The notes under the pieces were generated by a model that did not search any database, had not been told where the DNA came from, and saw nothing but the letters and a program-made list of their open reading frames with translations. Below are positions 1 to 64,000 of a DNA stretch of 64,000 nucleotides, one piece after another. The DNA is from Candidatus Micrarchaeota archaeon (lineage in GTDB: Archaea > Micrarchaeota > Micrarchaeia > Burarchaeales > JACRGF01), in the NCBI GenBank assembly GCA_016212395.1, contig JACRGF010000062.1, forward strand, positions 5,315 through 69,314. Reading direction: 5' to 3'. A program made the translations under genes and the position numbers. Each line of letters begins with the position of its first letter. Positions within the stretch are counted from its first letter, which is position 1.

Positions 1-59
1 GAAAATAAAAAAATAAAGTTCTAGAGCGCGTTGTGCGCGAGGGCTCTCATTTTGCGTAA

Positions 60-150
60 TAGCAAATAAGCCGGATATTTGAACATTTCGTGCTTATTTG
101 CTAGCAGTAAATCGCGTATTGTAAAAGTTCAAAAATATACGCGATTTACT
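60..150. other. Two adjacent perfect stem-loops (12-bp stem 60-71/92-103; 14-bp stem 106-119/137-150)
   Basis: tagcaaataagc...gcttatttgcta and agtaaatcgcgtat...atacgcgatttact are exact reverse complements. The loops carry complementary heptamers tttgaac and gttcaaa. Strand and function are unknown. Confidence 0.6.
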
Positions 151-362
151 ATAAGTTGCTTTTACGCTGTTTTTTCACGAGTTTTCGTTTATGCGTATTT
201 AATTGATGTTTTGCACTGTGTTTTTTCGCGTGTTTCAATTGCGGCTTCGCGTTGTTTTTTCGTGTTTTGCGTGCAAAGAGCGTGTTTTGGCAGAATTGTT
301 TTTATTTATTTCTAGCCTAATTCTTGCAGTTTTTTGTTTGTGCGAGGAGAGAGGAGTTTTTC

Positions 363-1337
363 GTGGCTAAAAAAAAGATTAAAGCGCTTGCCTTGTTTTC
401 AGGCGGTTTGGATAGCCTGCTTGCAGTAAAAATGATTAAGGAGCAGGGGATTGAAGTTATAGGCTTGAATTTCAGCTCGCCGTTCTGCTTGTGCAAGGGA
501 GGCGGGTGCGCGTCGCTTGAAGCTGGAAAAAACTTGGGAATAGAAGTGAAAAACATTCCTAAAGGCGAGGACTACATGGAAATAGTACGCGACCCGCCCA
601 ACGGAAGAGGCCGTCACATGAACCCGTGCATTGACTGCCGGATTTACATTTTAAAGAAAGCAAAAGAGTACGCGAAGGAAATTGGCGCGAGCTTTATTTT
701 TACTGGAGAAGTGCTTGACGAGCGGCCGATGAGCCAGCACAGGAAAGCACTTGATTTTATCGAGGAAGAAGCTGGATTGAAGGGAAAATTGCTGCGCCCG
801 TTGTCTGCACAACTGTTGCCTGAAACTGAAGCTGAAAAAAAAGGCTGGGTGGACAGAAGCAAGCTTGTTGGAATACAAGGAAGAAGGAGAACGCCGCAAT
901 TCGAGCTTGCTGAAAAATACGGGTTGAAAGACTACCCGTGCCCTTCAGGAGGATGCCTGCTCACGTACAAGGAGTTCGCTGACAAAATGCGCGCGCTGCT
1001 TGATTTCAAAAAGAAAGAGAAAGTAAGCGTGAAAGACGTGAACCTATTGAAAGTAGGAAGGCATTTTTTTGTCAATGGCGCGTGGATTGCTGTTGGAAGA
1101 AACGAAGGCGAAAACGAGCGCCTGAAAGCATTGAAAGAAGACGGCGACTACTTGTATGAAGCAGACAAGATAGGAAGCCCGATTGCCTTGTTGAAAGGAG
1201 AAAAAACAAAAGAAGCAGTGGAAGAAGCAGCAAGGCTGACTGCACGCTATTCAGACGCTGAAAAAGGAAAAAAAGCGAAAATAAAGTACGGCGAACACTT
1301 GGAAAACTCGATGAGCGTAAAAGTGGAAGCGAGCTGA
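363..1337 (+). CDS. PP-loop ATP pyrophosphatase, MnmA/ThiI-like tRNA thiolation enzyme
   Basis: SGGLDS PP-loop motif in ALALFSGGLDSLLAV. NPCIDCR and PCPSGGC cysteine motifs. GTG at 363 is preceded by the ggagagaggag SD-like run; the track ORF begins at 324. Confidence 0.7.
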   Translation: MAKKKIKALALFSGGLDSLLAVKMIKEQGIEVIGLNFSSPFCLCKGGGCASLEAGKNLGIEVKNIPKGEDYMEIVRDPPNGRGRHMNPCIDCRIYILKKAKEYAKEIGASFIFTGEVLDERPMSQHRKALDFIEEEAGLKGKLLRPLSAQLLPETEAEKKGWVDRSKLVGIQGRRRTPQFELAEKYGLKDYPCPSGGCLLTYKEFADKMRALLDFKKKEKVSVKDVNLLKVGRHFFVNGAWIAVGRNEGENERLKALKEDGDYLYEADKIGSPIALLKGEKTKEAVEEAARLTARYSDAEKGKKAKIKYGEHLENSMSVKVEAS

Positions 1338-1413
1338 AAACCAGCGCAAAATAAAAAAACTGCAAACAACAATAACACAGCGAGAAAAAAAAAGAGCATG
1401 CGAACGCTCCGAA

Positions 1414-1435
1414 GTGTTTTTGTTTTTCGTGCGTG
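1414..1435 (+). terminator. T-tract motif gtgtttttgtttttcgtgcgtg downstream of the PP-loop gene
   Basis: Two T5 runs about 80 nt after the stop codon. Near-identical 20-mers recur at 22590 and 47581. Archaeal RNAP terminates at oligo-T. Confidence 0.35.
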
Positions 1436-1463
1436 AAATTGGAGAGTCGAAACAGAAAAAAAA

Positions 1464-2621
1464 TTAAGCGAGCTGGACTACGTCTTTTACTGCGCTTGCC
1501 AATTTTTCGACTTCTTCTTCAGTGTTGTAAACGTAGAATGAAGCGCGGGCAGTGCCATTGCAGCCAAGCTTTTTCATGAGCGGCATTGCACAGTGGTGGC
1601 CTGAACGCACGCAAATCCGCGCTGACTCGTCAAGCATTGCGGCAACGTCGTGCGCAGGCATGCTTTTCACGTTGAAAGAAACTATACCGTTGAACTCTTT
1701 TTCCCCGTAAACAGTCACGCAGTTTATTTCGCGCAATTCCTTTGCTGCCTTTTCAGCGAGTTTCTTCGAGTGCGCGTGGACATTGCCCATTCCAAGCTTC
1801 TTCAAGTAATCAACTGCAGCGCCGAAGCCGATAGCGCCCGCAATGTTTGGAGTGCCAGCCTCCCAGCTTTCAGGAAAGTGAGTGAGCTCGTAATCCTCAG
1901 CAGTGACAGCGCGAATCGTCCCCCCGCCGAGAAAAGGCGAGTTGACTGTTTTTTGGGCGTCGCGCTTTATGTAAAGCACGCCAATGCCGGTAGGCCCGAG
2001 CATTTTATGGGCGGAAAACACGAGAAAATCACAGCCTAGCTTTTTCACGTCAAGCGAAAAGTGAGGCGCTGACTGCGCGGCATCGACGAGCAAAAGCGAG
2101 TCGCCTTTCTCGCGCGCAATGCGCTCGACAGGGGCAACAGAACCCAAAACATTGCTCGCGTGCCCCACAGCAATAAGCTTTGACGACTTTGAAAAAGAAG
2201 AGTAGTCTTCGCGAATGTTCACCTTCACCCCGCGCTTAGACAGCCTTAGCCAAGGAAGCAGGTTGGAGTGGTGCTCGAAGAGAGTAGTTTCAACTGAATC
2301 CCCCTGCTTCCAATCAAGCGCGTTCGCAACAAGGTTAATGCCTTCGGTAGTGCTTTTCGTGAAAACAATTTCATCCTTGCTTGCATTGATGAAGCGAGCC
2401 AGTTTCTCACGCGCATCGTCGAACGCCTCGCTTGCCTGAATCGACGGCTTGTACAGCCCGCGGTGGATGTTCGCGCGGAAATTGCGGTAATAGTCCAGTT
2501 CAGCCTGAAGAACCTGCTCGGGAGTAAGCGAAGAAGCAGCGCTATCCAAATAAATGAAGCCGTTTTTTAGAATGGGAAAATCCTCGCGCACTCTGCGAAC
2601 GTCAAACAAGAAAACAACCAC
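1464..2621 (-). CDS. Cysteine desulfurase (class V aminotransferase, SufS/NifS/CsdA-like)
   Basis: PLP-lysine context SAHKMLGPTGIGVL. Active-site loop RSGHHCA. N-terminal VREDFPIL...YLDSAASS. Confidence 0.85.
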   Translation of the reverse strand: MVVFLFDVRRVREDFPILKNGFIYLDSAASSLTPEQVLQAELDYYRNFRANIHRGLYKPSIQASEAFDDAREKLARFINASKDEIVFTKSTTEGINLVANALDWKQGDSVETTLFEHHSNLLPWLRLSKRGVKVNIREDYSSFSKSSKLIAVGHASNVLGSVAPVERIAREKGDSLLLVDAAQSAPHFSLDVKKLGCDFLVFSAHKMLGPTGIGVLYIKRDAQKTVNSPFLGGGTIRAVTAEDYELTHFPESWEAGTPNIAGAIGFGAAVDYLKKLGMGNVHAHSKKLAEKAAKELREINCVTVYGEKEFNGIVSFNVKSMPAHDVAAMLDESARICVRSGHHCAMPLMKKLGCNGTARASFYVYNTEEEVEKLASAVKDVVQLA

Positions 2622-2645
2622 CCTGCATTAGCTTGCGCGTTGAAG

Positions 2646-2711
2646 ATATAAAAACATGCGTGAAACATGCATTCCTATGAGAATAATTCTTTCAATTAAC
2701 TATTTATATAG
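2646..2711. promoter_or_regulatory. Divergent promoter region with two TATA-like boxes
   Basis: atataaaaa (2646-2654; reads tttttatat toward the minus-strand desulfurase gene). tatttatatag (2701-2711), about 30 nt upstream of the 2738 start. Confidence 0.4.
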
Positions 2712-2737
2712 AAATAAAGCTTAAGAGAGATGGAGAG

Positions 2738-3022
2738 GTGGTGGCAGTGGTTAAAGTAAAATTTTCAAACGCGATTCAAACAGCAGTGAACGGGGAAGCG
2801 GAGAAGGAAATCGAGTATGCCGGGGACGTTGGAACGCTCATTGAAAAACTGGGGCAAACGTATGGAGATGAATTCAAAAAACGCGTTGCACCCAACGGAA
2901 GCCTGAACAAGTTCATCAACATTTACGTGAACGGCGAGGATGTTCGGTTTTTGAAGGAACTGGATACAGTAGTGAAAAGCGGGGATGTAGTGTATATCGC
3001 ACCTGCTGTTTCAGGCGGATGA
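2738..3022 (+). CDS. MoaD/ThiS-family ubiquitin-like sulfur carrier (SAMP-like), C-terminal GG
   Basis: 94 aa. Ends ...YIAPAVSGG followed directly by a stop. Lies next to an E1-like gene. Confidence 0.75.
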   Translation: MVAVVKVKFSNAIQTAVNGEAEKEIEYAGDVGTLIEKLGQTYGDEFKKRVAPNGSLNKFINIYVNGEDVRFLKELDTVVKSGDVVYIAPAVSGG

Positions 3023-3105
3023 AAAAGAGAAAAAATAGCAGGATACTGGGACAGCGCAAATTGCAAACAATCGATTAGCGCGTGTTTTTTTGTTTCTATT
3101 GCAGG

Positions 3106-3909
3106 ATGTTGGTGGTAGCATTGTTGAGCGTGGACGAGTTGAAGAGGTATTCGAGACAGTTGATTCTGCCGAATTTCGGGGCGCGTGAACAGCGCAAGCT
3201 CAAGCAAAGCAAAGTGGTAGTGACAGGCGCAGGAGGCATAGGGTGCCCGGCGCTTTACTACCTGGCAGCGTGCGGAGTCGGGAACATAACTATTGTGGAC
3301 AGCGACAAGATCGAAGCGAACAACTTGAACAGGCAGATTTTGTTCACGCCTGCAGACGTTGGAAAGCCGAAGGCAGAAACAGCAGCGCGAAGGATAATGG
3401 AATTCAACCCTGAAATAAAAGTGGAAGCAATAGAAGAGATAATCATGTATGATAATTGCTTTGAATTGCTGAAGGGGTTCGACGCGATTTGCGACGGTAC
3501 GGACAATTTTCCCACTAGATATGCGATAAATGACGCGGCAGTGGTGAACAAAACTCCGTTGTTTCACGCTGCAGCGCTTCAATTCGAGGGCAGAGTGTTC
3601 ACGGTAATTCCAGGTGAGAGCGCGTGCCTGCGCTGCATGTTTCCAGTCATTCCGCCTGCAGGGACGATTCCGTCCTGCAGGGAAGCTGGAATTCTCGGGC
3701 CAGTGCTTGGAGTAGCGAGTTCTGTCCAAGCAATAGAGTGCGTAAAGCACTTGGCAGGGTTAGGAGCGAAACTCGGCGGGAGAATGATAATATTCGACGC
3801 GCGCACTGTCTCGTTCGACGAGTTTAAAGTGAAGAAAAATAAGAATTGCACAGCATGCGGTGGGAAGGGATTCGTTCCGTCTCCGGTAGAGTACAAGTGC
3901 GAAGGGTAG
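3106..3909 (+). CDS. E1-like MoeB/ThiF/UbaA-family adenylyltransferase
   Basis: RYSRQLILPNFG, nucleotide loop VVVTGAGGIGCP, NLNRQILF. Two CxxC pairs (CLRC, CTAC). ATG at 3106 lies inside the track ORF 3082..3909. Confidence 0.85.
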   Translation: MLVVALLSVDELKRYSRQLILPNFGAREQRKLKQSKVVVTGAGGIGCPALYYLAACGVGNITIVDSDKIEANNLNRQILFTPADVGKPKAETAARRIMEFNPEIKVEAIEEIIMYDNCFELLKGFDAICDGTDNFPTRYAINDAAVVNKTPLFHAAALQFEGRVFTVIPGESACLRCMFPVIPPAGTIPSCREAGILGPVLGVASSVQAIECVKHLAGLGAKLGGRMIIFDARTVSFDEFKVKKNKNCTACGGKGFVPSPVEYKCEG

Positions 3910-4018
3910 AAAAAGAAAAAAGTGCAGAAGTGAAAACGAATAATGCGTAATACGCAAGCTGAAAATGTTGCCTGACGAATTGCAACCGTATTTGTTTTTT
4001 TTTGCGCGTTGAATTGTT

Positions 4019-4285
4019 TTGTTTGTTTTAGAGGTGAAGAATTTGGTTGAACATGTTTTGGATTTGAGGGGTGAGAAATGCCCGGACACGTTCCTGTTCG
4101 CTAAAATAAGGGCTGAAGAGTTGCGCGAAGAGAAAAAGATAGGCGACGTGCTGAAAGTAATTGTGGACTATGAGCCGTCGAGCGTGAACGTGCCGAAAAG
4201 CATTCGCGAAGAAGGGCATGAAGTGCTTGAAGTGGAACAGAACGGAAAAAAGAAAGAGTGGACGATAAGGATAAGAATAAAATAG
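4019..4285 (+). CDS. TusA/SirA-like sulfur-transfer protein
   Basis: LDLRGEKCPDTFL matches the TusA LDxRGxxCPxP active-site region; about 80 aa. The start is uncertain; TTG at 4044 after gaggtga is a plausible alternative. Confidence 0.65.
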   Translation: MFVLEVKNLVEHVLDLRGEKCPDTFLFAKIRAEELREEKKIGDVLKVIVDYEPSSVNVPKSIREEGHEVLEVEQNGKKKEWTIRIRIK

Positions 4286-4380
4286 CAGGCGGTTTTGAAT
4301 TGTCTTGAATGGTTTTGACTTGGTGGTTTCATTTCTGTGGTTTTGCAGTAGTTTTGAGTGGTTTTCTGTTGCTTATTTAG

Positions 4381-4803
4381 GTGATTGAAATCAAGAGAGG
4401 AATAATCATCATTCGCCCTTGCACTGTCGAGGAAAACGTTGGAAAAATTTCAGGAGAAGCGCACGTGAGCTACCAAGCGGAAGGCAAGCAGTTTTCGTTC
4501 GAGCGCAAAAAGTTTGGGGAGCTGCTGGCAGGCCAAAAGGCGTTCGAGAAGTTGAAGTTTTCTGAAAAAATAGGCATTGCAAAGTTCGAGCATGAGGGAA
4601 AAATAGTGTTGTTTTCAGTGAGCGGGAGAATAATAGTGCGCGCAGCGCGGGATTCTGAAGACGTTTTTGACACAGTAAAGCTCGCGGCAGAGACAGCATG
4701 GCACTCGGCAATCTGCCCGGTGCACGGGCAGTTGGCTGGAAAATGCGTTGAAAAACAATTAGAGTGCGTTGCTGCAGCCAAGCCGCCACAATTAAAAGTT
4801 TGA
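4381..4803 (+). CDS. Hypothetical protein with a TBP-repeat-like segment and a C-terminal His/Cys cluster
   Basis: 140-aa ORF in the sulfur cluster. GKIVLFSVSGRIIVRAARDSEDV resembles the TBP LIFxSGKIVxTGAKSEE strand-turn-helix. HSAICPVHGQLAGKCVEKQLEC lies at the C-terminus. Confidence 0.45.
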   Translation: MIEIKRGIIIIRPCTVEENVGKISGEAHVSYQAEGKQFSFERKKFGELLAGQKAFEKLKFSEKIGIAKFEHEGKIVLFSVSGRIIVRAARDSEDVFDTVKLAAETAWHSAICPVHGQLAGKCVEKQLECVAAAKPPQLKV

Positions 4804-4820
4804 ATTTCGTAGGCTATTTC

Positions 4821-6278
4821 ATGGTTTTGAAGGTTTACAACACGCTAGGCAGGAAAATAGAAGAGTTCAAGCCGCTTGAAGAAGGCGAAGTGAAAATGTA
4901 CGTGTGCGGCTTGACGCCTTACGACAAGATGCACATTGGCCACGCGCGAACTTACGTTGCGTTCGACGTTATAAAACGCTACCTTCGCTTTAAAGGCTTC
5001 AGCGTGAAAAGCGTGCAGAACGTTACGGACATTGACGACAAGATAATTAAAAGGGCGAACGAGCGGAAGGAAGACGCGCTCAAGCTAAGCTCTCGCTTTT
5101 CAGAACAATCTTTGAAGGAAATGGAAGCGCTTGGAATAACAAAAGCGGATTTTTACCCTAAAGTGAGCGAGCACATTCCTGAAATAATAGCGATAGTGAA
5201 AAAGTTGGAGGAGAACGGGTTTGCTTATGCGACAAGTTCAGGAGTTTACTATGACGTTTCAAAGTTTGAAGAGTACGGGAAATTGTCAGGGCAAAACCTC
5301 GAGCAGATAAAAAGCGGGGCGCGTGTTGAAGTGGACGAGGAGAAAAAGCACCCTGCGGACTTCGCGTTGTGGAAGAAAGCAAAGCCAGGGGAAATAAAAT
5401 TCGCGTCTCCTTGGGGCGACGGCAGGCCAGGATGGCACATTGAATGCTCTGCAATGAGCAGCAAGTACTTGGGCAAAACGTTTGACATTCACGGAGGCGC
5501 AGTAGACTTGATTTTCCCGCACCACGAAAACGAAATCGCGCAAAGCGAAGCGGCAAACGGCGTTGAATTCGTGAAGCACTGGCTTCACACCGGGTGGCTG
5601 ACGATAAAAAAAGAGAAAATGAGCAAGAGCCTCAAAAACTTTATCACAGTAGAGGAAGCGCTTGAAAAGCACGAGCCTGAAGCAATGCGCTTGTTTTTCG
5701 TGTCCACGCACTACCGCTCGCCAATAGACTTTAACGAGCAAAGCCTCGTGGAAGCAAAAGCGTCGCTCGACCACTTGCACAACACGCTCGCAAAAGCACA
5801 GAACGCAAAGCAAACAACGAGTGAAAAAAACGAAAAATTTACGCTGGCAATCGCAAAACTCGAAAAACAATTCACTGAAGCAATGGACAACGATTTTGAC
5901 TCGAGCAGCGCGCTCGCATCATTATTCGAAATCGCCAAGACGATAAACGCGTATATAGACGCTGGAGAAATAAACGAAAACGAGCTGGATGACGCAGTAG
6001 AAACATTCCTGAAGCTCGCGGAAGTGTTCGGGCTGCTTGAAAAACAAGCAGAAGCAAGCACTGGAGAACTTGAAAAAATAAAACAACTCGCTAGCGAAGT
6101 AAACGCTGAAAGCAAAGGAAGCATTGAAGAAATAATGCAAGGCATAATAAAAGAAAGAGAAGAAGCCAGAAGCAAGAAAGACTACAAGAAAAGCGACTTG
6201 ATACGCACAAAACTAAGCGAAGCAGGAATAACGCTCGAAGACGGAAAACAAGGCGCAGCGTGGAAGAGAAAAAAATAA
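4821..6278 (+). CDS. cysS: Cysteinyl-tRNA synthetase
   Basis: HIGH (MHIGHARTY) and KMSKS motifs. WHIECS zinc/cysteine-binding region. ATG at 4821 gives MVLKVYNTLGRK. Confidence 0.95.
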   Translation: MVLKVYNTLGRKIEEFKPLEEGEVKMYVCGLTPYDKMHIGHARTYVAFDVIKRYLRFKGFSVKSVQNVTDIDDKIIKRANERKEDALKLSSRFSEQSLKEMEALGITKADFYPKVSEHIPEIIAIVKKLEENGFAYATSSGVYYDVSKFEEYGKLSGQNLEQIKSGARVEVDEEKKHPADFALWKKAKPGEIKFASPWGDGRPGWHIECSAMSSKYLGKTFDIHGGAVDLIFPHHENEIAQSEAANGVEFVKHWLHTGWLTIKKEKMSKSLKNFITVEEALEKHEPEAMRLFFVSTHYRSPIDFNEQSLVEAKASLDHLHNTLAKAQNAKQTTSEKNEKFTLAIAKLEKQFTEAMDNDFDSSSALASLFEIAKTINAYIDAGEINENELDDAVETFLKLAEVFGLLEKQAEASTGELEKIKQLASEVNAESKGSIEEIMQGIIKEREEARSKKDYKKSDLIRTKLSEAGITLEDGKQGAAWKRKK

Positions 6279-6354
6279 AAGAGTAAGATGAGAAAAAACA
6301 AACACGAAACTCGAAACTGCAAAACTCAAAACCACATAGACAAAACAATCTTTT

Positions 6355-6410
6355 GCCAGGATGGTAGATTAGTTTCGAACTGCGGTTCGAAAATTCTATA
6401 CCACCCAAGA
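6355..6410 (+). repeat. Duplicate of the first 14 nt of tRNA-Cys followed by an 8-bp hairpin
   Basis: gccaggatggtaga at 6355-6368 is identical to 6440-6453. Followed by tttcgaac-tgcg-gttcgaaa. No matching 3' acceptor strand of its own. Confidence 0.6.
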
Positions 6411-6439
6411 CCCAAAACTCAAGACTGAAAACGTTTTAC

Positions 6440-6605
6440 GCCAGGATGGTAGAGCGGCTATGCATCCGGCTGCAGTCCGCCCCTTTTCTTTCTTTTCGGC
6501 GTTCCGAAAAGAAAGAAAAGTGGCAGGGTGCCCCAAAAGAAAGAAAAAAGGAAAGAAAGGGCACGCAGACACCGGACTAGGGGGGTTCGACTCCCTCTCC
6601 TGGCT
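6440..6605 (+). tRNA. tRNA-Cys (GCA) with a ~95-nt intron after position 37
   Basis: Acceptor GCCAGGA/TCCTGGC. Anticodon stem TCCGG/CCGGA. Loop CTGCAG with GCA at 6472-6474. T-arm GGGGG-TTCGACT-CCCTC. Discriminator T (the Cys identity base). Intron about 6476-6570. No encoded CCA. Confidence 0.8.
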
Positions 6606-6831
6606 TAACGAGTTTTGAGTTTAGAGCTTTCAGTTTTGAAGCTGCTTCACTCACGGCTTAAACGAGTTTTGAGTGGCTCTGGCTGGTTTTGAATAGTTTT
6701 GAGTTGTTTTTTTCACAGTTTTATTCTCTTTAGCAGCTGTGCGGCATTGAATTGCAGGTTCAAAACCCCTCAAATGCCTTGTTCTGCACTAAACTTAAAG
6801 AACAATATCCAAAAAAAAGTGCAGAGACTCC

Positions 6832-6847
6832 ACGATAACGTTATCGT
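6832..6847. promoter_or_regulatory. Perfect 16-bp palindrome acgataacgttatcgt upstream of the wHTH gene
   Basis: Self-complementary 16-mer about 50 nt upstream of the 6895 start, followed by an AT-rich TATA-like tract (tatttaatatattagttatataa). Confidence 0.45.
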
Positions 6848-6894
6848 ATCGAAAAGCATAAGTATTTAATATATTAGTTATATAATTTGATACT

Positions 6895-7812
6895 ATGAGA
6901 TTAAGTGTGAGAGAGGCGCAGGTGCTGGATTGCCTTGTGGATAAAAAGGCTTTCATGAAAGGGATAGCGTCGGCTTTAAAGATTATGGAACCGAATCTTA
7001 CGGGGTACGTGAGAAAGCTCGAGAAATATGGGCTGGTTAGTGTCGTCAGGAAAGGCCGGAGCAAGGAGGTTGCCCTGTCAAGCGCAGTTGGATTCGGCTT
7101 TTATCTAGTGCGGAAAGATTTTCCGCAACTTAAATTAGCAGACATTCTTGTGGGCTACAACCAGTTTTTGTTGTCATTCATCAAATCAAGAGACAGCTTT
7201 AAGTTGAAGGAACTCGACCTTCCCGCACCAACCGCAAAACGGCTTTTGGCAAGGCTTCGGAGCCTTGGGCTCGTTTCAATGCCCAAGAAAGGCATGTACC
7301 GGTTGAGGAAAGAAGCCGAACCGGTCGCTGACTTTTGCAGGCAAACGATACGGCTGGCGTGTTCAGAAGAAGCGGTAGCGGAATTAAGCCATATAGACCA
7401 CGCGATATTTTCGTTTGACAGCGCGAAAGAACTGGAAGCGATTTTCGTTACTCCGGGGCAAGCAAAACCCAGGCACTATTGGCCGACTTTTTATGGAATA
7501 ACTCATGAGTATGGATTGCAACTGCTGCCTTCAGGCAAATACTATTACGCGAACAAGAAGCCAGACCTTGGAGACCTGATTATCCACACGCTGGCCATTC
7601 AGAAGAACACACGCGGAATCGTTTATGCTGCTTTCCTCGCGCTAAAGAACAAGTACAATGTCAAACTGCTTTTGAATAAGAGGCAGACGTTTGGCGTGGG
7701 TAAAGATTATATTGTGGGTTTCGTTAATTTTATTGAGAGTCGCGGAAAGACTCCCTTCGGCGGGCTTGCCTCGCTTGAAGAATTGAGGTCGGTTGGCTAT
7801 GAAGCAGTTTAA
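6895..7812 (+). CDS. Winged-helix transcriptional regulator, possibly AbiEi-like antitoxin
   Basis: N-terminal MarR-like wHTH (AQVLDCLVDKKAFMKGIASALKIMEPNLTGYVRKLEKYGLV). About 200-aa C-terminal domain of unknown function. Overlaps the downstream NTase gene. Confidence 0.5.
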   Translation: MRLSVREAQVLDCLVDKKAFMKGIASALKIMEPNLTGYVRKLEKYGLVSVVRKGRSKEVALSSAVGFGFYLVRKDFPQLKLADILVGYNQFLLSFIKSRDSFKLKELDLPAPTAKRLLARLRSLGLVSMPKKGMYRLRKEAEPVADFCRQTIRLACSEEAVAELSHIDHAIFSFDSAKELEAIFVTPGQAKPRHYWPTFYGITHEYGLQLLPSGKYYYANKKPDLGDLIIHTLAIQKNTRGIVYAAFLALKNKYNVKLLLNKRQTFGVGKDYIVGFVNFIESRGKTPFGGLASLEELRSVGYEAV

Positions 7813-8428
7813 TGCAGAATATATAGGCGAAGAGCTTGAGCAAATTGGAATCCGAATCAGGCAGCCAATAGACATTTTCTTAATCGGCGGCTGCGCCATG
7901 TCCTTCCGGAAGTTCAAGGAAACCACGAAAGACGTGGACATTGTTTTCAGGAACAAGAGTGACTGCGATATTTTCTGCGACGCATTGTTCGGCGCCCAAT
8001 ATTATGAACCACTGAAAATAATCGATGAATACACTCGTCTGGAACCACTGAAAATGTTTGAAAACAAGGATGGATTCCACCTTGACCTTTTTGTAAAGAA
8101 AGTATGTGGAAAACTTGAACTCTCCAAAGAAATAGTAAAACGCGCAGAATTCTACAAAAAATATGGGAACGCGGCCGTTTACTTGGTTGCAAAGGAGGAT
8201 GTTTTCTTATTCAAAAGCCTCGCCAGCGAATCAAGAAAAAGAGACCTGGACGACATGCGCACAATCTACCAGAACTTAGACTGGCAGGCTATCCTAAAAG
8301 AAATCAAAAGCCAGAAGTTGTCCAGCCAGCTCACCGGCCTGATGATTTCAAGAATGGACGAATTCAAGAAAACTTTTGACTTGGACGTGCCGATACTAAA
8401 CACGCTGAAAAAAATGAATAGCGCTTAA
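7799..8428 (+). CDS. Nucleotidyltransferase-fold protein, possibly AbiEii-like toxin
   Basis: LIGGCAMSFRKFKETTKDVDIVF fits the GG...x...DxD minimal NTase motif. Its start overlaps the stop of the upstream wHTH gene. Confidence 0.5.
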   Translation: MKQFNAEYIGEELEQIGIRIRQPIDIFLIGGCAMSFRKFKETTKDVDIVFRNKSDCDIFCDALFGAQYYEPLKIIDEYTRLEPLKMFENKDGFHLDLFVKKVCGKLELSKEIVKRAEFYKKYGNAAVYLVAKEDVFLFKSLASESRKRDLDDMRTIYQNLDWQAILKEIKSQKLSSQLTGLMISRMDEFKKTFDLDVPILNTLKKMNSA

Positions 8429-8584
8429 CTCTTCAACCTGACTTTCGCAAAGTGATTTCGCTTACGTCGATGCGGAAAACATTAATCACTAGATTACGTC
8501 GGAGCGGTTTCCACTGCATTTTTCTTCGACGTGAAGATTTTCAGGTCTCGTCGTGGTGTTTTTTCGAGTTTGCGAAACTTGGGT

Positions 8585-10771
8585 TTACAGTTTTATTCTC
8601 TTGAGCAACAGCGAGTTGCTTACCACTGACACGCTTGAGAGCGCCATTGCAGCGCCTGCGATTGCGGGCGAGAGCAGCATTCCCGTGAACGGGTAGAGCA
8701 CTCCTGCAGCTATGGGAATGCCTACCACATTGTAGATGAGCGCCCAGAACATGTTTTGCTTTATTTTGCTGATTGCCGCCCTGCCGAGCTTTATCGCGCG
8801 CACCACGTCGAACACGTCGCTTCTCATTAAAACGATTGAGCCTGACTCAATTGCAACGTCAGTGCCAGAGCCCATCGCAATGCCGATGTCTGCCTGCGCG
8901 AGTGCAGGCGCGTCGTTAATGCCGTCGCCTACCATGGCAACGATTTTGCCGTGGCTCTGCAGTTTTTTCACGTAATCAGACTTGACTTTCGGCGAAACTT
9001 CAGCAAAGCAATGCAGGATGCCTGCCTTGTCTGCTATTGCTTTCGCAGTGCAGGCATTGTCCCCAGTAATCAGCCAGCATTCTACACCCATTCGCTGGAG
9101 TTCGCGCACTGCAGCAGGGCTTGAAGGCTTGATCTCGTCAGCAACAGCAATCACTCCAACCGGCTTTTTTCCAACGAATAAAACGATTGCAGTCTTGCCT
9201 TCATTCTCGAGTTGCGTCATTTTTTCTTCGAGAATTGCTGTTTTCGCCCCGAGTTGCTGCGCGAGCTTCAAGTTTCCAAGCGAAACCACCTTCGAGCCGA
9301 TTTTTCCAGTAACTCCTTGCCCTGGAATTGCCTTGAATTGAGTTACTGCGTGAAATTTCACGTCCCGCTGTTTCCCCGCTTCAACAATCGCGTCAGCAAG
9401 CGGGTGCTCGGAATGCTTTTCAAGCGAAGCTGCAAGCGAGATTATTTCAGAGTGGCCGAGCGAACTCGCCTGCACTATGTTCGTCACGCGCGGCTTTCCT
9501 TGAGTTATCGTTCCAGTCTTGTCGAAAATAATCGCGTTTATCTTGTGCGTCATCTCGAGCGCCTCGGCGTTCTTAATGAGAACGCCTTTCTGCGCCCCAA
9601 CGCCAGTCCCAACCATTACTGCAGTGGGAGTCGCGAGGCCGAGCGCGCACGGGCAAGCGATGACGAGGACGGAAACAGCTGCGATCAACGCGAAAGAAAA
9701 GCTTGCGTTGAACGCGAAAAACCAGGCGGAGAAAGTCAAGAGCGAAAGCAGCACTACAGCAGGAACGAATTTTGCGCTCACCGCGTCAGCAAAACGCTGG
9801 ATTGGAGCCCTGCTTCCCTGAGCTTCTTCAACGAGCTTTACTATTTGAGCGAGCACGCTCTCGCTGCCTACTTTCAGCGCTTGCACGCGCAGCGAGCCGT
9901 GCTTGTTGAGAGTCCCGCCAATCACTTTAGATTTTTTCGTTTTCTCGACTGGAATGCTTTCCCCGGTAACCATGCTTTCGTCAACAGAAGAATCACCTGA
10001 AACCACCAGGCCGTCAACAGGAATTTTTTCTCCTGGCTTTATGAGCACAATGTCGCCTACAACGACTTGGCTTGCCGGAACAACGAGTTCCTCCCCATTG
10101 CGCTCAATGCGGGCAGTCTTCGGAGACAAGTCAAGAAGCTTCCTGATGGCGTCGCTCGCCCTTCCCTTAGCGACTGCCTCTAAATACTTTCCGAGAAGCA
10201 CGAGAGTAATGAGGGACGCGGACACTTCAAAATACTGTTCTTCAACGAGCAGGAACAACGCGGCAATGCTGTAAAAATAAGCAGCGCTCGTGCCGACTGC
10301 AATGAGCGTGTCCATGCTCGCAGTCTTGTTCTTAAGCGAACTCCACGCGCCAGTGTAAAACGAACGGCCGCTGATGAACTGCACTGGAGTAGAAAGAAGA
10401 AACAACAACAGCAAGCGGTAAGGAAGCTCCATTAAAAACATTCCGATAACGAGCGCCGGCGCGCTCAGCAAAGCGGAAAAAACAACGAGCAGCTTCAAAC
10501 TGTTGATTTCACTCGCGCGCAATTTCTTCTCGCGCTCCAAATCAACGCCAACCCGCGCCTTGTAGCCGACAGACTCGACAACTTGAATCAAATGCTCAGG
10601 CGAATTAGTGTTCTCGTCAAATTCCACTTGCGCCCTTCCCGCAGCAAAATTCACGTTCGCAGTGACAACGCCAGGCGTGTTTTCAAGCGCGCGCTGAATC
10701 AGCAACTGGCAACTCGCGCAATGCATTCCGTCAACAGACAAATCAATTTTCTTCAAGCAACCACCCCACAC
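8585..10771 (-). CDS. copA: Copper-translocating P1B-type ATPase
   Basis: N-terminal HMA GMHCASC. TM CPC motif ([11 protein letters not shown]). DKTGTIT phosphorylation site. GDGINDAP hinge. Confidence 0.95.
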
Positions 10772-10867
10772 AAAACCGTCTCGAGTCCACAGTCTTGAGT
10801 CTTGAGAAAAAAATCAAAACGATTCAAAACCACTGCAAAACCCTGAAACTTCAAAACTTCCGAACGT

Positions 10868-12358
10868 TCATCTTGCGCCGCAACCGCAGCCTCCACCGCC
10901 CAAGCCGCACGAGCCGGATTGGGACGCTTTAACGTTTTGCGCGCTGGCGATCGTTTTGTTCACGCCAGCGCTTGACGCGTCCGCGCTTACTACGACGAAC
11001 GAGCCGCGAAGCATGCCCATCCAGCAACTGAATTGCACCGTGCCTTCGCGCGTTGGAGTAAACTCTACAGTCTGCACGCCGTTCTTCAACTTCACGTCTA
11101 TTCCGTACTCACGCATTATAATCTCATTGTTGCACCCAGTAAGGCGGGTTACGTTGATAACCCACTTGACTGGAACGCCTTTCTTCACCACGAGAGTGCC
11201 GGGCGTGTACCCGTAACCGTTCACTTCCATCACGACCTCTTGAAAACCTTGAGCGTTCGTCGGAGGAATGAACGAAGCGAATTCAGCGCTTTGAAACTCT
11301 GCGTTTTGGAATCTCGAACTTGAAGAAAGCACGCTCGTGAACGAAGATGCTGAAAATCCCGAGCCAAGCAACGCGAACCCGTTGTTCAGCATGAGCAACG
11401 CGAGAAAAACAACGAGCACTCCTGAAACTTTAGAGATTGACGCGTGCATTTGCGCAGTCAGCCTTGAAGCGATCGCGCCGAACCCGAGCAGCATTGGAAG
11501 CGTTCCCAAACCGAACGCGAACAACGCCAGCCCTCCGGACAACGGGTTGCCAGTGCCTGCAGCAAGCACGTACATTGCTTGAAGCGGGCCGCACGCGATA
11601 AACAAGCCGTTCGCCAAGCCCACTAGCAGAGGCGAATTGTTTTTTCCACGCGCAATGCTCTCGCCGAAATTCGGGAGCCGAGGCATCAGCTTCTTGAGCG
11701 CGGGATGAACGTTGAGAGTGTTCAACCCGAACAACAGCAAGAACGCGCCGGCGAGTATTGCCGCGAAAGCGCGCATTTCAAGAGTTATCGCTATGAACGA
11801 GCCGAGCAAGCCGAGCAACGCGCCGATAATAGTGTAAGACGCGAGCTTGCCTCCTGCATACAAAGCATGAGGCGCGAAGCCCTTCTCTCCTTTAGCCGCG
11901 CAGTGCGAGGAATACGAAACAATAAAGCCTCCGCACATCGCAACACAGTGAAGGCTCGTAACAACGCCCAACAAAAACAACGCGACCAAGCCCGCGTTAG
12001 AATCTATTTGCGGAAGCTGCGCTATATCAAGCCCGCCAAGCAAAAAGAAAGCGCCGAGAAGCACTGCAACCGAGCCCAACGCCAACGCGACTGGGGGAAG
12101 CTTGAAGTTAATGGCAATGCCGTCATCCCCAGAATCAACGTTTTTCTTGCGTTCTTCTTCTTTCAAAGAATACTCTTTCGAGTTCAACACGTTCTCGAAT
12201 TTCTTAATGCTAGTGTGAGGGTCATGCTCGATTTCCAGCGAACCGTCGGTATAGTTCACCTTGACGCTTTCAACTCCATTCACTTCCTTGAGCGCGTCCT
12301 CGATTATCTTCTCGCAGGAAGTACAATGCATTCCTTCAACTTTAGCCGTATACTTCAT
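10868..12358 (-). CDS. Three-domain fusion: HMA metal-binding domain + DsbD_2/TauE-like membrane domain + cupredoxin-like domain
   Basis: N-terminal VEGMHCTSCEKII. Polytopic region with SLHCVAMCGGF. C-terminal YTPGTLVVKKGVPVKWVINV...LTGCNNEI...FSCWMGMLRGSFVV. Cys/Gly tail GSCGLGGGGCGCG. Confidence 0.7.
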   Translation of the reverse strand: MKYTAKVEGMHCTSCEKIIEDALKEVNGVESVKVNYTDGSLEIEHDPHTSIKKFENVLNSKEYSLKEEERKKNVDSGDDGIAINFKLPPVALALGSVAVLLGAFFLLGGLDIAQLPQIDSNAGLVALFLLGVVTSLHCVAMCGGFIVSYSSHCAAKGEKGFAPHALYAGGKLASYTIIGALLGLLGSFIAITLEMRAFAAILAGAFLLLFGLNTLNVHPALKKLMPRLPNFGESIARGKNNSPLLVGLANGLFIACGPLQAMYVLAAGTGNPLSGGLALFAFGLGTLPMLLGFGAIASRLTAQMHASISKVSGVLVVFLALLMLNNGFALLGSGFSASSFTSVLSSSSRFQNAEFQSAEFASFIPPTNAQGFQEVVMEVNGYGYTPGTLVVKKGVPVKWVINVTRLTGCNNEIIMREYGIDVKLKNGVQTVEFTPTREGTVQFSCWMGMLRGSFVVVSADASSAGVNKTIASAQNVKASQSGSCGLGGGGCGCGAR

Positions 12359-12364
12359 TTTTCT

Positions 12365-12568
12365 TCACCTCAATTTATACCCGAGTTTTTTTATTGTTGA
12401 AACAACTTGCCCGAGCGTTTCACTTGAACCGTCAAAATCAACAGACACTCTGCCACTCTTGAAATCCGCTTCAACGGAATTCACGCCTTTCAAGCGCGAC
12501 ACGTCCTGCTTTATGAGCAAGCCACATGAAGCGCAATGCATTCCTTCAACACTCAACTCCTTCCTCAA
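12365..12568 (-). CDS. HMA-domain copper chaperone (CopZ-like)
   Basis: SVEGMHCASCGLLIKQ. TTG at 12568 sits 5 nt after ggaggtg; the track ORF extends to 12586. Confidence 0.75.
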   Translation of the reverse strand: MRKELSVEGMHCASCGLLIKQDVSRLKGVNSVEADFKSGRVSVDFDGSSETLGQVVSTIKKLGYKLR

Positions 12569-12632
12569 AAAAACACCTCCAAACAAAACTTCTAAACTTC
12601 AAAACTGAAAACTCCGAACTCAAAACCCCGCT

Positions 12633-12857
12633 TTACCACATCCACACGTTGAAGCCAAGCCGCAGTATTGAAAGCCGGACTTCATTGAATGTCGCCAGCC
12701 CCCCGTCAAACAACACGCTTACTTTTCCAGTAGCGTGATTTGCCTGCACGCCATGCACGCCGTTTACGCTCGAAAGCTCTTCCTCAACAAGCGCGTCGCA
12801 CGAACTGCAATACAGCCCGTCAACATACAAGTTTTTCTGCACTTGAATCACCTCCAT
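12633..12857 (-). CDS. HMA-like domain protein with a variant CSSC metal site
   Basis: VDGLYCSSCDALVEEELSSVNGV. The internal ATG at 12857 gives a typical 74-aa HMA length; the track ORF extends to 12908. Confidence 0.6.
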   Translation of the reverse strand: MEVIQVQKNLYVDGLYCSSCDALVEEELSSVNGVHGVQANHATGKVSVLFDGGLATFNEVRLSILRLGFNVWMW

Positions 12858-13028
12858 TTGTTTCAGCGGATTTTCGCAATCCGCATTAGTTTCTAGGGCT
12901 GAAACCATTCATGTCAATTGCTGAAACCATAGTTTCGTTTAGTGAAACCAATCGAGGGAAACGTGAAAAAAACTGAAACGCCTGTTTGGAAAACAAAGGA
13001 ATAAAAACCCGCGCGGAGAAAACGCTTC

Positions 13029-13520
13029 ATGGATAAAAACAGGAAAATTATTTTCGGGCTGGTCGCAGTAGCAGTGTTCATAGCAGTTGTCTACCTGCTT
13101 CCAACAATGCTCACGCTCGCCATTCCGCAAGACTGCACGATAAACGGCAGGTGCCTGCACGAAGAGGAGCTGAACTTGTTCACGAAAATATCTCCGGCAT
13201 TCGTCATAGCAGGTTTCGTGATCGGCGCGCTTGCATTCTTCTTCTTCGCAGAAACTAAAAAGATAGAAAGAGTGGAAATAAAGCCGGAAAAAGAAAACGT
13301 GCTCACGCTCTTAGAGAAAGACGAGCGCAAAGTAGTTTCAAGAATAGTCGAAGAAGGAGGCAGAGTGCTCCAGTCCGAGATTTCGCACATTGAAGGAATA
13401 GGCAAAGTGAAAGCTCACAGAGTGCTCGAACGGCTTGAAAAAAGAGGCGTTGTAGAAAAAGAAGCGCACGGGAAAACGAACTTGGTGAAAATATCGAGGA
13501 ACCTGAAAGGCTTGTTCTAA
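13029..13520 (+). CDS. Membrane-anchored winged-helix regulator (COG2512-like)
   Basis: Two N-terminal TM helices. C-terminal wHTH LEKDERKVVSRIVEEGGRVLQSEISHIEGIGKVKAHRVLERLEKRGVV. Confidence 0.6.
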   Translation: MDKNRKIIFGLVAVAVFIAVVYLLPTMLTLAIPQDCTINGRCLHEEELNLFTKISPAFVIAGFVIGALAFFFFAETKKIERVEIKPEKENVLTLLEKDERKVVSRIVEEGGRVLQSEISHIEGIGKVKAHRVLERLEKRGVVEKEAHGKTNLVKISRNLKGLF

Positions 13521-13529
13521 AATTTTTTT

Positions 13530-14522
13530 TTACCAGTATAATGAGGAGATTGCGATTATTCCGAATATTGCTTGTATCGCGAGGAGCATTGCCACGAGTT
13601 GCTGCTCCGTTGGCTGGAACAAGCGCATGAGCAAGTGCGTGAGTGAAGAGACCGGCTTGGCGTAGTGAAGCTTTCCGTTTTTCACGTCCCCAAAATTTTC
13701 AGCTTGGAAGAGAGTGCGCGCTTTCATGAAAAACTCTATTATTTGCGGGGTGAGCGCTATTACTCCGACTCGCTCCATGTTGCCTGTTACTACTGCCGCG
13801 ACTATAGTAGCGCCGAGCGCGTAAGTTGCGAGGTTGCCTGGAAAAATTTTTGCAGGAAACCAGTTGAACAGCAAGAATGCAATGCACGCGCCGAGCATTG
13901 CAAGAAGAATGAATGAGGCAGTGATTGTTCCCGGAGTTGTTGGAAGCAAAAGCGCTGCAGCGAGAAGCGCGCCACACACTATCGCGCCAACGCCTGCCTC
14001 GAGCCCGTTAAAGCCTGCAAGCAGGTTGACGAGGTTGGAGCAGGCGACTACGCCGATTGGAATGAGAAGGAGAATGTAGAGGTTCGCGCTGACTGGGCCA
14101 AGGAATGGAAGTATAATTACGCCCAAGTCAAAGTTCACGTTGCCCACGAGCGGAATGTACATTGCAGCATGGCCTGCTTTTACAGCCATTAATGGAAGCG
14201 CTGCGAACGCGGGGAGCACTACGCGGTAAATGTCGCGCAGTTTCAGCACGTCGTCAACAAAGCCCAAGAAAGAAATGATGGTGATAGTGCAGACTGCGGC
14301 GATCATCAATTCTGCAGGGACGAGCTGCGAGCTCAACTGAAGCGACAAAAGCGTGGCGAGAGTAAAGCCGAGCACGATGGTAATCCCGCCGTACTTTGGA
14401 ATTTCAGGCTTGCCGTACTTGTTCTCATCTTTCGAGACAAAGCGCATGTTCTTCAGTTTTTTGATGAGAAAGGGAGTGAGCGCGAACACTGCGAGAAAAC
14501 TCAGCAAAAACACGAGAGGCAT
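13530..14522 (-). CDS. Glycosyltransferase family 4 (MraY/WecA/AglH-like) dolichyl-phosphate sugar-1-phosphate transferase
   Basis: Polytopic protein. GFVDDVLKLR (DD motif). NLVNLLAGFNGLEAG. Confidence 0.8.
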   Translation of the reverse strand: MPLVFLLSFLAVFALTPFLIKKLKNMRFVSKDENKYGKPEIPKYGGITIVLGFTLATLLSLQLSSQLVPAELMIAAVCTITIISFLGFVDDVLKLRDIYRVVLPAFAALPLMAVKAGHAAMYIPLVGNVNFDLGVIILPFLGPVSANLYILLLIPIGVVACSNLVNLLAGFNGLEAGVGAIVCGALLAAALLLPTTPGTITASFILLAMLGACIAFLLFNWFPAKIFPGNLATYALGATIVAAVVTGNMERVGVIALTPQIIEFFMKARTLFQAENFGDVKNGKLHYAKPVSSLTHLLMRLFQPTEQQLVAMLLAIQAIFGIIAISSLYW

Positions 14523-14599
14523 TGAAACAGAGCTTGGAAGGTTCAGTTATACCACCGTTTAAATCAAAACAACTGCAAGACGATTCAAAACAATTCAAG

Positions 14600-16234
14600 T
14601 CAATTCAACTTGAAGACGCGGACGTAATTTGATTTATACACTTCTTCCACGCCTTCTGCTTGCTCGAATTGGTTTGGGAAGAAGAGTTTGAAAAGGTTGC
14701 TTTCAAACCCGCTTTTCGGGTAAACGAGCCTGTCCTGGAAAGTCATGCCCAAACTCGAGTTGCTGTTGTTCAAGAACAATAGTTTTCCAAACGAAACAGA
14801 GCCGACATCCTGGATTACGGCATTTGTTTTAAGCAATTCTCCAGTCTGTTCTGTTACAGGGACGAGCATGTAGCTGTTGCGAGATGTGAAATACGCGTGA
14901 GGCGCTCCGTTGTAAGAAAAGAACTGGCTTGTCGGCGCGAACGCTTCAAACTTTGCCTTTGAAGAGTTAAAGTACTGCTGAGCCTGTGAAACGTCATCAA
15001 ACAAACGAGAGTCGACTATAATGTAATCCACGCCTTTTGATTTGAGCGTTGAAGCAGAAGCGTTGGACAAGAAGAATGCCGCGAGCTCGGCATTTGCCTG
15101 GACGCCCTGCCTTTTTGAAACGAACGCGATTGCAGGTCCAGAGTTTATTCCGGCTACGGCAGAGTTTGGAAGAGTGTTCTCCTTAACCCACGCGAGAGCG
15201 TTGGAAAAGTCTTCGTCTAATTGTTTCACTGCCTGCTGGGTTGAATAGAGGGTCGTGAAGAAAAGGGCTGAAAACACGAACGCGATTGCAGAGTATTTCG
15301 CTATTTGGGAAACGTTCTGCTCCTTGTACAAATACAAGATGCCTCCAGCGCTTGCTGTTACGAACAACGAGAACAAGCCAGAGCGAGCAGAGTCGATAAT
15401 GCTTGACAACAGCAAGAGCGAAACAGAGAAGGAAACAAGGCAAAACAGGATGAACGTCGCCTTGAACTCCTGCTTGTGCTTTGAGAGCTCCTTAAACCCG
15501 AACGCACTGCAGAAAGCAAAGCCAAAAGCGGCAAGCGGAACGTAATAGAATGAAAGCAGGAGGGAAGCAACAAATGTTGAAAGATAGGCAACTTCGCTTG
15601 AAAGTTTTTCCCGAGAGTGAAAATGCTTTATCAGAACAGCAGAAGCAGCTATTGAAAACGCGAGCAAAAGCGAATAGTCGCTTGCAGGCGCGAGGGCTGA
15701 TTCAAAATTCCTCGCATTCAACGAGAAAACAATGAGCAAGAGAGGAAGAAACAATTGGGAGTAAGGGCGAAGCGCTTGAAGAAAACGGGTTTCAAAGAAT
15801 GCGAAAACCGCCGCGAGCACTGCAAGCGCGCACAAGCTGAATGCTTCGGCAGTGAAAAAACCTGCGGCAAAAAAATGAGAGAAAGGAGGAAGAAACAACA
15901 GCACGAGCGAAGCTGCAAGCGAAACGCGTTCATCGAAAAAACTTCTGGAGATGAAGTATAATGAAAGAATTGAAATCGCTCCGAGCAAAACAGGCAGGAA
16001 AACAAGCGTTTGCTCGAGTTCTCCTGTTGCCTTGACGATTGATGAAGCAAACTGAATCGCAGGATTTGAAGCATCGCCTTTTTCAACCGCTTGCTCAACT
16101 TGAATCGCGAGCGCGTAAGAATCAACGTTCAAAGTTTTCGGGGAATGAAAAGACAGTACTGCCACGGACAATGCAAAGAGGAAAAATATTGCCAGAACGT
16201 CCTTGTTTTTGATAATGCCAACCATGTTTTGCAC
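14600..16234 (-). CDS. Polytopic membrane protein with C-terminal soluble domain, STT3/AglB-like but without WWDYG
   Basis: About 11 TM helices. NALAWVKENTLPNSAVAGINSGPAIAFVSKRQG...VDYIIVD resembles the region around the AglB WWDYG motif, but reads GINSGPAI in its place. Confidence 0.35.
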   Translation of the reverse strand: MQNMVGIIKNKDVLAIFFLFALSVAVLSFHSPKTLNVDSYALAIQVEQAVEKGDASNPAIQFASSIVKATGELEQTLVFLPVLLGAISILSLYFISRSFFDERVSLAASLVLLFLPPFSHFFAAGFFTAEAFSLCALAVLAAVFAFFETRFLQALRPYSQLFLPLLLIVFSLNARNFESALAPASDYSLLLAFSIAASAVLIKHFHSREKLSSEVAYLSTFVASLLLSFYYVPLAAFGFAFCSAFGFKELSKHKQEFKATFILFCLVSFSVSLLLLSSIIDSARSGLFSLFVTASAGGILYLYKEQNVSQIAKYSAIAFVFSALFFTTLYSTQQAVKQLDEDFSNALAWVKENTLPNSAVAGINSGPAIAFVSKRQGVQANAELAAFFLSNASASTLKSKGVDYIIVDSRLFDDVSQAQQYFNSSKAKFEAFAPTSQFFSYNGAPHAYFTSRNSYMLVPVTEQTGELLKTNAVIQDVGSVSFGKLLFLNNSNSSLGMTFQDRLVYPKSGFESNLFKLFFPNQFEQAEGVEEVYKSNYVRVFKLN

Positions 16235-16252
16235 CTGCTCGAAAATTATTTA

Positions 16253-17521
16253 TTATTTTTTCGTTTTAGCGAGTTCTTCGAGAATTTTTTTTGCCTCGTC
16301 AGCGCGCACTTTTCTTGATTCAACCATTTTTTTCGCGACTTCGTCAACCACGCTTCCCGTCGCGCCTGCAGCAATAGCAACGTTGCGAGCGTGCAAGCCC
16401 ATGTGCCCGCGCTGTATGCCTTCAGTGGCAAGAGCGCGCAACGCTGAAAAGTTTTGCGCCAAGCCAACAGAAGCAACCACTTGCGCGAGCTCTGAAGCAG
16501 TCTTAACCCCGAGGATTTTTACTGCAATGCGCGCGATAGGATGCGTTTTAGTCGCGCCTCCAACCAAGCCGACAGCCAAAGGAAGCTCGATAGAGCCGAC
16601 GAGATTGCTGTTGTTGTCTTTCGCGTACTTAGTTAGCGAAGAGTACTTGCCTTTCATTGAAGCATAAGCGTGCGCGCCTGCTTCTACAGCACGCCAGTCG
16701 TTTCCAGTAGCAAGCACGACAGCGTCTATTCCGTTCATAACGCCCTTGTTGTGCGTCGTGCACCTGAACGCGTCTGCTTCAGCAAACGCGTAAGCGTCGA
16801 GAACGCCTTCAACTGTTTCTGCACCTATTTCTTCCTTCTTCCAAATTGCAGTAGCGCGCGCGACGCGGTGGATTGCAAGGTTGGAGAGAATGCGCAAGCG
16901 CGCCTCGCCTCCAGTGATTTCCTCCAGCTTGGGAGAAAGCGCTTCACACATGGTGTTGACTGCATTCGCGCCCATCGCGTCACGCACGTCAACAAGCAAG
17001 TGAACGATAAGCATTTTTCCGCGAATAGAAACAATCTGCCTTGCCTCGATTTTCTTTGCTCCGCCCTTGAACTTCACGAGCATCGGGTCCTGCTCGTTCG
17101 CGAACGCGAGCAGTTCCGCCTCTTTTTCCGCAATTTTTTTCTTCGCTTTCTCAAAATCTTTCACGTTAAGAAGCTGGATTTGCCCAATCATTACAGGCGC
17201 GGTAATGCTTGCCTGAAACCCTCCTCCAGCACGCGCGAGCTTTGCAGCATGCGACGCTGCAGCAACTACAGAAGGCTCTTCAACAACCATTGGAACGAGA
17301 TGGTCCTTGCCGTTCACTTGAAAATTCGTGGCTATGCCTAAAGGCAGGGGAAGAGTGCCTACAACATTCTCAATCATCTTGTCCGCCAAGCCAGCTTCCA
17401 GAGAGCACGCTTGCTTCAACAGGCCTGCTTCTTCAACGCTCAAGCCAGCAAACTCTTTGACTGCCTTCAAGCGCTCTTCCTGGGACAATTTGTGAAAACC
17501 GCTTATTGCTGATGATGCCAT
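16253..17521 (-). CDS. hmgA: HMG-CoA reductase, class II
   Basis: EEPSVVAAASHAAKLAR, DAMGANAVNTMCE, ALATEGIQRGHMGLHARN. The start is taken at the internal ATG (MASSAISGF). Confidence 0.9.
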   Translation of the reverse strand: MASSAISGFHKLSQEERLKAVKEFAGLSVEEAGLLKQACSLEAGLADKMIENVVGTLPLPLGIATNFQVNGKDHLVPMVVEEPSVVAAASHAAKLARAGGGFQASITAPVMIGQIQLLNVKDFEKAKKKIAEKEAELLAFANEQDPMLVKFKGGAKKIEARQIVSIRGKMLIVHLLVDVRDAMGANAVNTMCEALSPKLEEITGGEARLRILSNLAIHRVARATAIWKKEEIGAETVEGVLDAYAFAEADAFRCTTHNKGVMNGIDAVVLATGNDWRAVEAGAHAYASMKGKYSSLTKYAKDNNSNLVGSIELPLAVGLVGGATKTHPIARIAVKILGVKTASELAQVVASVGLAQNFSALRALATEGIQRGHMGLHARNVAIAAGATGSVVDEVAKKMVESRKVRADEAKKILEELAKTKK

Positions 17522-17626
17522 AAAAACCACGCAAATGATAAACCCTCCCTGTTTCAATAGTTTTAAATGTATAAGTTAAAAAAAGAGATTAACGGAAAGA
17601 AGTTGTTTAAAAATTTTTGGTAGCAG

Positions 17627-17848
17627 GTGATGAGAATGGGAGACACTACTAAAGCAGCAATATCGATTGCGAAAGTATTGATTGGCTTCGGGGTAGGCGC
17701 GCTCCTCGCGTGGCAGTGGGCGTTAATGAGAATGGACGGAAGCCCGCAGACTACAGACGACTGGCTCACGCTGGTAGGCGTTGCAGTAGTAGTCACGGTA
17801 GTCGTCTACTTGCTGTTGCACAAGCTTGGAAAAACTGGTAGCGATTAG
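17627..17848 (+). CDS. Small two-TM membrane protein, unknown function
   Basis: 73-aa ORF with an aggtga SD. Hydrophobic segments VLIGFGVGALLAW and LVGVAVVVTVVVYLLL. Its last 11 codons are duplicated downstream. Confidence 0.5.
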   Translation: MMRMGDTTKAAISIAKVLIGFGVGALLAWQWALMRMDGSPQTTDDWLTLVGVAVVVTVVVYLLLHKLGKTGSD

Positions 17849-17949
17849 TTTTTCCAATTGTGCAACTGCACTTAAGAACCCACAGTTGCACAAACTCGGA
17901 AAAACAGGAAGCGACTAAACGAATTTTTTTCTTTTTTTCCTATTTTTTT

Positions 17950-18450
17950 TTATTCAAACTGCTTGAACAGGCTTTGCGCTGTTTTTTTCGTCTCAAGAGT
18001 TATTTCAACGAAAACGATTCCCTCGCCAGGCTGGCCGTACAACAGCACTGCGCCGCGCTGGGCGTGAAGCATTACAATGAGAGACGCCAAGTCTTCCTCG
18101 CCTTCCACGAACACGCTTCCCTTCTTCGCACGCAAAACGCTTTTCACCGCCTTTTCAAGCTCGCCAGTTATAACTCCGGCAGGGCTTTGCACGCGAATCG
18201 CATGCGGGCAGTAGCGTTCAAGCGTGCTTTTCACTTCAGCGCTTACAGGAACGCGCGCGTTCTTCAAATCATAAATTATAATGTCAGGATTAACGTTGTT
18301 CTTCAAAAGCGCGAACGAACACGTATCGCCCACTGAAACCACGAGCGCGCCAGTCATGCCCGCAAGCTTGGACAAAACCTGCTGTTCAGTGAGAATTTGC
18401 CCGAACGGCCTTGCAAACGTCTCACGAAGTTTCTCAGGAAGCCGCTTCAT
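17950..18450 (-). CDS. GTP-dependent dephospho-CoA kinase (DUF359 family)
   Basis: VVSVGDTCSFALLKNNVNPDIIIYDLKNAR, NPAG-like SPAGVITGEL, VEGEEDLASL, LLYGQPGEGIVFV. Confidence 0.8.
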   Translation of the reverse strand: MKRLPEKLRETFARPFGQILTEQQVLSKLAGMTGALVVSVGDTCSFALLKNNVNPDIIIYDLKNARVPVSAEVKSTLERYCPHAIRVQSPAGVITGELEKAVKSVLRAKKGSVFVEGEEDLASLIVMLHAQRGAVLLYGQPGEGIVFVEITLETKKTAQSLFKQFE

Positions 18451-18471
18451 AACAATCACACAGCAAAACAA

Positions 18472-18736
18472 ACCACCAATTCAAAACTCCAAAACTCCTA
18501 AACTACAAAACCAACGAAACAAAACTACCCCAACAAAACTCCAAAACCAACGAAACAAAACCATTCAAAACTTCTAAACTCCAAAACCACCAATTCAAAA
18601 CTCCAAACTACGAAACCTTAAACCCCAAAACTGCAAAACTTCAAAACCAACGAACCAAAACCACTCGAAACTCCTAAACCACAAAACTCCAAAACTACTA
18701 AACTGCAGAACTTCTAAACTCCGAAACGCCTAAACT
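18472..18736 (-). repeat. 265-nt array of roughly 33 degenerate 8-nt units (plus strand NNNAAAC; transcript sense GTTTNNN)
   Basis: ttcaaaac tccaaaac tcctaaac tacaaaac caacgaaac ... Contains internal higher-order duplicates (ccaccaattcaaaactcc twice, aaaaccaacgaaacaaaac twice). Fills the whole spacer between the helicase and DPCK genes. Confidence 0.85.
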
Positions 18737-20305
18737 TCAAACGAAATCCGCCATGGTGCTCTGGCCTTTCTTGACTGCTTTTTCTTTCTTCAATTTTGAA
18801 GGCAAAGCTTCGTTTTGTGGAGTTTCTCCGCTCATTGTTTTAAGTATTCGCTTCATTTTCGTTTCCTTCGCCCTGCTCGACCAAAAGTATGATTCGTCGC
18901 GCGTTCCTTTTGTAATCAAAATTATCGCCTCGCCAGCCTTCGCGCGCCCAGCCCTGCCTCTTCGCTGGATAGAACGAATTTCGCTTGGAATAGGCTCGTA
19001 GAAAACAACGCAATCCACTTGCGGAATGTCAAGCCCTTCCTCGCCAATCGAGCTCGCGACAAGCACGTTGAACTCGCCCCGCCTGAACGCTTCGATAGTC
19101 TCCTGCTGTTCCTTCTGCGAAACGCCGTCGCGCTTTCCAACAAACTGAAGCGCCTTCACTCCCTCAATTGAATTCAACCGCTCGACAATGCGTTTTATCT
19201 GGTCCCGGTACTGCACGAACACGATGAACGTCTTGCCTTGGCGCGCGCTGATGAGCTCAACGAGTTTCACTATCTTCGGGTGCTCTACAGACAATTTTTC
19301 AGCGTCAGCCAAAAGCGAAATAGTGCGCTCGTCGCTCAACAGCTTCAATACCGCCTTGCTTTTCTCCTCGCGTTCGTTCATGCGCTTGAAAAAATCAAGG
19401 AACGCGCCCACGCTCTGCGTCTCGAGCAGCTCGTGCGCGTGAACAAGGTTGAACAACAGCGCGACGTTCATCATGCCGGGGTATTTCGTTGGCCGCTTGT
19501 CGCGCAAAATGCGCTTGCGCATTTCAATCAACGCCTTCTTCCTCAACGTCTTCACGTTCCCATAAACATACCCGAGATTGCGCAACACGCCCACGCGCTC
19601 TTCAACCATCTCGCCCAAACGCTGCTTAAGCAAAGCATACTCAACAGGAAGCTCGACGAAAACCCACTCGACGTCCAACTGCTTCACGTACTTCGCCACG
19701 TCCTCGTCAGCCTCACTGCGCGCTTCAACATTCGAAATGCCGAGCGCCTTCATCGTCTCCTCAATCTTCTTCCTGCTCCCGCCAGGAGAAGCAGTCAAAG
19801 CCAAAACAACAGCCTTGCTCGCCTTGCACTCGTTGGCAACAAAAGTGTAAGCATAATCGCCAACTGCACGATGGCTCTCGTCAAAAACAACTAATCCGAA
19901 GTCGCTCACGCGCGCAATTCCAGAACGCAAATCATTCTGCACAGTCTGAGGCGTGGCGGAAATAACGCGCGCATTCTTCCAAACAGCCTCGCGGTTTTCA
20001 GGCTTCGTCTCCCCAGTAAGCAAAACAACCTCGCTCTCGGAAAGAAGCATCATTTCAAGCACGCGCACAACATGCTGTTCAGCCAACGGCTTTGTCGGAG
20101 CCATGAACAACACGCGCTTGCCCTCGCGCAAAACAGCATCCATCACAAGCAACGCGACAACAGTTTTCCCCAAGCCAGTAGGCAGCACTACAAGCGAATT
20201 GCCGTTGCGCAAAACATTCCCGGCAATGCTCGACTGGTAATCACGAGGCTGCACAGCACCCGCACGCAGAAACGAATCCGACGCCATAAGCAGAAATTTC
20301 TTCAA
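18737..20305 (-). CDS. Hef/FANCM-type SF2 helicase (helicase domains only, no nuclease domain)
   Basis: PRDYQ...LVVLPTGLGKT (motif I). DESH. TASPG. C-terminal lobe SSIGEEGLDIPQVDCVVFYEP...QRRGRAGR. Confidence 0.85.
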   Translation of the reverse strand: MKKFLLMASDSFLRAGAVQPRDYQSSIAGNVLRNGNSLVVLPTGLGKTVVALLVMDAVLREGKRVLFMAPTKPLAEQHVVRVLEMMLLSESEVVLLTGETKPENREAVWKNARVISATPQTVQNDLRSGIARVSDFGLVVFDESHRAVGDYAYTFVANECKASKAVVLALTASPGGSRKKIEETMKALGISNVEARSEADEDVAKYVKQLDVEWVFVELPVEYALLKQRLGEMVEERVGVLRNLGYVYGNVKTLRKKALIEMRKRILRDKRPTKYPGMMNVALLFNLVHAHELLETQSVGAFLDFFKRMNEREEKSKAVLKLLSDERTISLLADAEKLSVEHPKIVKLVELISARQGKTFIVFVQYRDQIKRIVERLNSIEGVKALQFVGKRDGVSQKEQQETIEAFRRGEFNVLVASSIGEEGLDIPQVDCVVFYEPIPSEIRSIQRRGRAGRAKAGEAIILITKGTRDESYFWSSRAKETKMKRILKTMSGETPQNEALPSKLKKEKAVKKGQSTMADFV

Positions 20306-20455
20306 GACAAAATATAAACATTAATAAGTGAACCCGTAATTAAGCAGTAAACACAGTGCGACCGCTTTTCTTACGAGCCATTGAAAACGTTTTTAAACCT
20401 GAATTAATACTAAGTATGAGCAGGTATGAGGAGGTTGGAAGTCTGGGGTTTGGGA

Positions 20456-20493
20456 GTTTCGGAGTTTAGAAGTTCTGCAGTTTAGTAGTTTTG
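20456..20493. repeat. 38-nt exact inverted copy of 18690-18727
   Basis: gtttcggagtttagaagttctgcagtttagtagttttg is the exact reverse complement of ccaaaactactaaactgcagaacttctaaactccgaaac (minus one terminal base). The pair brackets the helicase gene. Confidence 0.9.
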
Positions 20494-20525
20494 TTTGTTT
20501 AGTTTTGCAGTTTGGGAGTGGTGGC

Positions 20526-21323
20526 ATGGGGAGAGAGTTGAAGGATAAAATAGCATTTTCAATTGACCCGAAGCTGTTGAAGCGTGTTGACGAGATGGTT
20601 GACAACGTGACAGTGAGGAGCAGGTCGCACGCGATAGACATTCTTTTGAGAAAAGCGTTCGGCGAAGACAAGGTGAGAAGCGCGTTCGTGTTTGCCGGAG
20701 GCGAGAAAAGCGCGAAGTACGGAATTCCCAAGTGCATGGTTGAAGTGAATGACAAGCCTTTGCTCCAGCACGCGATAGAATGGCTTGAAAAAAACGGGGT
20801 AGAGGAAGTGACGATAGCAACAGGAAAATTCAAGGACCAGATTGAAAGCTACTTCAAAAACGGGGAGGAATTCGGAGTGAAAATTGATTACGTGGCTGAA
20901 TTCGAGCCGCTTGGAACCGCAGGCGCGCTCAACAACGCGGGCGTGAGGTTCAAGACAACGTTCGTGGCAATGAACGGCGACGTGGCGTGCGACTTCAGCC
21001 TCGAGAAAATAGTGGAGTTTCACAAGCGAAGCAAGGCAGTCGCAACAATGGCTTTGACTGAAGTTGAAAGCGCCTCGAAATACGGCGCAGTAGAACTGGA
21101 AGGCGAAAAAATAACCGGCTTCGTGGAAAAGCCCAAGGAAGGAAAAGAGCCGAGCAAGCTCGTCAACGCAGGAGTTTACGTCTGCGAACCTTCAATAGTA
21201 GGGTTTACTCCAGAGAAAGGAATGCTTGAGAAAGACGTGTTTCCACTTCTCGCGAAAAAAAAGCTTTTGAACGGATTCGTGTTCAGCGGGCAGTGGCTTG
21301 AAGCCTCAAGCGAAAAAGAGTAA
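20526..21323 (+). CDS. Ribbon-helix-helix (CopG-like) domain fused to a sugar-phosphate nucleotidyltransferase-fold domain
   Basis: N-terminal IAFSIDPKLLKRVDEMV...RSRSHAIDILLRKAF. Then FVFAGGEKSAKYGIPKCMVEVNDKPLL...EPLGTAGAL...VEKPKE. The G-loop lacks the usual GxGTRL. Confidence 0.65.
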   Translation: MGRELKDKIAFSIDPKLLKRVDEMVDNVTVRSRSHAIDILLRKAFGEDKVRSAFVFAGGEKSAKYGIPKCMVEVNDKPLLQHAIEWLEKNGVEEVTIATGKFKDQIESYFKNGEEFGVKIDYVAEFEPLGTAGALNNAGVRFKTTFVAMNGDVACDFSLEKIVEFHKRSKAVATMALTEVESASKYGAVELEGEKITGFVEKPKEGKEPSKLVNAGVYVCEPSIVGFTPEKGMLEKDVFPLLAKKKLLNGFVFSGQWLEASSEKE

Positions 21324-21342
21324 AATTCAGAGAGGGATTTGA

Positions 21343-22479
21343 ATGAAGATAATTCATGCTTTTGGAACTAGAGCGTGCGCCATTAAAATGGCCCCGCTCA
21401 TACGCGAATGCGCTGACAGAAACCACGAGACGATAGTGTTGTGGAGCGGACAGCATTACTCCTCCCACTTGTACGAAGAAGTGTTCGACGACTTGGAAAT
21501 GCCAAGGCCGAAGTATGATATTTTAGCGCGCGGAACGCCTTGCGAAATAGGCGCGAAGATAATGGTTGAGACTGAAAAGATTTGCAAGAACGAAAAAGCA
21601 GACATTATCCTCACGCACGGAGACACGTTCACTGCTTTGTTCTTTTCACTCGGAGGCGCGCTCGCGCTCACTCCAGTAGGCCACGTTGAGGCAGGGCTGC
21701 GCACGAACTCGTGGGAGCCTTTCCCTGAACAAATTTGCACTCGCGGAAGCGACGCGTGCACAGCACTCTACTTCGCAGCAACAGAGAAAAACAGGAAGGA
21801 CTTGTTGAGCGAAGGCCACCCGAAAGAAAGGATTTTCGTAGTTGGAAACACTATTGTTGACGCCGCCTTCAAGCACGCTGAGCTCGCAAGAAAAAAAAGC
21901 GAAATCCTGAAGCAACTGAAGCTAAAGCAGCCACTCATCTACTGGAGCGCGCACAGAAAGGAAAACATGCTTCACGAAGAAAGAATGCGCGGGATTTTCG
22001 ACTCGCTTCTCGAATTGGAGGAATACGATTTCTTCTGCTCAGTGCTTCCAAGCACGCAGCAAGCAGCTGAAAAATACGGGTACGCTGAAAAACTCGCTAA
22101 AGCAAAACACATCGCGTGGGTGCCGTGCCTGCCGAAATACACTGACGCACTGAGAGTGCTCCTCGAAAGCAAAGCATGCTTGACAGACAGCGGGGGAATG
22201 CAGGAAGAATGCGCGAGCCTCAACATTCCCTGCCTAACTTTGCGCTACGTGACGGACAGGCCTGAAAGCGTTGACGCAGGCGCAAACAAATGCGTTGGCA
22301 CGAAAAAAGAAGTGATAATAAAGGAAGTGCGCGAGCTAATGGAAGACGAAAAACTCCAGAGAAAAATGCGCGACGCGCCAAACCCTTACGGAGACGGAAA
22401 AACGTCGAAAAGAATAATGGACTTGATAGAAGAACACGAAGGAAAAATGGAAAGATGGGAAAAAGAAATAAGAAAATAA
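21343..22479 (+). CDS. wecB: UDP-N-acetylglucosamine 2-epimerase (non-hydrolysing)
   Basis: FGTRACAIKMAPLI, HVEAGLRT, LTDSGGMQEE. Confidence 0.9.
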   Translation: MKIIHAFGTRACAIKMAPLIRECADRNHETIVLWSGQHYSSHLYEEVFDDLEMPRPKYDILARGTPCEIGAKIMVETEKICKNEKADIILTHGDTFTALFFSLGGALALTPVGHVEAGLRTNSWEPFPEQICTRGSDACTALYFAATEKNRKDLLSEGHPKERIFVVGNTIVDAAFKHAELARKKSEILKQLKLKQPLIYWSAHRKENMLHEERMRGIFDSLLELEEYDFFCSVLPSTQQAAEKYGYAEKLAKAKHIAWVPCLPKYTDALRVLLESKACLTDSGGMQEECASLNIPCLTLRYVTDRPESVDAGANKCVGTKKEVIIKEVRELMEDEKLQRKMRDAPNPYGDGKTSKRIMDLIEEHEGKMERWEKEIRK

Positions 22480-22589
22480 AAAAAATGGAAAAAAAAGAGA
22501 TGAACGAAAAAATAAAAAGAAGAAAAAAATAATTAAAAAAACTGACGAGCAACGCACGCAAAAAAAATAAATTCATGTAAAACAACTGT

Positions 22590-22610
22590 GTGTTTTTTGT
22601 TTTTCGTGTG
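22590..22610 (+). terminator. T-tract motif gtgttttttgtttttcgtgtg
   Basis: T6 and T5 runs downstream of wecB. Same 20-mer family as 1414 and 47581. Confidence 0.35.
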
Positions 22611-22658
22611 TTGCAGGAGAGTTTGTTTTCGAATTGCAAATTGTAGAAGGTGATTTTG

Positions 22659-23372
22659 ATGAGAGCGTTTGTATTGTGCGGCGGCGAGGGGACGAGGCTT
22701 AGGCCTTACACTTATTCCATTCCAAAGCCCATGCTTCCGTTGGGCAACAAGCCTATTCTCGAATTCGTAGTGAACAATTTGAAGAGGCACGGGGTTACGG
22801 ACGTGACGCTCACGGTAGGCTACTTGCGCGAGCAAATCGAAGCCTACTTCGGGGACGGGAAAAAGTTCGGGGTGAAAATGCGTTACTTGGTTGAAGACAA
22901 GCCAATGAACACTGCAGGCTCCATTTTCCCGGCAAAGCAGGAAGTGCAAAAAGAAGATGAAACGTTCGTGGTGGTAATGGGCGACCACTTGACTTCTGCA
23001 AACTTGACGAAAATGATAGATTTCCACAAGAAAAAGAAAGGAATTGGGACAATGGGATTGAAAATGCAGGGAACGCCATTAGAGTACGGAGTTGCTGAAA
23101 TGGACAAGGAAGGAAAAATCACAGGGTTTAAAGAAAAACCCATTTTGACGAATTTAATTAATGCAGGCATTTACGTACTCGAGCCTGAAGTGTTCGACTA
23201 CATTGAAGTAGGAAAGGATTTTGCAAAACACGTGTTCCCAGCAGTAATGCAGCAAGGCAAAAAAATCTACGGCTACCCGTTCGACGAATACTGGATAGAC
23301 ATTGGAAGGCTAGCAGACTACGAAGACCTGCACAGAATGATGAGCATAATGGAAATGGCAAAACACGGGTGA
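22659..23372 (+). CDS. Sugar-1-phosphate nucleotidyltransferase
   Basis: MRAFVLCGGEGTRLRPYTYSIPKPMLPLGNKPIL. ATG at 22659 follows gaaggtga. Confidence 0.85.
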   Translation: MRAFVLCGGEGTRLRPYTYSIPKPMLPLGNKPILEFVVNNLKRHGVTDVTLTVGYLREQIEAYFGDGKKFGVKMRYLVEDKPMNTAGSIFPAKQEVQKEDETFVVVMGDHLTSANLTKMIDFHKKKKGIGTMGLKMQGTPLEYGVAEMDKEGKITGFKEKPILTNLINAGIYVLEPEVFDYIEVGKDFAKHVFPAVMQQGKKIYGYPFDEYWIDIGRLADYEDLHRMMSIMEMAKHG

Positions 23373-23416
23373 AAAACAGTTCTTTCGCAATGCTCACTCT
23401 GCAAAATACTGGCGAA

Positions 23417-24565
23417 CTACTTTTTTTCTTTCGCAACCTGCTCGCACACCTGCTCGAATCGCGTGAGGAATGCGTCCCACGAGAATTTTTCTTTCACTCT
23501 CTTTCCTGCATTCCCCCCGAGCTCTGCGCACTTTACTTTGCTTTCAGCGAGTTCAGCCATGCGCACGGCCATTTCATCAGTGGAATTCACTAAATAGCCT
23601 GTTTCTCCTTGAACGATTACTTCTTTTGGCCCGCCTTCGTTCACTGCAATGCAGGGCTTGAACGACGCGCCAGCCTCAAGAGGAATAATGCCGAAGTCCT
23701 CATTTATTGGAGTGTACACGACAGCCCTGCAGCCTGCGTACAATTCATTCAACTTTTTAGAGTCAACATCCAAAAGAATTTCTCCGTCTTCTCCAAGCAT
23801 TTTTTTTATTCGCTCGAAATAAGCAACGTGGTCCGCGCGCGAACGCACGAGCGCGCCGGCAATCACGAAACGCATTTTCCTGCCCTTCCACTTTTCCTTG
23901 AACTTCCTGAACGCCTCAATCGCCAATTCAAACCGCTTTTCAGGAGCAATGCGCGAAGGATAAAAAAAGTAATCGCCGTACTTGCCTTTCGAAAACTCTC
24001 CAAACTCCACTCCAGGGTTGAGCACTTCACTCTCCAGCCCCAAAAATTTCTTTATCCGCTCCTGCGTGTTCCTGCTGTTCGCGAAAATAAACTCGATGTT
24101 GGGAACCGTCTTGAACTCAAAGTGACGGTAAGCACGAATGGCAGACGCATAAAGAGCTTTCTCCAAAACATTTCTCTTCCTCATGCGCCACTCGTACAAA
24201 TCAAACGCTTCCCTGTTCGGAGTGTGGCAAAACCACACTGCAGGCTTGTTCTTGTTGCGCGCCCACTCGCTGGGAGTTCCCTGCAAATTCACGACATCGT
24301 AATCGCTTTGGATTTTCAAGTTGAAGAACTGTTCTCCTGCAATAGCAGCGTCACGCACGCGCTTTGGCAAAAGAGAAGGAACGAAACGCATCGCGCCAGC
24401 AGGCATTTGCTCAACGTCAAGCTCCTTGAACTCCTCGAAAGTGTTTTCAGCATCGTAAATAGAGCAATAGATTTTCGCCTTGAAATGCTGCGCGATTTTC
24501 AAAACAACGCGCTCTGCCCCGCCCCGCGTGTAAAGAAAAGGATGACAAATTGCCAGCTTAACCAC
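23417..24565 (-). CDS. Glycosyltransferase, GT4 (group 1) family
   Basis: C-terminal EDFGIIPLEAGASFKPCIAVNEGGPKEVI (E-x7-E region). Confidence 0.8.
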   Translation of the reverse strand: MVKLAICHPFLYTRGGAERVVLKIAQHFKAKIYCSIYDAENTFEEFKELDVEQMPAGAMRFVPSLLPKRVRDAAIAGEQFFNLKIQSDYDVVNLQGTPSEWARNKNKPAVWFCHTPNREAFDLYEWRMRKRNVLEKALYASAIRAYRHFEFKTVPNIEFIFANSRNTQERIKKFLGLESEVLNPGVEFGEFSKGKYGDYFFYPSRIAPEKRFELAIEAFRKFKEKWKGRKMRFVIAGALVRSRADHVAYFERIKKMLGEDGEILLDVDSKKLNELYAGCRAVVYTPINEDFGIIPLEAGASFKPCIAVNEGGPKEVIVQGETGYLVNSTDEMAVRMAELAESKVKCAELGGNAGKRVKEKFSWDAFLTRFEQVCEQVAKEKK

Positions 24566-24667
24566 TCAAGTTCACCGAATAGCTTAAGCCTCCAAAAATT
24601 TTTAACTGTTCCAAAACAAGCGGAAACAACCCAACAAGCACAAGCAAAAAAAAATAAATGCAAACAG

Positions 24668-25324
24668 TTAGAGGAATGCCCTCGCTGAACGAATTTCTTC
24701 TTTGAACTTTCTTACTGTTCCGGTTATGTCGTTTGTTTTCAAAACAGCAGAAATAACTGCCACGCCGTCAGCACCAGTGTTCACAACGCTCGCGACATTA
24801 TCAATGCAAATCCCGCCGATAGCAACAACAGGAATGCTTTTCGAATGGCAGTAATCACAAGCACGCTTCAATTCACTCAAGCCAGTTTCAGGAGAAGCGT
24901 CAGCTTTCGTCGCAGTGAAAAAAACAGGCCCGAAACCAACATAATCAGGCTTTCTCCCCTCGAAAGCAAGACTGCAAACGCGCGCAACATCATTAAAATT
25001 AGTTGCAGAAACGCCTGCACTTTTTTCTTTCCCAACTATTTTTCTCGCTTCGGCGTATTCGGCGTCCTTATGCCCCACGTGCACTCCATCCGCATCAACA
25101 GCTTTCGCGAGCTCTGGAAAATCGTTTATAATTAAAGGAACGCTGGCTCGCCTGCACACTTCAAAAATTTTGCTTGCTTCCTCTTTCATTTCATCAAAAC
25201 GCTTCTCCTTCTCCCTGTACTGCACGATAGTTGCTCCGCCTTCAATCGCCTGCTTTACTGTTTCAATTACTGGAACGCGCGAAAGCTTCCTGTCCGTAAT
25301 GAAATAAAAAGAATAATCCGTCAT
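24668..25324 (-). CDS. thiE: Thiamine-phosphate synthase
   Basis: FYFITDR, VQYREK, IINDFPELAKAVDADGVHVG, VVAIGGI. The start is the internal ATG at 25324. Confidence 0.9.
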   Translation of the reverse strand: MTDYSFYFITDRKLSRVPVIETVKQAIEGGATIVQYREKEKRFDEMKEEASKIFEVCRRASVPLIINDFPELAKAVDADGVHVGHKDAEYAEARKIVGKEKSAGVSATNFNDVARVCSLAFEGRKPDYVGFGPVFFTATKADASPETGLSELKRACDYCHSKSIPVVAIGGICIDNVASVVNTGADGVAVISAVLKTNDITGTVRKFKEEIRSARAFL

Positions 25325-25388
25325 AAAAACACCAAAGCAAAAAAAAACACGCGAAAAAAAGCGCGCGCCACACTCCACTCTCCTCCAC

Positions 25389-26201
25389 TCACGCTCTTGA
25401 CACTCTCGCAAGCCCAGTTATTTTTTCTTCATCCAAATTGTAAATCTCGTCGAAGAAATTCGCTTTAAAGCTTCCAGGCCCATTGCTCTGCTTTGCCGCA
25501 AGCTCGCCGGACATGCCGTAGCAGGAAAGCGCGGCAGCAGACGCTTTCGCGTGATTCTTTTCAACAGCACAAAACGCTCCGATAACACTCGCAGCCATGC
25601 ACCCCGTCCCGACTATTTTGCCCATCAGCTCGTGGCCGTTGTCAACAAAGAAAATGATCTTGTCAGCACCCGCAATAATGTCCTGCTTGCCGGTAATCAC
25701 GACAGTTGAATTCATTTTCTTTGCAAGGCTCGCGGCAATTTCTTTCGGCTCGCCTTTAACACTAATAGCTTCAACTCCTTTCACTTCAGCTTCAACTCCA
25801 GCAACAACGCCAATCTCGGCAGAATTTCCCTTGATGACATCAACACGAACGTTCTCAAGAATCTGCTTTGTTTTATTCGTGCGCAGGCCAGTAGCTCCAG
25901 CGCCAACAACGTCGAGAATTACAGGAATTTTTTTCTTGTTCGCAGCTTTTCCTGCTTTAATCATCGAGTCAACAAATTCAGGAGTAAGAGTTCCAATGTT
26001 CAACACAAGCGCCTGCGCGATACCCACCATTTCCTCAACTTCCTCGCGCGCGTGCGCCATCACCGGAAGCGCGCCGAACACGCGCGTTACGTTCGCGCAA
26101 TCGTAGATAGTAACCCAATTCGTCAAGTGGTGCACTAAAGGCTTCTTCTCACGCACTCTAGAAAGCATTCCGGCTATTTCCTTTCCATCCACACGAACCA
26201 C
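25389..26201 (-). CDS. thiM: Hydroxyethylthiazole kinase
   Basis: [53 protein letters not shown] start. Confidence 0.9.
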
Positions 26202-26271
26202 CCCACACGAAGGACAAAAGTATTACAGCGTAAAAGAATAAAAGCAGTTCAAACGCGGTTTAACGATCAGA

Positions 26272-26412
26272 TTTTTCGAAGGGCACCCGCTCCTACGGGA
26301 GAGGGACCCTGCGCAAGCGCAGGGTATCGCGCCCATTCGAAAAATACTCGCAAAGTCAGCCGGAAATTTTCACCCATTGGCAAAGCCAAAGGCAATCTTA
26401 CCGACTTTGCGA
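26272..26412 (-). ncRNA. Candidate structured RNA: a three-way-junction element (26272-26344) plus a long hairpin (26348-26412)
   Basis: Outer stem tttttcgaa/ttcgaaaaa, a 6-bp stem, a perfect 9-bp hairpin accctgcgc/gcgcagggt, and a 3-bp hairpin. The second element has the 10-bp stem tcgcaaagtc/gactttgcga with the inner hairpin ttggc-aaa-gccaa. One stem position is G:U on the minus strand and A:C on the plus strand. Confidence 0.4.
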
Positions 26413-26456
26413 TAGTTTCGCAGTGGTTTTATCGTTTATTTTATTGCTTGCTTGTT

Positions 26457-27152
26457 TCACTCGCTTAAATCAAAAGGCGCTTCCTTTAGTTCAACGCGGA
26501 CTCCAACAGACTCTGAACGCAACAACACGCGCTTCTCAAAATCCACGAGCACCAACTGTTCCGAACGCGCTTCCTCGCGCCCGTTAAGAGAGGAAGTGAA
26601 CACTTCCCGCACTGCAAATGCTTTCCTGCCCTTGAACTCAGTCACGTTTACAACCTTCAAAGATAATTTGCGGGATTGAATTATTTCAAGTTGGTCGTTT
26701 CTGCTAGTAGCAGTCCAGCTCCACTCCCAGCTCTCGTTCAACGCAAGCATCCACTCCTGAAAAAAATCAAGCGAAGACAAATTCATTTCACCAGTTTCAC
26801 TGAAAGCCTTCGCATACTGAAGCGCCCCATCCTGCCTCACGCACGCTTCAATCCTGCCTTGAGAGGAAGACGAAGAACTCAAGAGAGTACAGCCACCGAC
26901 AACCCGCTTTACATCGCAATCTATAACACGAGACTGGTTGCCCGAGAAATACTCGTAAGCGTACTTATCTCCAGGAAAAAGCTGGAGCACAGTGTTTTTC
27001 ACGAGCAAAGTAGAATTCTCTTCAGTCTTGAAACTCAAATCAAAAGGCCGAAACAGCCACGCGTAAGCAAAAAAAGCAACAACGACTAATACAGACAAAA
27101 GTATAGTGTTCTTCAACCCGAAGTTAAAGCTCGGAAGCTTAAAGCCAGTCAT
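26457..27152 (-). CDS. Membrane-anchored hypothetical protein
   Basis: N-terminal TM ILLSVLVVVAFFAYAWLF. ATG at 27152 overlaps the TGA of the upstream 1001-aa gene (ATGA). The track ORF extends to 27209. Confidence 0.55.
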   Translation of the reverse strand: MTGFKLPSFNFGLKNTILLSVLVVVAFFAYAWLFRPFDLSFKTEENSTLLVKNTVLQLFPGDKYAYEYFSGNQSRVIDCDVKRVVGGCTLLSSSSSSQGRIEACVRQDGALQYAKAFSETGEMNLSSLDFFQEWMLALNESWEWSWTATSRNDQLEIIQSRKLSLKVVNVTEFKGRKAFAVREVFTSSLNGREEARSEQLVLVDFEKRVLLRSESVGVRVELKEAPFDLSE

Positions 27153-30100
27153 TTTTTCTTCAAGCCTGCCTTCCCGCGAGATGTGCTTCTGCTTCTTTTT
27201 TTCAACCATTTTCTACCCCTCTTCTCCCTGCCTTCGTTCAGCAATTCAAGCAACTTTTTCAAATTCTTCTTTATCTTCCTTCTATTCCCTTCCCCGCCAG
27301 GCGGCTTGCCTCCCAACGCGCGGACAAGAGCATTCACTTCTTCAACGCCCAGTTTTTTCTTCTTTTCCTTCTCTTCAGCTTTCCGTTCAACAACCTTAAT
27401 GCGCTTCAACTCCTTCAAAGAAATTTTCCTCGCAACCTTCCCCAGACGCACTACCTCGACTTGAACGCTCTCAACACGCTCGCAAACAAGCGTTTCCTGC
27501 TGAACGGAAAAACCAACATGCTGCTCCAACTCAAAACCAGACGCTTGAACAACAAACGCGTCGAGAGGAACGCAAGAATGAACAGACTCCGAAAGATTAG
27601 ACTGCAACGCACTTGCAACGCTTTCATTCAAAACAGCATTGCCACTCGAAACACCAACGCGTTCACTCAAAACAACTTCACTGCACGCAATATTGCTCGC
27701 GTGAACAGCCTCACTTGAAGCAACAAGAAACCCATGAACTACGGTTTCATTAGAAACAGCGACACTTTCACGCACTCCAACACGCGAAACACCAGCATCT
27801 TCACGCACGCCATTCTTCAAAAGTATTTCACCACTCGAAACACGCGCGCCAACGTTGGAATTCAAAACAACGTGCTCGTTCGCAGCACGAACGCCAGCAT
27901 GCACAGTCTTATCTCGCAAAACGTTTCCAACAGTTTCATGCACACGCTCACTCGAATTTGCAGCAACACACGCGCTAACAGCTTCACGCACGCCAGCGCT
28001 CAAAACAACATTTTCACTAACACGCGCGCCAACGTGCTCACGAACTCCGGCATGCAAAACATTTCCAACAATTTCACGCACTCCAGCACTCGAATGCACG
28101 CGCTCGTTCAAACGAGCACGCACGCCAGCATGCGAGACGTTGTTTCTAACACTCGATTCGACATTCTCGCGCAAGCGCACTTCACTTGAAACGCCAACTC
28201 CAATGCTTTCACGCACTCCGCAACGCAAACGATTGCTTTCGACCATTCCAGCGCGAACGCTCGTTCTGCTTCCAGCATGCAAACGCCCGCTTTCAACACT
28301 CACCCCAAAACTTGAATGCGCAGCCTCACTCAACGGAGTCTTCTCCTTGAACGCATTGGAAAAATAGATGGCTGATGAAACACCTGTTTCTTCTTTTCCA
28401 CCAGGCAACGCCTTCAACTTTTCCCCTGAAACTCCAGTTGCAGGCACGCTTCCGGAAACAAAACTGAGAACGCCCTCAACAAACGAAACAGCCCCGGAGA
28501 AAACGCTTGCACTCGAAGAAACAGGAGAAGCAGGAAACTGCTCCTTTGCCCCCTCGCCAGAACCGCGCGAATCGCTTGCGAACTCTTCAACATTTTTTTT
28601 GACAGTGAGAGACTCGCTTGAATGAATAACGCCTCCGGAAAATCTAGGAGCAGATCCGCTTGAAGAAAAATCTGCATCAAAGTAAGCAATGCTGCCAGTT
28701 GCTGATCCGAGTTCGTGAACTGCCCCAGTTCCTGAAACGCGCGCGAATAGGTTCACACCGCGCGACAATTTAGGGGTTGTGTTACGAAGCGACGGCGCGT
28801 GCGCGAATACAGAGAGGGATATGCTTAAACCCGCACCAAAATTTGAAGTTGAAACTATGAATACTTGGTTCGCATGCAATACGAAAAATTGAGGAGCCTG
28901 CTGCAGGGTTTGCGATGCGTGAGGAACTGCTTCGTTTCGCGCAAGCTGTTGACTTTGCTGCAAAATACTGGAAGCAGCAAGAGCAGTTATTCTTTTCAAA
29001 GCGTTTTCAGTAATGAATTCTTGAGGAATTTCTACACTGCGAATGCGTGAAAGGCGGTTTATGTCCACTGTTTTTTTCTCATAAGTCAACGACAATTCTT
29101 TTATTTTGTCAGCGCGCATATCCGCCAAGGATACGTATATTTTGATAACCTGGCCACCCACTTCAATTAAAACATACGGCAAGCCATCGTCTATGCGACC
29201 CTGCCATCCAGCTGCAGAACGAAGCGATGCGATCTGCTCTTTTACCCCTGGAGCGTTATGGCTATTTGTAAACGTGATCCAATTGTCATGGTAGAGCTTT
29301 CTAAAAAAACTCCAGACAGCAGTCTCAAGCACATGATTGATGTCAACTATCCAGCTTTCAGAAGTAAAATTCATGCCTTTCAAGCGGGCGCGCTTGACGT
29401 GAAAAGCAGACACCAATATCGCATCCTGAGTAGAATAGCCTCTGCCTTTCGGAGTATATGAAACAGTCTTGCCAACAGACATTTTTTTAGTATCATCATA
29501 AACAGGTATTGCCATCCCGTGCAAATCGTGCCGTTCGACAAATGCATCCCGCACGCGTGCATCAACTTTTTCAAGCACAGTGTTCATCGACTTCAAGATA
29601 AAAATATTTTCAAGCTGAGAATGAAGCCCCATCGTAGCTTCAAGAAAAGGTTCAGTCTTGTCAGGTTCTGCAGATAATTGCCCCAGTTGAAAAGCGATTA
29701 TATCATCCGCGTTATGTTCACCCATGACTTTAAGCGATTGAAACAGCAAAAGGTGCGCACACCGCCCGCCAGCCCCGCCACCATACTTTTTCATGAACCC
29801 CCAAGCCAAAGGATCATGCGTTTCAGCAAGACTGCGGATTAAAGAACTGGTTTCTTCTTTAGAAACACCATCAAAAAAACTGTGAATAGCCCTTGCCACA
29901 GATAGACGCGCCAACCATCCCCCGCCTTCATATCGCTTGAGATAGTCTGCAAAAACACGAGTTTGATTCAAGTGCCTCTGCTGAAAATCTGCTTGAGTAC
30001 CACCCCGCCGCTGCCGCTCTACGAGGGTTTGCCCTTGCGTTTGCTGTGCTTGCCTCGCGCTGGGCGTCGCTTGTGCTAGAACTTGAACTGTCTCATCACT

Positions 30101-30154
30101 CATTGTTCTTTCAACTCCCGCGCCAAGAATTCTATTTAAAAGAGTTATAAACAT
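27149..30154 (-). CDS. 1001-aa hypothetical protein: unknown N-terminal domain, degenerate Val/Arg/Glu repeat region, Lys/Arg-rich tail
   Basis: Long uninterrupted ORF. Repeats such as HAGVRARLNERVHSSAGVREIVGNVLHAGVREHVGARVSENVVLSAGVREAV. C-terminal KAEEKEKKKKL...RKIKKNLKK...KKRSRSTSRGKAGLKKK. Confidence 0.6.
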   Translation of the reverse strand: MFITLLNRILGAGVERTMSDETVQVLAQATPSARQAQQTQGQTLVERQRRGGTQADFQQRHLNQTRVFADYLKRYEGGGWLARLSVARAIHSFFDGVSKEETSSLIRSLAETHDPLAWGFMKKYGGGAGGRCAHLLLFQSLKVMGEHNADDIIAFQLGQLSAEPDKTEPFLEATMGLHSQLENIFILKSMNTVLEKVDARVRDAFVERHDLHGMAIPVYDDTKKMSVGKTVSYTPKGRGYSTQDAILVSAFHVKRARLKGMNFTSESWIVDINHVLETAVWSFFRKLYHDNWITFTNSHNAPGVKEQIASLRSAAGWQGRIDDGLPYVLIEVGGQVIKIYVSLADMRADKIKELSLTYEKKTVDINRLSRIRSVEIPQEFITENALKRITALAASSILQQSQQLARNEAVPHASQTLQQAPQFFVLHANQVFIVSTSNFGAGLSISLSVFAHAPSLRNTTPKLSRGVNLFARVSGTGAVHELGSATGSIAYFDADFSSSGSAPRFSGGVIHSSESLTVKKNVEEFASDSRGSGEGAKEQFPASPVSSSASVFSGAVSFVEGVLSFVSGSVPATGVSGEKLKALPGGKEETGVSSAIYFSNAFKEKTPLSEAAHSSFGVSVESGRLHAGSRTSVRAGMVESNRLRCGVRESIGVGVSSEVRLRENVESSVRNNVSHAGVRARLNERVHSSAGVREIVGNVLHAGVREHVGARVSENVVLSAGVREAVSACVAANSSERVHETVGNVLRDKTVHAGVRAANEHVVLNSNVGARVSSGEILLKNGVREDAGVSRVGVRESVAVSNETVVHGFLVASSEAVHASNIACSEVVLSERVGVSSGNAVLNESVASALQSNLSESVHSCVPLDAFVVQASGFELEQHVGFSVQQETLVCERVESVQVEVVRLGKVARKISLKELKRIKVVERKAEEKEKKKKLGVEEVNALVRALGGKPPGGEGNRRKIKKNLKKLLELLNEGREKRGRKWLKKRSRSTSRGKAGLKKK

Positions 30155-30174
30155 TTCCCGCTCGCGAGAAAAAA

Positions 30175-30696
30175 TTATTCAGAAAACTTTTTCCCGCGCG
30201 AACTCGGGATTAGTTTCAGCTTCGCGCCTTCAAACTTCTTCTCCAACTCTTTCCCCTCGAAAAACTCGTGCAGGAAAACGGCAAGCGCGGCAACCTCAGA
30301 GTGAGGCTGGGAAGTGACTGAAACGTTATAGTCAGCAAGCTCGTAAACTTCGCGCGGAACTTTCTCAGCGCCAACAACAACAAGAACATCCTTCGAAGCG
30401 CGAACAGCACTGACAACGTCCTGCACGCGCTCGCCGTACATCGTCAAGTGGACAATCAAATGCTTTTTCTTCTTCGCGCCAAGCAGAATCTTCCGCCAGT
30501 TTTTGTCAAACTTCACCGAAAAGTCTCCGCCCCACTTTAAAACAATCTTCTCAACACTCGAAACAGCCTCGCCGGCATTCTCTCCGCTAACGACAACCTC
30601 ATCAGCACCAAACGCGCGCGCAACCAAACAAACGTGAGTAGTAATCCGCCTGTCACGCTCGCTCCTGTGCCCAAGCCTCAAAACACGCACAACCAT
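30175..30696 (-). CDS. trm56: tRNA (cytidine56-2'-O)-methyltransferase (aTrm56, SPOUT)
   Basis: VRVLRLGHRSERDRRITTHVCLVARAFGADEVVV. About 173 aa from the internal ATG. Confidence 0.8.
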   Translation of the reverse strand: MVVRVLRLGHRSERDRRITTHVCLVARAFGADEVVVSGENAGEAVSSVEKIVLKWGGDFSVKFDKNWRKILLGAKKKKHLIVHLTMYGERVQDVVSAVRASKDVLVVVGAEKVPREVYELADYNVSVTSQPHSEVAALAVFLHEFFEGKELEKKFEGAKLKLIPSSRGKKFSE

Positions 30697-30875
30697 GAGA
30701 TAAACAAACACAACACAAGAATAAAAAAACAACCCTCAACGCCACTCGCACGAACACGCAAACAAAACACGCTCGGATACATCAACGCGCACGGCTATTA
30801 CTGCTATGAATAAAAACCCTCGCGCGCATAAAAATAGACGTCTACTCATACGAACACAAAAGAAAAAACACGTAT

Positions 30876-31010
30876 GGGCCCGTAGCTCAGCTTGGCTAGA
30901 GCGGCTGACTCTTAACAGTATTCAAGTTTTCAGTTCTCAGTTTTGAAGGCTTGACAAGTTTTGCTTTGAGTGAAATCAGTAGGTCGCGCGTTCAAATCGC
31001 GCCGGGCCCG
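30876..31010 (+). tRNA. tRNA-Lys (CUU) with a ~60-nt intron after position 37
   Basis: GGGCCCG-TA-GCTC-AGCTTGGCTA-GAGC-G-GCTGA-CTCTTA. Intron about 30915-30974. Then A-TCAGT-AGGTC-GCGCG-TTCAAAT-CGCGC-CGGGCCC-G. Anticodon CTT at 30911-30913. Confidence 0.85.
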
Positions 31011-31237
31011 TCTCTTTTTTTGGTTTTCAGTTTTGAGGTTTAGAAGTTTTGACTTGCTTTTTCTCTTTTTTTCTCTTTAAGGGAAAAACCCGCTGAAAAT
31101 GCGTGAAACGCAAATTACTATGAGAGTATGTATAATGAATCTGAGAAAAATTTAAATATCCTGACCAGTAAAATGCTTCTCATAGGCCAGTTTTGAAGAG
31201 GAAAAAAAATCGCTGCAAAAAAAGCGGGGGTTGTCTG

Positions 31238-31783
31238 ATGTCGAAGAAGCGCTCCAAGAACGCAGGTTATTCTGGAGTGTTGGCGAGCAGGGCAGTTAGA
31301 GAGTTTCTGATGGAAGCCGCAGGCGAGCGTGCGCTTCAAGTTGTTTCAGAAATGACAGAACCGATGAGCGACGACGACTTGGCGAGCGTGTGCAAAACGA
31401 AAGTAAGCGAAGTGCGGTCAGTCCTGAACAAGCTCCACAACTACGGCCTTGCAGACTACATTCGAACGCGGGACAAGGACAGCGGGTGGTACTCGTACAC
31501 ATGGTACACGCGCTTGGACAAAGTAAAAGAAGCAGTGACGAACAAGTGGCAGGAGGAAGTGAACAGCATAGAAAAAAGGCTGTGTGAGGAAAGCACTGAA
31601 CTGTTCGAATGCAAGAGGTGCAAGAAAAAACCGAAAATGGCTTTCGAACTCGCGTCAGAAGTAATGTTCAGGTGCAACGCATGCAACGCAAAACTCAAGC
31701 TGGTCAACAACCAAAAAACAGTGAAAGAACTCACTGAAAAAAGAGACAGGCTCGCAAGAAACCCGCCACTGCCGGAAGAATAA
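31238..31783 (+). CDS. tfe: Transcription factor E (TFE, TFIIE-alpha homologue)
   Basis: wHTH region DDDLASVCKTKVSEVRSVLNKLHNYGLADYIRTRDKDSGWYSYTW. Zinc ribbon CKRCKKK...CNACNAKL. The start among several ATGs is uncertain. Confidence 0.8.
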   Translation: MSKKRSKNAGYSGVLASRAVREFLMEAAGERALQVVSEMTEPMSDDDLASVCKTKVSEVRSVLNKLHNYGLADYIRTRDKDSGWYSYTWYTRLDKVKEAVTNKWQEEVNSIEKRLCEESTELFECKRCKKKPKMAFELASEVMFRCNACNAKLKLVNNQKTVKELTEKRDRLARNPPLPEE

Positions 31784-31948
31784 AAGAAACGCGCTCGCTT
31801 TCAACACACGAAAAAAAATAAGGCAAACACGCGCGTTATGCTTTTTTCCGTTCTCGTTTTTTCGTTCTATTTCTTGCTTTCATTTTTTGCACGAGATGGC
31901 AAGCATTGCTTTTATGCGAATGTCGTTTGCGCGAATTTTTTCTGATTT

Positions 31949-32470
31949 TCAACTTCCAGCCAGCAACGCGGCGATAGCCTGCCCGAACTTTCTCGCAGCC
32001 TGAGGCCCGTTCGCAGTAACAATCTTGCCGTCAACCACTACGCTGTCAAGAGAACAAACAGCCTTCGCCTGCTTCAGCGCCTGCTCAGTCTCTGCATCAG
32101 GGTAAAACGTCGCTTTTTTTCCAGCAACGACTCCAGCGCTTGCGAGAATGCGCGGGGCAATGCAAATCGCGCAGACGAGCTTTCCAGCAGAAGCAAAACC
32201 GCGCGCAAGCGAAAGAACCTCCGCATTCTCGTACAGCTTCGACTCGCGCACCCCGCTCCCGCCAACGAAAACTATCGCGTCAAAAACCCGAAGCTGAACC
32301 TCATCCAAAGAAACGTCAACAACCGTTTTCTTGAAGTAACCAACAGCCTCGCCTTTCTTCAAGCTCGCGACAACGCAAGTGCAGCCTGCCTTTTCAAGCT
32401 CCTCGCGAGCGTGAAACAACTCTTCATCACGAAAATTCTTCTGGGCAACAACAAACAACACGCTCGCCAT
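31949..32470 (-). CDS. DJ-1/PfpI family protein
   Basis: VFVGGSG... nucleophile-elbow Cys in KLVCAICIAPRILASAG. 173 aa. Confidence 0.8.
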   Translation of the reverse strand: MASVLFVVAQKNFRDEELFHAREELEKAGCTCVVASLKKGEAVGYFKKTVVDVSLDEVQLRVFDAIVFVGGSGVRESKLYENAEVLSLARGFASAGKLVCAICIAPRILASAGVVAGKKATFYPDAETEQALKQAKAVCSLDSVVVDGKIVTANGPQAARKFGQAIAALLAGS

Positions 32471-32651
32471 GAAACACGCCTCTTGCTGAAAAAATGAGTG
32501 TGAAAATACCTTTAAATACCCATACGCTCATAACGCTATTCGCGACTAACGGTTTTACTGTTAACAAGCTATAGCTTATTTTCGTTTTTTATTTTTTCAA
32601 ATGAGAATAAGCCAGATTTGGGCTGAAGTGTTTTTTGGAAGGTGATTTTGA

Positions 32652-33281
32652 ATGAACGCTGACGACGTGAAAAAAGGGACGACTACAGTAGGGCTCACGT
32701 GCTCGGACGGAGTCGTGTTCGCGACAGACCGGCGCGCTTCAATGGGCTACTTTATAGCAAGCAAGGAAGCAAAAAAAATGTTTCTCATAGACGACCACAT
32801 TGCAATAACAGTAGCAGGAATGGTCGCAGACGCGCAAGCACTCGCGCGCATAATGAAAGCAGAAGCACAATTGTACAAGCTCCAGAAAGGCAAGCCGATA
32901 AACGTCGAAGCAGCATGCTCGCTCATGTCCAACATCATGCACCAATACAAGTGGTACCCGTTCCTAGTCCAAATAATAATCGGCGGGCTGGATGAAAAGC
33001 CGAGGATTTTCACGCTTGACGCAGTAGGCGGAGTGACTGAAGAACGATTCGTCTCGACAGGAAGCGGGTCGCCCATGGTCTACGGATTGCTTGAAGAAGC
33101 ATTCAAGGAAGGCAAGCCAGTCAAGGAAAACTTGAAGCTCGCAGTCAAGTGCGTCGCAACAGCAATGAAAAGAGACTGCGCGAGCGGAGACGGCATAGAC
33201 TTGATTTCTATAACAAAACAAGGCCCGAAACAATACTCCGACGACGAAATAAAAAAGATTCTGGAAGACAAAAGCCATTGA
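32652..33281 (+). CDS. psmB: Proteasome subunit beta
   Basis: Propeptide MNADDVKKG followed by the catalytic Thr in TTTVGLTCSDGVVFATDRRASMG. Confidence 0.9.
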   Translation: MNADDVKKGTTTVGLTCSDGVVFATDRRASMGYFIASKEAKKMFLIDDHIAITVAGMVADAQALARIMKAEAQLYKLQKGKPINVEAACSLMSNIMHQYKWYPFLVQIIIGGLDEKPRIFTLDAVGGVTEERFVSTGSGSPMVYGLLEEAFKEGKPVKENLKLAVKCVATAMKRDCASGDGIDLISITKQGPKQYSDDEIKKILEDKSH

Positions 33282-33334
33282 AACGCGTTTGCATCGAACA
33301 AAAATTTCTCCTGTTTTGAACGCTTATCATAAAG

Positions 33335-33466
33335 GCTATAGCAAACCACGAAAGTAATGCGACAAAAGTCCAATAACTCCGTCTCGTGGTTTGCTTTGAG
33401 TCGACTGCTCAACAACGCGAGGCGTTGTTGAAGTTGCAAACCGCATTACTTATGCGGTTTACAGTA
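33335..33466. repeat. Copy 1 of a ~130-nt three-hairpin repeat element; overlaps the aCPSF1 start codon
   Basis: gcaaaccacga...tcgtggtttgc (11 bp), caacaacgc-gag-gcgttgttg (9 bp), aaaccgcat-tactt-atgcggttt. Near-identical to 46168-46363 apart from a 64-nt insert in the latter. Confidence 0.85.
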
Positions 33467-36400
33467 AAAGAGGTTACAGAGGTTTTAAAGTTGGCTAACA
33501 ACGACATTAATGAAATACAAAAAAAACTCGAAGAAGTCCTGCCCCCAGCATGCGAACTAAGCAAAGTAGAGTTTGAAGGCCCGGACGTTGCAATCTACCT
33601 GAAAAACATCACTGCATTCTACTCAGACGAAAACCTCATAAGAAAAATAGCGAGCAGCCTCAGAAAACGCGTGCTCGTGCGCGCAGACGGAAGCACGCTC
33701 GTGCCGCAGGAAAAGGCGAGAAAGGAAGTGGAAGCGCTAATTCCAGTGGAAGCAGGAGTGCAAAACATCCAGTTCATGGAAGACTTCTGCGAAGTCGCCA
33801 TTGAATCCCTCAAGCCAGGGCTCGTGATTGGAAAGCAGGGAAGCACGCTCAAAAACATTATTCTCAAAACAGGCTGGAGCCCGAAAATACTGAGGACTCC
33901 GACGATGCCATCTGAAACAATCAAAGGAATAAGAGGAAGCCTCTACAAAGAGAGCGAAAACAGGAAAAAATTCCTCAACGCGCTGGGAAAAAAGATTTCA
34001 ACAGCCTCAAGCAAAAGCGATTGGGTGAAAGTAACAGCACTCGGAGGATTCCGCGAAGTCGGGAGAAGCTGCCTCCTCGTGCAAACTCCGAACGACAAAA
34101 TCCTCATAGACTGCGGAGTAAACCCTGAAACGAACGAGGGAACGCGCGCATTCCCGTACTTGACTGCAATGAACATTCCGCTCGACGAACTCGACGCAGT
34201 AATAGTAACCCACGCGCACTTGGACCATTGCCTTGAACCGGACACGCTCGTTGCAATGGCTGACGGCACTTCGAAACCAATTGACGAAGTTGTTGAAGGA
34301 GACGTGCTCGCGAGCGTGGACTTGAAAACCGGGCGCATGGCAGAAGGCAAATGCACTGGCAAGATAAGAACGCGCGCGCACGAGTCGATTGTGGAAATAA
34401 GAACGGAGAACGAAACTCTCCGCGCTTCGCCGAACCACCGCTTTTTCGTAGTTGAAGGCATGCAATTCAAGGAAATCGAGGCGGACAGCCTTAAGCAAGG
34501 AGACGTGGTTGCTGTTCCATGCATCGAACACGCGAGCTTGCCGGCAGCACGACTTCTTGAAAAGCCGAATTACGAAGAGATTGTGGAAATTCCATTTGAA
34601 TTAAAAAAAGCCATTGGCAGTTTCAGATCAGAAAGAGGGTTATCCTCACAGCAAATGTCGACGTTGATAAACAGGTCTGGAAATTACGTACAACAGCTGG
34701 AAACAATGCATGACCACGCAAACACAACAACGCTGAAGCAACTTGCGGAAATAACGGGCGTTGACAAAACAATGGTGAAAGAAACGATTTTCCCTGTAGA
34801 ACTCAACCCAGAGCTCGCCCAAATCGCAGGGTACGTGACAGGAGACGGCCACGCTTCAAGCGATTATTCAGTGCGAGCCACTGACAAAAACGTTGAATGC
34901 CTGGAAGAATACAAAAACGCAGTAATGCACGTGTTCAGCCACAAGGCAGTTATACGCCATCACCCAGACCGCACTAAAAACGCCCACGTGCTTGAAGTGA
35001 ATAATGCAGGCATAAAGCGGTTCCTGGAACTGAACTTTGAAGGCATTTTCGCGCCAAGCAACGAAAAGAGAGTGCCGAGAAAAATATTATCAGCAGAAAA
35101 AGCAGTTATAGCAGCCTACTTGAGAGGGCTTGCAGACGCAGAGGGAAGCGTTACCACCCACATCAAAATCGCGTCGTCAAGCAACAAACTCTTAGAACAA
35201 GCGCAAACGCTTTTCAGAATGCTTGGAATAACCGCAACAATTGCAGACAACGTCGTAAAAATAGAAGCAAAGGCAAGCATGAAACGCTATGCTGAACTCG
35301 TCGGCTTTTCGCATCCTTTGAAGGCAGCCAAGCTGGCTGAAATGACGCGCAGCCAAACAGCAGGAGAAGAAAGAGAAATCACGCCGATAAACGCCGAAGA
35401 CGCGCGCAGCATGCTCACTGAATGCGGATTCATAAGCAGAGCGCGCAGGACAGGCGGAAGCATGAAATCACTGCCTCCTGCAATCCACGAACTCTGCTAT
35501 TACGGAAAACACGCGACAAGAAAAACCGCAATGCAACTCGCACAAACGCTTGAATCCAAGGCGAAAACAGCCGAAAGCGCCCGCAAGCAAGCAAGCCTTA
35601 AAGAAAAAAGGCGTGCGGCAGGGCTTACAATAGCAGAAGTGTGCGAGAGTGCAAGATGCACGCGAGTTCAAGCATGGTACAGGGAAAAAGAAAACCTGAA
35701 AGACAAACTTTGGGAAAAACTGAACGCCTTTCTCGACTCTGCACTCGAAAAAAAAGCAGCCAAATGCAAGGAAACAGCTGAAAAAATCAAGCGCCTGCTC
35801 GCCATGCCAATCAAGTGGCACGCCATAAAAAAAATCGAAAAAAAACAAAACGACTGTGACTATCTCGTCGACATTGAAGTCGAGCCACACCATAATTTCA
35901 TCGCAAACGGGCTCATGGTTCACAACAGCGGCTTCATTCCATACTTGTACGCCTACGGTTACGACGGGCCAGTCTACTGCACTGCGCCAACGCGCGACTT
36001 GATGGCATTGCTTCAATTCGATTATATTGAAGTAGTAAGCAAGAGCGGAGGCAAAGCGCCTTACAACGAAAAACACGTGCGCAAAATGCTGAACAGGTGC
36101 GTAGTCCGCGAGTACGAGGAAGTGACGGACATCACTCCGGAAACAAAACTCACGCTTCACAACGCAGGCCACATTCTCGGAAGCTCGATGGTGCACCTGC
36201 ACATAAGCGAAGGCCTCCACAACCTCGTAATAAGCGGAGACATAAAATACGGGTACACGCAACTATTCGAGCCTGCGAACACGAAATTCCCGAGAATAGA
36301 AACTTTATTCATGGAAAGCACTTACGGAGGCAGGGAAGACATAATGCCACAGCGCCATGAGACAGACTCGCGCCTCGCAGCAGCAATAATGCAAACGCTT

Positions 36401-37087
36401 GCAAACAAAGGCAAAGTGCTCATCCCAGTATTCTCAGTAGGAAGAAGCCAGGAAATAATGCTCGTGCTCGAAGAATTCGCCTCAAAACACCCTGACTTTA
36501 ATTATCCAATTTACTCAGACGGAATGATTCTAGAAGCAAGCGCAATCCACACTGCTTACCCTGAATACTTGAAGCACAACGTCCAACGCAGAGTGCTCAG
36601 CAACAACTCGCCATTCGAAAGCAAAATCTTCGAAGCAGTAAAGAAAAACAGGAAAGACATTGTAGAAGGCGACCCGTGCGTCATCATCGCACCGTCAGGC
36701 ATGATGAGCGGAGGCCCAAGCATAGAATACTTCAAAATGATGGCGGAAAACCCAAACAACCTCCTCGTATTCGTAGGGTACCAATCAGTGCTCTCAATGG
36801 GAAGAAAACTCCAGCGCGGATTAAAAGAAGTCCCAATCATGGGAGAGGACGGAAGAATAAACACGCTCAAAATCAACATGAAAATAGAAACAGTAGACGG
36901 CTTTTCCGGGCACAGCGACAGAGCGCAACTCATCAGCTTCATGAAACACATACGCCCCACGCCGGAAAGAATATTCACAGGCCACGGAGAAGAAACAAAA
37001 TGCGAAGAACTCGCACGCGTAATAAACAGGATAACACACCTCGAAACACGCGCGCCAATGAACCTTGACTCCATAAGGCTGAAATAA
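33452..37087 (+). CDS. aCPSF1 (KH-domain beta-CASP metallo-beta-lactamase RNase, FttA-type) interrupted by an intein
   Basis: N-terminal KH region ([25 protein letters not shown]). HAHLDH split from [26 protein letters not shown] by the insert. C-terminal beta-CASP (MESTYGG, FSGHSD, VFTGHGE). Confidence 0.9.
   Translation: [1211 protein letters not shown]
34229..35926 (+). mobile_element. 566-aa intein with a LAGLIDADG homing-endonuclease domain
   Basis: Starts with Cys ([19 protein letters not shown]). Block B ASPNH. LAGLIDADG motifs [10 protein letters not shown] and [11 protein letters not shown]. Ends [20 protein letters not shown]. In frame: 1698 nt. Confidence 0.85.
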
Positions 37088-37308
37088 AAAAGAAACAGAA
37101 CGAAAGCATACACTAAAAAAAGAAGCAGAAACACTTCACAACAAACAAAAAGACAAAAAAGAAACAAAAACACTCAACAGACAAAAAAAACGCGCGAAAC
37201 AAACAACGCAAAAAAACAGAAACGCTCTGCAACAAAAAAAAAACTCCAAAAAAAGAAAACACGCTCGCAAACGATTTCTCGCGTTATTCAGCCAACGCTT
37301 GCTTTTTC

Positions 37309-37974
37309 TTAAAACCCTAATTCTTCATCAACCAAAATTACCGCCATTCTTCCCTTCACGCACTCAAACTCAGTAATCAAAACCTGCCCGCACATGCGCT
37401 TGAACTCAGGAGCACAACACTTTTCCTCGTTGCACTTTCCACTGAAGCACGGAGTATTATCCCAATTCAAGCGCTTGCAATTCAAGGGAGTAGCGACAGA
37501 ACGCAAACGCTTGAACGCATCATCCAACGAACGAACGAGCTTGTTCCTGCCCACAACAACAATAGTTTTCTTCTTCGCAAAAGCAACTCCAGCAATCCTG
37601 TTACCGAAAGCAGACGCGACAAGCAACCGGCCGTCCTCAACAACAGCATTCGCTGAAGCCAGAAAATAATCAGCATTCGCACCCTCCCTGCTCAAACGAG
37701 CGCGTTCAACAGAATTCAAGGCATTATCCCTATCAAAAACAACAAGCTTTTTTTCTCCCGCGCTCTCCCTCAACCCATCAAGCACGCCGAGCTCAACGAG
37801 AGTCTGAGAACCGCTCCACCCAACACTCGAGTTGCCTTCAATCAAGGAAAAAATTTTCGCGTTCGCTTCAGCCTTGTTCGCACAGAAAAAAAACTCTATT
37901 TGCCGCTTTTCAAAAGCACAAGAAAGCTTTTCAACATCCAAACACGCCACAAAACCACCCAAACAAAACTTCAA
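37309..37974 (-). CDS. LUD-domain (LutB/LutC, DUF162-like) protein
   Basis: GANADYFLASANAVVEDGRLLVASAFGNRIAGVAFAKKKTIVVVGRNKLVRSLDDA. Cys-rich tail CFSGKCNEEKCCAPEFKRMC. Confidence 0.5.
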   Translation of the reverse strand: MKFCLGGFVACLDVEKLSCAFEKRQIEFFFCANKAEANAKIFSLIEGNSSVGWSGSQTLVELGVLDGLRESAGEKKLVVFDRDNALNSVERARLSREGANADYFLASANAVVEDGRLLVASAFGNRIAGVAFAKKKTIVVVGRNKLVRSLDDAFKRLRSVATPLNCKRLNWDNTPCFSGKCNEEKCCAPEFKRMCGQVLITEFECVKGRMAVILVDEELGF

Positions 37975-38002
37975 AACTCCAAGACTGCGAAACCACCCAA
38001 AA

Positions 38003-38797
38003 CTAATGCAAACGACTGAATATTTTGCTTTCTCCAGTTTTATAAACGATTACTGCAACAACAAGCGCAACAAAGTAGCTCGCAACAGTCCCGGCATACA
38101 AGCCAAGCGCAGGGTAAGCGAAACTGACTGCAAGCGCGAAGAAAACAAGCGGAACCAAGCCCGCGAACATGCCCTTGCTCGCGGCACGCGCGAATTTCAA
38201 GCCACTCGAACGAGCCAAAATAAGTATTGAAGAAGAAAACGCTGCAGGAAACATTGCAAACGCTCCACCCAGCAACGGACCACCTGACTTTGAAACAAAA
38301 ACAGCAAAAGCAATCACTGCACCAGCAAAAACAGCGCGGAACAACAACTGCTTGAAGCTAAAGCGAAAACGCGCCTTCTCCTCCCCAACTTTGCGGAGAA
38401 GAAAAAGCGCAACGAAAAAACACGTGAAAAACAACGCGTGCGCCAAAACAGGATCAACAAAACCGAAAGCAATGAAACCCAAAGACAAAGCAAGCCACGC
38501 GACCAACGAACAAAACAATGAAACGATAGCGCCAAGCTTTTCAGACAAGCGCACAAACAGCAAAATAAAAACAATGCACGCAACCGAACTCGCAGGAGCA
38601 AAAGAAGCAGCCTGCGCGGCAAACTCCGGAGAATGCGCCCACCCGATAAAGAAAAAACTGACAAGAGAAGTAGAAGGCAACGCGACAAGCATTCCACCCA
38701 AACGCGAGCCGAACCGCTCAGCCAACAGAGTCTGGGCGGAAACAGCAAAACCGCCTAAAACAAACGACAAAACCAAGCCAGAAACAAACACGTCCAT
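38003..38797 (-). CDS. Integral membrane protein with internal duplication, unknown function
   Basis: About 8 TM segments. The two halves share G-G-x-(A/L)-x-x-(L/F)-P-(S/A) patterns (GGMLVALPSTS, GGAFAMFPAAF). Confidence 0.5.
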   Translation of the reverse strand: MDVFVSGLVLSFVLGGFAVSAQTLLAERFGSRLGGMLVALPSTSLVSFFFIGWAHSPEFAAQAASFAPASSVACIVFILLFVRLSEKLGAIVSLFCSLVAWLALSLGFIAFGFVDPVLAHALFFTCFFVALFLLRKVGEEKARFRFSFKQLLFRAVFAGAVIAFAVFVSKSGGPLLGGAFAMFPAAFSSSILILARSSGLKFARAASKGMFAGLVPLVFFALAVSFAYPALGLYAGTVASYFVALVVAVIVYKTGESKIFSRLH

Positions 38798-38845
38798 GAC
38801 GGTTTAATAAGAGTTTGGCTTTAAAATAATGAGTGGTAGAGAAAA

Positions 38846-39280
38846 ATGAAAGACGAATGCAAAACAAAAGGAGAATGCATATTCTGCAAAATAATAAAAA
38901 AAGAAATTCCGGCAAACATAGTCTTCGAAAACGAGCACGCGCTCTCATTCCTCGACATAAACCCGGCAAACAAAGGCCACGCGCTCATAATACCGAAAAA
39001 ACACGCAGAAACAACGCTCGACTTGAACGAAAAAGAACTCAAAGAACTAGTAGTAGTAGTCCTGAAAGTCGCGAAAGCAGTCAAAAAAACAACAGGAAGC
39101 CAAGCATTCAACATAATACAAAACGACGGAAAACTCGCAGGACAACTCGTAATGCACGCGCACTTCCACATAGTGCCAAGATTCGAAAACGACGGCCTCG
39201 ACTACAGGACGAAAAGAACGCAGTACGCGCACGGAGAAGCAAGCGAACTCGCAAAACAAATAAACAAAGCAATAGAATAG
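38846..39280 (+). CDS. HIT-family (histidine triad) hydrolase
   Basis: CIFCKII, NPANKGHALIIPKKH, HAHFHIVPR triad. Confidence 0.85.
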   Translation: MKDECKTKGECIFCKIIKKEIPANIVFENEHALSFLDINPANKGHALIIPKKHAETTLDLNEKELKELVVVVLKVAKAVKKTTGSQAFNIIQNDGKLAGQLVMHAHFHIVPRFENDGLDYRTKRTQYAHGEASELAKQINKAIE

Positions 39281-39287
39281 CATTTAC

Positions 39288-39522
39288 GCCTCCATAGTAT
39301 AGTTTGGATAGAATGCGGGCCTCCGGTGACTTTTTTTCTTTCTTTTCGAGCAACAAAAACGTTTCGACGTTTTTGTGCTCCACAAAACGCTTTGCGTTTT
39401 GTCGGACGAACCGAAAATAAAGAAAAAACCTCAACTAAAAAAGAAAGAAAAAGTAAATGAAAAGAAAAAAAAAAGAAAGTTGGGGAAAGCCTGAGACAGG
39501 GGTTCAAATCCCCTTGGAGGCG
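39288..39522 (+). tRNA. tRNA-Arg (CCG) with a ~161-nt intron after position 37
   Basis: Acceptor GCCTCCA/TGGAGGC. Anticodon stem CGGGC/GCCTG. Loop CTCCGG with CCG at 39323-39325. T-arm AGGGG-TTCAAAT-CCCCT. Discriminator G. The D-stem is weak (A12/A23 mismatch). Intron about 39327-39487. Confidence 0.7.
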
Positions 39523-39530
39523 TTTCAAAC

Positions 39531-40229
39531 TTATTTTTTCAAAAGCGCTATCGTCGTGATTATTGCCACAGTGATTATTCCAAGCAACGCTGAAACAAGC
39601 ACGACCATGTACTCAGTCGGAATAACTCCAGTCAAAGAAGCGGAATTTGCAGTAGTGAGCTTCAACGGCTTTGCTGAAAGCGACGCGACAGCCAACTGGC
39701 TTGCCTGAGCGAAATCGTTCTTCCCGAAAGCAGCAACAGCCTGCGAAAGCTGGTTTTCAACACCAGACGCATCCTCGCCAGCCTCCTTCTTCGCAGTTAA
39801 CTCTGCTTCAGCATTCTTGATAAGCTTGGAAGCAAGCGCTGAACTCGGAGCAGAAAGCGTTTCAACTGAAAGCAACTGCTGCTCCCCAGAAGCAGGATTG
39901 TAGCTCGGCGCAGAGCAAACACACTTCCAATAATGAAGCCCGCTCTTCACGTTGCCTAAAACAACAGAATTCCTCTCGCCACTCACGTCAAAAGACTTGC
40001 CGTCCAAAACCAGCGCACAATCAGCGTTTTGAATGCGCGCTCCACTCGCTTGAGAGTAATAATCGCAATAAAAAGCAACAGGCTCACCCGCAAGAACAGG
40101 CGACGCCGGAGAAGTGGACTGCTCCACGAAAGACTGCCCAGGAATAACATTCACGGTGACAGACACTTGCGCGAAAGAAAACAAAGAAAACACTAACAAC
40201 AAAGCCAAAAGTTTGAGTGGGGTCGACAT
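39531..40229 (-). CDS. Secreted protein with C-terminal membrane anchor, unknown function
   Basis: N-terminal signal-like LKLLALLLVFSLFSFAQV. C-terminal TM VVLVSALLGIITVAIITTIALLKK. Confidence 0.55.
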   Translation of the reverse strand: MSTPLKLLALLLVFSLFSFAQVSVTVNVIPGQSFVEQSTSPASPVLAGEPVAFYCDYYSQASGARIQNADCALVLDGKSFDVSGERNSVVLGNVKSGLHYWKCVCSAPSYNPASGEQQLLSVETLSAPSSALASKLIKNAEAELTAKKEAGEDASGVENQLSQAVAAFGKNDFAQASQLAVASLSAKPLKLTTANSASLTGVIPTEYMVVLVSALLGIITVAIITTIALLKK

Positions 40230-40361
40230 AAGCTACATTAAATCATTCCGTATTTAAAAATATAACGGAACAGCAAAAACAAAGGCAAACGCACAAAAAC
40301 AAAAAAAAGAAAAGCAACAACGCTCGCTACAACTGAAATACAGCCGTTAATCGTGATTTTT

Positions 40362-41168
40362 ATGAAGAAAGTAAAACAATTCTACGAAGAATATCCCTAC
40401 CCGCTTCTGCCAATAGAAAAGAAAAGCGACTTGACAGGAAAAATGCACGCGAACGTCATGCGAAACATCCTCGAAACCGCGAAACTCGACACTCCTAAAC
40501 TCCGAGACAAGCACATTCTCGACGCAGGATGCGGGACAGGAGAGAAAGCACTCTACTTCGCTTTGCACGGAGCAAAAGTGAAAGCATTCGACTTTTCAAG
40601 CGCTTCAATCGAAAGAGCAAAAGCAAACGCGAAGAAATTCAAATTGAAAATAGATTTTGAATGCGCTGATTTTGAAGAGTGGAATGAGGAAAAAAAGTTT
40701 GACCACGTTTTCTGCCTCGGAGTGCTCCACCACACTGAAAAACCAAGGGAGTACTTCTCGAAGCTGTGCAGGAGAGTAAAGAAGGGAGGAACAATCACAA
40801 TAGGCTTGTACAACTTCTGGGGGAGAATGCAGCACCGCATTCACAGGAAAATAATCCAATTCCTCAGCGGGGAAAGCTCTAGGAAAAAAATGGATTACGT
40901 GAGCGAAAAAATTTACAAGAGAGAATTCAGCTCTCTGCACGAGACGGCGTTCGTCGCAGACAAGTACGCAAACCCGCACGAAAGCTACCACACGCTCGAG
41001 CAGACTGCGAGGTGGCTTGAAGAAGAAGGGTTTGAAGCAATAGGAGTTTACCCGAAAACGAAAGGAAGCAAGCTGTTCACGCAACTCAAGTGGCTGTTCA
41101 AAAAAAACGGGTTCTACATCGCAAGCGGAAGAAAAAAACGAGCGCGCCAAGGACGCGAAAGTTATTAA
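40362..41168 (+). CDS. Class I SAM-dependent methyltransferase
   Basis: ILDAGCGTGEKALYFALHGAKVKAFDFS (motif I), VFCLGVLHH. Confidence 0.8.
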   Translation: MKKVKQFYEEYPYPLLPIEKKSDLTGKMHANVMRNILETAKLDTPKLRDKHILDAGCGTGEKALYFALHGAKVKAFDFSSASIERAKANAKKFKLKIDFECADFEEWNEEKKFDHVFCLGVLHHTEKPREYFSKLCRRVKKGGTITIGLYNFWGRMQHRIHRKIIQFLSGESSRKKMDYVSEKIYKREFSSLHETAFVADKYANPHESYHTLEQTARWLEEEGFEAIGVYPKTKGSKLFTQLKWLFKKNGFYIASGRKKRARQGRESY

Positions 41169-41244
41169 ACTAAAAAACAACGTCGGTACCGACGGAGTGT
41201 TTATAAATGTTTTACTGCAAAGAAGTTTTTCAGAGGTGATTTTT

Positions 41245-41460
41245 GTGGGCCAGAGAATTGGAAAAGAAAAAGTCTCCCGTGAAGACGGGTATCTCTATTT
41301 TGTTGGGAAGGACGGCTGCGTATGGAGAGCGCCGATGAAGAACAACAAGAAGGGAAGCAAGAAAAAAGTCGGAACTGAGAAAATCAGCAAAGAATCCGGC
41401 TACATGTACTATGTCGACAAGGCAGGGTACGTTGCAAAAGCGAAACTGAAGAACGCATAA
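41245..41460 (+). CDS. Small basic protein with two internal repeats
   Basis: GKEKVSREDGYLYFVGKDGCVWRA and GTEKISKESGYMYYVDKAGYVAKA. GTG at 41245 follows agaggtga. Confidence 0.5.
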   Translation: MGQRIGKEKVSREDGYLYFVGKDGCVWRAPMKNNKKGSKKKVGTEKISKESGYMYYVDKAGYVAKAKLKNA

Positions 41461-41622
41461 AGTGTATTCTTCAAATTTCTCTTTTTTTCCCTTTTTTCAT
41501 TTTTTTATCCCTCTTTCTCAGTTGTTTTCCTGTTCGCCCGCTGTTTTCAGCCTGCAGGCAAGCCTTAAATACAGGTTTTTGCATAATGTATTCATATAGG
41601 CTGAGTTGAAAGGGTTGAGTTT

Positions 41623-42522
41623 ATGAACAGGCACATGATGAAGGTATCAACACGAGGGCAGGGAGGCGTTCGCGAGAAGGACGTTGGCAGAAGGCATTAC
41701 GCTGGAGAATTTGCATTGCGCGTTTTCACTATGGCAGGCAGGCAGGAAAATAGCGCGTTGTGGGGCTTGTTTTCAGAGAAGAATGAGGAGTTGATCGGCG
41801 CGATTGCAAAGGCTGGAAACTGCAAGTCTAAGAAAGCAGTTCCAATACTGCACGGGTTGCTTTTTCACGAGAAGACGAGCATCAGGATTTTAACAGCAAC
41901 AACTCTCGCAGGCATTGGAGAGCCGAGTTCAACGTTTTTCTTATTGCGCGCGCTTTTATTAGACAACGACGTGCAGGTGAAGCGCGAGATTGCACGCATT
42001 GTTGGCGAGTTTTCGGAAAAGCTTAAAGAACAAGAGAAACGCACGATTTCAGAAGATGCGGCGAAACAGCGTGAAGAGCGGGAGAGATTAATGGCACTGT
42101 TGGCTAAATCGCAAGGCACGCAAGTCGTGATTGGAGTTGAAAACGCTGCGACATTGAATTACAGGGATTTCGTGGTGGCGCGCTTGTGGGGAATAATTAA
42201 AGACACGAACGAGGACAAGTTCGTGCGCATGTATGCAATGAACTCGCTTGAAAAGTTCGCAGTGCATAGTAGGCTTGGAAGCACGCCCGCGATGGGAATA
42301 GCGGGAATAGCGTGCATTATTGCTGCAGGCATAGCAAATAACGCGAGCGACGAGTTCGAAGTCAGGGTGAGGGCAGTAGAGTTTCTTTCAACGTTTAAGG
42401 AAGGGTTTGGAAAAGAAGGGTTGGAACAACTCGCCAGCAAGCGCGACACTGCTGGCTTGAATTCAGAAGAAAGGCAACTCTGCAATTTCGCGTGGAACAG
42501 TTTAGGCGTACAGGGCAGTTGA
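41623..42522 (+). CDS. HEAT/PBS-lyase-like repeat protein
   Basis: KAVPILHGLLFHEKTSIRILTATTLAGIGEPSSTFFLLRALLLDNDVQVKREIARIVG. Further helical repeats follow. Confidence 0.55.
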   Translation: MNRHMMKVSTRGQGGVREKDVGRRHYAGEFALRVFTMAGRQENSALWGLFSEKNEELIGAIAKAGNCKSKKAVPILHGLLFHEKTSIRILTATTLAGIGEPSSTFFLLRALLLDNDVQVKREIARIVGEFSEKLKEQEKRTISEDAAKQREERERLMALLAKSQGTQVVIGVENAATLNYRDFVVARLWGIIKDTNEDKFVRMYAMNSLEKFAVHSRLGSTPAMGIAGIACIIAAGIANNASDEFEVRVRAVEFLSTFKEGFGKEGLEQLASKRDTAGLNSEERQLCNFAWNSLGVQGS

Positions 42523-42617
42523 TGCTTGCAAGAGGGGAATTGCATGGCGTGGGAAAAAAACAAGGAGCATAGCGAAAAGCAAGGCACTCGCGCGGAAAGG
42601 AGGAGGGGACGCGCGTG

Positions 42618-45143
42618 ATGGGCGTGACTATCAACGCTCGGCTGCCTGAACAGCATGCTTACACTGTAAACTATGCCGCGACGAACGCGCGAAGGGAGCA
42701 GTTGAAGCGGCTTGCAGTATTGCGCGCAGTAGTAGATAGTTTGAGCGAAAAAGACTTGCCTGTTGGCGCGTATAAAGTCAAGTTGGCCCCGCGCTCGCGC
42801 GTTCAAGTAAAAGGCCCTCACGAAGACTTGCTGAGGTTCAGGGTGAAAAGCCCCGGCTTTCTTGTTTATTCATTGAAAACAACAGGTTCAGGCGCAGTAA
42901 AAAGCATGAGAAAATACGGCAAGGCAACAGTCGTAAGAGACCAGGAAGTAGTGTCAGGCTACAGTTTTTTGAAAGAATTAATAAAGACGGATGAAACAGT
43001 AAAAAAATTGCGCAGTACTGCACAAAGTGAAGCAGTGAAAACGCAAGCAGAGTTGATGGAGAGCGTAGTCGCTGCTTTTAAGGAAAAACACGCTTTGCGG
43101 GCGCTCGTCTTGTCGTTCATAGAACAAACGCATTCTACACGCTATTCCAGAGACTTGTTTCTAAGGCTCTTGAGAGACATAAACGGGATTATAGGGCAGA
43201 TTAGAAAAATGAATTTCTCGCGTGGCGAGAGCTACGATTTCGGGGCGAATGCAAACAAGTTTGCCGGAAACTCTTGGCCTGTTTCAGTAGAAGAAGCAAA
43301 GACTCTCATAAGCGCGTGCACGCTTGAAGCAAAACAACGCTTGAAGCAGGCGACAAGAGAGTATTTGAGCTTGGAGAGAAGGCATCTGGAAGTCGGCGCG
43401 CTGGAGTACCAGATGACGGAAAGCGTTCTCGATGCAGTGCGCGGGCTTGAAGCAGCATTGAAGCTGATCGGGCAACAGCAGGACAATATACACCAAGAGG
43501 CTATTGAACGCAATGCGCTTCGCGCGTGGGAAAAGTTTTCCAGGTTGTGCGACGCAGTAGTGACTATGGAAAAAAACCTGCGCGTGCTGAAAGGAAGGAA
43601 AATCGAATCGTTTGAAGACGGGTTCGTTGCATTATGCCAAGTCGCAGAATTTCGCGCGACGATATTGAAGCTTATCTACGAAACGTGCAATGATTTGAAG
43701 CGATGCTTTCCCGACGCTCCAACCGCACACGTTACGACTCCGCTAGAAAAAGTCTTCTTCGAACTCGTGCGCACGGACGCGAGCAAAGAAAACGTGTTTT
43801 GGAGCGCTTTAGTGAAAGAAGTTGGCGAGAGCGTGAAAAGCACGAGAAAAGACAAGAGCCCAGAGAAAAAAGAACAGAGAAAACAATGGGAAACGACAAA
43901 AAAGAATGTAGAAGCGTACATGAGGCACTTGACGGAATTGACGAAGCTTGAAGGCGAGCGAAAAAAAGCACTGCAGACAATAGAAGACGCTGAAGACGCG
44001 TACAAGAAAGAAAAATCCGACGCAGAAGCGCGATTGCGCGACAAGATAAGGGAGCTTGCGGATATCGCGCCAATAGAAGCAGACGCGATAAGCGCAGGCC
44101 ACGACGCGATCAAAGCGCACGTCAGGTACAGGCTCGGCGACTGGATGCACGACGCAGACAATTACTTGACCGGAGAAAAACTCGTGGAAGCAATGCGCAG
44201 GAGAATATTCTCGAGCCGCCTTGAAGCACAAAACGCAAAGCCAATAGTTGTCTACGGAAAACAGTTAAGCGAATACGAAAGCCAATTCGAAAAGTGGGCA
44301 AAAAAATTCATAGAAATTAACGAAAGGATATTCGAAGCGTGCGGAAAACTCGGAGTTGCAAACAAAGACGTGGCGAGGCAAGTCGAGAGAGTAGGGTTTC
44401 TTGAAGCAAACGAGCACGACATGCAATTGAACAGCAAAAGCATAGACCGGCTTTTGAAAAGCGGTTCAAGCGGAAAAACCCTGGCGTTCACTTACGAAGA
44501 GCGCGTCGAAGAAAACGAGTTGGTAATAATGCTTGAAAACACTGACGCAAAAATTGGAGAGTTGGAAGTACGGATACCGCGCGCAGTGCTGAGAGAAGAC
44601 GATTTCATAGGAGAAAGAGAAGACATTGAAAGAGCAGTCGGAGAACGGTTTGATACGGACAGTGCAGTCATGCACGCGATAGAATGGCTTGAAAAAGAGG
44701 ATGCGCAGCAAGAGGCAAACGCGCGAGCGAAATTAGCAGAGTACGAAGAAGGCAAAATGAGCGCAGGCTACTGGGCAGTTGCAACCTACCTGGCGCGAAC
44801 TCTTGAAAAACACGTTGAGGACGAAGTGAACACGCAAAGCCCGCACACCTCATTATACCACGCAGGCTACTGCCGGCAACAACCACTCGAAGGCGTTGTT
44901 TACGTGCACCAAGGAACGAAATACGAAAACACGCCGAAACTCTTAGGCAACATGGGCGAAAATAGTTTTAGAACGCATATCGAACAAAAACTCGGAACCA
45001 ACTATACTGCGATTTTGAAAAGAGAACGCGCATTCAGGGAACGGCACGCGATGCACGCAATGGCAGATGAAATGCACGTACTCACGCCGTACATTGTTTT
45101 AAGAGAAATAACCGCGCTTGCAGAACAGCTGGCAAAAGCATAG
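42618..45143 (+). CDS. 841-aa (842-aa track ORF) helical hypothetical protein
   Basis: Long uninterrupted ORF, no motif recognised. Charged coiled-coil-like middle (KKEQRKQWETTKKNVEAYMRHLTELTKLEGERKKALQTIEDAEDAYKKEK). ggaggagggg SD. Confidence 0.6.
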   Translation: MGVTINARLPEQHAYTVNYAATNARREQLKRLAVLRAVVDSLSEKDLPVGAYKVKLAPRSRVQVKGPHEDLLRFRVKSPGFLVYSLKTTGSGAVKSMRKYGKATVVRDQEVVSGYSFLKELIKTDETVKKLRSTAQSEAVKTQAELMESVVAAFKEKHALRALVLSFIEQTHSTRYSRDLFLRLLRDINGIIGQIRKMNFSRGESYDFGANANKFAGNSWPVSVEEAKTLISACTLEAKQRLKQATREYLSLERRHLEVGALEYQMTESVLDAVRGLEAALKLIGQQQDNIHQEAIERNALRAWEKFSRLCDAVVTMEKNLRVLKGRKIESFEDGFVALCQVAEFRATILKLIYETCNDLKRCFPDAPTAHVTTPLEKVFFELVRTDASKENVFWSALVKEVGESVKSTRKDKSPEKKEQRKQWETTKKNVEAYMRHLTELTKLEGERKKALQTIEDAEDAYKKEKSDAEARLRDKIRELADIAPIEADAISAGHDAIKAHVRYRLGDWMHDADNYLTGEKLVEAMRRRIFSSRLEAQNAKPIVVYGKQLSEYESQFEKWAKKFIEINERIFEACGKLGVANKDVARQVERVGFLEANEHDMQLNSKSIDRLLKSGSSGKTLAFTYEERVEENELVIMLENTDAKIGELEVRIPRAVLREDDFIGEREDIERAVGERFDTDSAVMHAIEWLEKEDAQQEANARAKLAEYEEGKMSAGYWAVATYLARTLEKHVEDEVNTQSPHTSLYHAGYCRQQPLEGVVYVHQGTKYENTPKLLGNMGENSFRTHIEQKLGTNYTAILKRERAFRERHAMHAMADEMHVLTPYIVLREITALAEQLAKA

Positions 45144-45192
45144 GCGGAAATGAGAACAACAATTAAATGGTTTACCGTATCAATATGTGAGC

Positions 45193-45690
45193 ATGAGTGA
45201 TGAAACTGTTTCTGGAAAGAAAGCGATTGCTTCGCGTGGAATTCCGTCGAGCGAAGCACTTTACCTGCCGAGGCATGACTCGGATGAGTTGAGAAAATTT
45301 CAAGAGCAGGACGAGAGCGCTACGCGCAACGCTTGGAGCCTCGAGGAAGTCGTCAACTTTGTTTTCCCGAAGAAATACCAGTTGAAGTACAACGAGGCAG
45401 CAGTCGCGTTCACGCAATTGCTGAAGGAAAAACTTGTTTTGAACGGGAGCGACATCAACGAATTCGTGTCAACGAAAGGCATTTCGAAAGCAACGTTCTA
45501 CAACCGCGTGCTTCCGCGCTTGAAGCGAGTGGGAATGGTGAAAGTAGAGCGCGAAACACTCGTTGCACTTGAAAGCAAGCGCAAGTACAGGCCAATGCGC
45601 ATCTCGCTCTCGAAAACATTCGGAAACTACTTGACGAAAATAGGAGACTCGTGGCTCGCGCTCGTGGACGACGCGAGAAGCAGAAAATAG
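45193..45690 (+). CDS. Hypothetical protein with a probable winged-helix segment
   Basis: GISKATFYNRVLPRLKRVGMVKVERE. Confidence 0.5.
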   Translation: MSDETVSGKKAIASRGIPSSEALYLPRHDSDELRKFQEQDESATRNAWSLEEVVNFVFPKKYQLKYNEAAVAFTQLLKEKLVLNGSDINEFVSTKGISKATFYNRVLPRLKRVGMVKVERETLVALESKRKYRPMRISLSKTFGNYLTKIGDSWLALVDDARSRK

Positions 45691-45784
45691 CCAAAAACCT
45701 TCAAAAAACCCGAATTAGAAAGATATAAATATGGAGTTGACGGATAATCGTCTCGTGGGAGAAGGCAGGAATGGGTGAAAGCAG

Positions 45785-46123
45785 ATGGTCAAAAAGAAGA
45801 TTAAGTTAGAGCCGCGCTGGCTAGACGACAGAATCTCGAGGACAATGCTTGCAGACAGCTTGGCGCTCGCAGCAACGCAACGGAACATTAACATGGACTA
45901 CGACATGGAAGAACGCATCAGGAAACTCGAGGACAGGTTCCAACGCGAAGTAAGAAAAGAAAAACGCGGAAAAAGCGGAACGAAAAAGGCAAAAAAGCCA
46001 GCAAAAGCAAAAAAAATCAAGATACCGGCGAAAATAAAGCTGAAAAAAACTGGAAAAACATGCAAAAAACCGAAAATAAAAAAGAAAACTGCTAAAGCAA
46101 AGAAAGCGAAAAAGAAACGCTGA
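45785..46123 (+). CDS. Small protein with a Lys/Ala-rich histone-H1-like tail
   Basis: C-terminal KRGKSGTKKAKKPAKAKKIKIPAKIKLKKTGKTCKKPKIKKKTAKAKKAKKKR. Confidence 0.5.
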   Translation: MVKKKIKLEPRWLDDRISRTMLADSLALAATQRNINMDYDMEERIRKLEDRFQREVRKEKRGKSGTKKAKKPAKAKKIKIPAKIKLKKTGKTCKKPKIKKKTAKAKKAKKKR

Positions 46124-46167
46124 AAAAACAACTAGTTCTAGGAAAAAAACGCGGATTCTGAAAAAAA

Positions 46168-46363
46168 GCTATAGCAAACCACGAAAGTAATGCGATAAAA
46201 GTCTAATAACTCGTTCTCGTGGTTTGCTTTGAGTCGACTGATGTCGACACAGTCGACTGCTGTTGACTTGCCGGCATTTCGGCCGCAGTCAAAATCGTCG
46301 ACTGCTCAACAACGCGAGGCGTTGTTGAAGTTGTAAACCGCATTACTTATGCAGTTTACAGTA
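46168..46363. repeat. Copy 2 of the three-hairpin repeat element, carrying a 64-nt internal insert
   Basis: Same flanking hairpins as 33335-33466. The insert sits at the palindromic gtcgactg site and repeats gtcgactg three times. Confidence 0.85.
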
Positions 46364-46435
46364 GTTCTAAAAAGGGAAAAAAATCGCTGAAAACACTGAT
46401 TTTTGAAAAAAATAAAATTAAGGAAATAGAAGCGA

Positions 46436-46606
46436 TTAGTGAACTACTGCTATGGGGATGACGTTCTTTTCGAACTCGGCGAACGCGAGCCTTACGGGGT
46501 TTAACGCATCACCGCTTACCTCAACTAGAGGCGGAGCTCCGAGCGAAAGCTGCAAAGCCCTCGCGCCGATAATCCTCGCCTTTTCGTACCTGTTTATTTC
46601 CACCAC
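46436..46606 (-). CDS. rpoK: DNA-directed RNA polymerase subunit K (Rpo6)
   Basis: Translated by hand: VVEINRYEKARIIGARALQLSLGAPPLVEVSGDALNPVRLAFAEFEKNVIPIAVVH. The RYEKARIIGARALQ core is diagnostic. GTG start after aggtgg. Below the ORF-track length cut-off. Confidence 0.85.
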   Translation of the reverse strand: MVEINRYEKARIIGARALQLSLGAPPLVEVSGDALNPVRLAFAEFEKNVIPIAVVH

Positions 46607-46639
46607 TCAAACCACCTATTGATTAAAATTATTTTTCAG

Positions 46640-47452
46640 CTATTTTTTCTTTTTCTTCTCTGAAATCATGCGAGTCAATTCCTCGATGCGCGAACGCACC
46701 TCGGAAGACTGCTCGCCTTTAGAGTGCCGAGCGTGCTTTTCTTCATGCAGGTTGTCGCTCGTGCGCAGAATGCCTTCAAAAGAATCAATGGGCATTGGCA
46801 CAAAGTCTTTCGCAGGCTCTTTAGGCTGCTTAGCATGCTCTTTCCCAGACTCTAAAGCCTTTCGAATCGCTTTCAGCTCTTCTAGTATTTCGAATAAAAG
46901 CTTTTTATCGCTTCCACTCCCATGCAAACCAAGCTCGACAGGCGAGTTTTCAGCATTTTTAGCCTGCTCAAGCCCAGCACGCTGGTTTTTCGACGTCATA
47001 ATCCAGATTACTTCCTGCGCGTCACTCACTCCAGGGATATTCACTTCGCCCGCCTTCTTGTCGCCAATGTCGATTCGGAGAGTTGAAATACCGAAAATCT
47101 GGTCTATAAAATGAATGCCTGAACGCACGACGCGGACTTCCTTCACCTTGTCGTAAGGAACAACAGTCTTCTTCTTGCCGACAATGCCCTGCTCTATCAC
47201 TGCCTCTTTCTCCCCGAAAGAATAGTCGAAACCATTGTAAAACAAGCTTGCCCAAGCCCATGTTGCAGCCAAGGAAACGAGCGAAACAACAGACAACACG
47301 ACGAACAACAGCAACCCGTTCGACAAGCCCTCGACAACGCGGTCCTCAGGGTGAATGATGAGATAGCCCATCATCACAACAAACCACACGCACGCCAAAG
47401 CCAGCAAAGCTTCAGACAGCCAAACGAATTTCACACGCGGATTCAACTTCAC
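46640..47452 (-). CDS. Membrane protein with a bacterial PH (bPH_2/YdbT-like) domain
   Basis: Two N-terminal TM helices. Then GEKEAVIEQGIVGKKKTVVPYDKVKEVRVVRSGIHFIDQIFGISTLRIDIG. Confidence 0.65.
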   Translation of the reverse strand: MKLNPRVKFVWLSEALLALACVWFVVMMGYLIIHPEDRVVEGLSNGLLLFVVLSVVSLVSLAATWAWASLFYNGFDYSFGEKEAVIEQGIVGKKKTVVPYDKVKEVRVVRSGIHFIDQIFGISTLRIDIGDKKAGEVNIPGVSDAQEVIWIMTSKNQRAGLEQAKNAENSPVELGLHGSGSDKKLLFEILEELKAIRKALESGKEHAKQPKEPAKDFVPMPIDSFEGILRTSDNLHEEKHARHSKGEQSSEVRSRIEELTRMISEKKKKK

Positions 47453-47706
47453 AAGAAAAACCTCGAATAACTTTATTCAAACTCGTAATAAAAACCTAAC
47501 GTTAGAACGGCAAACTGCCAGAAACGGAAACAATGAAAAAAAAAATGAACGGCAAAACAACTGTTTACTCCGTCGAACTCGTGGTTTTTTGTTTTTCGCG
47601 CTGGGGGTTGCATTCGTTTCCTTGAATGGATGCACAGCGTTAGTTTGCGGGAGGGTTTTTATTTTTTCTGTGCGAAATAAATTCTTCTCTAAGGAGGTTT
47701 GTTTTC

Positions 47707-47880
47707 GTGGCTTTCAGCATTGACTTGAGCAAGTGCATTTACTGCGGAGCGTGCGTAGGCGTGTGCCCAGTGCTTGCCTTGCGCTTGCGGGAAGTGAAGA
47801 TAGAAGAGAAAGGATGCACGGCGTGCGGCATTTGCGTGAAAGCATGCCCCATGAACGCTATCACTGTGACTAAAAAATAA
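47707..47880 (+). CDS. 2x[4Fe-4S] ferredoxin
   Basis: Translated by hand: VAFSIDLSKCIYCGACVGVCPVLALRLREVKIEEKGCTACGICVKACPMNAITVTKK. Two CxxCxxCxxxCP motifs. aaggagg SD. Below the ORF-track cut-off. Confidence 0.85.
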   Translation: MAFSIDLSKCIYCGACVGVCPVLALRLREVKIEEKGCTACGICVKACPMNAITVTKK

Positions 47881-47901
47881 CAGGAAAAATGGTGAAAAAA
47901 C

Positions 47902-49095
47902 ATGAATGATTCTTACGACGTTATTGTTGTTGGCGCTGGCCCAGCAGGCAGCATCGCGGCGAAGACTGCAGCAGAGAAAGGCGCGAGCGTTCTCATGCTC
48001 GACAGGCGCAAGGAATTCGGCGCGCCGGTAAGATGCGGGGAAGGCATTGGCTTGCACTGGGTGAAAGAATTAAACTTGAAAGTCAGCCCCAAGGCAGTAA
48101 GCGCGGAAATAAGCGGCGCTGCGTTGTACGGCCCGGACTTGAAAACACGCCTCATAATACGCGACGATGAAAGCAAAGGGTTCGTGCTTGACAGGAAAGT
48201 GTTCGACAAAGACTTGGCGCATGATGCTGGGAGGGCAGGCGCTGAAATAAAAGCAAAAACAGACGTTATTGACTTGCTGAAGGAAGGCAAGAGAATAACC
48301 GGAGTGAAAGCGAAAACGCTTGAAGGCGAAACAATAGAAGTAAAATCAAACGTAGTTGTTGACGCTGAAGGAGGAGAGAGTTTGCTCGCGCGCCTCGCTG
48401 GCTTGAACGCGATAGCAACTCTCTACGACACTGACTTTGGAGTAGAATACGAAATGGTGAACGTAGAATGCGAAGACTTGATTGAAATTTATTTCTCGAA
48501 CGAATTCTCCCCGCGCGGGTACGTGTGGATTTTCCCGAAAGGAAAAGACGTTGCAAACGTTGGAGTTGGAATAGGCGGGCTTAACGCCCCGAACGCAGTC
48601 CATTACTTGAACAAGTTCCTTGCAGACGCGAGAGTGAAAGAACGATTGGGAAAAGCACAAACTGTTGCAGTGAAAGGAGGCCTCATTCCAGTAGGCGCTC
48701 CGCTCGAGAAAATGGCTGTAGACGGATTTATTGCAGTCGGGACTGCAGCGCACCAAGTAGACCCGATTCACGGCGGTGGAATTTGCCTTGCGCTCGACGC
48801 CGGAATGATTGGAGGCAGGGTGGCAGCGGAATGCGCGCTTGCTGGAAAAACAAGCGAGAGAGACTTGAGCGCTTACGAAACAGAATGGCGCGCGAAAAGA
48901 GAAAAAAAACTGTTGAAGCGCCTCAAGCTGAGAAAGACTCTTGAAAAACTGAACGACGCGGACTTGAAAGCAATATTCGAAAACCTGAACGACGCGGACG
49001 TCGCAAAACTGTTGAGCGGAGACTACGCGCCAGTAGTAAAAAAAGTGCTTGTGAAAAGGCCGCAGTTGCTGAAAGTGCTGACAGCGCTCGTGTAA
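47902..49095 (+). CDS. Geranylgeranyl reductase family (digeranylgeranylglycerophospholipid reductase-like)
   Basis: YDVIVVGAGPAGSIAAKTAAEKGASVLMLDRR...RCGEGI. FAD-binding fold, 397 aa. Confidence 0.85.
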   Translation: MNDSYDVIVVGAGPAGSIAAKTAAEKGASVLMLDRRKEFGAPVRCGEGIGLHWVKELNLKVSPKAVSAEISGAALYGPDLKTRLIIRDDESKGFVLDRKVFDKDLAHDAGRAGAEIKAKTDVIDLLKEGKRITGVKAKTLEGETIEVKSNVVVDAEGGESLLARLAGLNAIATLYDTDFGVEYEMVNVECEDLIEIYFSNEFSPRGYVWIFPKGKDVANVGVGIGGLNAPNAVHYLNKFLADARVKERLGKAQTVAVKGGLIPVGAPLEKMAVDGFIAVGTAAHQVDPIHGGGICLALDAGMIGGRVAAECALAGKTSERDLSAYETEWRAKREKKLLKRLKLRKTLEKLNDADLKAIFENLNDADVAKLLSGDYAPVVKKVLVKRPQLLKVLTALV

Positions 49096-49321
49096 CCGCA
49101 AATTCTGCCGAATGTTTTCGTTAGTAATGAACGGACTTGATTTACCTTACAACAGACTTTGATTTTGTGTGCTAAACGTTCACCTCTTGTTTTTTAGGCA
49201 TACATTTAATTTGTAAAATGTGTGGTAAGCATTAATAACTTCTGTTGAAGTTCATGATACACACGAGCGATTTTTGTGTAACCGTTACAAACAATCTTGA
49301 ATTTTTGTTTTGGCATTTGCT

Positions 49322-50206
49322 TCACATATAGTTCTTATGCTCCTTTACGTACCTTTTAAAGAACCATTGCACGAATATGGCGTCGTTTTTCTTTACTTGC
49401 GAGCGTTCGAGTGCATTGTAATAACTGCTTCTGTTTTCATAGGGAATGTTTAGAAGTGGAAAACCATGCTTATGCAAAACGAAATTCATAAGAAGCCTGT
49501 TTGTTCGCCCATTTCCATCGCCAAAAGGATGAATAGTAACAAACTTTAGGTGCACTAACGCTGCCAGTTCAACAGGGTGAATTTTCTCCTTGTTCCGATT
49601 GTACCATTTGAAGAACTCATTAAGCAAAACTGGAACTTCAACCGGGCTTGGCGGCATGAATCTACATCCAGAAATGGCTACTTGATACTCACGCATTCGG
49701 CCTGCCATATCTGGTTTCGTCCCTTCAAAGAATTTTTTATGCCAATAAAAGACTATCTGCAAGGCCAGATCTTTTTTGTAATCAAGAATTTCATAGAATA
49801 ATTTTTCATGCGCTTCTGCTTCTTTTATATCCTTAACTGGCTTGGAACGAGGCGTCAGCCCACGTTCAAGAAGATCTGCAGTTTCTCGATACGTAAGTTT
49901 TGAACCTTCAATTCTGTTAGTATCGTATGTAAATTTAACTGAAAACGAGCGAACTCGTTTTTCTAATACGCTCTCAGGGGTTTTCTTCTCTTCCTTAAAG
50001 TAGTTCTCCTTGATTGCATTTAGTGCAGGGTACCAACGTTCCTTATAAATTTCAGAAAGGAACTGAACTTTGAGCTCTTCGATTTTATTTGGAATTTTAG
50101 TGCCTAAATATTTCTCTCTAGTCGCAACCCCGCGTTCAGTACGAATAGTATGCTCCAGATAGTAATAGGTTCTTGTGCCAACCGTCTTCTTCTTTACCGT
50201 TACCAT
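49322..50206 (-). CDS. Fic-domain protein (class II, with internal inhibitory motif)
   Basis: HPFGDGNGRTNR matches HxFx(D/E)GNGRxxR. The upstream TNRIEG fits (S/T)xxxE(G/N). Confidence 0.85.
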   Translation of the reverse strand: MVTVKKKTVGTRTYYYLEHTIRTERGVATREKYLGTKIPNKIEELKVQFLSEIYKERWYPALNAIKENYFKEEKKTPESVLEKRVRSFSVKFTYDTNRIEGSKLTYRETADLLERGLTPRSKPVKDIKEAEAHEKLFYEILDYKKDLALQIVFYWHKKFFEGTKPDMAGRMREYQVAISGCRFMPPSPVEVPVLLNEFFKWYNRNKEKIHPVELAALVHLKFVTIHPFGDGNGRTNRLLMNFVLHKHGFPLLNIPYENRSSYYNALERSQVKKNDAIFVQWFFKRYVKEHKNYM

Positions 50207-50216
50207 GCTCTTTTAT

Positions 50217-50266
50217 TACCCTTACATGCTTATATATTTTTCTATTTTGTTAAAAATGTAAGGGTA
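50217..50266. promoter_or_regulatory. 11-bp inverted repeat flanking the TATA-like box of the fic promoter
   Basis: tacccttacat (50217-50227) and atgtaagggta (50256-50266) bracket gcttatatatttttctattttgttaaaa. Confidence 0.5.
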
Positions 50267-50305
50267 TAAAAGCGCGTTTCATTAAGGAAATGCACCCCAG
50301 CAAGT

Positions 50306-50887
50306 TCACCATTCTTCGTAAGTTTCGTGGTTGAACTCGTAGAGTTTTCCATGCTGTTTTCCTTCAAAAAACTTTTCTATCACTTCCTGCTTGGAGCCGC
50401 TGAGCGTGACTCCGTGGAACGGGTCGAGCAAGTGGTGGAATCCATTGAATTCGTAGAGCACGAACGCGTGCTTGTCCGCGCCTTCGCTCGCGACGATTAC
50501 TCTCGCAGAATTGTTTTCAAGCGCAACGAGCAGGGAGCACAATAAAGTTGCCTTGTCCATTTCGTCTGCTGCTTTCAACTCGAGGATTTCCTCCAGTGAA
50601 AGCCAGAATTCGACTGGGAGCGGCTCGTTTGAAATTTCGTCCCTCACGAGCTCGAACGCCTTGAGCGCTGCAGCCTCGAAATCGCGTTCTGAAATGTAAG
50701 GGTGGAACTCTGAAACGATTTGCTCCCGGAGTTTTTGGATGACTGGGTTCTTTGGCTGCACGCGTTCTTTAAGCTCTGGAACGCTTTTCGCCTCGCCTTC
50801 CTCAATCACTTGCTTGTAGCGCTCGATAATTTTCTTGTACAGTGCAGCCTTGCACTCTTCTCCTGCCACGAAAGCATTATAATTCAC
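50306..50887 (-). CDS. Transglutaminase-like (Cys-His-Asp) fold protein
   Basis: DKATLLCSLLVALENNSARVIV...KHAFVLYEFNGFHHLLDPFHG fits the C...H...D transglutaminase-core spacing. The start is uncertain: GTG at 50887 was chosen to avoid overlap with the divergent 50922 gene. Confidence 0.45.
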   Translation of the reverse strand: MNYNAFVAGEECKAALYKKIIERYKQVIEEGEAKSVPELKERVQPKNPVIQKLREQIVSEFHPYISERDFEAAALKAFELVRDEISNEPLPVEFWLSLEEILELKAADEMDKATLLCSLLVALENNSARVIVASEGADKHAFVLYEFNGFHHLLDPFHGVTLSGSKQEVIEKFFEGKQHGKLYEFNHETYEEW

Positions 50888-50921
50888 GAGTATAAAATAC
50901 TTGTTGTAGAGGCGTTTTTTC

Positions 50922-52217
50922 GTGGAATTAGAGTTTTTTGGAGGGGCAGGGGAAGTAGGCAGGAATTGCTTCATGGTCTCTGAAGGCAGAGACGACCTCA
51001 TGCTCGACTGCGGAGTAAAGCTCGGTGAAGTGGAGGAACACCCGCTCCTCTCGCCTGAAGACATTCACCGCGTTCGGCGCATAGCAATATCGCACACGCA
51101 CTTAGACCACATTGGCTTTCTCCCGTACATGCTCAAGAAAGGATGCAAAGCGCCAATTTACTGCACGAAGCCAACGCGGGACATGACGCAACTGCTCTTG
51201 TCAGACTACCAGCGCATTGGAAGAGGAAGAAAAATTACAACGAAAGACGTTGAACGAGTGATGAGCGCGTGCAATATTGTGGAGTACGGGGAGAAAGTGT
51301 GCGACGGCATGACGTTCTCGTTCCACAACGCAGGCCATATTCTCGGAAGCGCGATGGTGCTCGTTGAAGGCGAACGCAAGAAACTGCTTTACTCTGCAGA
51401 CGTGAACATGCGCGGCACGAAACTGCTTGACGCCGCGAGGACGGGGTTGGAAGCAGAAGTGCTTATTTTAGAGTGCACTTACGGAGGGAAGGAAGACAAG
51501 CTGCCTGCAGTGAAAACCGCTTCAAACGAACTCGCCGAAGCAATAAACCAAACGATAATTGAAGGCGGAAGCGTGCTCATCCCGACATTCGCAGTTGGCA
51601 GGGGGCAGGAAATTCTGCTCACGCTTGACGCATACATGCGCTCTGGCTTGCTTGAGAAAGTGCCGATTTTCATTGACGGAATGATAGTGCGCGCGAACCG
51701 CATCTACCGCCACAATATTCTAAGCGCGCGCGACGAAATACAGAAAAGCATTCTAGTAAGTGAATACGACCCGTTCAAAAGCCCGTTCTTCCACCAAAGC
51801 GAGCGCAAGGACAGGAGCGACGTGCTCGAACAACAATGCATAATCGTCTCTACGAGCGGAATGCTCACAGGCGGGCCTGTGCTCGGGTACTTGAAAGCAC
51901 TCGCAGACAACAAGCGCAACAAACTCCTTCTTGTCGGCTACCAAGCGGAAGGAACACTCGGAAGAAAACTCTTGAGCGGAGAAAAGAAAATAATAATAGA
52001 CAAAGAGGAAGTCGACGTGGAAATGAGCGTGGGGCAAGTGCCGTTCTCAGCGCACAGCGACCACCAGTCGCTCCTCCAGCTCGCCAACTCCACGAAAGAG
52101 CTGAAAAAAGTGTTCCTCGTGCACGGCGACCCGCACAAAATAGAAGACATGCGCGCGGACTTGGAAAAAAAATACGAAGTAATCGTGCCAAAAAACGGGG
52201 AAGTGCACGCGCTGTAA
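50922..52217 (+). CDS. Beta-CASP metallo-beta-lactamase RNase without KH domains (aCPSF2-like)
   Basis: [32 protein letters not shown], LVHGD. Confidence 0.85.
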   Translation: [431 protein letters not shown]

Positions 52218-52230
52218 AACACGAGAAGAG

Positions 52231-52294
52231 TGTTTACAGAATGTAAACAAAACGTTTATAAAACATAAACAGCATGTTTACAGCATGCAAACAC
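52231..52294. promoter_or_regulatory. Three operator-like inverted repeats spaced ~22 nt apart upstream of and overlapping the MNT start
   Basis: tgtttaca-gaa-tgtaaaca (52231-52249). gtttat-aaaac-ataaac (52254-52270). tgtttaca-gca-tgcaaaca (52276-52294). Confidence 0.55.
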
Positions 52295-52818
52295 TTGTAT
52301 CGAACAGGAAAAGAAAAAAATTGCTGGAATACTTGCTTGCGAATGCCGGGGAAAAAATTTTAGTCAGGCGAGTTGCAAGCAAGCTTGGGCTTAATGCAGG
52401 GTTCGTGTCTGTTTTTGTAAGCAAGCTAAAGCGCAAAGGGATTGTTAAAGGCGGAACTGTAAACTTGGGTTCTGCCCAAGCAAGACTGTGGAAAATTGTT
52501 TTCAATATCAACGCAGTGGAAAAGATTGCTGGAGAAATTATGCGCAGTAGCAGCGCTCTCGGAGTTGGAGTCTACGGGAGCTGGGTGAAAGGAACTAACA
52601 CTGAAAAAAGCGACTTGGACTTGTGGGTGAAAGTGAAAAAGCTTCCCGGCGCGCTTGAAGCTGCAAGGCTGCGGGCGCAAGTGAGAAAAAAACTCGGAGT
52701 TGAACCAAGCATATTGTTCTTGACAGGAGAGAAAATCACGCAGATGAAGAAAGACAATCCTCCAATGTATTTTTCGCTTGTGCACTCGTTCGTGTTGAGA
52801 GGTGAAGGCGTTGATTGA
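52285..52818 (+). CDS. wHTH + minimal nucleotidyltransferase (MNT) protein
   Basis: N-terminal LLEYLLANAGEKILVRRVASKLGLNAGFVSVFVSKLKRKGIV. NTase motif GVGVYGSWVKGTNTEKSDLDLWV. Confidence 0.75.
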   Translation: MQTLVSNRKRKKLLEYLLANAGEKILVRRVASKLGLNAGFVSVFVSKLKRKGIVKGGTVNLGSAQARLWKIVFNINAVEKIAGEIMRSSSALGVGVYGSWVKGTNTEKSDLDLWVKVKKLPGALEAARLRAQVRKKLGVEPSILFLTGEKITQMKKDNPPMYFSLVHSFVLRGEGVD

Positions 52819-53233
52819 TTTAAATGAATGTGTGGAAAAAGGGCTTATCAGGAAGACGGTCGCATCAAAAGAACAGGCGTTGGCTGGATTGAAGAAAGCA
52901 AGAGTGCTGTTAAAAGAGGCGGAAGAGGATTTTGAGGACGAACGGTTTAATTCAACAGTAGTCGTAGCATACTTGGCAATATTGAATGCTGCGCGGGCAG
53001 TATTGTTCAGGGATGGCTACCGCGAGAGAAGCCACGCGTGCGTCGCACGCTACCTTGAAGCAAAATACGCTGGAAAAATTTCGCAGGATTGCATAGACTT
53101 GCTGGATTACTTTAGGGAAACGAGGCATGAAGTGCAGTATGAATCAGATTATTTCGCTGAAGCAGAAGCAGCAAAGCAGATAGCAGAATTCGCGGGCAAG
53201 TTCATAAAACTAGTTGAAGAGTTGCTGAAGTGA
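52802..53233 (+). CDS. HEPN-domain protein (partner of the MNT)
   Basis: 143-aa helical protein overlapping the MNT gene by 17 nt. YRERSHACVARYL region. Confidence 0.6.
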   Translation: MKALIDLNECVEKGLIRKTVASKEQALAGLKKARVLLKEAEEDFEDERFNSTVVVAYLAILNAARAVLFRDGYRERSHACVARYLEAKYAGKISQDCIDLLDYFRETRHEVQYESDYFAEAEAAKQIAEFAGKFIKLVEELLK

Positions 53234-53377
53234 ATAATGCACGAAGAAAAAATCAAACAAAACAGAAAATATACGAAAGAAAAAAAACTGCAAACTGAAC
53301 ACGCAAAACTGAAAACTCAAAACCATCCAAAACCTCTAAACTACAAAACATCTAAACCCAAGACACTAGACTGAAGA

Positions 53378-56300
53378 TTATACAAACGGCGCGCACAATC
53401 CTGTTGTTGCAGCGCACGTTACGTAATCGCCGATGGAGCGCACGTATATTCTCGATGAAATGATGAATTCTTCATCCAGCAAGTCTAAACGGGAATAGTC
53501 GCAGTAGAACGTCTTGCATTCTCCTTTTGATTCTTCATCGTTAGTTGAGGCGCATTCAAACGTATCAGCGTGATCAGGGCCGACTGCGTGGCTGCAGTCG
53601 AGGCTCGTGTAAACTTGCATCACGTCGATGGAATCGTCTATTTCTCCTGGCTCGAAGCCTTCCAGTCTTATTTCCACTTTTATTTCCTCATTTTTCCTTC
53701 CCGAACCGACTTGCACAATGCACTTTCTTCCTGAAACTCCGGAGTTTATAATGAAACTGTCCACTGCTGGAGTTGGCGAATCGAACCCTGGAGGCGGGTC
53801 AGCAGTCGCAGTGACTATGTAATTGCCCGCGCCCCACTCGCTGATGTCCCAAGAAATTGAATACTCGCCGTCAGCGTTAGTAGTCGTAGTGTGGTCTGTC
53901 GCTCCAGGGTGCACTCCACCGTCAGGCCCGACTATTGAAACTGTAACGAGAGCGCCTTCAATCGGAATTTCAGTTCCGTCCTCGTCAACGTAGTAAACTC
54001 TCCCTTGCGTGACAGCGTCTTCCTCTGTTCCTTCAGGGTAAGAGTGAGAGGCTGGAAGCACTTCAAGCGTGATGACAGTAGCAGTTCCAACGTGAGTGCG
54101 CACCTCGACAGGCACAGGCGGGCACACTAACTCGCCTGCGCTTGCTGAAACAGTTCCGGTTCCAGCAGTTGTTGCAGTGAAAGTAGACCTCGGGCCAGCA
54201 CTCGAGAATGTTCCCAACGCACTGCTCCAAGCGAGTGACGCCGGGCAACTGACTGCAATGCCCGCATCAGTCAAGCAGAAAGCACGGTAATGAAGAGAAT
54301 CGCCGACGTAAAGCACTGCATCGCCTGGAAGAATCGCGGTGCACGCGCCTGCGACAGGCTCGCCACCAATGCTTTCCACGAGCGTTGAACACTCTAACGC
54401 TTCACCAGAGTCAAGCACTCCGCTTGCAGTAACCGTTTCCCTTCCAACCCCGCTGGGGTTGAATTCTGTTGAAGGCGCGTTCGCAGCAGGAGTTGGGTTG
54501 AATGTGAACGTTCCAGCGAGCGAACCGCTGTCCCAATCGAACTGAGGACAGTCAATATCTTCTCCGCTTGAAGAAATGCATTCTGCTGAAAGCGAAATCG
54601 CTCCATTGTCAACGTCAACTGAAGACGGCTCTGCGCGCAATAGGCACACGCTTTCGCCAGGCGCTTCAAGCAACACTGGCAGAACGCATCCAGCGAACGG
54701 CTCAGAATCCGAACGCTCGACGTTAATCAAGCCTGCAGTTCCAACGCTTCCGTCAGCAGTCATTGAACTCGAAGGGCGAGCTGGAAGCGTTGCAGCACTC
54801 GTAGTTGCAGGGTTCATTCCACTGCTCGCAATGAAGTCGCTCACGCTCCACGACAACGCGGGACAGCTTACTTCCAAATCAACAGCGTTCAAACATTCAA
54901 CTGAAAATAATCTCGTGTCGCCCAAGCGCATCATCGCAGTATCTCCCACTCCGACGAAACGGCACGACGCTGCAACACCCGCGTCCGCAACTGTTACGGG
55001 AGTGCTGCAAGTTGCGAAACTCGCGCTCGAAGCAACAACCGTTCCATCACCAGCCGTCTCGCCGGTGAACGTGCTTCCAGCAAAACTTCCAACATCAGAA
55101 GAGTAAACGAAATCAGCAGGGCACGCTACACTCGCGCCGTTCTCAATGCAACTGATGCTCGCAGTTGCAGTCCCTCCGACAAGAACGCTTGGTGGAGTGA
55201 TTGAAACACTGCACTCGCGCACTGGAACGTTGCTTGAAGTTATCGGCGCAGAGCATTCGATTGGCACTCCACCCAGAGTAACTCGCGCGCCAACCCGCCC
55301 GCTTCCGATCGCGCTTGCAGTAAAGAGAGCACGCGAATTCGTTGTTCCTGAAAGACTGCCTGCAACACCCTCGCTGAACCACGCGAGCGAAGGCGGGCAA
55401 AAGCCAGTAGCAGAACCATACCCGCACAACACGCGGTATTCAGTTGGATCGTTGAGGACTACGTTGCTCGGGCCAGTAACTTCACACACTGGCCTGTCGC
55501 GCACGTTCAAAATCGCGCTGCACGGAAAACCACTGCCAAGCCCGAAAAGCATTGCACTCATTCCAGCAGCAGTTGGAGTCAACGAAACAGACGGACTGCG
55601 CGCTGAAGGCGAAGGGTTAGGAGCAATCGTTGCTGGAATTGCTGAAGTCCAAGTTAAAGAAGGGCAGTCAACTGAACTACCTCCAGTAGTGCAAGCAGCA
55701 GTGAAAGAAATAGAATCGCCAACAAAACCATTTACACTCGACGGAGTGAGCACGCACGAGTTGACAGGAACAGGGTTAACACGCACAGCGAGAACGCCAC
55801 AAGTTATAGTCTCACTCGGAGCAGTTGTCGGAACAACTGCTTGCGCGCTTAAAGTAAACAAACCATCCCGCGGAGGAATGAACGTCACGCTCGCGCCACT
55901 AGCACCGCTAAGAGAACCAGCAGCAGCTGGGGATACTGCCCACGAGCCTGAAAGCGCATTGCACGGAACAACCGCCCCGTCAACGCGCCTGCACACTACT
56001 GAATAAAAAGTGGGAGAACGGGCAATTATTGGAGAAGGCCCTTCGACAGCACACGTGTGGCGAGAGATTGTTGCAGTGCGAGTGCACGAAAAACTTCCGC
56101 TGTTCGCAGTAACAGTTCCACTGCCTGAAGCAGTAGCGACAAACGATGAAGACGGGCTTGCTCCAGCAGCAGTGCTCGCAGGGCTCATTGCGCTCGCCAC
56201 TGTTGAAACAGTCCACGACAACGCAGGGCACGAAACTGAAGCGCCCCTGCCAGTGCAACTCGCAGCAAAAGAAACAGTGTCACCAACGTGCAACGCACCT

Positions 56301-58771
56301 GAAGTAGTTTGAGACAACGTGCAAGCATCAGGAGCAGGAACAACTGCAGAAACCGCTTCACTGCACGTCGTGGCAATTCCGCTTAATGTTACACCAGCTT
56401 GAATAGTTCCACTGCTTACAGCAGAAGCGCGGAAATCAACTTGCGGGTCATGCTGGTTCTCGAAAGCTCCTGAAAGCCCAGCGCTCTTCGTCCACGAAAC
56501 AGCACCGCAACTCGCAGTGCTTCCATCACTAAGCCTGCACGCTGCCTGGAACGTTGACAGCACTCCAACTGCCAACGAACCTGCAGGAGAATGGGAAACA
56601 ATGCATGAAGGAAGATTTTGAACAGTCGCAGCAGCAGTGCACGAAAACGGAGATGCAAGAGTCGAACAACCGTTCGTAGTCTGCGTTGCAGTAACAGTAA
56701 TTGTAGCAGGAGTTGCTGGAGCAGTAAGCGTGCTTGAAGGAGACGCAGTAGTAGAACACGCAGTGCCCATTGTTCCTCCGTTGTTCGCACTCCACTGCAA
56801 CCTGCTGCACGTGACAGCAAAACCTAGAGAGTCAGCGCAAGTCGCAGTGAACGCCTGCGTTCCGCCAACGTAAAGAGTCGGGCTCGAAGGAGAAAGTGAA
56901 CAGCTTGCTGCAGGCCCGACAGTGTGCCTCACGGTAATAACAGCAGTGCACGGGGCAGTGAACGGAACTCCAGCATTGTTTGAATTCACTGAAAGAGTTA
57001 CAGAAGCGTCAGCTGAAGGCGCAGTGTAAGTTGAAGAAGCGCTTGCGCCAGCACTTGTTGGAGTAGGAGAAATTGTTCCAGAGCCTGAAGCAAGGCTTAA
57101 AGTCCAAGCCATCGTAGGACAATTTCTCGTAACACCTGCAGAATCCATGCACGTTGCAGTGAACGGTTGCGTTGCGCCATACTCGAGAGTGGATGTTGCT
57201 GGAGAAAGCACGCAACTCGTTGCAAGTGGAACAGGCGGTGCAGTAACTGTAATTGAAGCAGTGCACGGCGAAGCGAAAGGCTGGCTCGCGTCAGTAGAAG
57301 TGACGGACAACGTCGGGCTTACAGTCGAGCTCGGCGCAGTGTAAGTTGAACTCGGGCTTGCTCCAGCACTCGTCGGAGTGGGAGACATTGTTCCACGAGT
57401 TCCAGTACCGCTCAAACTCCAAGACAACGTCGGGCAGTTGACAGAATTCCCATCAGCATCCTCGCACGACGCAGTAAACGTTTGAGTGCCAGCGTAATAG
57501 AGTGGCGCAGAAGTTGGAGTAAGCGTGCAACTCGCAGCAGGCTCTGGCGGAGGCGCAGTGACAGTGATAGTGCACAATGGAACAGCGAGAGTCTGCGTCG
57601 GGTTAGTGGCAGTGCACGGGTTCTGCACGTCGTCATCATAAGAAACGTCAGCGTAAACATCATGAGTGCCAATAGAGCCTGAAGGAGCAGAGACAGTCGC
57701 TCCAGCTGAAGTAGTGTAAGTATGCGAACCACCACCCGGAACGTCGGCAGTAGTACTGTGCGATGCAGAAAAAGACAATGCTGCAGGAGCACGCCCACCA
57801 ATCGCCACTGGAACATCACGCAAAACAATGCCCGAAACATCAGCAGGAATTTCCCCTGAATTGCTCAAGCGAATAGAGTCGGAAAAAGAAACAGTAGAAC
57901 CAGCAACTATAGTTGAAGGAGTGCAACTGTGAGTGCGCGAAGAAAGCAAAGCGCCGTCACTCGCAGTAATCGCGTTGACAGTCATTGAATTGCCGGTAAG
58001 CGTGTACGCATCAACGTCGCCAGCTGTTTTTCGAGAGTAAACCCAGTAAACGTCCATATCGTCAGTCCTGTCCAAGTACGCGCGAGTGTACAACGCGCAA
58101 TCGTCTATCCTCAAATCAGAGTGAATAGTGTGCGCTCCAGCAGTTAAAGCAGTAGAGTAGGAAGGCGAAGACAATGGCAGGGCATACGTCGCGTCTGCAG
58201 CCCCGCCATCAACGTAAACTTTCGCGCTCCCGTAACACAGCACGTCAGCCTTGAAAGTCCCGCGCTCGCTCTGCTCTCCAGCACCTATCGGGTCCCACAT
58301 GTAATAACCGTAAATATCATGTTCTGTTGCCAAACTTGAAGAAGAACGGTCGTTCGCCACTAAGTTGCTGTAATCAGAAGAAGAAATCCACGTTACGAGC
58401 GGAGCTCCGGCAGTATAAGCACGGTCAGTGTCCCTGCACCTGTCATTCGAAAAATAACATGAAACTTCGCCAGTGCGCGAGTTCCAGCCCCAGTAATTAA
58501 CAGTATTTGAAGAAAGCGGGACGACAGAAATATCTTCGCCAGCACAAACAAAATCGTTGTTGTTCTTCGAGTCCCCGTCCTGCAAAACGCGAGTGTCTAC
58601 CGCAAAACGAACGTTGTCGATAGTAGCATACAACGCATCAGTCCGCGCAGGCCTGAACGTTACAACGCTCGTATAAGACGCCTGGCCTGCAGTCGCGAAA
58701 ACAATAGAAGAAAAAAAAACAAGCAAAAAAACAAACAATGCGAACACACGCGAACCCAACACGATCACCAA
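53378..58771 (-). CDS. 1797-aa secreted surface protein with ~12 tandem Cys-paired Ig-like (Big_2-like) repeats
   Basis: Signal-like N-terminus FALFVFLLVFFSSIVFATA. Repeats of ~95 aa such as SCTLTPTSAPLYYAGTQTFTASCEDADGNSVNCPTLSWSL...SPTPTSAGASPSSTYTAPS...CTASITVTAPP. A carboxypeptidase-regulatory-like segment (VTVSIVGPDGG...NADGEYSISW) lies near the C-terminus. Confidence 0.75.
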   Translation of the reverse strand: MVIVLGSRVFALFVFLLVFFSSIVFATAGQASYTSVVTFRPARTDALYATIDNVRFAVDTRVLQDGDSKNNNDFVCAGEDISVVPLSSNTVNYWGWNSRTGEVSCYFSNDRCRDTDRAYTAGAPLVTWISSSDYSNLVANDRSSSSLATEHDIYGYYMWDPIGAGEQSERGTFKADVLCYGSAKVYVDGGAADATYALPLSSPSYSTALTAGAHTIHSDLRIDDCALYTRAYLDRTDDMDVYWVYSRKTAGDVDAYTLTGNSMTVNAITASDGALLSSRTHSCTPSTIVAGSTVSFSDSIRLSNSGEIPADVSGIVLRDVPVAIGGRAPAALSFSASHSTTADVPGGGSHTYTTSAGATVSAPSGSIGTHDVYADVSYDDDVQNPCTATNPTQTLAVPLCTITVTAPPPEPAASCTLTPTSAPLYYAGTQTFTASCEDADGNSVNCPTLSWSLSGTGTRGTMSPTPTSAGASPSSTYTAPSSTVSPTLSVTSTDASQPFASPCTASITVTAPPVPLATSCVLSPATSTLEYGATQPFTATCMDSAGVTRNCPTMAWTLSLASGSGTISPTPTSAGASASSTYTAPSADASVTLSVNSNNAGVPFTAPCTAVITVRHTVGPAASCSLSPSSPTLYVGGTQAFTATCADSLGFAVTCSRLQWSANNGGTMGTACSTTASPSSTLTAPATPATITVTATQTTNGCSTLASPFSCTAAATVQNLPSCIVSHSPAGSLAVGVLSTFQAACRLSDGSTASCGAVSWTKSAGLSGAFENQHDPQVDFRASAVSSGTIQAGVTLSGIATTCSEAVSAVVPAPDACTLSQTTSGALHVGDTVSFAASCTGRGASVSCPALSWTVSTVASAMSPASTAAGASPSSSFVATASGSGTVTANSGSFSCTRTATISRHTCAVEGPSPIIARSPTFYSVVCRRVDGAVVPCNALSGSWAVSPAAAGSLSGASGASVTFIPPRDGLFTLSAQAVVPTTAPSETITCGVLAVRVNPVPVNSCVLTPSSVNGFVGDSISFTAACTTGGSSVDCPSLTWTSAIPATIAPNPSPSARSPSVSLTPTAAGMSAMLFGLGSGFPCSAILNVRDRPVCEVTGPSNVVLNDPTEYRVLCGYGSATGFCPPSLAWFSEGVAGSLSGTTNSRALFTASAIGSGRVGARVTLGGVPIECSAPITSSNVPVRECSVSITPPSVLVGGTATASISCIENGASVACPADFVYSSDVGSFAGSTFTGETAGDGTVVASSASFATCSTPVTVADAGVAASCRFVGVGDTAMMRLGDTRLFSVECLNAVDLEVSCPALSWSVSDFIASSGMNPATTSAATLPARPSSSMTADGSVGTAGLINVERSDSEPFAGCVLPVLLEAPGESVCLLRAEPSSVDVDNGAISLSAECISSSGEDIDCPQFDWDSGSLAGTFTFNPTPAANAPSTEFNPSGVGRETVTASGVLDSGEALECSTLVESIGGEPVAGACTAILPGDAVLYVGDSLHYRAFCLTDAGIAVSCPASLAWSSALGTFSSAGPRSTFTATTAGTGTVSASAGELVCPPVPVEVRTHVGTATVITLEVLPASHSYPEGTEEDAVTQGRVYYVDEDGTEIPIEGALVTVSIVGPDGGVHPGATDHTTTTNADGEYSISWDISEWGAGNYIVTATADPPPGFDSPTPAVDSFIINSGVSGRKCIVQVGSGRKNEEIKVEIRLEGFEPGEIDDSIDVMQVYTSLDCSHAVGPDHADTFECASTNDEESKGECKTFYCDYSRLDLLDEEFIISSRIYVRSIGDYVTCAATTGLCAPFV

Positions 58772-58871
58772 AACAAATTAACTCACGAGATACTCGCGCG
58801 CACAACAACACAAACTCATCATGTGGAAAAAAAAACAACAATTCAAAACTTCTAAACTCCGAAACGCTTAT

Positions 58872-61358
58872 TCAAAACTCATAACGAACGCCTAACATGA
58901 ATGCCGCAGCGTCGTTATCCGTTCCTTCAACTCCTGCTTTAACGCGCAGGCCTTCCAAGCCTTTAATTCCAGTTTCCGAAATTAAGTTATAACTCTGCGT
59001 GCCGTTGCCAGTTACGCTTACAGTAGCACACAAATGCGGAGTTTGAAACACTAAAACATCGGTGCCAACAGCAGCGCAAACGCTTACTGCACCGTACGGG
59101 TCAACACTGCCTGGAATGCTGGCAGTTCTTGGGACTATTGTAGCCCCGCCTTCGCCAGTAACTTCAATTGAAACAGGGCCAACGGTAAAATGAAGCAAAG
59201 ACGAGCTTACACCAATTTGGTGAGCGCTAATTCCATCAACTTGCCCAGAGTAACTGACTGATGAAACCGTCCTCAGCAAGTCAACAAAAAAATCCGTTAA
59301 ATATGCGTCATGCCCTTTGACCAAGTCTTCAATAGCGCGGTTCCAGCTCGTCCTGTCCGCACGCACTACGCGAGCGCCGAACGTCCAAGTTTCTCCTGCC
59401 TTTCCAAAGCGCAAGCTGATTTGAGGCGCTTGCCTTTCGCCAGTCATCTTGTCCAAGAGAAGAGTAACCTCTCCTTCAGCACCGAGAGTTTCATCCCGCT
59501 CTAAAGTAGGGCGCGATGTTTCAGAGTCTCTACCGAACAAATCAAAATTATAATCAGTGGTAGTGCCACTGCCGCGCAAACGCGCTTCCTTCAAACGCAC
59601 GACTGCAGTAACCCCGCCGTCCAGCCAAGTCGCTCCAGCTTCTGCGTACGTTGGGAGAAACACGCGCATCTGCAACTCTTTTTTTGAAGAGTGGAAAGAA
59701 ACGCCAGCTGCATCAACAAAAGCAGTGCCTTTGTGCGAGCGGAGTATTCCAATCAAGCCGCGCTGAGCTTCAATATCATTAGGGGATACTTGAAGCCTTG
59801 CAACATAACGCTTGAAATCCCCAAGTTCTGGCTGTGTAAAACCAACTTGTGAAGATAACAAATAGCTACTCGGAATCATTGCAAGCGCGTTGGCTGCACC
59901 CTGAACAGTTCCACTCTGGTATAAACGGTTGAATGCCCGCCCCCTCGCTTCATCAAAACCTAGAGAGTTAAGAATGCTTTCATTAAGGCCACCACCAGTA
60001 ATAACTTGAGTCGTGACAACAGGCGGTACATCAAAAACAAGAGGAGGCATTGAAGCAGCCGGAGTAGGCAAGACAGGCAAGCGCTCGACAGTCAACTCGC
60101 TTCTGGCATCGAACATTTCACGCATTCTTTCAAGCAACTCCGGAACAAACGGCTTCTGCACGACTATAGAGTATAATTCGTCAAACAAACCACGGTCGCG
60201 CGCAACGCGCGCTACTTGACGCTCGTCGAAAGAGCCAAGAGCACCACGGCCAGAGTCAGTTGCACGCACACGATCATAATCTGCCTGCAATTCGTCATTC
60301 CATGCTTCGAGATTGACAAGCCATGCAGAGTATACTGACAGCGCGCGACTTGATTCAGCGGGGAATACTATTGGCACATACCATTGCATGAAATCCATTA
60401 ATCGAAGGCACAGCGAGCCGAACTCTTGCACTGCCCCTATTTCAGACAAGTGCCTGTCGAAACCATGGATTTGCTGTTCCAAAACAGCGAGTGAAGAATT
60501 CAGGTCTTGCTTTAAAACAGTTGAAGTATTTACAAGCTGCGTTGATAACGCTTTTAACTTCGCTTGATTTTCAGAAGTGAGTTTGGCAACTGCATCTTCA
60601 TCGAACGTTGACAGGATAGTTCGAGCAACGAAAAAAGAGTGAACACGCTCCATTAAAGGAGTTCCACTTGAAAGCGCGGAATCAAGCAGGGAAGAAACTA
60701 CTTTGAAAAACGCTTCACCGGAATAAAGGCCAGCTGAAGCACGCACTTCATCGAAAACTTTCTTCAAATCAGCCAGCTGCTGGGACTGCACTGGGTTCAG
60801 CATGCTGTTTTCATTAAGAAAATTAAGCAAGTAAAGATGAGCAGATGCTTCTGAAAGCCGAGCTAAATCTTCTGAAGCAAGAGTTTCACCGGCACGCGTT
60901 TTTGCAAACAACTGGTCGAGCAACGACGCGAACGCTTCGAAATGTTTTTGAGGGTCATTCGTTTTGCGCCATTCCTCTAAAGTCTTTCGCGCTTCAGCAT
61001 CAAGCACAGTAAGAGCTGGAACAAGCTTGGCAAGGCGAGTAGGTTTTTTCTTTCCACGCCTGCCTGAAGCTGCCGGAACAGCTGCTGCTTTCTCAACTCT
61101 ATAAGCGGCTCTAAAAGCAAACAATGCATCGCCTCCGTTGGAATAAGTTCTATGAATGCCAGTATTTAAATGATTTGGATTTTCACTTCCGTCAGTATCA
61201 GCACGCGCAGGCAACGCAAATGCGACAACCAACGGCGCGACTAAAGGCAAAAAAGCTAAAGAGCGAAAACTAGGGCGAAGAACATTCCAGCATTTCCTAG
61301 CAAAACCAAGCGTTGCTGTAGAAGCACGCTGGCTCTCCCCACACTTTACAGAACTCAT
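58872..61358 (-). CDS. 828-aa secreted protein: helical N-terminal half, beta-rich C-terminal third ending ...FMLGVRYEF
   Basis: Signal-like LAFLPLVAPLVVAFALPARA. The C-terminal ~300 aa show short alternating hydrophobic strands separated by G/N/D turns. Confidence 0.65.
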   Translation of the reverse strand: MSSVKCGESQRASTATLGFARKCWNVLRPSFRSLAFLPLVAPLVVAFALPARADTDGSENPNHLNTGIHRTYSNGGDALFAFRAAYRVEKAAAVPAASGRRGKKKPTRLAKLVPALTVLDAEARKTLEEWRKTNDPQKHFEAFASLLDQLFAKTRAGETLASEDLARLSEASAHLYLLNFLNENSMLNPVQSQQLADLKKVFDEVRASAGLYSGEAFFKVVSSLLDSALSSGTPLMERVHSFFVARTILSTFDEDAVAKLTSENQAKLKALSTQLVNTSTVLKQDLNSSLAVLEQQIHGFDRHLSEIGAVQEFGSLCLRLMDFMQWYVPIVFPAESSRALSVYSAWLVNLEAWNDELQADYDRVRATDSGRGALGSFDERQVARVARDRGLFDELYSIVVQKPFVPELLERMREMFDARSELTVERLPVLPTPAASMPPLVFDVPPVVTTQVITGGGLNESILNSLGFDEARGRAFNRLYQSGTVQGAANALAMIPSSYLLSSQVGFTQPELGDFKRYVARLQVSPNDIEAQRGLIGILRSHKGTAFVDAAGVSFHSSKKELQMRVFLPTYAEAGATWLDGGVTAVVRLKEARLRGSGTTTDYNFDLFGRDSETSRPTLERDETLGAEGEVTLLLDKMTGERQAPQISLRFGKAGETWTFGARVVRADRTSWNRAIEDLVKGHDAYLTDFFVDLLRTVSSVSYSGQVDGISAHQIGVSSSLLHFTVGPVSIEVTGEGGATIVPRTASIPGSVDPYGAVSVCAAVGTDVLVFQTPHLCATVSVTGNGTQSYNLISETGIKGLEGLRVKAGVEGTDNDAAAFMLGVRYEF

Positions 61359-61367
61359 AAACGCGAA

Positions 61368-63926
61368 TTAATATTTTGTTGGATCTAGCACAGTAAACTT
61401 AGCTTTGTTAAGCAACGCGAACGCTTCCCAAGAAACCGCGCGCACAAATTCAATAGGATTATCCCTGAAAGAAATCAACTCGTTTATGCCTGACGAAATT
61501 TCCACGTTACTGCCATCTTCATTGCGTTTAGGCAGTTTTCTCGAGGATGCAATTGAAGCAGTACCCATCAAATCCTTCAACTGGCCAAGCAATCCAAGCA
61601 AACGCTCGCACTCTACACAAGTCTGGAGAGTGACAGTCACAGCAGTGGCAGGATTGATTTCGTCAATCGCATCCTGAAGTTTAGAAACATAATCCAGCAA
61701 AGGCACACCAGTCGCAATGGAGATAGCAGCAGATTTGGTTCGAATCGCTGCACTAAGCGCGTTATACCTGCTTGGGAACGTGTCAACATCACGCCCAATT
61801 TGAAAAAATTGAGCACCATGCACGTTAAGAGTAACATTCCCTTGAGTCTCACCAAGCGCAGGTTTCGCTGCGTCTCCCACTTTTGCTTCAACATCGGCTT
61901 TCGCCTTCTCTTCTGCCTGCTTTGACGCTTCAGCGTCAGTTACTTTCACTTTCAAACCGTTGAGAGGAGTAGAGGATCCTTCGCCTTCGGATTTATCTCC
62001 TTTTTTCAGTGTTCTTGCTTCAAAGACTCGACGGCCTGTTTCTCCTCCTCGAATTAGCTTGCCTTGTGGTTCTCCGAAGTGCGGCACGTTGCTAGGTATG
62101 CCCGCGTCAGAAGGCACTCCAACGAGACCACCTATTTCCGTAACTAGTTCGCTTGCGTTGCCAGTGCCAAGACGGACGATCACGCCAGATATCTTTCTCC
62201 TCGTGTCGTTTACTTGTCGTTTCAAGGCGTCAACAGGAGCATTGCCAACTGTTGCTCTTCTGCTTTCTAAAATTTCGTCTGCTTTAGCTAATGCAATAAG
62301 ACCTCTGCGCAGTGCCTCGCGGTAAATACCTTGTTGTTTAGGAGTCAGTAGTGCTGCAGGCGCAACTGCTGGCGCAGGCGCTGGAGCAATTTTAGGCGGT
62401 TTTTCTTCGAGCCCAAGCGCTTTCTGCTTGAGTTTTTCAGCGTCTTCCCTTAGTTTTTTTGCTTCTGCGCGCAAGCCTTCGAGTATTTCAGTGTTGAGCT
62501 GCATGCCTGGCTCGAGGTGGCGCACGAGCCACCCGTGAAGTTCTTCAGCATCGCCAGCCAAGCGAGCGCGCTCAGCGTCAAGCGCGTCGTGTTCAGCTTT
62601 GTTAACCTTGTCGTTCTTTGCTTCAAGAATCCTGCGCACGTTTTCAAGAATCGCTTGAGTTCCAACAACGTCTGCAAGCAATGAATCAACGCTTGAAATC
62701 AACTGGCGTTCGTCTGGAGACGATTCGCGAACAGTTTCAACGAATGCCGGCCTTCGCACGCCAGTTGGAGTAAATAAAACAGTGCCTGCAGACCTTGAAT
62801 CTTCAGCAAACTTGTCGGATTCTGAAAAGCAAATCGCTAGCAATGCTACAGCAGCAGCAACGCCGATGGCAATGCCTCTTGCTGCCTTGCCTCCAATAGG
62901 CTTCCTGGCAACGCGTTCTGCAAGCTCTAACGCCCTCCTGCCAGCAGAAACAGCAGCTTCTCCGGAAACAGCACGCGCAGCTTCACGCGCTTGGCTACGG
63001 GCAGCAAACATTGCGCCAGCGCGTTCTACAGCAGCAGCAACGCGATCCCTGCCGCTTGAAACAGCTTCTCGCGCGCGAGTAAAATCAGCAGCAGTCTTTT
63101 CCGCATCGCTAATAACGAAACGACTTACAGCACGCGCACCAGTTGCAACTTTAGAGCCAGCAGCACGAGCTTGCCCTGCAGCAGCAGTGCGCGCGCTAGC
63201 CAAGAACGCTCTAAAACGAGAAGGGCTCTGCGTGACTCTCAATGCTTCCAGCTTGCTTGCAAGTTCAACTTCCCTGACAGCAACAACTTCAGCCCTGCGG
63301 GCAACAGGCGCAGCCTCTCCTGCAACAGCACGAGGAGCGGAAAAGTCTCGAACAACACCTTCAGCAGCTCGCTCAACTTCCCGGGCAACAGGCGCAGCCT
63401 CTCCTGCAACAGCACGAGGAGCGGAAAAGTCTCGGGCAATGCTTTCAGCAGCAGCACGCTCAGCGCTTTCAGCAGCTCGCGCGATCCTCTCTGAAGCGAT
63501 TGCACTCACGCCTCTTGAGGCAGACGCGCTCCGCTCGAGGTTAACGTACCTCGCAACAGCATCGTGGTATTTGCCGGAAGGAATTTTATCAAGGTCAGCA
63601 ACGCCTGTTCCAAGAAATTTTTCAAACTCTCGCTCTGCCTGCCGGCGACCCATGCCGCTGAACCTTGAAATGTCTGCTTGGAACGCATGCGTTAAGCTTT
63701 CCCTCAGCCTTTGAACAGCAGCCAAGCGCAGTTCTTCAGTAGCAGCAGTTTCCAATGCTGCAGCAGCACGCCCGACAGCTTGCTGGGCTGGGGCAGTAGC
63801 CGGCTTTGCAACTGGCTCTGCAGCTCGAATAGGCTTGGCGCGCATGCCTGCGCGGGCTTCAACTGCAGGTTCTGGAGCAGGAATGGGAGTACGCGGTTTG
63901 TGAACGGGTTTTTGTGTTGGAGCCAT
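61368..63926 (-). CDS. 852-aa single-pass membrane protein: Ala/Arg-rich N-terminal half, coiled-coil and beta-rich C-terminal half
   Basis: TM GIAIGVAAAVALLAICF at about residue 370. 28-aa tandem repeat RDFSAPRAVAGEAAPVA. Pro/Ala linker KIAPAPAPAVAPAALL. Confidence 0.65.
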   Translation of the reverse strand: MAPTQKPVHKPRTPIPAPEPAVEARAGMRAKPIRAAEPVAKPATAPAQQAVGRAAAALETAATEELRLAAVQRLRESLTHAFQADISRFSGMGRRQAEREFEKFLGTGVADLDKIPSGKYHDAVARYVNLERSASASRGVSAIASERIARAAESAERAAAESIARDFSAPRAVAGEAAPVAREVERAAEGVVRDFSAPRAVAGEAAPVARRAEVVAVREVELASKLEALRVTQSPSRFRAFLASARTAAAGQARAAGSKVATGARAVSRFVISDAEKTAADFTRAREAVSSGRDRVAAAVERAGAMFAARSQAREAARAVSGEAAVSAGRRALELAERVARKPIGGKAARGIAIGVAAAVALLAICFSESDKFAEDSRSAGTVLFTPTGVRRPAFVETVRESSPDERQLISSVDSLLADVVGTQAILENVRRILEAKNDKVNKAEHDALDAERARLAGDAEELHGWLVRHLEPGMQLNTEILEGLRAEAKKLREDAEKLKQKALGLEEKPPKIAPAPAPAVAPAALLTPKQQGIYREALRRGLIALAKADEILESRRATVGNAPVDALKRQVNDTRRKISGVIVRLGTGNASELVTEIGGLVGVPSDAGIPSNVPHFGEPQGKLIRGGETGRRVFEARTLKKGDKSEGEGSSTPLNGLKVKVTDAEASKQAEEKAKADVEAKVGDAAKPALGETQGNVTLNVHGAQFFQIGRDVDTFPSRYNALSAAIRTKSAAISIATGVPLLDYVSKLQDAIDEINPATAVTVTLQTCVECERLLGLLGQLKDLMGTASIASSRKLPKRNEDGSNVEISSGINELISFRDNPIEFVRAVSWEAFALLNKAKFTVLDPTKY
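63299..63434 (-). repeat. Two perfect 52-nt direct repeats with an 84-nt period inside the 852-aa gene
   Basis: gggcaacaggcgcagcctctcctgcaacagcacgaggagcggaaaagtctcg occurs at 63299-63350 and 63383-63434. Confidence 0.9.
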
Positions 63927-64000
63927 GAGTTATCACTCTCTTTAAACGGTCAAATACGGAAGAGTTTATTGCCGAAGTAGTATTTATATGTTTGTTGTAA

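Follow-up and report, generated by a model that had tools for sequence, protein, structure and literature searches.

The closest described kind of element to the arrays reported here is the short tandemly repeated repetitive (STRR) sequence of heterocystous cyanobacteria, reportedly described by Mazel et al. in 1990. Like STRR sequences, the arrays consist of very short head-to-tail units at many non-coding loci, are restricted to one lineage, and have neither coding capacity nor a hairpin. Their dispersal is also of the STRR type: 213 intergenic arrays of at least four units were found, 52 of the 67 contigs of the genome contain arrays, and among 40 close relatives and 300 other genomes of the phylum the octamer family is absent, apart from one perfect (GTTTTGGG)4. 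However, the unit is not a heptanucleotide as in the STRR sequences; it has 8 nt instead of 7, with far greater degeneracy. Its host is an archaeon, the orientation of the arrays is strongly linked to transcription, arrays also occur in tRNA introns, and the sequences themselves are unrelated.

U-tract terminators that depend on FttA (aCPSF1) are a second system to be considered. In Methanococcus maripaludis, the minimal aCPSF1/FttA site consists of two U4 tracts within 18 nt of RNA (Li et al. 2021, PMC8716108). In vitro, pairs of U3 are not bound by aCPSF1, and more U4 tracts lead to more efficient termination (PMC8716108). Partial terminators inside operons (ioTTS) are found in 38% of the operons of this species, where they tune expression (NAR 2023, PMC10450193), and they depend on polyU tracts plus aCPSF1 (PMC10450193). 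The arrays resemble such sites in having sense U4 tracts, two or more within 18 nt, in intergenic positions and also inside operons. They differ in comprising 10-30 tracts in an 8-nt register rather than 1-3, in that half of the tracts are only U3, and in that many arrays are placed within 5' leaders, directly before start codons or in a tRNA intron. The STRR sequences are the nearest kind, with a possible mechanistic link to attenuation by FttA at U-tracts.

Slippage-born minisatellites of bacteria, for example (GTTTAGGA)n and (GTTTTGAA)n, share some octamer words with the arrays and are likewise head-to-tail and intergenic. The unit length of 5-10 nt, and an orthologous spacer that differs in length and unit order between relatives, also agree with this class. 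The bacterial minisatellites, however, are near-perfect copies of a single word at few loci per genome, whereas each array here mixes about 10 unit variants, more than 200 loci occur in 1.4 Mb, and orientation is linked to transcription. An IUPAC scan of 185k species genomes returned only near-perfect single-word octamer microsatellites, which were bacterial; these were considered as homologues and judged to be unrelated simple repeats. Runs of (GTTTAGGA)n, (GTTTAGAA)n, (GTTTTGAA)n and (GTTTTGGA)n are present in many Bacteroidota, Verrucomicrobiota, cyanobacteria and gammaproteobacteria (L103-L182), often at contig ends; in L106, L110, L167 and L173 an inverted copy follows the run, and the two would form a long hairpin.

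REP/BIME and MITE-like repeats are also small, gene-less, intergenic and lineage-specific, and they too occur in tRNA introns. The arrays differ from them in having no inverted repeats or hairpins (fold z -1.4) and no fixed length or defined ends, and in their tandem 8-nt substructure. CRISPR arrays are defined by repeats of 24-48 nt with unique spacers of similar length, whereas the 8-nt units here abut without spacers. A search of a literature library found no description of such octamer arrays in archaea.

The main array and its window

The window, by which we mean the whole 64,000-nt stretch of DNA that was analysed, spans positions 5315-69314 of contig C57. It comes from a 1.37-Mb genome (67 contigs, 47% GC) whose best protein matches place it in the Micrarchaeota, within the DPANN archaea. 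Genes were called with our own codon-usage ORF caller, a rough tool that gave 1280 genes and 85% coding sequence and made some wrong orientation calls. The genome encodes DUF359, HMG-CoA reductase, intron-bearing tRNAs, FttA and one LSm protein. The FttA gene (window positions 33386-37087) matches KH_TffA, Lactamase_B, Beta-Casp and RMMBL. An intein that comprises a LAGLIDADG homing endonuclease and an HTH domain splits this gene, which thereby encodes 1211-1233 aa; the gene of the related genome termed sister C is intein-free and encodes 624 aa (L231:11975-13849). The 16S rRNA match covers 4.5 kb (G000:C29:52225-56716) versus a model of 1.48 kb, indicating several long introns in the gene. 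Two repeated blocks, such as GTTTAGCTGCGTCGGAGCTCCGACGTGTGGTT, were found in the outermost 130 nt or so at many contig ends; one has 26 exact copies and the other 22. Examples are C57:31-132 and the stretch that begins at C57:69317, just beyond the window. The blocks resemble both termini of a multi-copy insertion element at which the assembly collapsed.

The main array fills the whole spacer between a helicase gene and a DUF359 gene (Table 1), beginning at the stop codon of the former and leaving about 10 nt ahead of the ATG of the latter. On the minus strand, which is the sense strand for both flanking genes, it reads GTTT[T/A/C]G[G/A]A and is composed of GTTTTGGA, GTTTAGGA, GTTTAGAA, GTTTCGGA, GTTTTGCA and similar words, placed head to tail. 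TRF reported periods of 8, 16 and 24, and the base autocorrelation peaked at lags 8, 16 and 24 (0.58, 0.51 and 0.47, respectively). The description in the first-pass annotation of this spacer as an array of about 33 units is therefore borne out, as is the 8-nt period that it proposed. The array contains 17 U4 and 15 U3 tracts and no T-run longer than 4, and no TATA-like box was found between it and the DUF359 start. The sense RNA has a predicted fold of -38.9 kcal/mol (z = -1.39), no better than that of shuffled sequences, and the antisense RNA is essentially unfolded (-2.7 kcal/mol). The inverted arrays that flank the helicase gene have 38 identical nt in common (main array versus 20457-20494).

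Table 1. Arrays and associated genes in the window (coordinates are window positions)
Feature	Position	Strand	Remarks
Sense array between two plus-strand genes	4290..4375	+	Ends 5 nt before next start
Array in antisense orientation to the flanking genes, upstream of tRNA-Cys	6300..6435	-	Single exception in the window
Sense array directly 3' of tRNA-Cys	6606..6712	+	
Sense array between two minus-strand genes	10772..10867	-	
Short sense array	12587..12632	-	Orthologous spacer of relative B without array
Short sense array in the spacer of a 541-aa gene and a glycosyltransferase gene	14560..14599	-	
DUF359 gene (archaeal dephospho-CoA kinase family)	17950..18459	-	Downstream gene in the pair
Main array	18460..18742	-	About 33 octamer units; placed at 18472-18736 in the first-pass annotation
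DEAD/DEAH-type helicase gene	18737..20254	-	Upstream gene in the conserved pair; inverted arrays on both sides
Array in the 5' leader of an NTP-transferase gene, divergent spacer	20440..20517	+	Between TTTTTAAA box at 20381 and ATG at 20526
tRNA-Lys(CUU) intron	30915..30974	+	GTTTTC/GTTTTG words, sense; Rfam and ARAGORN
T7 tract followed by sense array, directly 3' of tRNA-Lys	31011..31060	+	
Sense array between minus-strand genes	37950..38002	-	
Sense array in the 3' trailer of a 1797-aa gene, convergent spacer	53290..53377	-	
Short sense array beginning at a stop codon	58840..58871	-	Begins ATAAGCGTTTCGGAG...

The 12 further loci of the window all carry words of the main array, in the orientation that had been assigned to them, and the array upstream of tRNA-Cys is the sole antisense case. 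The tRNA-Lys intron was identified by both Rfam and ARAGORN; an array fills it, with three GTTTT words in sense orientation. Ahead of the NTP-transferase gene, a TTTTTAAA box precedes the array and the ATG follows it, which places the array in the 5' leader.

Several side observations concern the tRNA genes. The tRNA-Cys(GCA) gene (about 6440-6605) has a 95-nt intron and oppositely oriented arrays on either side, and a second copy of its initial 14 nt (gccaggatggtaga) is found 85 nt upstream. Six or more arrays, spread over different contigs, contain a longer variant of the unit, GTTTTGTCTATG(N)GG (window 6335-6350; C18, C23, C54, C55 and C60). ARAGORN called a tRNA-Trp(CCA) with a 161-nt intron at window positions 39287-39523 and a similar one at C13:23290-23513, and Rfam reported neither at its gathering score; the two calls could be spurious or could represent tRNA genes with heavy interruption.

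Abundance and orientation in the genome

Arrays were located by a chain scan for GTTT at spacings of 6-10 nt, with at least four units, under strict and relaxed rules. The scan returned 174 strict and 237 relaxed arrays in the genome, compared with about 2 in third-order Markov controls. A four-unit IUPAC pattern matched the genome 92 times, and the reversed pattern did not match at all. Given 174 arrays versus 2 and 92 matches versus 0, chance is excluded. The arrays hold 6.5% of the spacer DNA, at a density about 66-fold above that in genes; 22 arrays lie inside called genes in 1.16 Mb of coding sequence versus the 213 in intergenic DNA, in agreement with the expected intergenic enrichment. 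The first-pass annotation overstated their distribution in assigning them to most intergenic regions: among 806 spacers of at least 50 nt, 149 (18%) contain an array of at least four units, and 26% one of at least three units. Where arrays overlap called genes, 21 of 24 are antisense to them; arrays give rise to spurious antisense ORFs.

The unit consensus is G-T-T-T-(T/A/C)-G-(G/A/n)-(A/G), also written GTTT-H-G-N-R. Wrap-around alignment of arrays of at least eight units gave position frequencies of G.85, T.88, T.94, T.90, T.71/A.20, G.70, G.52 and A.57. Units are most often 8 nt long within a range of 5-10 nt, with 7- and 10-nt variants, and larger gaps also occur. The T-runs within arrays number 575 of 3 nt, 707 of 4 nt and only 119 of at least 5 nt. 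Two roles in translation were considered and rejected. Trains of Shine-Dalgarno sequences would need words that are rare here, with GGAG in only about one of ten units, GGAGG three times and GGTGA never; as for translational insulators with stops in all frames, only 41 of the 213 arrays have stops in all three.

Between co-directional genes, 99 arrays are sense and 35 antisense, on the basis of the rough gene calls. The counts are 53 sense versus 9 antisense for arrays of at least six units and 22 versus 4 for at least eight (binomial p ~1e-8), and units are more numerous in sense arrays than in antisense ones (6.9 vs 5.2, p = 6e-4). Convergent spacers contain a further 33 arrays, and divergent ones 41. 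The genome-wide map thus upholds the U-rich reading on the sense strand that had been proposed from the window, and the intercistronic location is supported as well. Array orientation follows the strand of the neighbouring genes and reverses over a distance of less than 2 kb (18.7 kb vs 20.4 kb). Therefore, orientation is linked to transcription and not to replication, and an effect of the replication strand is ruled out.

Neutrality of the satellite alone does not account for a sense bias of 6:1. The sense strand has a modest excess of G over C (skew 0.155 at four-fold sites and 0.123 in array-masked spacers), and start codons are typically preceded by GGTG and then a T-rich tract, e.g. GGTGGTTTTGTT-ATG, which would make seeds for slippage common on the sense strand. 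T6+ terminator tracts were also considered as seeds and rejected, because only about 5-8% of the arrays between co-directional genes touch one. More speculatively, antisense arrays would pair with transcripts of the dominant orientation, thereby selecting for uniform orientation. If the U4 trains attenuated transcription inside operons, selection should favour antisense arrays, and the opposite is seen.

Arrays in related genomes

Sister C (GCA_053535415.1) has the same gene order as the window, with identities of 76% for the helicase, 54% for DUF359 and 68% for TFE. Its helicase-DUF359 spacer is only 15 nt long, and the divergent spacer between the helicase and NTP-transferase genes measures 61 nt versus 271 nt with the array here. 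No clean arrays were found in the approximately 33 kb of sister C that was covered, only a few GTTTTC words around tRNA-Lys; its convergent gene ends carry ordinary T5-T8 tracts. The helicase and DUF359 genes are also adjacent, about 30-45 nt apart, in three more genomes of the same family or order. Spacers of 15 nt to about 45 nt in four other genomes indicate that the main array entered a conserved gene pair recently.

Relative B (Logan SRR22387921; about 12 kb compared) is closer than sister C, with identities of 74% for DUF359 and 90% for TFE. Its orthologous helicase-DUF359 spacer contains a 247-nt array in the same orientation and with a different unit order, where the spacer here is 277 nt long. 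Two nearby spacers of relative B have no arrays where this genome does; for the array that separates the 541-aa and glycosyltransferase genes, the orthologous spacers are array-free in both relatives, at 17 nt (relative B) and 47 nt (sister C). The comparison with related genomes that the first-pass annotation had proposed thus shows a lineage-restricted family, with an array in the same spacer of relative B and 15 nt in sister C. Absence from sister C and presence in relative B suggest that the family arose after the split from C, and the differences between the arrays of relative B and this genome indicate fast turnover. A metagenome scan with the helicase returned only distant matches. Arrays also break assemblies, and one Logan contig begins inside the main array.

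Some further features were noted in these comparisons. The array of relative B is interrupted mid-way (L234:225-275) by two short GC-rich hairpins, GTCGGCTGTTGCCGAC ... CGACAACGCAAGCGTTGTCG; a similar and possibly related hairpin, CAACAACGCGAGGCGTTGTTG, lies upstream of FttA (window 33400-33440). The tRNA-Lys homologue of sister C (L231:8710-9261) is on the opposite strand relative to TFE and apparently has more than one long insert.

Arrays at distant loci of this genome share exact segments. The longest has 57 nt and is common to the main array and C60:10120-10221. Identical segments of at least 24 nt are shared by 40 pairs of arrays, versus about 4 after unit shuffling, and those of at least 32 nt by 8 pairs versus 0. 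The shared segments described in the first-pass annotation are therefore real; since identities exceed the shuffled null, copying between loci is likely to have occurred in addition to growth in place.

Probable transcription through the arrays and its possible effect

Most arrays between co-directional genes leave little place for a new promoter. For 95 of the 99 sense arrays in this context, no TATA-like box separates the array from the following start codon, and for 28 the distance to that codon is below 25 nt. A properly placed TATA box was found in 7 of 98 array-bearing spacers versus 76 of 353 array-free ones, by a regular expression that misses some promoters, since in divergent spacers it recovers a proper box for only about one gene in two. 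Relative to start codons, TATA-like words are most frequent at -30 to -35 and at -45 to -55; the region from -60 to -21 is enriched in TTATAT, TTTATA and TTAAAT and depleted of array words. T6+ tracts lie beside 14 of the 33 arrays in convergent spacers versus 8 of the 99 between co-directional genes. Their presence at convergent ends suggests that ordinary oligo-T terminators are still in use and that the arrays are mostly read through. Gene arrangement and the missing recognisable promoters likewise point to RNA polymerase passing through most arrays.

With a probability of about 0.55, we read the arrays as a young, dispersed and degenerate octanucleotide minisatellite, restricted approximately to a genus, driven by slippage and copying and residing in transcribed non-coding sequence. 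The family would have colonised non-coding DNA that needs to be transcribed, namely intercistronic spacers, 5' leaders, 3' trailers, and the introns and trailers of tRNA genes. Replication slippage would change the number and order of units, multi-unit segments would now and then be copied between loci, and the arrays would persist mostly with the G/U-rich reading in the RNA. The array RNA would then serve as an unstructured spacer traversed by RNA polymerase, with T6+ tracts, rather than arrays, acting as terminators. The two-U4-within-18-nt rule is satisfied by 70 of the 99 sense arrays between co-directional genes. Since the genome also encodes FttA, leaky and length-dependent attenuation is the most plausible molecular consequence: trains of U3-U4 may cause polymerase pausing and FttA-assisted attenuation of the downstream genes. 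Such attenuation would account for orientation mattering; it would probably be tolerated or mildly useful, and not essential.

A stronger version of this idea, which we regard as doubtful, is that the arrays are purpose-built, evolvable rheostats of expression. Trains of U4 pairs, as minimal FttA/aCPSF1 sites, would be selected as length-graded attenuators; slippage would tune their strength and set the read-through to the next gene or tRNA, controlling operon polarity and leader-dependent expression as the ioTTS do in M. maripaludis. A U-tract element requires a sense bias, which is found, and the share of sense arrays with paired U4 tracts (70 of 99), the T-runs capped at 4, right at the threshold, the FttA with a KH domain and the retention of an array in the same spacer of relative B all agree with such a role, for which the ioTTS in 38% of M. 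maripaludis operons are a precedent (PMC10450193). On the other hand, arrays have been gained and lost among close relatives and are absent from the orthologous spacers of the sister genome, so that no conserved regulation is visible. The mix of U3 and U4 is the same in operon-internal, leader and 3' contexts, and a composition that depends on context was accordingly rejected. U3 units, to which aCPSF1 does not bind in vitro (PMC8716108), make up about half of the total, and at the efficiencies of M. maripaludis, 17 U4 tracts before an essential gene of CoA synthesis, or an array in a tRNA intron, would be very costly. If the rheostat existed, a regulator-poor DPANN genome would gain cis-encoded and rapidly tunable operon polarity; in a variant of it, the arrays would be coated in register by a lineage-specific G/U-binding protein.

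Binding of a specific protein at periodic sites, raised as an option in the first-pass annotation, is improbable in our view. The binder could act on RNA, with SmAP/LSm or the KH domains of FttA as chaperone or protector, or it could be a single- or double-stranded DNA-binding protein that coats spacers in an 8-nt register. Judged from the sequence, the GTTT core and G6 are kept while positions 5, 7 and 8 are free, a position-specific conservation that could reflect protein binding. The strand bias fits, the RNA would be unstructured and accessible, and LSm and FttA are both encoded. However, these two proteins are universal in archaea whereas the arrays occur in one small lineage, for which a candidate binder of its own was not identified. 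The antisense orientation of 15-25% of the arrays, the irregular spacing (7-, 8- and 10-nt units plus larger gaps) and the rapid turnover also argue against this proposal.

Slightly less probable again is the conservative interpretation of the first-pass annotation, in which the arrays are efficient stacked oligo-T terminators or processing sites, with transcripts ending or being cut in the arrays and downstream genes having their own promoters. The U-rich reading of the sense strand would suit terminators; 39 of the 132 arrays downstream of a gene begin within 10 nt of the stop codon, and some follow a T7-T9 tract, such as that at window position 31011. After most arrays, however, there is neither room for a promoter nor a TATA box, and the main array lies within a conserved, tightly spaced gene pair. 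Moreover, 41 arrays occupy divergent spacers, where no protein gene ends, one lies within a tRNA intron, the T-runs are of 3-4 nt, and T6+ tracts remain at convergent gene ends. The reservation already made there, that a plain terminator does not suffice, was justified, given arrays in 5' leaders, in a tRNA intron and abutting start codons. Least credible of all is that the units are weak TATA/BRE-like boxes forming promoters or upstream-activating arrays: they do face the downstream gene, often near its start, and TTTAGA and TTTAAG are one mismatch from TTTAWA, but the words enriched in the -60 to -21 region are classic TATA words, array words are depleted there, and arrays are found in 3' trailers and introns too.

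The arrays offer a natural test of how far the two-U4 rule for FttA in Methanococcus extends to other archaea, because they place dozens of U4 tracts in operons and leaders that need read-through. If the reading as a young minisatellite is correct, a 1.4-Mb archaeal genome of the symbiont type would be open to quick invasion by a simple repeat, which now holds 6.5% of its spacer DNA, and conserved tight gene pairs would be able to grow from 15 nt to nearly 300 nt apart. The entry of the repeats into tRNA introns would then illustrate the growth of non-coding DNA and long introns in the Micrarchaeota.

Follow-up and report, generated by a model that had tools for sequence, protein, structure and literature searches.

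In the 64-kb window (the whole stretch of DNA that was analysed), the gene for the proteasome beta subunit is followed by the intein-bearing gene for aCPSF1/FttA, and the spacer between them holds one copy (copy 1) of a short, hairpin-rich repeat. The other copy (copy 2) is found in the same orientation 12.8 kb away, between a plus-strand gene (45785-46123) and the convergent rpoK gene (Table 1). The two copies are approximately 95% identical (6 substitutions in about 130 aligned nt), in agreement with the initial annotation, which had reported them as near-identical and had placed copy 2 about 70 nt from rpoK; the distance measured from the rpoK stop codon (46436) is 72 nt. Homology between the window copies starts at 33335 and 46168 (GC), or at TATAGC (33337 and 46170) when related elements on other contigs are used for comparison, so that the left boundary given previously is shifted to the latter positions; it ends at 33466 and 46363, and similarity between the two copies ceases exactly at the element ends. 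No third copy was found in the 64-kb window with blastn-short and nhmmer, and the copies directly seen in this genome are these two.

Table 1. Coordinates of the repeat, its parts and neighbouring features in the window.
Feature	Coordinates	Strand	Remarks
Proteasome beta-subunit gene	32652..33281	+	conserved upstream neighbour of aCPSF1
Copy 1, short form, 130 nt, TATAGC...ACAGTA	33337..33466	+	proteasome-beta/aCPSF1 spacer; boundary via related elements
5' terminal inverted repeat, copy 1, TATAGCAAACCACGAAAGTAATGCG	33337..33361	+	motif invariant in all related elements
Hairpin 1	33340..33395		12-bp arms 33340-33351/33384-33395; 32-nt loop, distal part variable
Hairpin 2	33409..33431		10-bp arms TCAACAACGC / GCGTTGTTGA
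Hairpin 3	33435..33463		12-nt arms, one C:A (+) or G:U (-) mismatch
3' terminal inverted repeat, copy 1, reverse complement TACTGTAAACCGCATAAGTAATGCG	33442..33466	-	holds ATG 33452-33454
GAGGT motifs	33470-33474 and 33479-33483		upstream of TTG 33491
aCPSF1/FttA gene	33491..37087	+	intein-bearing; from likely ancestral start TTG 33491
Copy 2, long form, 194 nt	46170..46363	+	between convergent genes
5' terminal inverted repeat, copy 2	46170..46194	+
64-nt block, copy 2 only	46241..46304		8-nt direct repeats at both edges
3' terminal inverted repeat, copy 2	46339..46363	-
rpoK	46436..46606	-	RNA polymerase Rpb6/omega family
8-nt-period arrays	18470-18750, 20441-20524, 6307-6333, 6604-6641, 10836-10865, 12555-12626, 31023-31068, 37964-38006, 53313-53370, 58829-58870		intergenic

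The long form is distinguished from the short form by a 64-nt block with direct repeats of GTCGACTG at both edges. Altogether GTCGACTG is present three times in copy 2; the block overlaps a 10-nt tandem array (GTCGACTGAT, 3.7 repeats, 46233-46268), and the rest of it (46269-46296) contains a small hairpin. The block and its three reiterations had been described as an insert nested in copy 2, and both are present as described, but nesting is doubtful because the block is partly a local 10-nt reiteration; the loss of sequence from copy 1 by slippage, or a local expansion within copy 2, fits better than a foreign nested element. The forms of the element, which measure 130 and 194 nt in the window and 107 nt on other contigs, stay below the approximate 500-bp limit of MITEs and are without coding capacity, as is usual for such elements. 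A minus-strand, ATG-initiated frame is common to both window copies, its register thrown off by the 64-nt block, and searches of a collection of 5.8 billion proteins with peptides translated in all six frames, from the window element and from the 107-nt variant, gave no match.

The ends of the element were compared by aligning the first 25 nt with the reverse complement of the last 25 nt, anchored at the ends, with 20,000 shuffles as the control. The number of matching positions was 19/25 in copy 1, 18/25 in copy 2 and 19-20/25 in three related elements (p<=5e-5 for each), and each of the five complete copies has terminal inverted repeats exactly where the repeated unit begins and ends, as expected of a MITE. 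Over its whole length, the element can also be aligned with its own reverse complement (nhmmer E=2.4e-4 and 4e-8). At both ends of each copy the termini (approximately 25 nt, imperfect) are built on TA-TAGCAAACC(A/G)C..AAGTAATGCG, of which AAGTAATGCG is complementary to CGCATTACTT, and the terminal motif of the element family is TATAGCAAACCRCRAAAGTAATGCG. The complementarity between the loop of hairpin 1 and hairpin 3 that had been noticed previously is therefore real, but what had been proposed as an alternative fold is identified as the imperfect pair of terminal inverted repeats, since the termini match in inverted orientation and are anchored at the very ends. Three strong hairpins were confirmed, with arms of 12, 10 and 12, and so was the single substitution per copy in hairpin 3 that makes a C:A mismatch on the plus strand and a G:U pair on the minus strand. 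Compared to dinucleotide shuffles, the z-scores of folding are -5.8 for the plus strand, -7.4 for the minus strand and -8.0 for copy 2. The hairpins are a consequence of the inverted terminal motifs: in hairpin 1 the 5' terminus pairs with an inverted copy, inside the element, of its own first 14 nt, and hairpin 3 is the 3' terminus folded on itself.

Pfam domains confirmed that the gene downstream of copy 1 is FttA/aCPSF1 interrupted by an intein. The ATG within copy 1 that had been taken for the aCPSF1 start is in frame and would extend the protein by 13 residues, but the N-termini of homologues and the GAGGT motifs point to the TTG at 33491 as the likely start. The best relatives of the N-terminal region have 72% and 68% identity (named matches include Ca. 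Anstonellaceae, Norongarragalinales and Micrarchaeota), and the two nearest homologues, which start MNSNNDIQKK and MANANNEIQKK, align with TTG 33491 (M-ANNDINEIQKK), not with ATG 33452. In the DNA of the homologues GGTTTT is followed by the start codon, and the window has GGTTTT at 33481-33486, four bases before TTG 33491. A core of at least 4 nt of GGAGGTGA is present 4-17 nt upstream of 12 of the 23 confident genes in the window compared to 11% of random positions; GAGGT occurs twice before TTG 33491, and no such motif precedes ATG 33452. Thus, the ancestral start of aCPSF1 is probably TTG 33491 and not ATG 33452, and the ATG of the element would give only an optional in-frame extension. The intein itself, of approximately 560 residues, contains domains of the LAGLIDADG homing-endonuclease and helix-turn-helix types; it is located directly after the HAHLDH metal-binding motif and is absent from the nearest of the aligned homologues. 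Elsewhere in the window (50922-52217, 52285-53233), the Pfam annotations of a Logan contig show a second beta-CASP/metallo-beta-lactamase gene, an aCPSF2-like paralogue, beside a nucleotidyltransferase/HEPN pair.

The adjacency of the proteasome-beta and aCPSF1 genes was assessed at five loci, namely the window and four related contigs. The spacers of the four relatives are 42, 58, 72 and 72 nt long and the motif is absent from all of them, whereas the spacer in the window, from the proteasome stop codon to TTG 33491, is 209 nt long and would be 81 nt long minus the element with one TA kept. Because the spacers of the relatives are short and motif-free and that of the window is 209 nt, the element is interpreted, from this comparison of spacers, as having inserted, in the lineage of the window, between two genes whose adjacency is conserved. 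Presence and absence at an orthologous site, which is a mark of MITEs, is thereby seen at family-level divergence (the aCPSF1 proteins of the relatives are approximately 50-72% identical), at which the empty sites show the absence of the element and not its exact insertion point.

One scan each of genome and metagenome collections with the degenerate terminal motif yielded short elements only, at five loci that are all on Micrarchaeota-type contigs, two of them named Candidatus Micrarchaeota MAGs, with L004 and L007 being the same locus. An element of 107 nt is present at three distinct loci: between a convergent ACT-domain gene and a membrane-protein gene (L004/L007), upstream of a DUF59-type gene (L005), and upstream of a divergent gene for a Glu/Leu dehydrogenase, at a distance of approximately 75 nt (L006). 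The remaining locus (L003) has a degenerate fragment of the shared terminus. The 107-nt elements open with 26 nt identical to the window copies (TATAGCAAACCACGAAAGTAATGCGA), close with GCTATA, and have inverted termini of 26 nt with 20/26 matching; they have the same hairpin-1 stem as the window copies but another hairpin-1 loop and another second hairpin, hairpins 2 and 3 of the window being replaced by unrelated sequence in the 107-nt lineage. The GC content of the host contigs is 41-44%, compared to 48% in the window, and so the related elements belong to different lineages. At every related locus, homology to the other copies begins exactly at TATAGC and the flanks are unrelated; the bases before TATAGC are GGC, AGC, TGC, AAT, AAT and ACT, with no conserved 4-5-nt target on the left. 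No match was found in viral contigs scanned with the terminal motif and with hairpin 2, or in plasmid and phage records searched with copy 2 (blastn).

Target-site duplications had been proposed as a check on mobility. Each of the five complete copies has TA on either side, which is consistent with such a duplication, but the TA could equally be element sequence. Two of the 107-nt elements have TCAAAT directly 5' and NNAGTAAA directly 3' (L005 1282-1287 and 1395-1405; L006 on the minus strand) and the third has neither; these shared flanks could represent a target preference or a slightly longer unit of a sub-family. At L005, an ATG-initiated frame (1271-1684) is open across the whole 107-nt element into the DUF59 gene. 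The same frame is open in all three 107-nt copies, and since there is no such protein in the protein collection, it is probably due to chance.

In Logan, short-read contigs of the same organism, which match the window over 12,862 nt with 0 mismatches, break off inside the element, and one of them spans exactly the interval between the copies (33424-46285). In the window, 31-mers common to both copies start only at 33400-33406 and 46297-46303, which accounts for the contig end at 46304. At k=31, the other three of the four ends (33365, 33424, 46285) fall in sequence that occurs once in the window, and they therefore imply that the sample contains further sequences with at least 31 nt in common with copy 1 and with the 64-nt block of copy 2. 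By the logic of the assembly graph, as distinct from a direct count, this suggests that there are more copies elsewhere, some of them with the 64-nt block, so that the long form would not be unique to copy 2. An outward walk with Logan contigs from the genes of the window encountered no new copies.

The best explanation, with a probability of approximately 0.75, is that the feature is a MITE, of a new family but of a well-known kind, and thus non-coding mobile DNA. A MITE-like element had been one of the candidates named in the initial annotation, and it is favoured by the terminal inverted repeats, the sharp boundary at the shared terminus, the element-free spacers of the relatives and the assembly breaks inside the element. 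The approximately 95% identity of copies at unrelated intergenic sites points to recent duplication. A transposase encoded elsewhere in the genome would recognize the termini and move the element, and the TA flanks would fit a target duplication of the IS630/Tc1-mariner or IS5-subgroup type. The interior would be dispensable and modular, with a 130-nt version, a 194-nt version with the reiterated GTCGACTG block, and a 107-nt version with a different interior. Copy 1 is predicted to have landed in the short proteasome-beta/aCPSF1 spacer, 25 nt upstream of the ancestral TTG, bringing with it an in-frame ATG and three hairpins that would be part of any read-through transcript, and copy 2 to have landed between convergent genes; any effect of the element on expression would be a putative by-product. 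No transposase or autonomous partner was found in the window or in 15 fetched loci, nor was an IS630-family partner with matching termini identified among them. Inverted repeats of 53 nt (approximately 18737-20305) were considered as the ends of a partner insertion sequence and rejected, the gene between them encoding a DEAD-box helicase and not a transposase.

The main rival to a MITE is a unit of another mobile type, either an IS200/IS605-derived PATE or a REP/BIME-like unit, in which a Y1 (HUH) transposase would recognize subterminal hairpins. Strong subterminal hairpins are present at both ends, stems 1 and 3 are alike (GCAAACCACG and GCAAACCGCA), target duplication is unproven, and GTAG is found just before the second palindrome in the 107-nt elements, but the non-palindromic AAGTAATGCG is truly inverted at the two ends, an arrangement not predicted by same-strand recognition of the IS200/IS605 type. 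PATE-like and REP-like units would have same-strand subterminal hairpins, a fixed left target and no terminal inverted repeats, a combination that the element does not show; hairpin 1 has a variable loop of 32 nt, the left flanks have no conserved 4-5-nt target, and the window contains neither a TnpA nor a TnpB gene. Because the non-palindromic terminus is inverted and the left flanks vary, transposition of this type is disfavoured, and we regard it as unlikely. That the two copies are instead the direct-repeat ends of an inserted island or segmental duplication of 12.8 kb would agree with their spacing and common orientation, but the adjacency of proteasome-beta and aCPSF1 across the left copy is conserved in the four relatives, from which it follows that the interval is not foreign; moreover, the interval contains housekeeping genes and no integrase or transposase, and similarity halts exactly at the element ends. 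A composite island is accordingly rejected as next to impossible.

A function as RNA had also been proposed. In one version, the repeats would be paralogous genes for a structured, three-hairpin ncRNA that acts in trans, for which the very stable folding of both strands, the partial conservation of sequence across Micrarchaeota lineages and one compensatory pair in the related elements could be adduced. A comparison with Rfam and an examination of compensatory substitutions, both suggested for such an RNA, gave it no positive support. There was no match to Rfam at the element at the gathering score, and at E<=10 there was only noise far below gathering. Among five sequences from two lineages, 12 of the 14 pairs of hairpin 1 are invariant, none is changed on both sides, and one is changed on one side, giving G:T on the plus strand; judged from this alignment, the conservation in hairpin 1 is of sequence and not of pairing. 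An invariant stem with a freely drifting loop is the pattern expected of a sequence recognized by a protein, not of an RNA helix. The compensatory pair, in which A-T is changed to G-C, belongs to the second hairpin of the three 107-nt elements; in so small a set of sequences it hints at selection on pairing, but template switching in a quasi-palindrome could produce the same change. The replacement of hairpins 2 and 3 by unrelated sequence in the other lineage and the presence of the 64-nt block in one copy and not in the other are also contrary to an ncRNA, as are the varied positions and orientations of the copies relative to neighbouring genes, and no promoter or terminator was identified. 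A minus-strand RNA had been favoured on account of the two transitions in hairpin 3, but these carry no weight because the variable hairpin-1 pair is G:T on the plus strand in a related element, so that the strand-informative substitutions conflict, two for the minus strand and one for the plus strand. Genes for a trans-acting RNA are therefore considered improbable. Inspected by eye as candidate H/ACA or C/D box sRNAs, the hairpins have no pseudouridylation pocket, K-turn or box motifs, and this identification was discarded.

In another version, copy 1 would be a cis regulator of aCPSF1, either through a minus-strand antisense RNA over the start codon or as a selected structure in the 5' leader, consistent with its location immediately upstream of the gene for a termination factor and with the in-frame ATG 33452 in the 3' arm of hairpin 3. 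The antisense proposal is weakened by the likely start at TTG 33491, which the homologue N-termini and the ribosome-binding motif indicate and which is 25 nt outside the element. The same element is also downstream of rpoK, and related ones are beside unrelated genes; its absence from this locus in four relatives means that the control of aCPSF1 does not include it as a conserved component, and such regulation is very improbable. A combination of mobility and function, in which the element spreads as a MITE and has been co-opted as an RNA structure, copy 1 being part of a proteasome-beta/aCPSF1 co-transcript, is a long shot comparable to the trans-acting RNA. Hairpin 3 would then mask the ATG of the element, the three hairpins might set the relative expression of aCPSF1 or the choice of its N-terminus, and the copies beside rpoK and other genes might serve as processing or stability sites. 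If so, it would be the first case of MITE-based post-transcriptional control in DPANN archaea.

As a MITE, the element most closely resembles in form the Correia elements (CREE/NEMIS) of Neisseria, which were the first MITE family in bacteria and have inverted repeats of approximately 26 nt, TA and two size classes. Both are non-coding, intergenic and approximately 100-200 nt long; both have terminal inverted repeats of about 26 nt with TA at each end, here a candidate target duplication; and both come in a longer and a shorter form, the difference being an internal block (approximately 50 nt in Correia elements). Correia elements are often just upstream of genes and co-transcribed as hairpins, and copy 1 is similarly upstream of aCPSF1; Correia and ERIC elements act as processing or stability sites in bacteria. 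There is no sequence similarity between the two, the host here is an archaeon, and Correia elements exceed 100 copies, compared to two within the 64-kb window. Correia elements have been described as 204 bp long, inserted close to genes and cleaved by RNase III at their inverted termini (PMC10969869). The same review describes archaeal MITEs as small, non-autonomous, intergenic elements with inverted termini that are thought to be moved in trans by resident insertion sequences, known in Sulfolobus, Halobacterium, Haloquadratum and Desulfurococcus, and includes no DPANN lineage in its list of hosts (PMC10969869). The SM1-SM4 elements of Sulfolobus and the MITEs of Halobacterium and Haloquadratum are, like the element described here, small and bounded by inverted termini in archaeal intergenic regions, but for those families the partner insertion sequences have been identified and each genome has 25-44 copies, whereas no partner was identified here, and their hosts differ from this small-genome DPANN archaeon. 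PATEs derived from IS200/IS605 and REP/BIME units are likewise short, hairpin-rich, intergenic repeats, but without true terminal inverted repeats and with strand-specific recognition of hairpins and a fixed tetra- or pentanucleotide target, in contrast to the inverted termini and variable flanks seen here. A full-text literature search found no report of a MITE in Micrarchaeota; the kind of element is thus ordinary, and it is apparently undescribed in this group.

Interpreted as mobile DNA, the pair of hairpin-rich repeats is explained and a false lead for a regulatory RNA is removed, along with a correction of the likely start codon of aCPSF1/FttA in this genome. Small-genome Micrarchaeota would have a family of non-autonomous transposons that is active or was so recently, and its terminal motif, conserved across lineages, offers a handle for finding the transposase. 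The element also causes short-read assemblies of these organisms to break at predictable places.

Other features of the window include intergenic arrays of a unit with an 8-nt period, (R)AAACTNN or NNAGTTT(Y) on the other strand, with 27 matches to AAACTNNNRAACTNNNRAAC compared to 0.36 expected. These could be terminator-like or could be upstream binding arrays. The two largest lie on either side of the DEAD-box helicase gene, where they form arms of 53 nt with 91% complementarity, and are not a transposon. A tandem duplication of 84 nt (63298-63452, with 71-nt copies 93% identical) is within a minus-strand ORF of 852 aa (61368-63926) that has no Pfam match. A tRNA predicted with Rfam (51.8 bits, 30876-31010) extends over 135 nt, which implies an intron; ARAGORN predicted none in the window. 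Between two of the 8-nt arrays is a near-perfect inverted repeat (6472-6531) with 28-nt arms and a 4-nt loop, inside which Logan contigs from two samples both begin, at 6520.

Follow-up and report, generated by a model that had tools for sequence, protein, structure and literature searches.

An orphan three-gene cluster in an archaeal window

The window analysed here, a stretch of 64,000 nucleotides assigned by NCBI to a Candidatus Micrarchaeota archaeon (DPANN), carries three consecutive ORFs on its minus strand: A (61368–63926, 852 aa), B (58872–61358, 828 aa), and C (53378–58771, 1797 aa). The A–B and B–C spacers are 9 and 100 nt long, respectively, and the ORFs were re-found on the strand and with the sizes and gaps given in the initial annotation of this DNA. 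All coordinates below are window positions, and the features of the cluster lie on the minus strand. The window also encodes FttA with an intein, HMG-CoA reductase, geranylgeranyl reductase, and an intron-containing tRNA, indicating that the context is archaeal and native to the cluster. The intergenic DNA of A, B, and C shares a genome-wide motif with the housekeeping part of the window, and an independent Logan assembly was 100% identical across the junction; given this second assembly and the native motif, a chimeric assembly was rejected. The genes flanking the cluster are accessory (a HEPN/nucleotidyltransferase pair and Fic), no paralogues of A, B, or C were found within the window, and the cluster is known from one population only.

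Database searches placed A and B as orphans and C as a near-orphan. Protein A matched only itself among 5.8 billion clusters in a word-index search, and B matched only itself both in this type of search and in an exhaustive phmmer search against 1.84 billion representatives, while the word-index search with C gave three weak matches, all at the level of its repeats. A locus search detected no relatives in GTDB genomes, JGI metagenomes, or IMG/VR. None of the three proteins scored above threshold in Pfam, NCBIfam, PHROGs, or PADLOC (A had no match in any of these, and B no protein-family match), and PDB sequence searches gave no match for A, B, or the N-terminal head of C and only weak filamin matches for the C tail. 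Identity as a defence system or prophage was rejected, as no matches were obtained. The earlier remark that no described archaeal system with this layout was recognised agrees with these results, since no archaeal or bacterial system in the databases searched matched by sequence. Because no relatives of the three genes were found, their function draws no support from conservation or gene co-occurrence.

The region had also been described as more GC-rich than the rest of the window. This holds for 54–58 kb and 62–64 kb, where the GC content is 0.53–0.55 as against about 0.45–0.50 elsewhere, but not for B (only 0.48). The excess sits in codon positions 1 and 2 and is therefore an effect of amino-acid composition. 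Foreign GC-rich DNA was rejected because GC3 of the three genes (0.39–0.45) is lower, not higher, than that of the housekeeping genes (0.52–0.63). Atypical codon usage is common to A, B, and C, with Ala codons biased toward GCT, and a low GC3 is also seen in a further large orphan ORF (27149–30154) elsewhere in the window. This departure from housekeeping codon usage could mean that the genes are weakly expressed, young, or of foreign origin.

Direct reading of the DNA upstream of A revealed a TATA-box-like element, ATATAAATA, at 63981–63989, about 55–63 nt before the ATG, which would be a candidate promoter element, and a Shine-Dalgarno-like GAGTGAT at ~63931–63937. A terminator-like signal lies after B at 58827–58857, where GTTTAGAAGTTTTG occurs 15 nt past the stop codon and is followed by a T9 run; after C, two copies of the motif GTTTAGANGTTTTG precede a T8 run (53280–53357). 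The window contains 13 copies of this oligo-T terminator-like motif, compared with an expectation of 0.16, and most of them lie 15–26 nt past stop codons. The start codon of C is ambiguous by 1–4 codons, and a Shine-Dalgarno-like GGTGAT overlaps codons 1–3. The three genes had been taken for a single operon. The 9-nt gap suggests that at least A and B are coupled, and these two are probably co-transcribed. In contrast, the B–C spacer holds the 3′-end motif of this genome with its T9 run, which makes a single operon doubtful; C is probably either transcribed separately or reached by read-through. A–B and C may thus form two transcription units instead of a single operon.

Twelve Ig-type domains in protein C

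Protein C is a predicted giant secreted protein with a net charge of −85 and 65 Cys (3.6%). Signal peptides, topology, and coiled coils were assessed throughout with simple home-made scans. The N-terminal 27 residues (VFALFVFLLVFFSSIVFATA; 58691–58771; hydropathy 2.67) form a signal peptide-like segment that could also serve as an uncleaved signal anchor. They are followed by an N-terminal head (aa 28–410; 57542–58690), by the repeat array (aa 411–1558; 54098–57541), by a beta-sandwich (aa ~1590–1660; 53792–54004), and by a Cys-rich C-terminal domain with 7 Cys (aa 1661–1797; 53381–53791). The hydropathy scan detected no C-terminal hydrophobic anchor and NCBIfam no archaeosortase-type sorting signal. 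Thus, the approximately twelve repeats with four conserved Cys, the signal-like N-terminus, and the missing C-terminal anchor noted earlier were all recovered here. The proposed PA14-like sugar-binding region is not supported by sequence: PA14 (PF07691) had been suspected at aa ~150–200, but aa 28–410 matched no Pfam family at E ≤ 10 and nothing in a PDB sequence search. No known adhesive domain was recognised in either the head or the Cys-rich domain, neither of which matches a family. The beta-sandwich resembles CarboxypepD_reg, MG4, or filamin, although only weakly; the best score, for CarboxypepD_reg with the isolated tail, was E 2.2e-5 at 25.2 bits, under the cut-off of 32.3.

The repeats (n = 12) are 81–105 aa long, with a mean pairwise identity of 27%. 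Their alignment revealed four invariant cysteines (C5, C26, C36, and C93) and one nearly invariant Trp. When the repeat profile was compared with the PDB, the only significant match was to the Big_2 domains of LigA (E 2.2e-4). A repeat was modelled with high confidence (pLDDT 96.1) as an eight-stranded Ig-like beta-sandwich resembling solved Big domains, and a Foldseek search with this model identified intimin D00–D0 (E 5.6e-4, TMq 0.66) along with SbsC, InvE, InvD, and FdeC; an S-layer SbsB domain and a phi29 prohead structure were also listed, and ZirS appeared at rank 45. At the level of Pfam, no Big family (Big_2, PF02368, and relatives) was found for whole C at E ≤ 1, and single repeats matched only Invasin_D3 (E 0.012, 16.5 bits, under the cut-off of 33). 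The C repeats are Big/intimin-like Ig domains with invariant cysteines. Two disulfides per repeat are probable, and, judged from strand order, the four cysteines seem to share one pole of the domain.

Tandemly repeated Ig-like domains, as in the stalks of fibrillar adhesins, thus occupy aa 411–1558 of C. The structures closest to the C repeats come from the bacterial Big-stalk fibrillar adhesins (intimin, invasin/InvD/InvE, FdeC, and Leptospira LigA/LigB), which, like C, have a signal peptide followed by a long tandem array of Big-type domains that parts the non-repeat end domains. C differs from them in being archaeal, in having no beta-barrel, LysM, or C-type lectin domain in its chain, in carrying four invariant Cys per domain and repeats that score below every Pfam Big threshold, and in its head and tail, which cannot be assigned. 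In addition, it has no N-glycosylation sequons. Alignment, profile, model, and Foldseek results together bear out the earlier description of an exported adhesin-like protein, and C is predicted to be a fibrillar-adhesin-like surface protein.

The sequon count of C, zero, compares with 12.0 ± 3.0 expected, and none of 5000 shuffles reached zero. Among first residues, Asn showed the strongest depletion (z −4.1), and the four NxS/T triplets present are all NP(S/T). No such depletion was observed in A, B, 28 other ORFs of the window, or three bacterial relatives of the repeats. The absence of sequons argues that selection acts on C as an exported protein of an archaeon. Micrarchaeota in culture possess a single membrane together with a glycosylated S-layer, and their N-glycosylation genes are expressed (10.1101/2021.04.28.441871). 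C may be kept free of N-glycans because it would pass an archaeal oligosaccharyltransferase and would need a bare protein surface. If this avoidance is adaptive, sequon counts would offer a simple marker for "naked" archaeal surface proteins.

Proteins A and B

The gene A product (61368–63926) is rich in Ala (18.4%) and Arg (9.4%). A Kyte-Doolittle scan identified a sole transmembrane-like segment, GIAIGVAAAVALLAICF, at aa 347–371 (62814–62888; maximum 2.22), preceded by 346 residues and followed by 481. The N-terminal region (aa 1–346; 62889–63926) is Ala/Arg/Pro-rich, has a net charge of +17 and no signal peptide, and is presumably cytoplasmic. Within this gene, Tandem Repeats Finder detected an 84-nt tandem duplication (63298–63452; 1.8 copies, 92% identical) encoding a repeated RDFSAPRAVAGEAAPVAR peptide. 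Beyond the membrane segment, aa 394–509 (62400–62747) are heptad-periodic and coiled-coil-like, scoring above the 99th percentile of shuffles by a crude home-made measure, and lead into a Pro/Ala linker, PPKIAPAPAPAVAPA. These features fit the initial annotation of A as a single-pass membrane protein and add an ectodomain that opens with heptad-rich, stalk-like segments. A would be a type-II-oriented protein whose ectodomain is coiled-coil-like near the membrane.

Protein B (58872–61358) is predicted to be secreted. By hydropathy and direct reading, its Sec-type signal-like N-terminus (aa 1–53; 61200–61358) comprises a basic n-region, the h-region LAFLPLVAPLVVAFAL, and A-R-A before D54, with the hydrophobic region at aa 29–53 running into ALPARA-DTDG. 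The AlphaFold single-sequence model had an overall pLDDT of 40.9, and a fold search with it returned only meaningless matches. It contained a helical core at aa 130–420 (60099–60971; block mean pLDDT mostly 40–82, with peaks of 78–82) and a second small helical domain at aa 460–540 (pLDDT 60–77). The remainder (aa 542–828; 58875–59735) is Gly-rich (11.5%), beta-looking in pattern and composition, and ends in AAAFMLGVRYEF-COOH. Hydrophobic residues alternate along this tail, whose period-2 hydrophobic moment was 1.01 compared with 0.845 ± 0.072 for shuffles, and about 14–16 alternating-hydrophobic segments can be counted by eye; AlphaFold gave no confident structure here (pLDDT 18–36). Thus, the signal-like N-terminus previously assigned to B was confirmed, whereas the "beta-rich" last third was borne out weakly, by the moment and the alternating pattern. 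A function as a pore or connector, for which the beta-looking tail is the whole basis, is not supported. B may be a secreted helical-plus-beta protein.

Candidate roles of the cluster

Taken as a whole, the best explanation of the locus, and one to which we give even chances, is that A, B, and C form a cell-envelope gene cluster that is orphan and specific to its lineage, with a role in attachment for the fibrillar-adhesin-like C. C would be exported via the Sec pathway and act like a fibrillar adhesin. At ~4 nm per Ig domain, its 12 Big/intimin-like domains, each with two probable disulfides, would give a stalk ~45–50 nm long that holds the ~380-aa head apart from the beta-sandwich and Cys-rich tail. 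To stay on the cell, C would rely either on its N-terminal signal, left uncleaved as an anchor, or on non-covalent binding to A, B, or both. A three-part apparatus of anchor, connector or pore, and adhesin, as suggested initially, is hypothetical. Among possible roles, the likeliest would be to attach this small episymbiont to host cells or to a surface. DPANN archaea brought into culture are ectosymbionts, whose contact with the host is proposed to be mediated by large adhesion-domain proteins (PMC6642349). In being large, mostly extracytoplasmic, and predicted to adhere, C resembles the adhesion-domain-rich SPEARE proteins of Nanohaloarchaeota and the adhesin-like proteins of gut methanogens, which occur in host-dependent or community-dwelling archaea and are proposed mediators of cell contact (PMC6642349, PMC11532034). 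However, C has no sequence relationship to either, and it lacks the protease, laminin-G, and restriction-endonuclease domains and the TM anchor of SPEARE (PMC6642349).

A somewhat less probable but still serious reading is that the three genes are mere neighbours, that is, fast-evolving orphan envelope genes in a variable island that share no function, so that their adjacency and common strand are coincidental. Without relatives there is no conserved synteny to speak for a unit; the terminator-like motif and T9 run separate B from C; the adjoining HEPN/nucleotidyltransferase and Fic genes are accessory; and the low GC3 recurs in the other large orphan ORF at 27149–30154. Against this stand the 9-nt gap, which suggests coupling of at least A and B, the prediction of all three products as envelope proteins, and the atypical codon usage that the three genes share.

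Much less likely is an S-layer of the SlaA/SlaB type, in which A would be the stalk in the membrane and C, possibly together with B, the anchorless lattice canopy. As in Sulfolobales SlaA/SlaB, the gene of a TM and coiled-coil-like protein neighbours that of a large, beta-rich secreted protein with no anchor, and each system would need to be anchored non-covalently. SbsC and SbsB, both S-layer proteins, have domains among the Foldseek matches; moreover, the work on the Micrarchaeota S-layer suggests that a second protein, of stalk type, might serve as the anchor (10.1101/2021.04.28.441871). However, S-layer proteins usually contain few sulfur amino acids and carry heavy glycosylation (10.1101/2021.04.28.441871), whereas C is Cys-rich and sequon-free, and the Micrarchaeum S-layer protein has phylum-wide homologues (10.1101/2021.04.28.441871), whereas none were found for A, B, or C. 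There is no sequence similarity to SlaA/SlaB and no match to an S-layer family in Pfam or NCBIfam, the TM segment of A lies mid-protein behind a presumably cytoplasmic region of 346 aa, and a third protein, B, is encoded between A and C. The codon usage is unlike that of a very highly expressed gene, and twelve beads on a string point to a fibre rather than a lattice.

We consider it very improbable that the ~290-aa tail of B is a transmembrane beta-barrel that exports or anchors C, in the manner of a split inverse autotransporter or of ZirT/ZirS, whether acquired by transfer, working in a second membrane, or inserted into the host membrane. The appeal of this reading lies in the C-terminus of B, FMLGVRYEF-COOH, whose outer-membrane-like GxxYxF ending with a terminal aromatic fits the outer-membrane beta-signal consensus (GxxΩxΩ with terminal Phe), as well as in the Gly content and the alternating segments of the tail. 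In Salmonella ZirT/ZirS, where the outer-membrane barrel and its secreted Ig-like partner are separate proteins, as in B–C, a gene for a putative beta-rich protein is followed by one for an Ig-domain protein, and the structures closest to the C repeats include intimin, InvE, InvD, and FdeC, with ZirS further down the same list; Micrarchaeota were formerly proposed to have two membranes (10.1101/2021.04.28.441871). However, the C-terminal motif was noticed post hoc in one sequence, with a chance of ~5e-4 from the composition of B. No Pfam beta-barrel or inverse-autotransporter family matched even at E ≤ 10 (for the 12-stranded IAT_beta of type Ve, neither in B nor in C), B shows no similarity to the barrels of inverse autotransporters, C has no lectin-like C-terminal tip of their kind, the AlphaFold model, of low confidence over this tail, contains no barrel, and phmmer found no bacterial homologue among the 1.84 billion representatives. 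Archaea are not known to have BamA, and no outer membrane is expected in this organism. The cultivated Micrarchaeon has a single membrane with an S-layer (10.1101/2021.04.28.441871), and both the sequon avoidance of C and the native motifs between genes suggest that the genes have long resided in an archaeon. If true, a barrel in B would mean a second (outer) membrane in this Micrarchaeota lineage or a docking pore inserted into the host membrane.

There is equally little chance that the genes are cargo of a virus, plasmid, or other mobile element, such as chromosomally integrated proteins of the receptor-binding or tail-fibre type: the atypical codon usage, the adjoining toxin-antitoxin and Fic genes, the phi29 prohead structure among the Foldseek matches, and the fact that Ig-like domains are common on phage surfaces would all fit, but there was no PHROG match and no relative in IMG/VR, B (the one protein so searched) had no tblastn match in GenBank phages or PLSDB plasmids, the stretches examined contain neither integrase nor capsid genes, and the native terminator motif flanks the genes.

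Seen as genes in a single population, the putative attachment cluster is a lead rather than a discovery. The orphan genes A and B illustrate the fast turnover of envelope genes in such symbionts. In C, a bacterial-type Ig stalk is combined with avoidance of sequons, while the relatives of this organism glycosylate their surface. The molecular basis of host attachment in DPANN archaea is largely unknown, and C provides a concrete candidate for an attachment fibre.

Gene layout, transcription signals and source genome

The three consecutive minus-strand genes A (61368-63926, 852 aa), B (58872-61358, 828 aa) and C (53378-58771, 1797 aa), together referred to as the module, proved to be real ORFs of the lengths given in the initial annotation, since ORFs of 2.5-5.4 kb are impossible by chance at ~48-53% GC. 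Long antisense plus-strand ORFs within them (e.g., 62782-63714 and 55146-56006) owe their existence to the Ala/Ser/Thr richness of the coding strand. For C, the start codon is ambiguous by 1-4 codons (a second gene caller gave 1796 aa), and a Shine-Dalgarno-like GGTGAT overlaps codons 1-3. A is preceded by a TATA-like element, ATATAAATA, and by GAGTGAT, which resembles a Shine-Dalgarno sequence. Between A and B lie 9 nt, between B and C 100 nt; 15 nt after the B stop codon comes the genome's 3'-end motif and then a T9 run, and a motif and T run are arranged likewise 3' of C. Archaeal transcription is terminated by oligo-T tracts. Given the 9-nt gap and the motif with T9 run between B and C, A and B probably form one transcription unit, and C would either have its own unit or be reached by read-through; a single operon of all three genes, as proposed originally, is no more than a possibility.

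The 3'-end motif is a G/T-rich element with the core GTTTAGAAGTTTTG, present 13 times in the window vs 0.16 expected; its variants GAGTTTTG and GTTTAGAA have an 8-nt period. All copies (12584-12597, 18480-18741, 20464-20493, 31038-31051, 37964-37977, 53328-53357 and 58844-58857) are intergenic, most lying 15-26 nt past a stop codon on the coding strand, with sites 3' of a helicase gene (~22 tandem units), a tRNA, the gene ending at 38003, B and C. The motif matched no Rfam family; it probably represents arrayed oligo-U terminators of archaeal type. At 33386-37087 (plus strand), the window encodes the transcription termination factor FttA/aCPSF1 (KH, metallo-beta-lactamase and beta-CASP domains), interrupted at ~aa 289-847 by an intein that carries a homing endonuclease of the LAGLIDADG type. 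The tRNA (30876-31010, plus strand; Rfam 51.8 bits), missed by ARAGORN and with the motif directly 3', is longer than standard at 135 nt and so presumably carries an intron.

Since the motif also follows B and C, the module shares its non-coding signals with the genome's housekeeping portion. Archaeal genes elsewhere in the window include the intein-interrupted FttA/aCPSF1 gene and those for HMG-CoA reductase, geranylgeranyl reductase and CysRS, and in NCBI the source is listed as Candidatus Micrarchaeota archaeon (locus tags HY992_06325 and HY992_06330). An independent Logan assembly (run SRR12113407) showed 100% identity across 14,456 nt (window 48872-63327), reproducing the junction between the module and archaeal genes. 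An assembly chimera was rejected on the basis of this identity and the native motif after B and C. Accessory genes at 49322-53233, adjoining the module, encode a Fic-domain protein, another beta-CASP/metallo-beta-lactamase protein, this one stand-alone and with an additional match to the Anti-Pycsar Apyc1 family, and a nucleotidyltransferase and a HEPN protein whose genes overlap by 17 nt, as is typical of toxin-antitoxin modules.

The earlier impression of a GC-rich region applied to A and C (overall GC 0.52-0.53) and not to B (0.48). It was the first two codon positions that carried the excess (GC2, 0.61 in C; GC1, 0.66 in A), reflecting how much Ala, Gly, Pro, Ser and Thr the proteins contain, and GC3 of the module genes (0.39-0.45) was below that of housekeeping genes (0.52-0.63); foreign GC-rich DNA was therefore rejected. 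Ala codons were biased toward GCT, over GCG or GCA. Such atypical codon usage is in keeping with genes that are young, expressed weakly or evolving fast, and an old transfer is a possible source. Low GC3 was also seen in the Fic gene and in ORF 27149-30154 (minus strand; GC3 0.417), a 1001-aa orphan matching neither Pfam nor PHROG, with degenerate HAGVRE/SAGVRE-like repeats filling its C-terminal half and a Lys-rich tail. ORF 42615-45143 (plus strand; 842 aa, helix-rich and charged), likewise matching neither Pfam nor PHROG, has genome-typical codon usage.

Repeat domains and sequon content of protein C

C consists of a signal-like N-terminus, a head (aa 28-410), a stalk of 12 repeats (aa 411-1558; 81-105 aa each), a beta-sandwich (aa ~1590-1660) resembling CarboxypepD_reg, MG4 or filamin (E 2.2e-5, under the curated cut-off) and a 137-aa tail with seven Cys. 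The head matched nothing in families even at E <= 10, nor among PDB sequences, leaving the PA14-like region proposed for C unsupported. Alignment of the repeats bore out the reported dozen diverged units with conserved Cys, revealing four invariant Cys, one nearly invariant Trp and 27% mean pairwise identity. The tail lacked both a hydrophobic anchor and a sorting signal, as the initial annotation had noted for the C-terminus. Mature C is strongly acidic (net charge -85).

The Ig-like nature of the repeats was confirmed by a profile match to the Big domains of Leptospira LigA (E 2.2e-4), by an AlphaFold model of repeat 1 built on the alignment of the 12 repeats (an eight-stranded sandwich, pLDDT 96.1) and by its structural neighbors. 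The nearest solved structures were intimin D00-D0 (E 5.6e-4, TMq 0.66), domains 4-5 of the S-layer protein SbsC, and InvE, InvD and FdeC, which are adhesins of the invasin family. These results indicate that the repeats are bacterial Big/intimin-type domains that have diverged past Pfam thresholds and bear four extra Cys, which, judging from strand order, appear to lie at one (N-terminal) pole of each repeat.

Over its 1770 aa, mature C contains 50 Asn and 25.7% Ser+Thr. Nevertheless, it has 0 N-x-S/T sequons (x not Pro) vs 12.0 +/- 3.0 expected from composition-preserving shuffles, a value reached in none of 5000 shuffles. All four NxS/T triplets are NP[ST], which cannot be glycosylated, and Asn was the most depleted of the 20 possible first residues (z -4.1). 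No depletion was observed in the A ectodomain (3 vs 2.0 expected), B (4 vs 3.6), 28 other window ORFs (49 vs 48.9) or three bacterial repeat relatives resembling C in composition (19, 12 and 28 vs 14.8, 12.8 and 24.3). The simplest reading of these counts would be selection against N-glycosylation of C alone, which makes sense only if C is exported past an archaeal oligosaccharyltransferase. An N-glycosylation system is expressed in cultivated Micrarchaeota, whose S-layer protein is glycosylated (10.1101/2021.04.28.441871). Sequon avoidance supports the view that C is functional, extracellular and long resident in an archaeon; glycans may be excluded to leave the binding surface bare, to let disulfide-rich domains fold or, in a symbiont, to save sugar. 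At 8585-12358 (minus strand), a heavy-metal P-type ATPase (HMA domain) adjoins a fusion of HMA, DsbD-like membrane and cupredoxin-like domains; given the 65 Cys in C, these genes may act in copper handling or extracytoplasmic thiol chemistry.

Features of proteins A and B

The single-pass topology described for A is supported by one TM-like segment (aa 347-371). Its N-terminal 346 residues are Ala/Arg/Pro-rich (net charge +17) without a signal peptide, from which we infer a cytoplasmic location; a recent 84-nt tandem duplication (63298-63452; 1.8 copies, 92% identical) doubles a 28-aa Ala/Arg-rich unit there. According to a crude home-made score, the ectodomain starts with heptad-periodic segments (aa 394-509) and continues into a Pro/Ala linker, as a membrane stalk would look.

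The signal-like N-terminus described for B is of the Sec type, with A-R-A preceding D54. A single-sequence AlphaFold model was poor (pLDDT 40.9) and gave meaningless matches in a fold search; it suggests helices at aa 130-420 and 460-540. The claim of a beta-rich C-terminal third is plausible from alternating hydrophobic residues (period-2 moment ~2.3 sd above shuffles; Gly 11.5%), and the model assigned aa 542-828 no structure.

Orphan status and possible roles of the module

A and B matched only themselves among 5.8 billion protein clusters, as did B in a phmmer search of all 1.84 billion 50%-identity representatives. C had three weak matches (E 3e-6 to 5e-4), aligned to repeats 1-4 only, to bacterial-looking proteins with Ig-like repeats. 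None of the three reached threshold for a Pfam, NCBIfam, PHROG or PADLOC family, no paralogues occur within the window, and no related locus was found in GTDB genomes, JGI metagenomes or IMG/VR; the module was found in a single population. The evidence best supports a lineage-specific cluster of envelope genes, with C acting like a fibrillar adhesin.

That A, B and C are unrelated neighboring orphan genes is unlikely, with an appreciable minority chance. An S-layer of the SlaA/SlaB type is improbable, with the Cys content, sequon absence, non-conservation and codon usage speaking against it. B ends in FMLGVRYEF-COOH, which fits the bacterial outer-membrane beta-signal; this candidate, noticed after the fact in one sequence, is a lead only, no barrel family in Pfam matched B, and a bacterial-type barrel and passenger pair is very improbable. 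Mobile-element cargo is just as doubtful; B had no tblastn match in plasmids or phages.

Giant Ig-repeat surface proteins are already known as a kind. New in C are a Big-like domain with four invariant Cys, zero sequons and an archaeal host, and new in the module are two strict orphan partners; the missing sequons and the beta-signal-like terminus of B would be curiosities to a specialist and would not change the field. An Ig domain is roughly 4 nm long. In the fibrillar-adhesin reading, the 12 domains of C would form a stalk of ~45-50 nm between two end domains without an assigned family, kept on the cell either by A and/or B or by its signal peptide, left uncleaved as an anchor. The data are no more than compatible with the anchor-connector-fiber apparatus first proposed. 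C as a fibrillar adhesin would suit the life of DPANN archaea as episymbionts and has a precedent there in large adhesion-domain proteins, the SPEARE proteins (PMC6642349).

Follow-up and report, generated by a model that had tools for sequence, protein, structure and literature searches.

Gene organization of the locus

The window, a 64,000-nt stretch of DNA from a tiny symbiotic archaeon belonging to the Micrarchaeia (DPANN), carries three co-directional genes encoding proteins of 852, 828 and 1797 aa, which are separated by gaps of 9 and 100 nt. The middle gene is the one for which the original prediction had proposed a bacterial outer membrane protein (OMP)-like C-terminal beta-signal. Elsewhere, the window encodes FttA/aCPSF1 with an intein, geranylgeranyl reductase and CysRS, in keeping with the archaeal character that had been ascribed to it. 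The complete gene lies on the minus strand (58872–61358, with the stop codon at 58872–58874), and its product ends in ...AAAFMLGVRYEF. The prediction had placed its feature at 58872–59770; the gene was located correctly, but the upper boundary is one base out of frame, as residue 530 begins at 59771. A Logan contig assembled independently from run SRR12113407 encodes the identical protein and has archaeal genes joined to it; a chimeric assembly at the end of the contig was rejected on these grounds.

Hydropathy and inspection of start codons delimited an N-terminal leader spanning residues 1–54 (61197–61358, minus strand). It comprises a basic n-region (R21, K22, R28, and R32) and a hydrophobic core of 19 residues, SLAFLPLVAPLVVAFALPA (residues 33–51), which is the top-scoring 19-residue Kyte-Doolittle window of the protein (2.14) and is followed by ARA/DT. 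We read this region as a putative Sec-type signal peptide or N-terminal anchor. The ATG is situated 9 nt past the upstream stop codon, V88 is encoded by GTT, which is no start codon, and the earliest alternative start is the GTG at V118. The sole hydropathy peak of the protein covers residues 30–52, and a C-terminal hydrophobic segment is absent. A similar leader, with [RK]PSF ahead of a hydrophobic core, was also found in a second large protein with a beta tail encoded by the source genome. The protein has 4 N-glycosylation sequons where 3.7 would be expected, neither an excess nor a deficit, and its cysteines are few compared with the 65 of the 1797-aa neighbor.

Domain architecture of the 828-aa protein

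Beyond the leader, the sequence can be read as a helical part of about 430 residues and a beta-rich stretch of some 270 residues that forms two lobes. The predicted helical part (residues ~109–541; 59736–61034, minus strand) was delimited with a single-sequence AlphaFold model, in which it forms about 20 helices of 5–42 residues each and in which pLDDT reached 50–80 here only, and with hydrophobic periodicity, which is of the alpha type (fraction beta>alpha = 0.34). The first beta-rich lobe (residues 556–668; 59355–59693, minus strand) comprises approximately seven short amphipathic strands, and the second (residues 698–828; 58875–59267, minus strand) ends in a terminal hairpin at residues 804–828 (LRVKAGVEGT-DNDAA-AFMLGVRYEF). 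Both lobes were defined by the period-2 hydrophobic moment, which exceeded that of shuffled sequences (z = 2.3 and 2.5, respectively). They are separated by an amphipathic alpha-helix (residues 669–697; 59268–59354, minus strand), which was modeled as a helix in both AlphaFold runs and has an alpha-moment of 1.51 versus a beta-moment of 0.90. Thus, of the roughly 300 aa of joined strands envisaged originally, the beta-amphipathicity stood, but the continuity did not, given that a 29-residue helix interrupts the region and residues 530–555 belong to the helical part. No duplication was detected between the two lobes.

A gene pair recurring in the Micrarchaeia

The 1797-aa protein (53378–58771, minus strand), whose gene begins 100 nt downstream, is a giant, secreted protein: it carries a signal peptide, an N-domain that is conserved, and approximately 12 Cys-containing Ig-like repeats. 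Its N-domain is homologous to the product of the gene that follows the only orthologue of the 828-aa protein, in the Micrarchaeia MAG G001 (E = 7e-15), as well as to surface proteins in three other genomes (G264, G011, and G003), among which the G264 homologue carries a CARDB domain. Upstream, the gene for an Ala/Arg-rich protein of 852 aa (61368–63926, minus strand) ends 9 nt before the 828-aa gene. This protein has one hydrophobic segment (GIAIGVAAAVALLAICF), had no family match in Pfam, NCBIfam or PHROGs, and is unlike the product of the gene at the matching position in G001. Some stretches of the module have a somewhat elevated GC content.

The pair formed by the 828-aa protein (or its orthologue) and the giant is located beside a beta-CASP gene in both the source genome and G001. 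A viral or mobile-element origin was rejected because there was no PHROG match and because the locus is syntenic with this chromosomal gene in the two genomes. More generally, an arrangement in which the gene for a large helical protein ending in a beta-rich tail directly precedes that for a giant secreted protein of the Ig/CARDB type recurs in two other Micrarchaeia genomes. In G264, an orphan protein of 1286 aa with a helical N-terminal part and a beta-amphipathic C-terminal part is encoded 12 nt upstream of the CARDB giant, the homologue of the giant in the window. No significant sequence similarity was found between this positional analogue and the 828-aa protein. The analogue has no leader and ends in ...SYMTKTKG, so that of the two only the protein of the source genome combines a leader with a terminal Phe. 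Furthermore, in G001, G011, and G003 a classic type I membrane-anchored beta-sandwich protein adjoins the giant, as would be expected of an envelope module.

Homologue searches

Exhaustive phmmer searches of 1.84 billion representative proteins yielded no bacterial homologue of the 828-aa protein, and a word-indexed search of 5.8 billion proteins returned only the protein itself or one orthologue of the same family. Likewise, when 400 genomes of the class were searched with a profile, nothing beyond these two was recovered, and no paralogue was found within its own genome. The orthologue in G001 shares 25% identity over residues 459–654 (59397–59984, minus strand; BLASTP, E = 9e-10), a core formed by a helical subdomain and the first beta lobe, and was also matched in the genome search (E = 3.1e-7). 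Lobe 1 by itself aligned to lobe 1 of the orthologue (E = 0.002). The two proteins differ by hairpin-sized insertions of approximately 30 and 24 residues, consistent with an up-and-down meander, for example a barrel. No leader is present in the orthologue: its best 19-residue hydropathy window scored 1.31, and only five open codons precede its ATG.

Family searches were equally sparse. For residues 530–828, the only Pfam match at E ≤ 10 was DUF4402 (E = 0.14), and the autotransporter domain PF03797 was not matched in the protein at that threshold. NCBIfam and PHROGs gave nothing relevant, and no PDB chain was matched by sequence or profile searches, even at E ≤ 10. Remote homology to OMP, autotransporter or TpsB families, which had been suggested as a check of the predicted barrel, did not emerge at E ≤ 10, and the relatives recovered were from the Micrarchaeia only, with none from bacteria.

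Terminal motif, composition, and predicted structure

The C-terminus does show the described pattern. The protein ends in ...DNDAAAFMLGVRYEF, and positions 1, 3, 5, 7, and 9 counted from the end are F, Y, V, L, and F, as originally noted, in the last ten residues AFMLGVRYEF. It thus has the features of a C-terminal beta-signal (an aromatic end with hydrophobic residues at −3, −5, −7, and −9). Among the ORFs of at least 150 aa in the source genome, however, the pattern [FYW]-x-h-x-h-x-h-x-h occurs at the C-terminus of 5 out of 1527, versus approximately 1.7 expected from composition, and the motif alone is near chance frequency, not more than chance. In the orthologue, the final amphipathic hairpin can be aligned (ITAGLEFT-PKKGPK-IGLKVFY(TPKKR)), but the protein ends in ...IGLKVFYTPKKR (...KVFYTPKKR), without the terminal Phe. 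Were an archaeal protein to carry a true bacterial OMP signal, this would be remarkable; here, the motif is near chance and unconserved.

Composition was compared with seven E. coli OMP barrel sequences from six proteins and with soluble beta proteins. The beta region contains 7.7% aromatic residues and 2.6% Tyr, as against 10.5–16.5% and 5.4–8.5% in the OMP barrels and 4.2–9.4% and 1.1–4.2% in the soluble proteins. Runs of at least three VILMFC residues account for 5.3% of the region, compared with 0–2.9% in OMP barrels. Both the aromatic content and the hydrophobic runs of the 828-aa protein are of the soluble type. Aromatic contents of 11.4% for the orthologue and 12.3% for the G264 analogue lie inside the OMP range. 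Strand-based measures were less informative. The density of dyad strands (2.9 per 100 aa) lies inside the range of true barrels, but the counter was dropped as a discriminator because it did not tell E. coli OMP barrels apart from soluble pilins and chaperones. Hydrophobic-moment analysis was likewise non-discriminating, with a beta-periodicity that matches the OmpA barrel in strength, and the soluble pilin controls also end in alternating hydrophobic and aromatic strands.

As the homologues consist of the protein itself and one orthologue, the alignment is too shallow for structure prediction. AlphaFold2 returned a pLDDT of approximately 25 over residues 542–828 of the full-length single sequence and a mean of 29.4 for residues 544–828 with a two-sequence alignment; a Foldseek search with the full-length model gave only noise.

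Search for an outer membrane assembly system

In the source genome (1.37 Mb, 89% complete), no match to Omp85/BamA (PF01103) was found at E ≤ 1, in a search that was positive in the seven diderm bacteria used as controls. The "two membranes" once proposed for Micrarchaeota correspond, in Candidatus Micrarchaeum harzensis, to a cytoplasmic membrane and an S-layer (10.1101/2021.04.28.441871), and the same envelope was described for Micrarchaeon ARM-1 (PMC11329633). A double membrane in the host lineage, raised earlier as a point to be checked, is thus not borne out by cultivated Micrarchaeota, which show an S-layer and no lipid outer membrane (10.1101/2021.04.28.441871; PMC11329633). No account of OMP-type barrels from Micrarchaeota turned up in the published literature searched.

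Comparison with known envelope systems

The protein shares with BAM-dependent OMP barrels (OmpF/OmpC and OmpA) a leader, short amphipathic strands, and a last strand in which every second position is hydrophobic and the terminal residue is Phe (LGVRYEF versus VGIVYQF in OmpF). It differs from them in having no sequence or profile similarity and no Omp85/BamA encoded in the genome, about half the aromatic and Tyr content seen in real barrels, a long helix within the beta region, a preceding helical part of 430 residues, an unconserved terminal Phe, and cultivated relatives with an S-layer and no outer membrane. The resemblance to type Va autotransporters (PF03797) lies in the leader, a large N-terminal part, a beta-rich C-terminal part of about 270 residues ending in Phe, and a large adhesin-type protein in the operon. 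In contrast to these, the protein has no PF03797 match, its N-terminal part is helical and not a beta-helix passenger, its helix falls in the middle of the beta region and not before it, and the adhesin is encoded separately and carries a signal peptide of its own.

A further parallel is offered by slaA-slaB of the Sulfolobales, which specifies a two-component S-layer of canopy and stalk, a co-transcribed pair consisting of a very large secreted surface protein and a smaller exported partner that is helical (coiled-coil-like) and beta-rich; in both systems the proteins evolve fast and have few detectable homologues. SlaB, however, has a C-terminal transmembrane helix that the 828-aa protein does not have, the two genes stand in the opposite order, the sequences are not similar, and in G001 the SlaB-like role is filled by a separate type I membrane protein (521 aa). 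Chaperone-usher pilins, which are soluble beta-sandwiches of the Ig-like type, also end in alternating hydrophobic and aromatic strands (...FHINYY and ...FNFIYQ), which pair with a neighboring subunit, and gave similar z-scores for beta-periodicity, but they are not homologous and are about 160 aa long with a conserved disulfide, and the locus has no chaperone or usher genes.

Interpretation of the 828-aa protein

On balance, we favor the view that the 828-aa protein is a lineage-restricted and very fast-evolving envelope protein, probably an exported scaffold or partner of the giant, and not a bacterial-type OMP. It would reside in the space that separates the S-layer from the cytoplasmic membrane, having been exported there or being held by an N-terminal anchor. 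The helical part may serve as a spacer or stalk, and the beta-rich part could bind or co-assemble with the giant adhesin or S-layer-like protein. The last amphipathic strand might then present an exposed edge for beta-sheet pairing, as in soluble pilins, and the likeness of ...LGVRYEF to a porin beta-signal would be a by-product of ending in such a strand, with no BAM-like reader. The fallback of the original prediction, a convergent beta structure, is compatible with these data, as the beta-rich amphipathic C-terminal region and its OMP-like last strand are real.

It is rather unlikely, though worth weighing, that the C-terminal ~270 residues form a BAM-independent barrel of 12–16 strands that inserts by itself into a lipid layer, be it a membrane of the cell itself, an outer layer so far unrecognised, or the membrane of the host where the two cells touch. 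Such a barrel might anchor or pass the giant in a manner analogous, not homologous, to autotransporters and two-partner secretion. The OMP-like last strand together with the Sec-type leader, the OmpA-like beta-periodicity and dyad-strand density, the hairpin-sized indels between the orthologues, and the OMP-range aromatic contents of the orthologue and the G264 analogue would all suit a barrel, and an unidentified barrel-shaped complex has been seen beneath the S-layer of ARM-1 (PMC11329633). Moreover, another family of the same genome, represented by a protein of 2144 aa on contig C61, keeps its terminal aromatic residue in all four members. Against this, AlphaFold2 produced no confident model of the beta region (pLDDT 25–29), the dyad-strand measure is blind to the difference between a barrel and a soluble sandwich, and the composition of the 828-aa protein itself is soluble-type. 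The terminal Phe and the leader are unconserved, the 29-residue helix sits amid the strands, no outer lipid membrane is seen in cultivated relatives, and the source genome has no Omp85.

Less probable again is a cytoplasmic or non-Sec-exported helper of the giant, for example in its assembly or export, with a leader that is a lineage-specific addition or unused. Neither the orthologue nor the G264 analogue carries a signal peptide, which makes export of the whole family uncertain and a cytoplasmic location conceivable; a sequon density like that of cytoplasmic proteins and the small number of cysteines beside the 65 of the giant point the same way. The leader of the 828-aa protein is, however, well formed and starts straight after the upstream stop codon, with no plausible start before V118; an open stretch of 87 codons would be unlikely if it were non-coding, and the second beta-tailed protein has a similar [RK]PSF motif.

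Finally, a horizontally acquired bacterial OMP of the porin, autotransporter or TpsB type, with a functional beta-signal recognised by BAM, can be set aside as highly improbable: the protein end resembles those of enterobacterial porins (e.g., ...VGIVYQF) and part of the module has a somewhat higher GC content, but no OMP family or PDB entry was matched at E ≤ 10, no bacterial homologue appeared among 1.84 billion proteins, the relatives are only Micrarchaeia at a syntenic chromosomal locus, there is no Omp85/BamA, the aromatic content is in the soluble range, and neither the terminal Phe nor the signal peptide is present in the orthologue.

Implications for the Micrarchaeia envelope

A more speculative proposal, which we regard as a long shot, is that self-inserting, BAM-independent barrels of archaeal origin exist in these archaea. 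The tail of the 828-aa protein would then be a small, divergent representative of a broader Micrarchaeia set whose proteins have a leader, a long helical part, and a barrel with an aromatic last residue; the C61 family would be another member of the set. No relationship was detected between the 828-aa protein and that family (hhalign probability 3%). If the proposal were true, such barrels could make up the barrel-shaped complexes that cryo-tomography has revealed in the envelope of Micrarchaeota, or could touch the membrane of the host. BAM-independent barrels in Micrarchaeia would be better pursued with the C61-type family, because its terminal aromatic residue is conserved.

Under the favored reading of an envelope partner of the giant, the significance of the locus lies in the module. 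DPANN archaea live attached to host cells, and their envelope and host-contact proteins are almost entirely unknown. As a fast-diverging surface pair, consisting of a giant Ig/CARDB adhesin-like protein and a large orphan partner, the module is a concrete candidate for the host-contact interface.

Locus and organization of the 828-aa protein

The gene for the 828-aa protein occupies positions 58872-61358 on the minus strand, within contig C57 of a 1.37-Mb genome (67 contigs, 89% complete; genomes of relatives measure 0.7-1.8 Mb). The C-terminus translated from the ORF, ...GTDNDAAAFMLGVRYEF, bears out the original prediction of F, Y, V, L and F at positions 1, 3, 5, 7 and 9 from the end; the inner coordinate given with it, 59770, was out of frame by one base, residue 530 starting at 59771. 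The window is archaeal, as had been claimed, and encodes a geranylgeranyl reductase, a class I CysRS and FttA/aCPSF1 (33386-37087, plus strand), the last with a large LAGLIDADG intein within its metallo-beta-lactamase domain (Pfam Intein_splicing and LAGLIDADG_3). Together with the source of the only orthologue, a MAG archived under the name 'Candidatus Micrarchaeia archaeon' (G001), these genes identify the organism as a DPANN archaeon of Micrarchaeia.

Residues 1-54 form a leader in which basic residues are followed by the 19-residue hydrophobic core SLAFLPLVAPLVVAFALPA, scoring 2.14 on the Kyte-Doolittle scale (no other such peak exists in the protein), and then by ARA|DT. We take this leader to be real on coding evidence, because the ATG lies 9 nt past the stop codon of the upstream gene, V88 is encoded by GTT, which is no start codon, and the next candidate start is the GTG at V118. 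Residues ~109-541 have hydrophobic periodicity of the alpha type and are predicted to form about 20 helices of 5-42 residues each (AlphaFold pLDDT 50-80). Period-2 amphipathicity far above that of shuffled sequences was observed in two lobes, residues 556-668 (z=2.3) and 698-828 (z=2.5), which show no detectable mutual similarity indicative of internal duplication. Two AlphaFold2 runs gave a pLDDT of 25-29 over the beta region, and both placed a helix at the strongly amphipathic residues 669-697 between the lobes. The predicted beta-rich amphipathic tail is therefore present, but not as an unbroken run of strands.

Tests of a bacterial OMP origin

Remote-homology searches against OMP families returned only noise. 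With the whole protein and with residues 530-828, Pfam (E<=10) yielded nothing but sub-threshold matches (gpW for the former; DUF4402, E=0.14, for the latter), PDB gave no match by sequence or by profile, and NCBIfam and PHROGs gave no relevant match. In 5.8 billion proteins (word-indexed) and 1.84 billion representatives (exhaustive phmmer), the protein retrieved itself alone. Because none of these family, structure and protein searches gave a bacterial match, the protein has no recognizable bacterial relative and no apparent sign of horizontal acquisition. Furthermore, Omp85/BamA (PF01103, E<=1) had no match in this 89% complete genome, while seven diderm bacteria scored above the family cut-off in the same search. 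Two membranes were formerly proposed for Micrarchaeota. However, the outer layer of Ca. Micrarchaeum harzensis is a proteinaceous S-layer (10.1101/2021.04.28.441871), and cryo-tomography of ARM-1 likewise revealed a cytoplasmic membrane and an S-layer (PMC11329633).

Composition was compared with E. coli K-12 controls. Barrels (OmpF, OmpA barrel, FhuA, BamA barrel and two ushers) contained 10.5-16.5% aromatic residues and 5.4-8.5% Tyr, and soluble beta proteins (pilins, chaperones, DegP, PqiB and POTRA domains) 4.2-9.4% and 1.1-4.2%. The beta part of the 828-aa protein falls in the soluble range (7.7% and 2.6%), and VILMFC runs of at least 3 residues make up 5.3% of it versus 0-2.9% in barrels, both measures being weak indicators. 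The orthologue (11.4%) and an analogue in another genome, G264 (12.3%), have aromatic contents in the OMP range. Since a dyad-strand counter and periodicity analysis gave equal values for true barrels and soluble sandwiches, these analyses confirm 'beta-rich and amphipathic' and cannot say 'transmembrane'.

The terminal motif, aromatic-x-h-x-h-x-h-x-h, closes 5 of the genome's 1527 crude ORFs with a length of 150 aa or more (approximately 1.7 expected from composition). The orthologue (897/899 aa) is 25% identical across residues 459-654 (E=9e-10 pairwise, 3.1e-7 per genome). Because the final hairpins align (KAGVEGT-DNDAA-AFMLGVRY(EF) and TAGLEFT-PKKGPK-IGLKVFY(TPKKR)) while the orthologue closes with a basic tail and no terminal aromatic residue, the last amphipathic strand is conserved between the two proteins but the 'terminal Phe' is not. 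Alternating hydrophobic/aromatic strands also end soluble E. coli fimbrial subunits used as controls (...FHINYY, ...FNFIYQ and ...YTITYQ), so such an ending is not peculiar to membrane barrels.

A variable surface-envelope module

The 828-aa gene lies 9 nt from an upstream gene (61368-63926, minus strand) for an Ala/Arg-rich 852-aa protein with one hydrophobic segment (single-pass). The giant gene (53378-58771, minus strand) follows 100 nt downstream and encodes a 1797-aa protein that combines a signal peptide and a conserved N-domain with about twelve Ig-like repeats containing Cys (65 Cys in all). GC content is 0.53-0.55 at 54001-58000 and 62001-64000 versus 0.45-0.50 across most of the window; these stretches overlap the Ala/Gly/Ser/Thr-rich giant and upstream genes. 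The pair formed by the 828-aa and giant genes adjoins a beta-CASP nuclease gene in both Micrarchaeia genomes, making the locus syntenic. A HEPN/nucleotidyltransferase pair (52231-53233) separates the giant and beta-CASP genes here, and its absence from G001, where the two abut, points to an insertion within the shared gene order.

In G001, a 922-aa secreted protein, with an N-domain homologous to the giant's (E=7e-15), follows 6 nt after the orthologue. Ahead of the orthologue lies the gene for a type I membrane protein of 521 aa (L009:8410-9975) with a signal peptide, sequon-rich beta-sandwich-like domains and a C-terminal anchor; what stands upstream of the pair thus differs between the two genomes. 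This protein resembles 587/592-aa proteins beside the giants of G003 and G011, where the type I membrane protein alone precedes the giant. In G264, the N-domain is carried by a 930-aa CARDB-domain surface protein, with a 1286-aa orphan 12 nt upstream (pair at L016:6821-13485). Like the 828-aa protein, the orphan has a long helical part and then a beta-amphipathic tail of ~280 residues (z=2.5); it lacks a leader and ends in ...SYMTKTKG. The orphan and the 828-aa family share no significant similarity (none by hhalign, two weak co-linear segments by BLASTP); the N-termini of the orphan (MFLFQ) and the G001 orthologue (MLVGQ) are faintly alike. The G264 pair is a positional analogue of the 828-aa/1797-aa pair. 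Because the N-domain recurs in G001, G264, G011 and G003 while the partners differ, the stable element of the module is the giant secreted adhesin/S-layer-like protein, with partners that change almost beyond recognition between genera.

The giant has no N-X-S/T sequons, although its 50 Asn and 25.7% Ser+Thr lead one to expect approximately 12 (Poisson P~6e-6) and its own genome encodes an AglB/STT3 oligosaccharyltransferase (G000:C60:41591-42316); the homologue in G264 carries 12 (11.9 expected). All five giants (53378-53400, minus strand; L009:12701-15469; L016:10693-13485; L017:5449-8775; L018:5016-8339) share a C-x-x-[FY]-[VI]-COOH-like end (LCAPFV, HCEGFI, ICPDYV, CSPYV and CSPYI), which may be a sorting or attachment signal.

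A second candidate in the same genome

Outside the window, contig C61 encodes a 2144-aa protein (17028-23462, minus strand) made up of a leader, a helical part of ~1300 residues and a beta-looking tail of ~700 residues, which is rich in Gly, Tyr and Trp and ends in ...HFDWTLNVRLQY. Its leader resembles that of the 828-aa protein (...LVKPSF... and ...VLRPSF..., motif [RK]PSF, each followed by a hydrophobic core), but the two families show no detectable relation (hhalign probability 3%). The tail has no match in Pfam or PDB; relatives at 29-37% identity come from three genomes (L023, L024 and L025) that belong to a different Micrarchaeia family, and members span three genera. All four end exactly on an aromatic residue (...NVRLQY, ...NVRGTF, ...LRALNY and ...NVRGTF), so this family, in contrast to that of the 828-aa protein, conserves the terminal aromatic residue. 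The C61 protein is the better test case for membrane barrels made without BAM.

Proposed role

We consider it somewhat probable that the 828-aa protein is exported, or anchored through its N-terminus, and works as a partner of the giant. The analysis shows the ORF, the module with its synteny and the periodicities, and that neither OMP homology nor BamA is present, whereas we infer export, a location between membrane and S-layer and interaction with the giant. The helical part would serve as a spacer, the beta lobes as an interaction or assembly module, and the last amphipathic strand as an edge strand pairing sheets. A real BAM-independent membrane barrel in the tail is unlikely: orthologues do differ by hairpin-sized indels, beta-periodicity equals that of OmpA, and a 21-nm barrel-shaped complex lies under the ARM-1 S-layer (PMC11329633), but OMP homology and Omp85/BamA are absent, relatives have an S-layer and composition is of the soluble type. 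Somewhat less likely still is a cytoplasmic or non-Sec helper, a reading suggested by the leaderless orthologue and G264 analogue. The boldest reading, an archaeal membrane barrel built without BAM, we regard as improbable. A horizontally acquired bacterial OMP is highly implausible given the negative homology searches, the syntenic Micrarchaeia locus and the missing Omp85/BamA; of the original prediction, the beta-rich tail survives and the bacterial OMP link is unsupported. The 828-aa protein is probably a component of an archaeal surface-envelope module, in a novel form restricted to its lineage.
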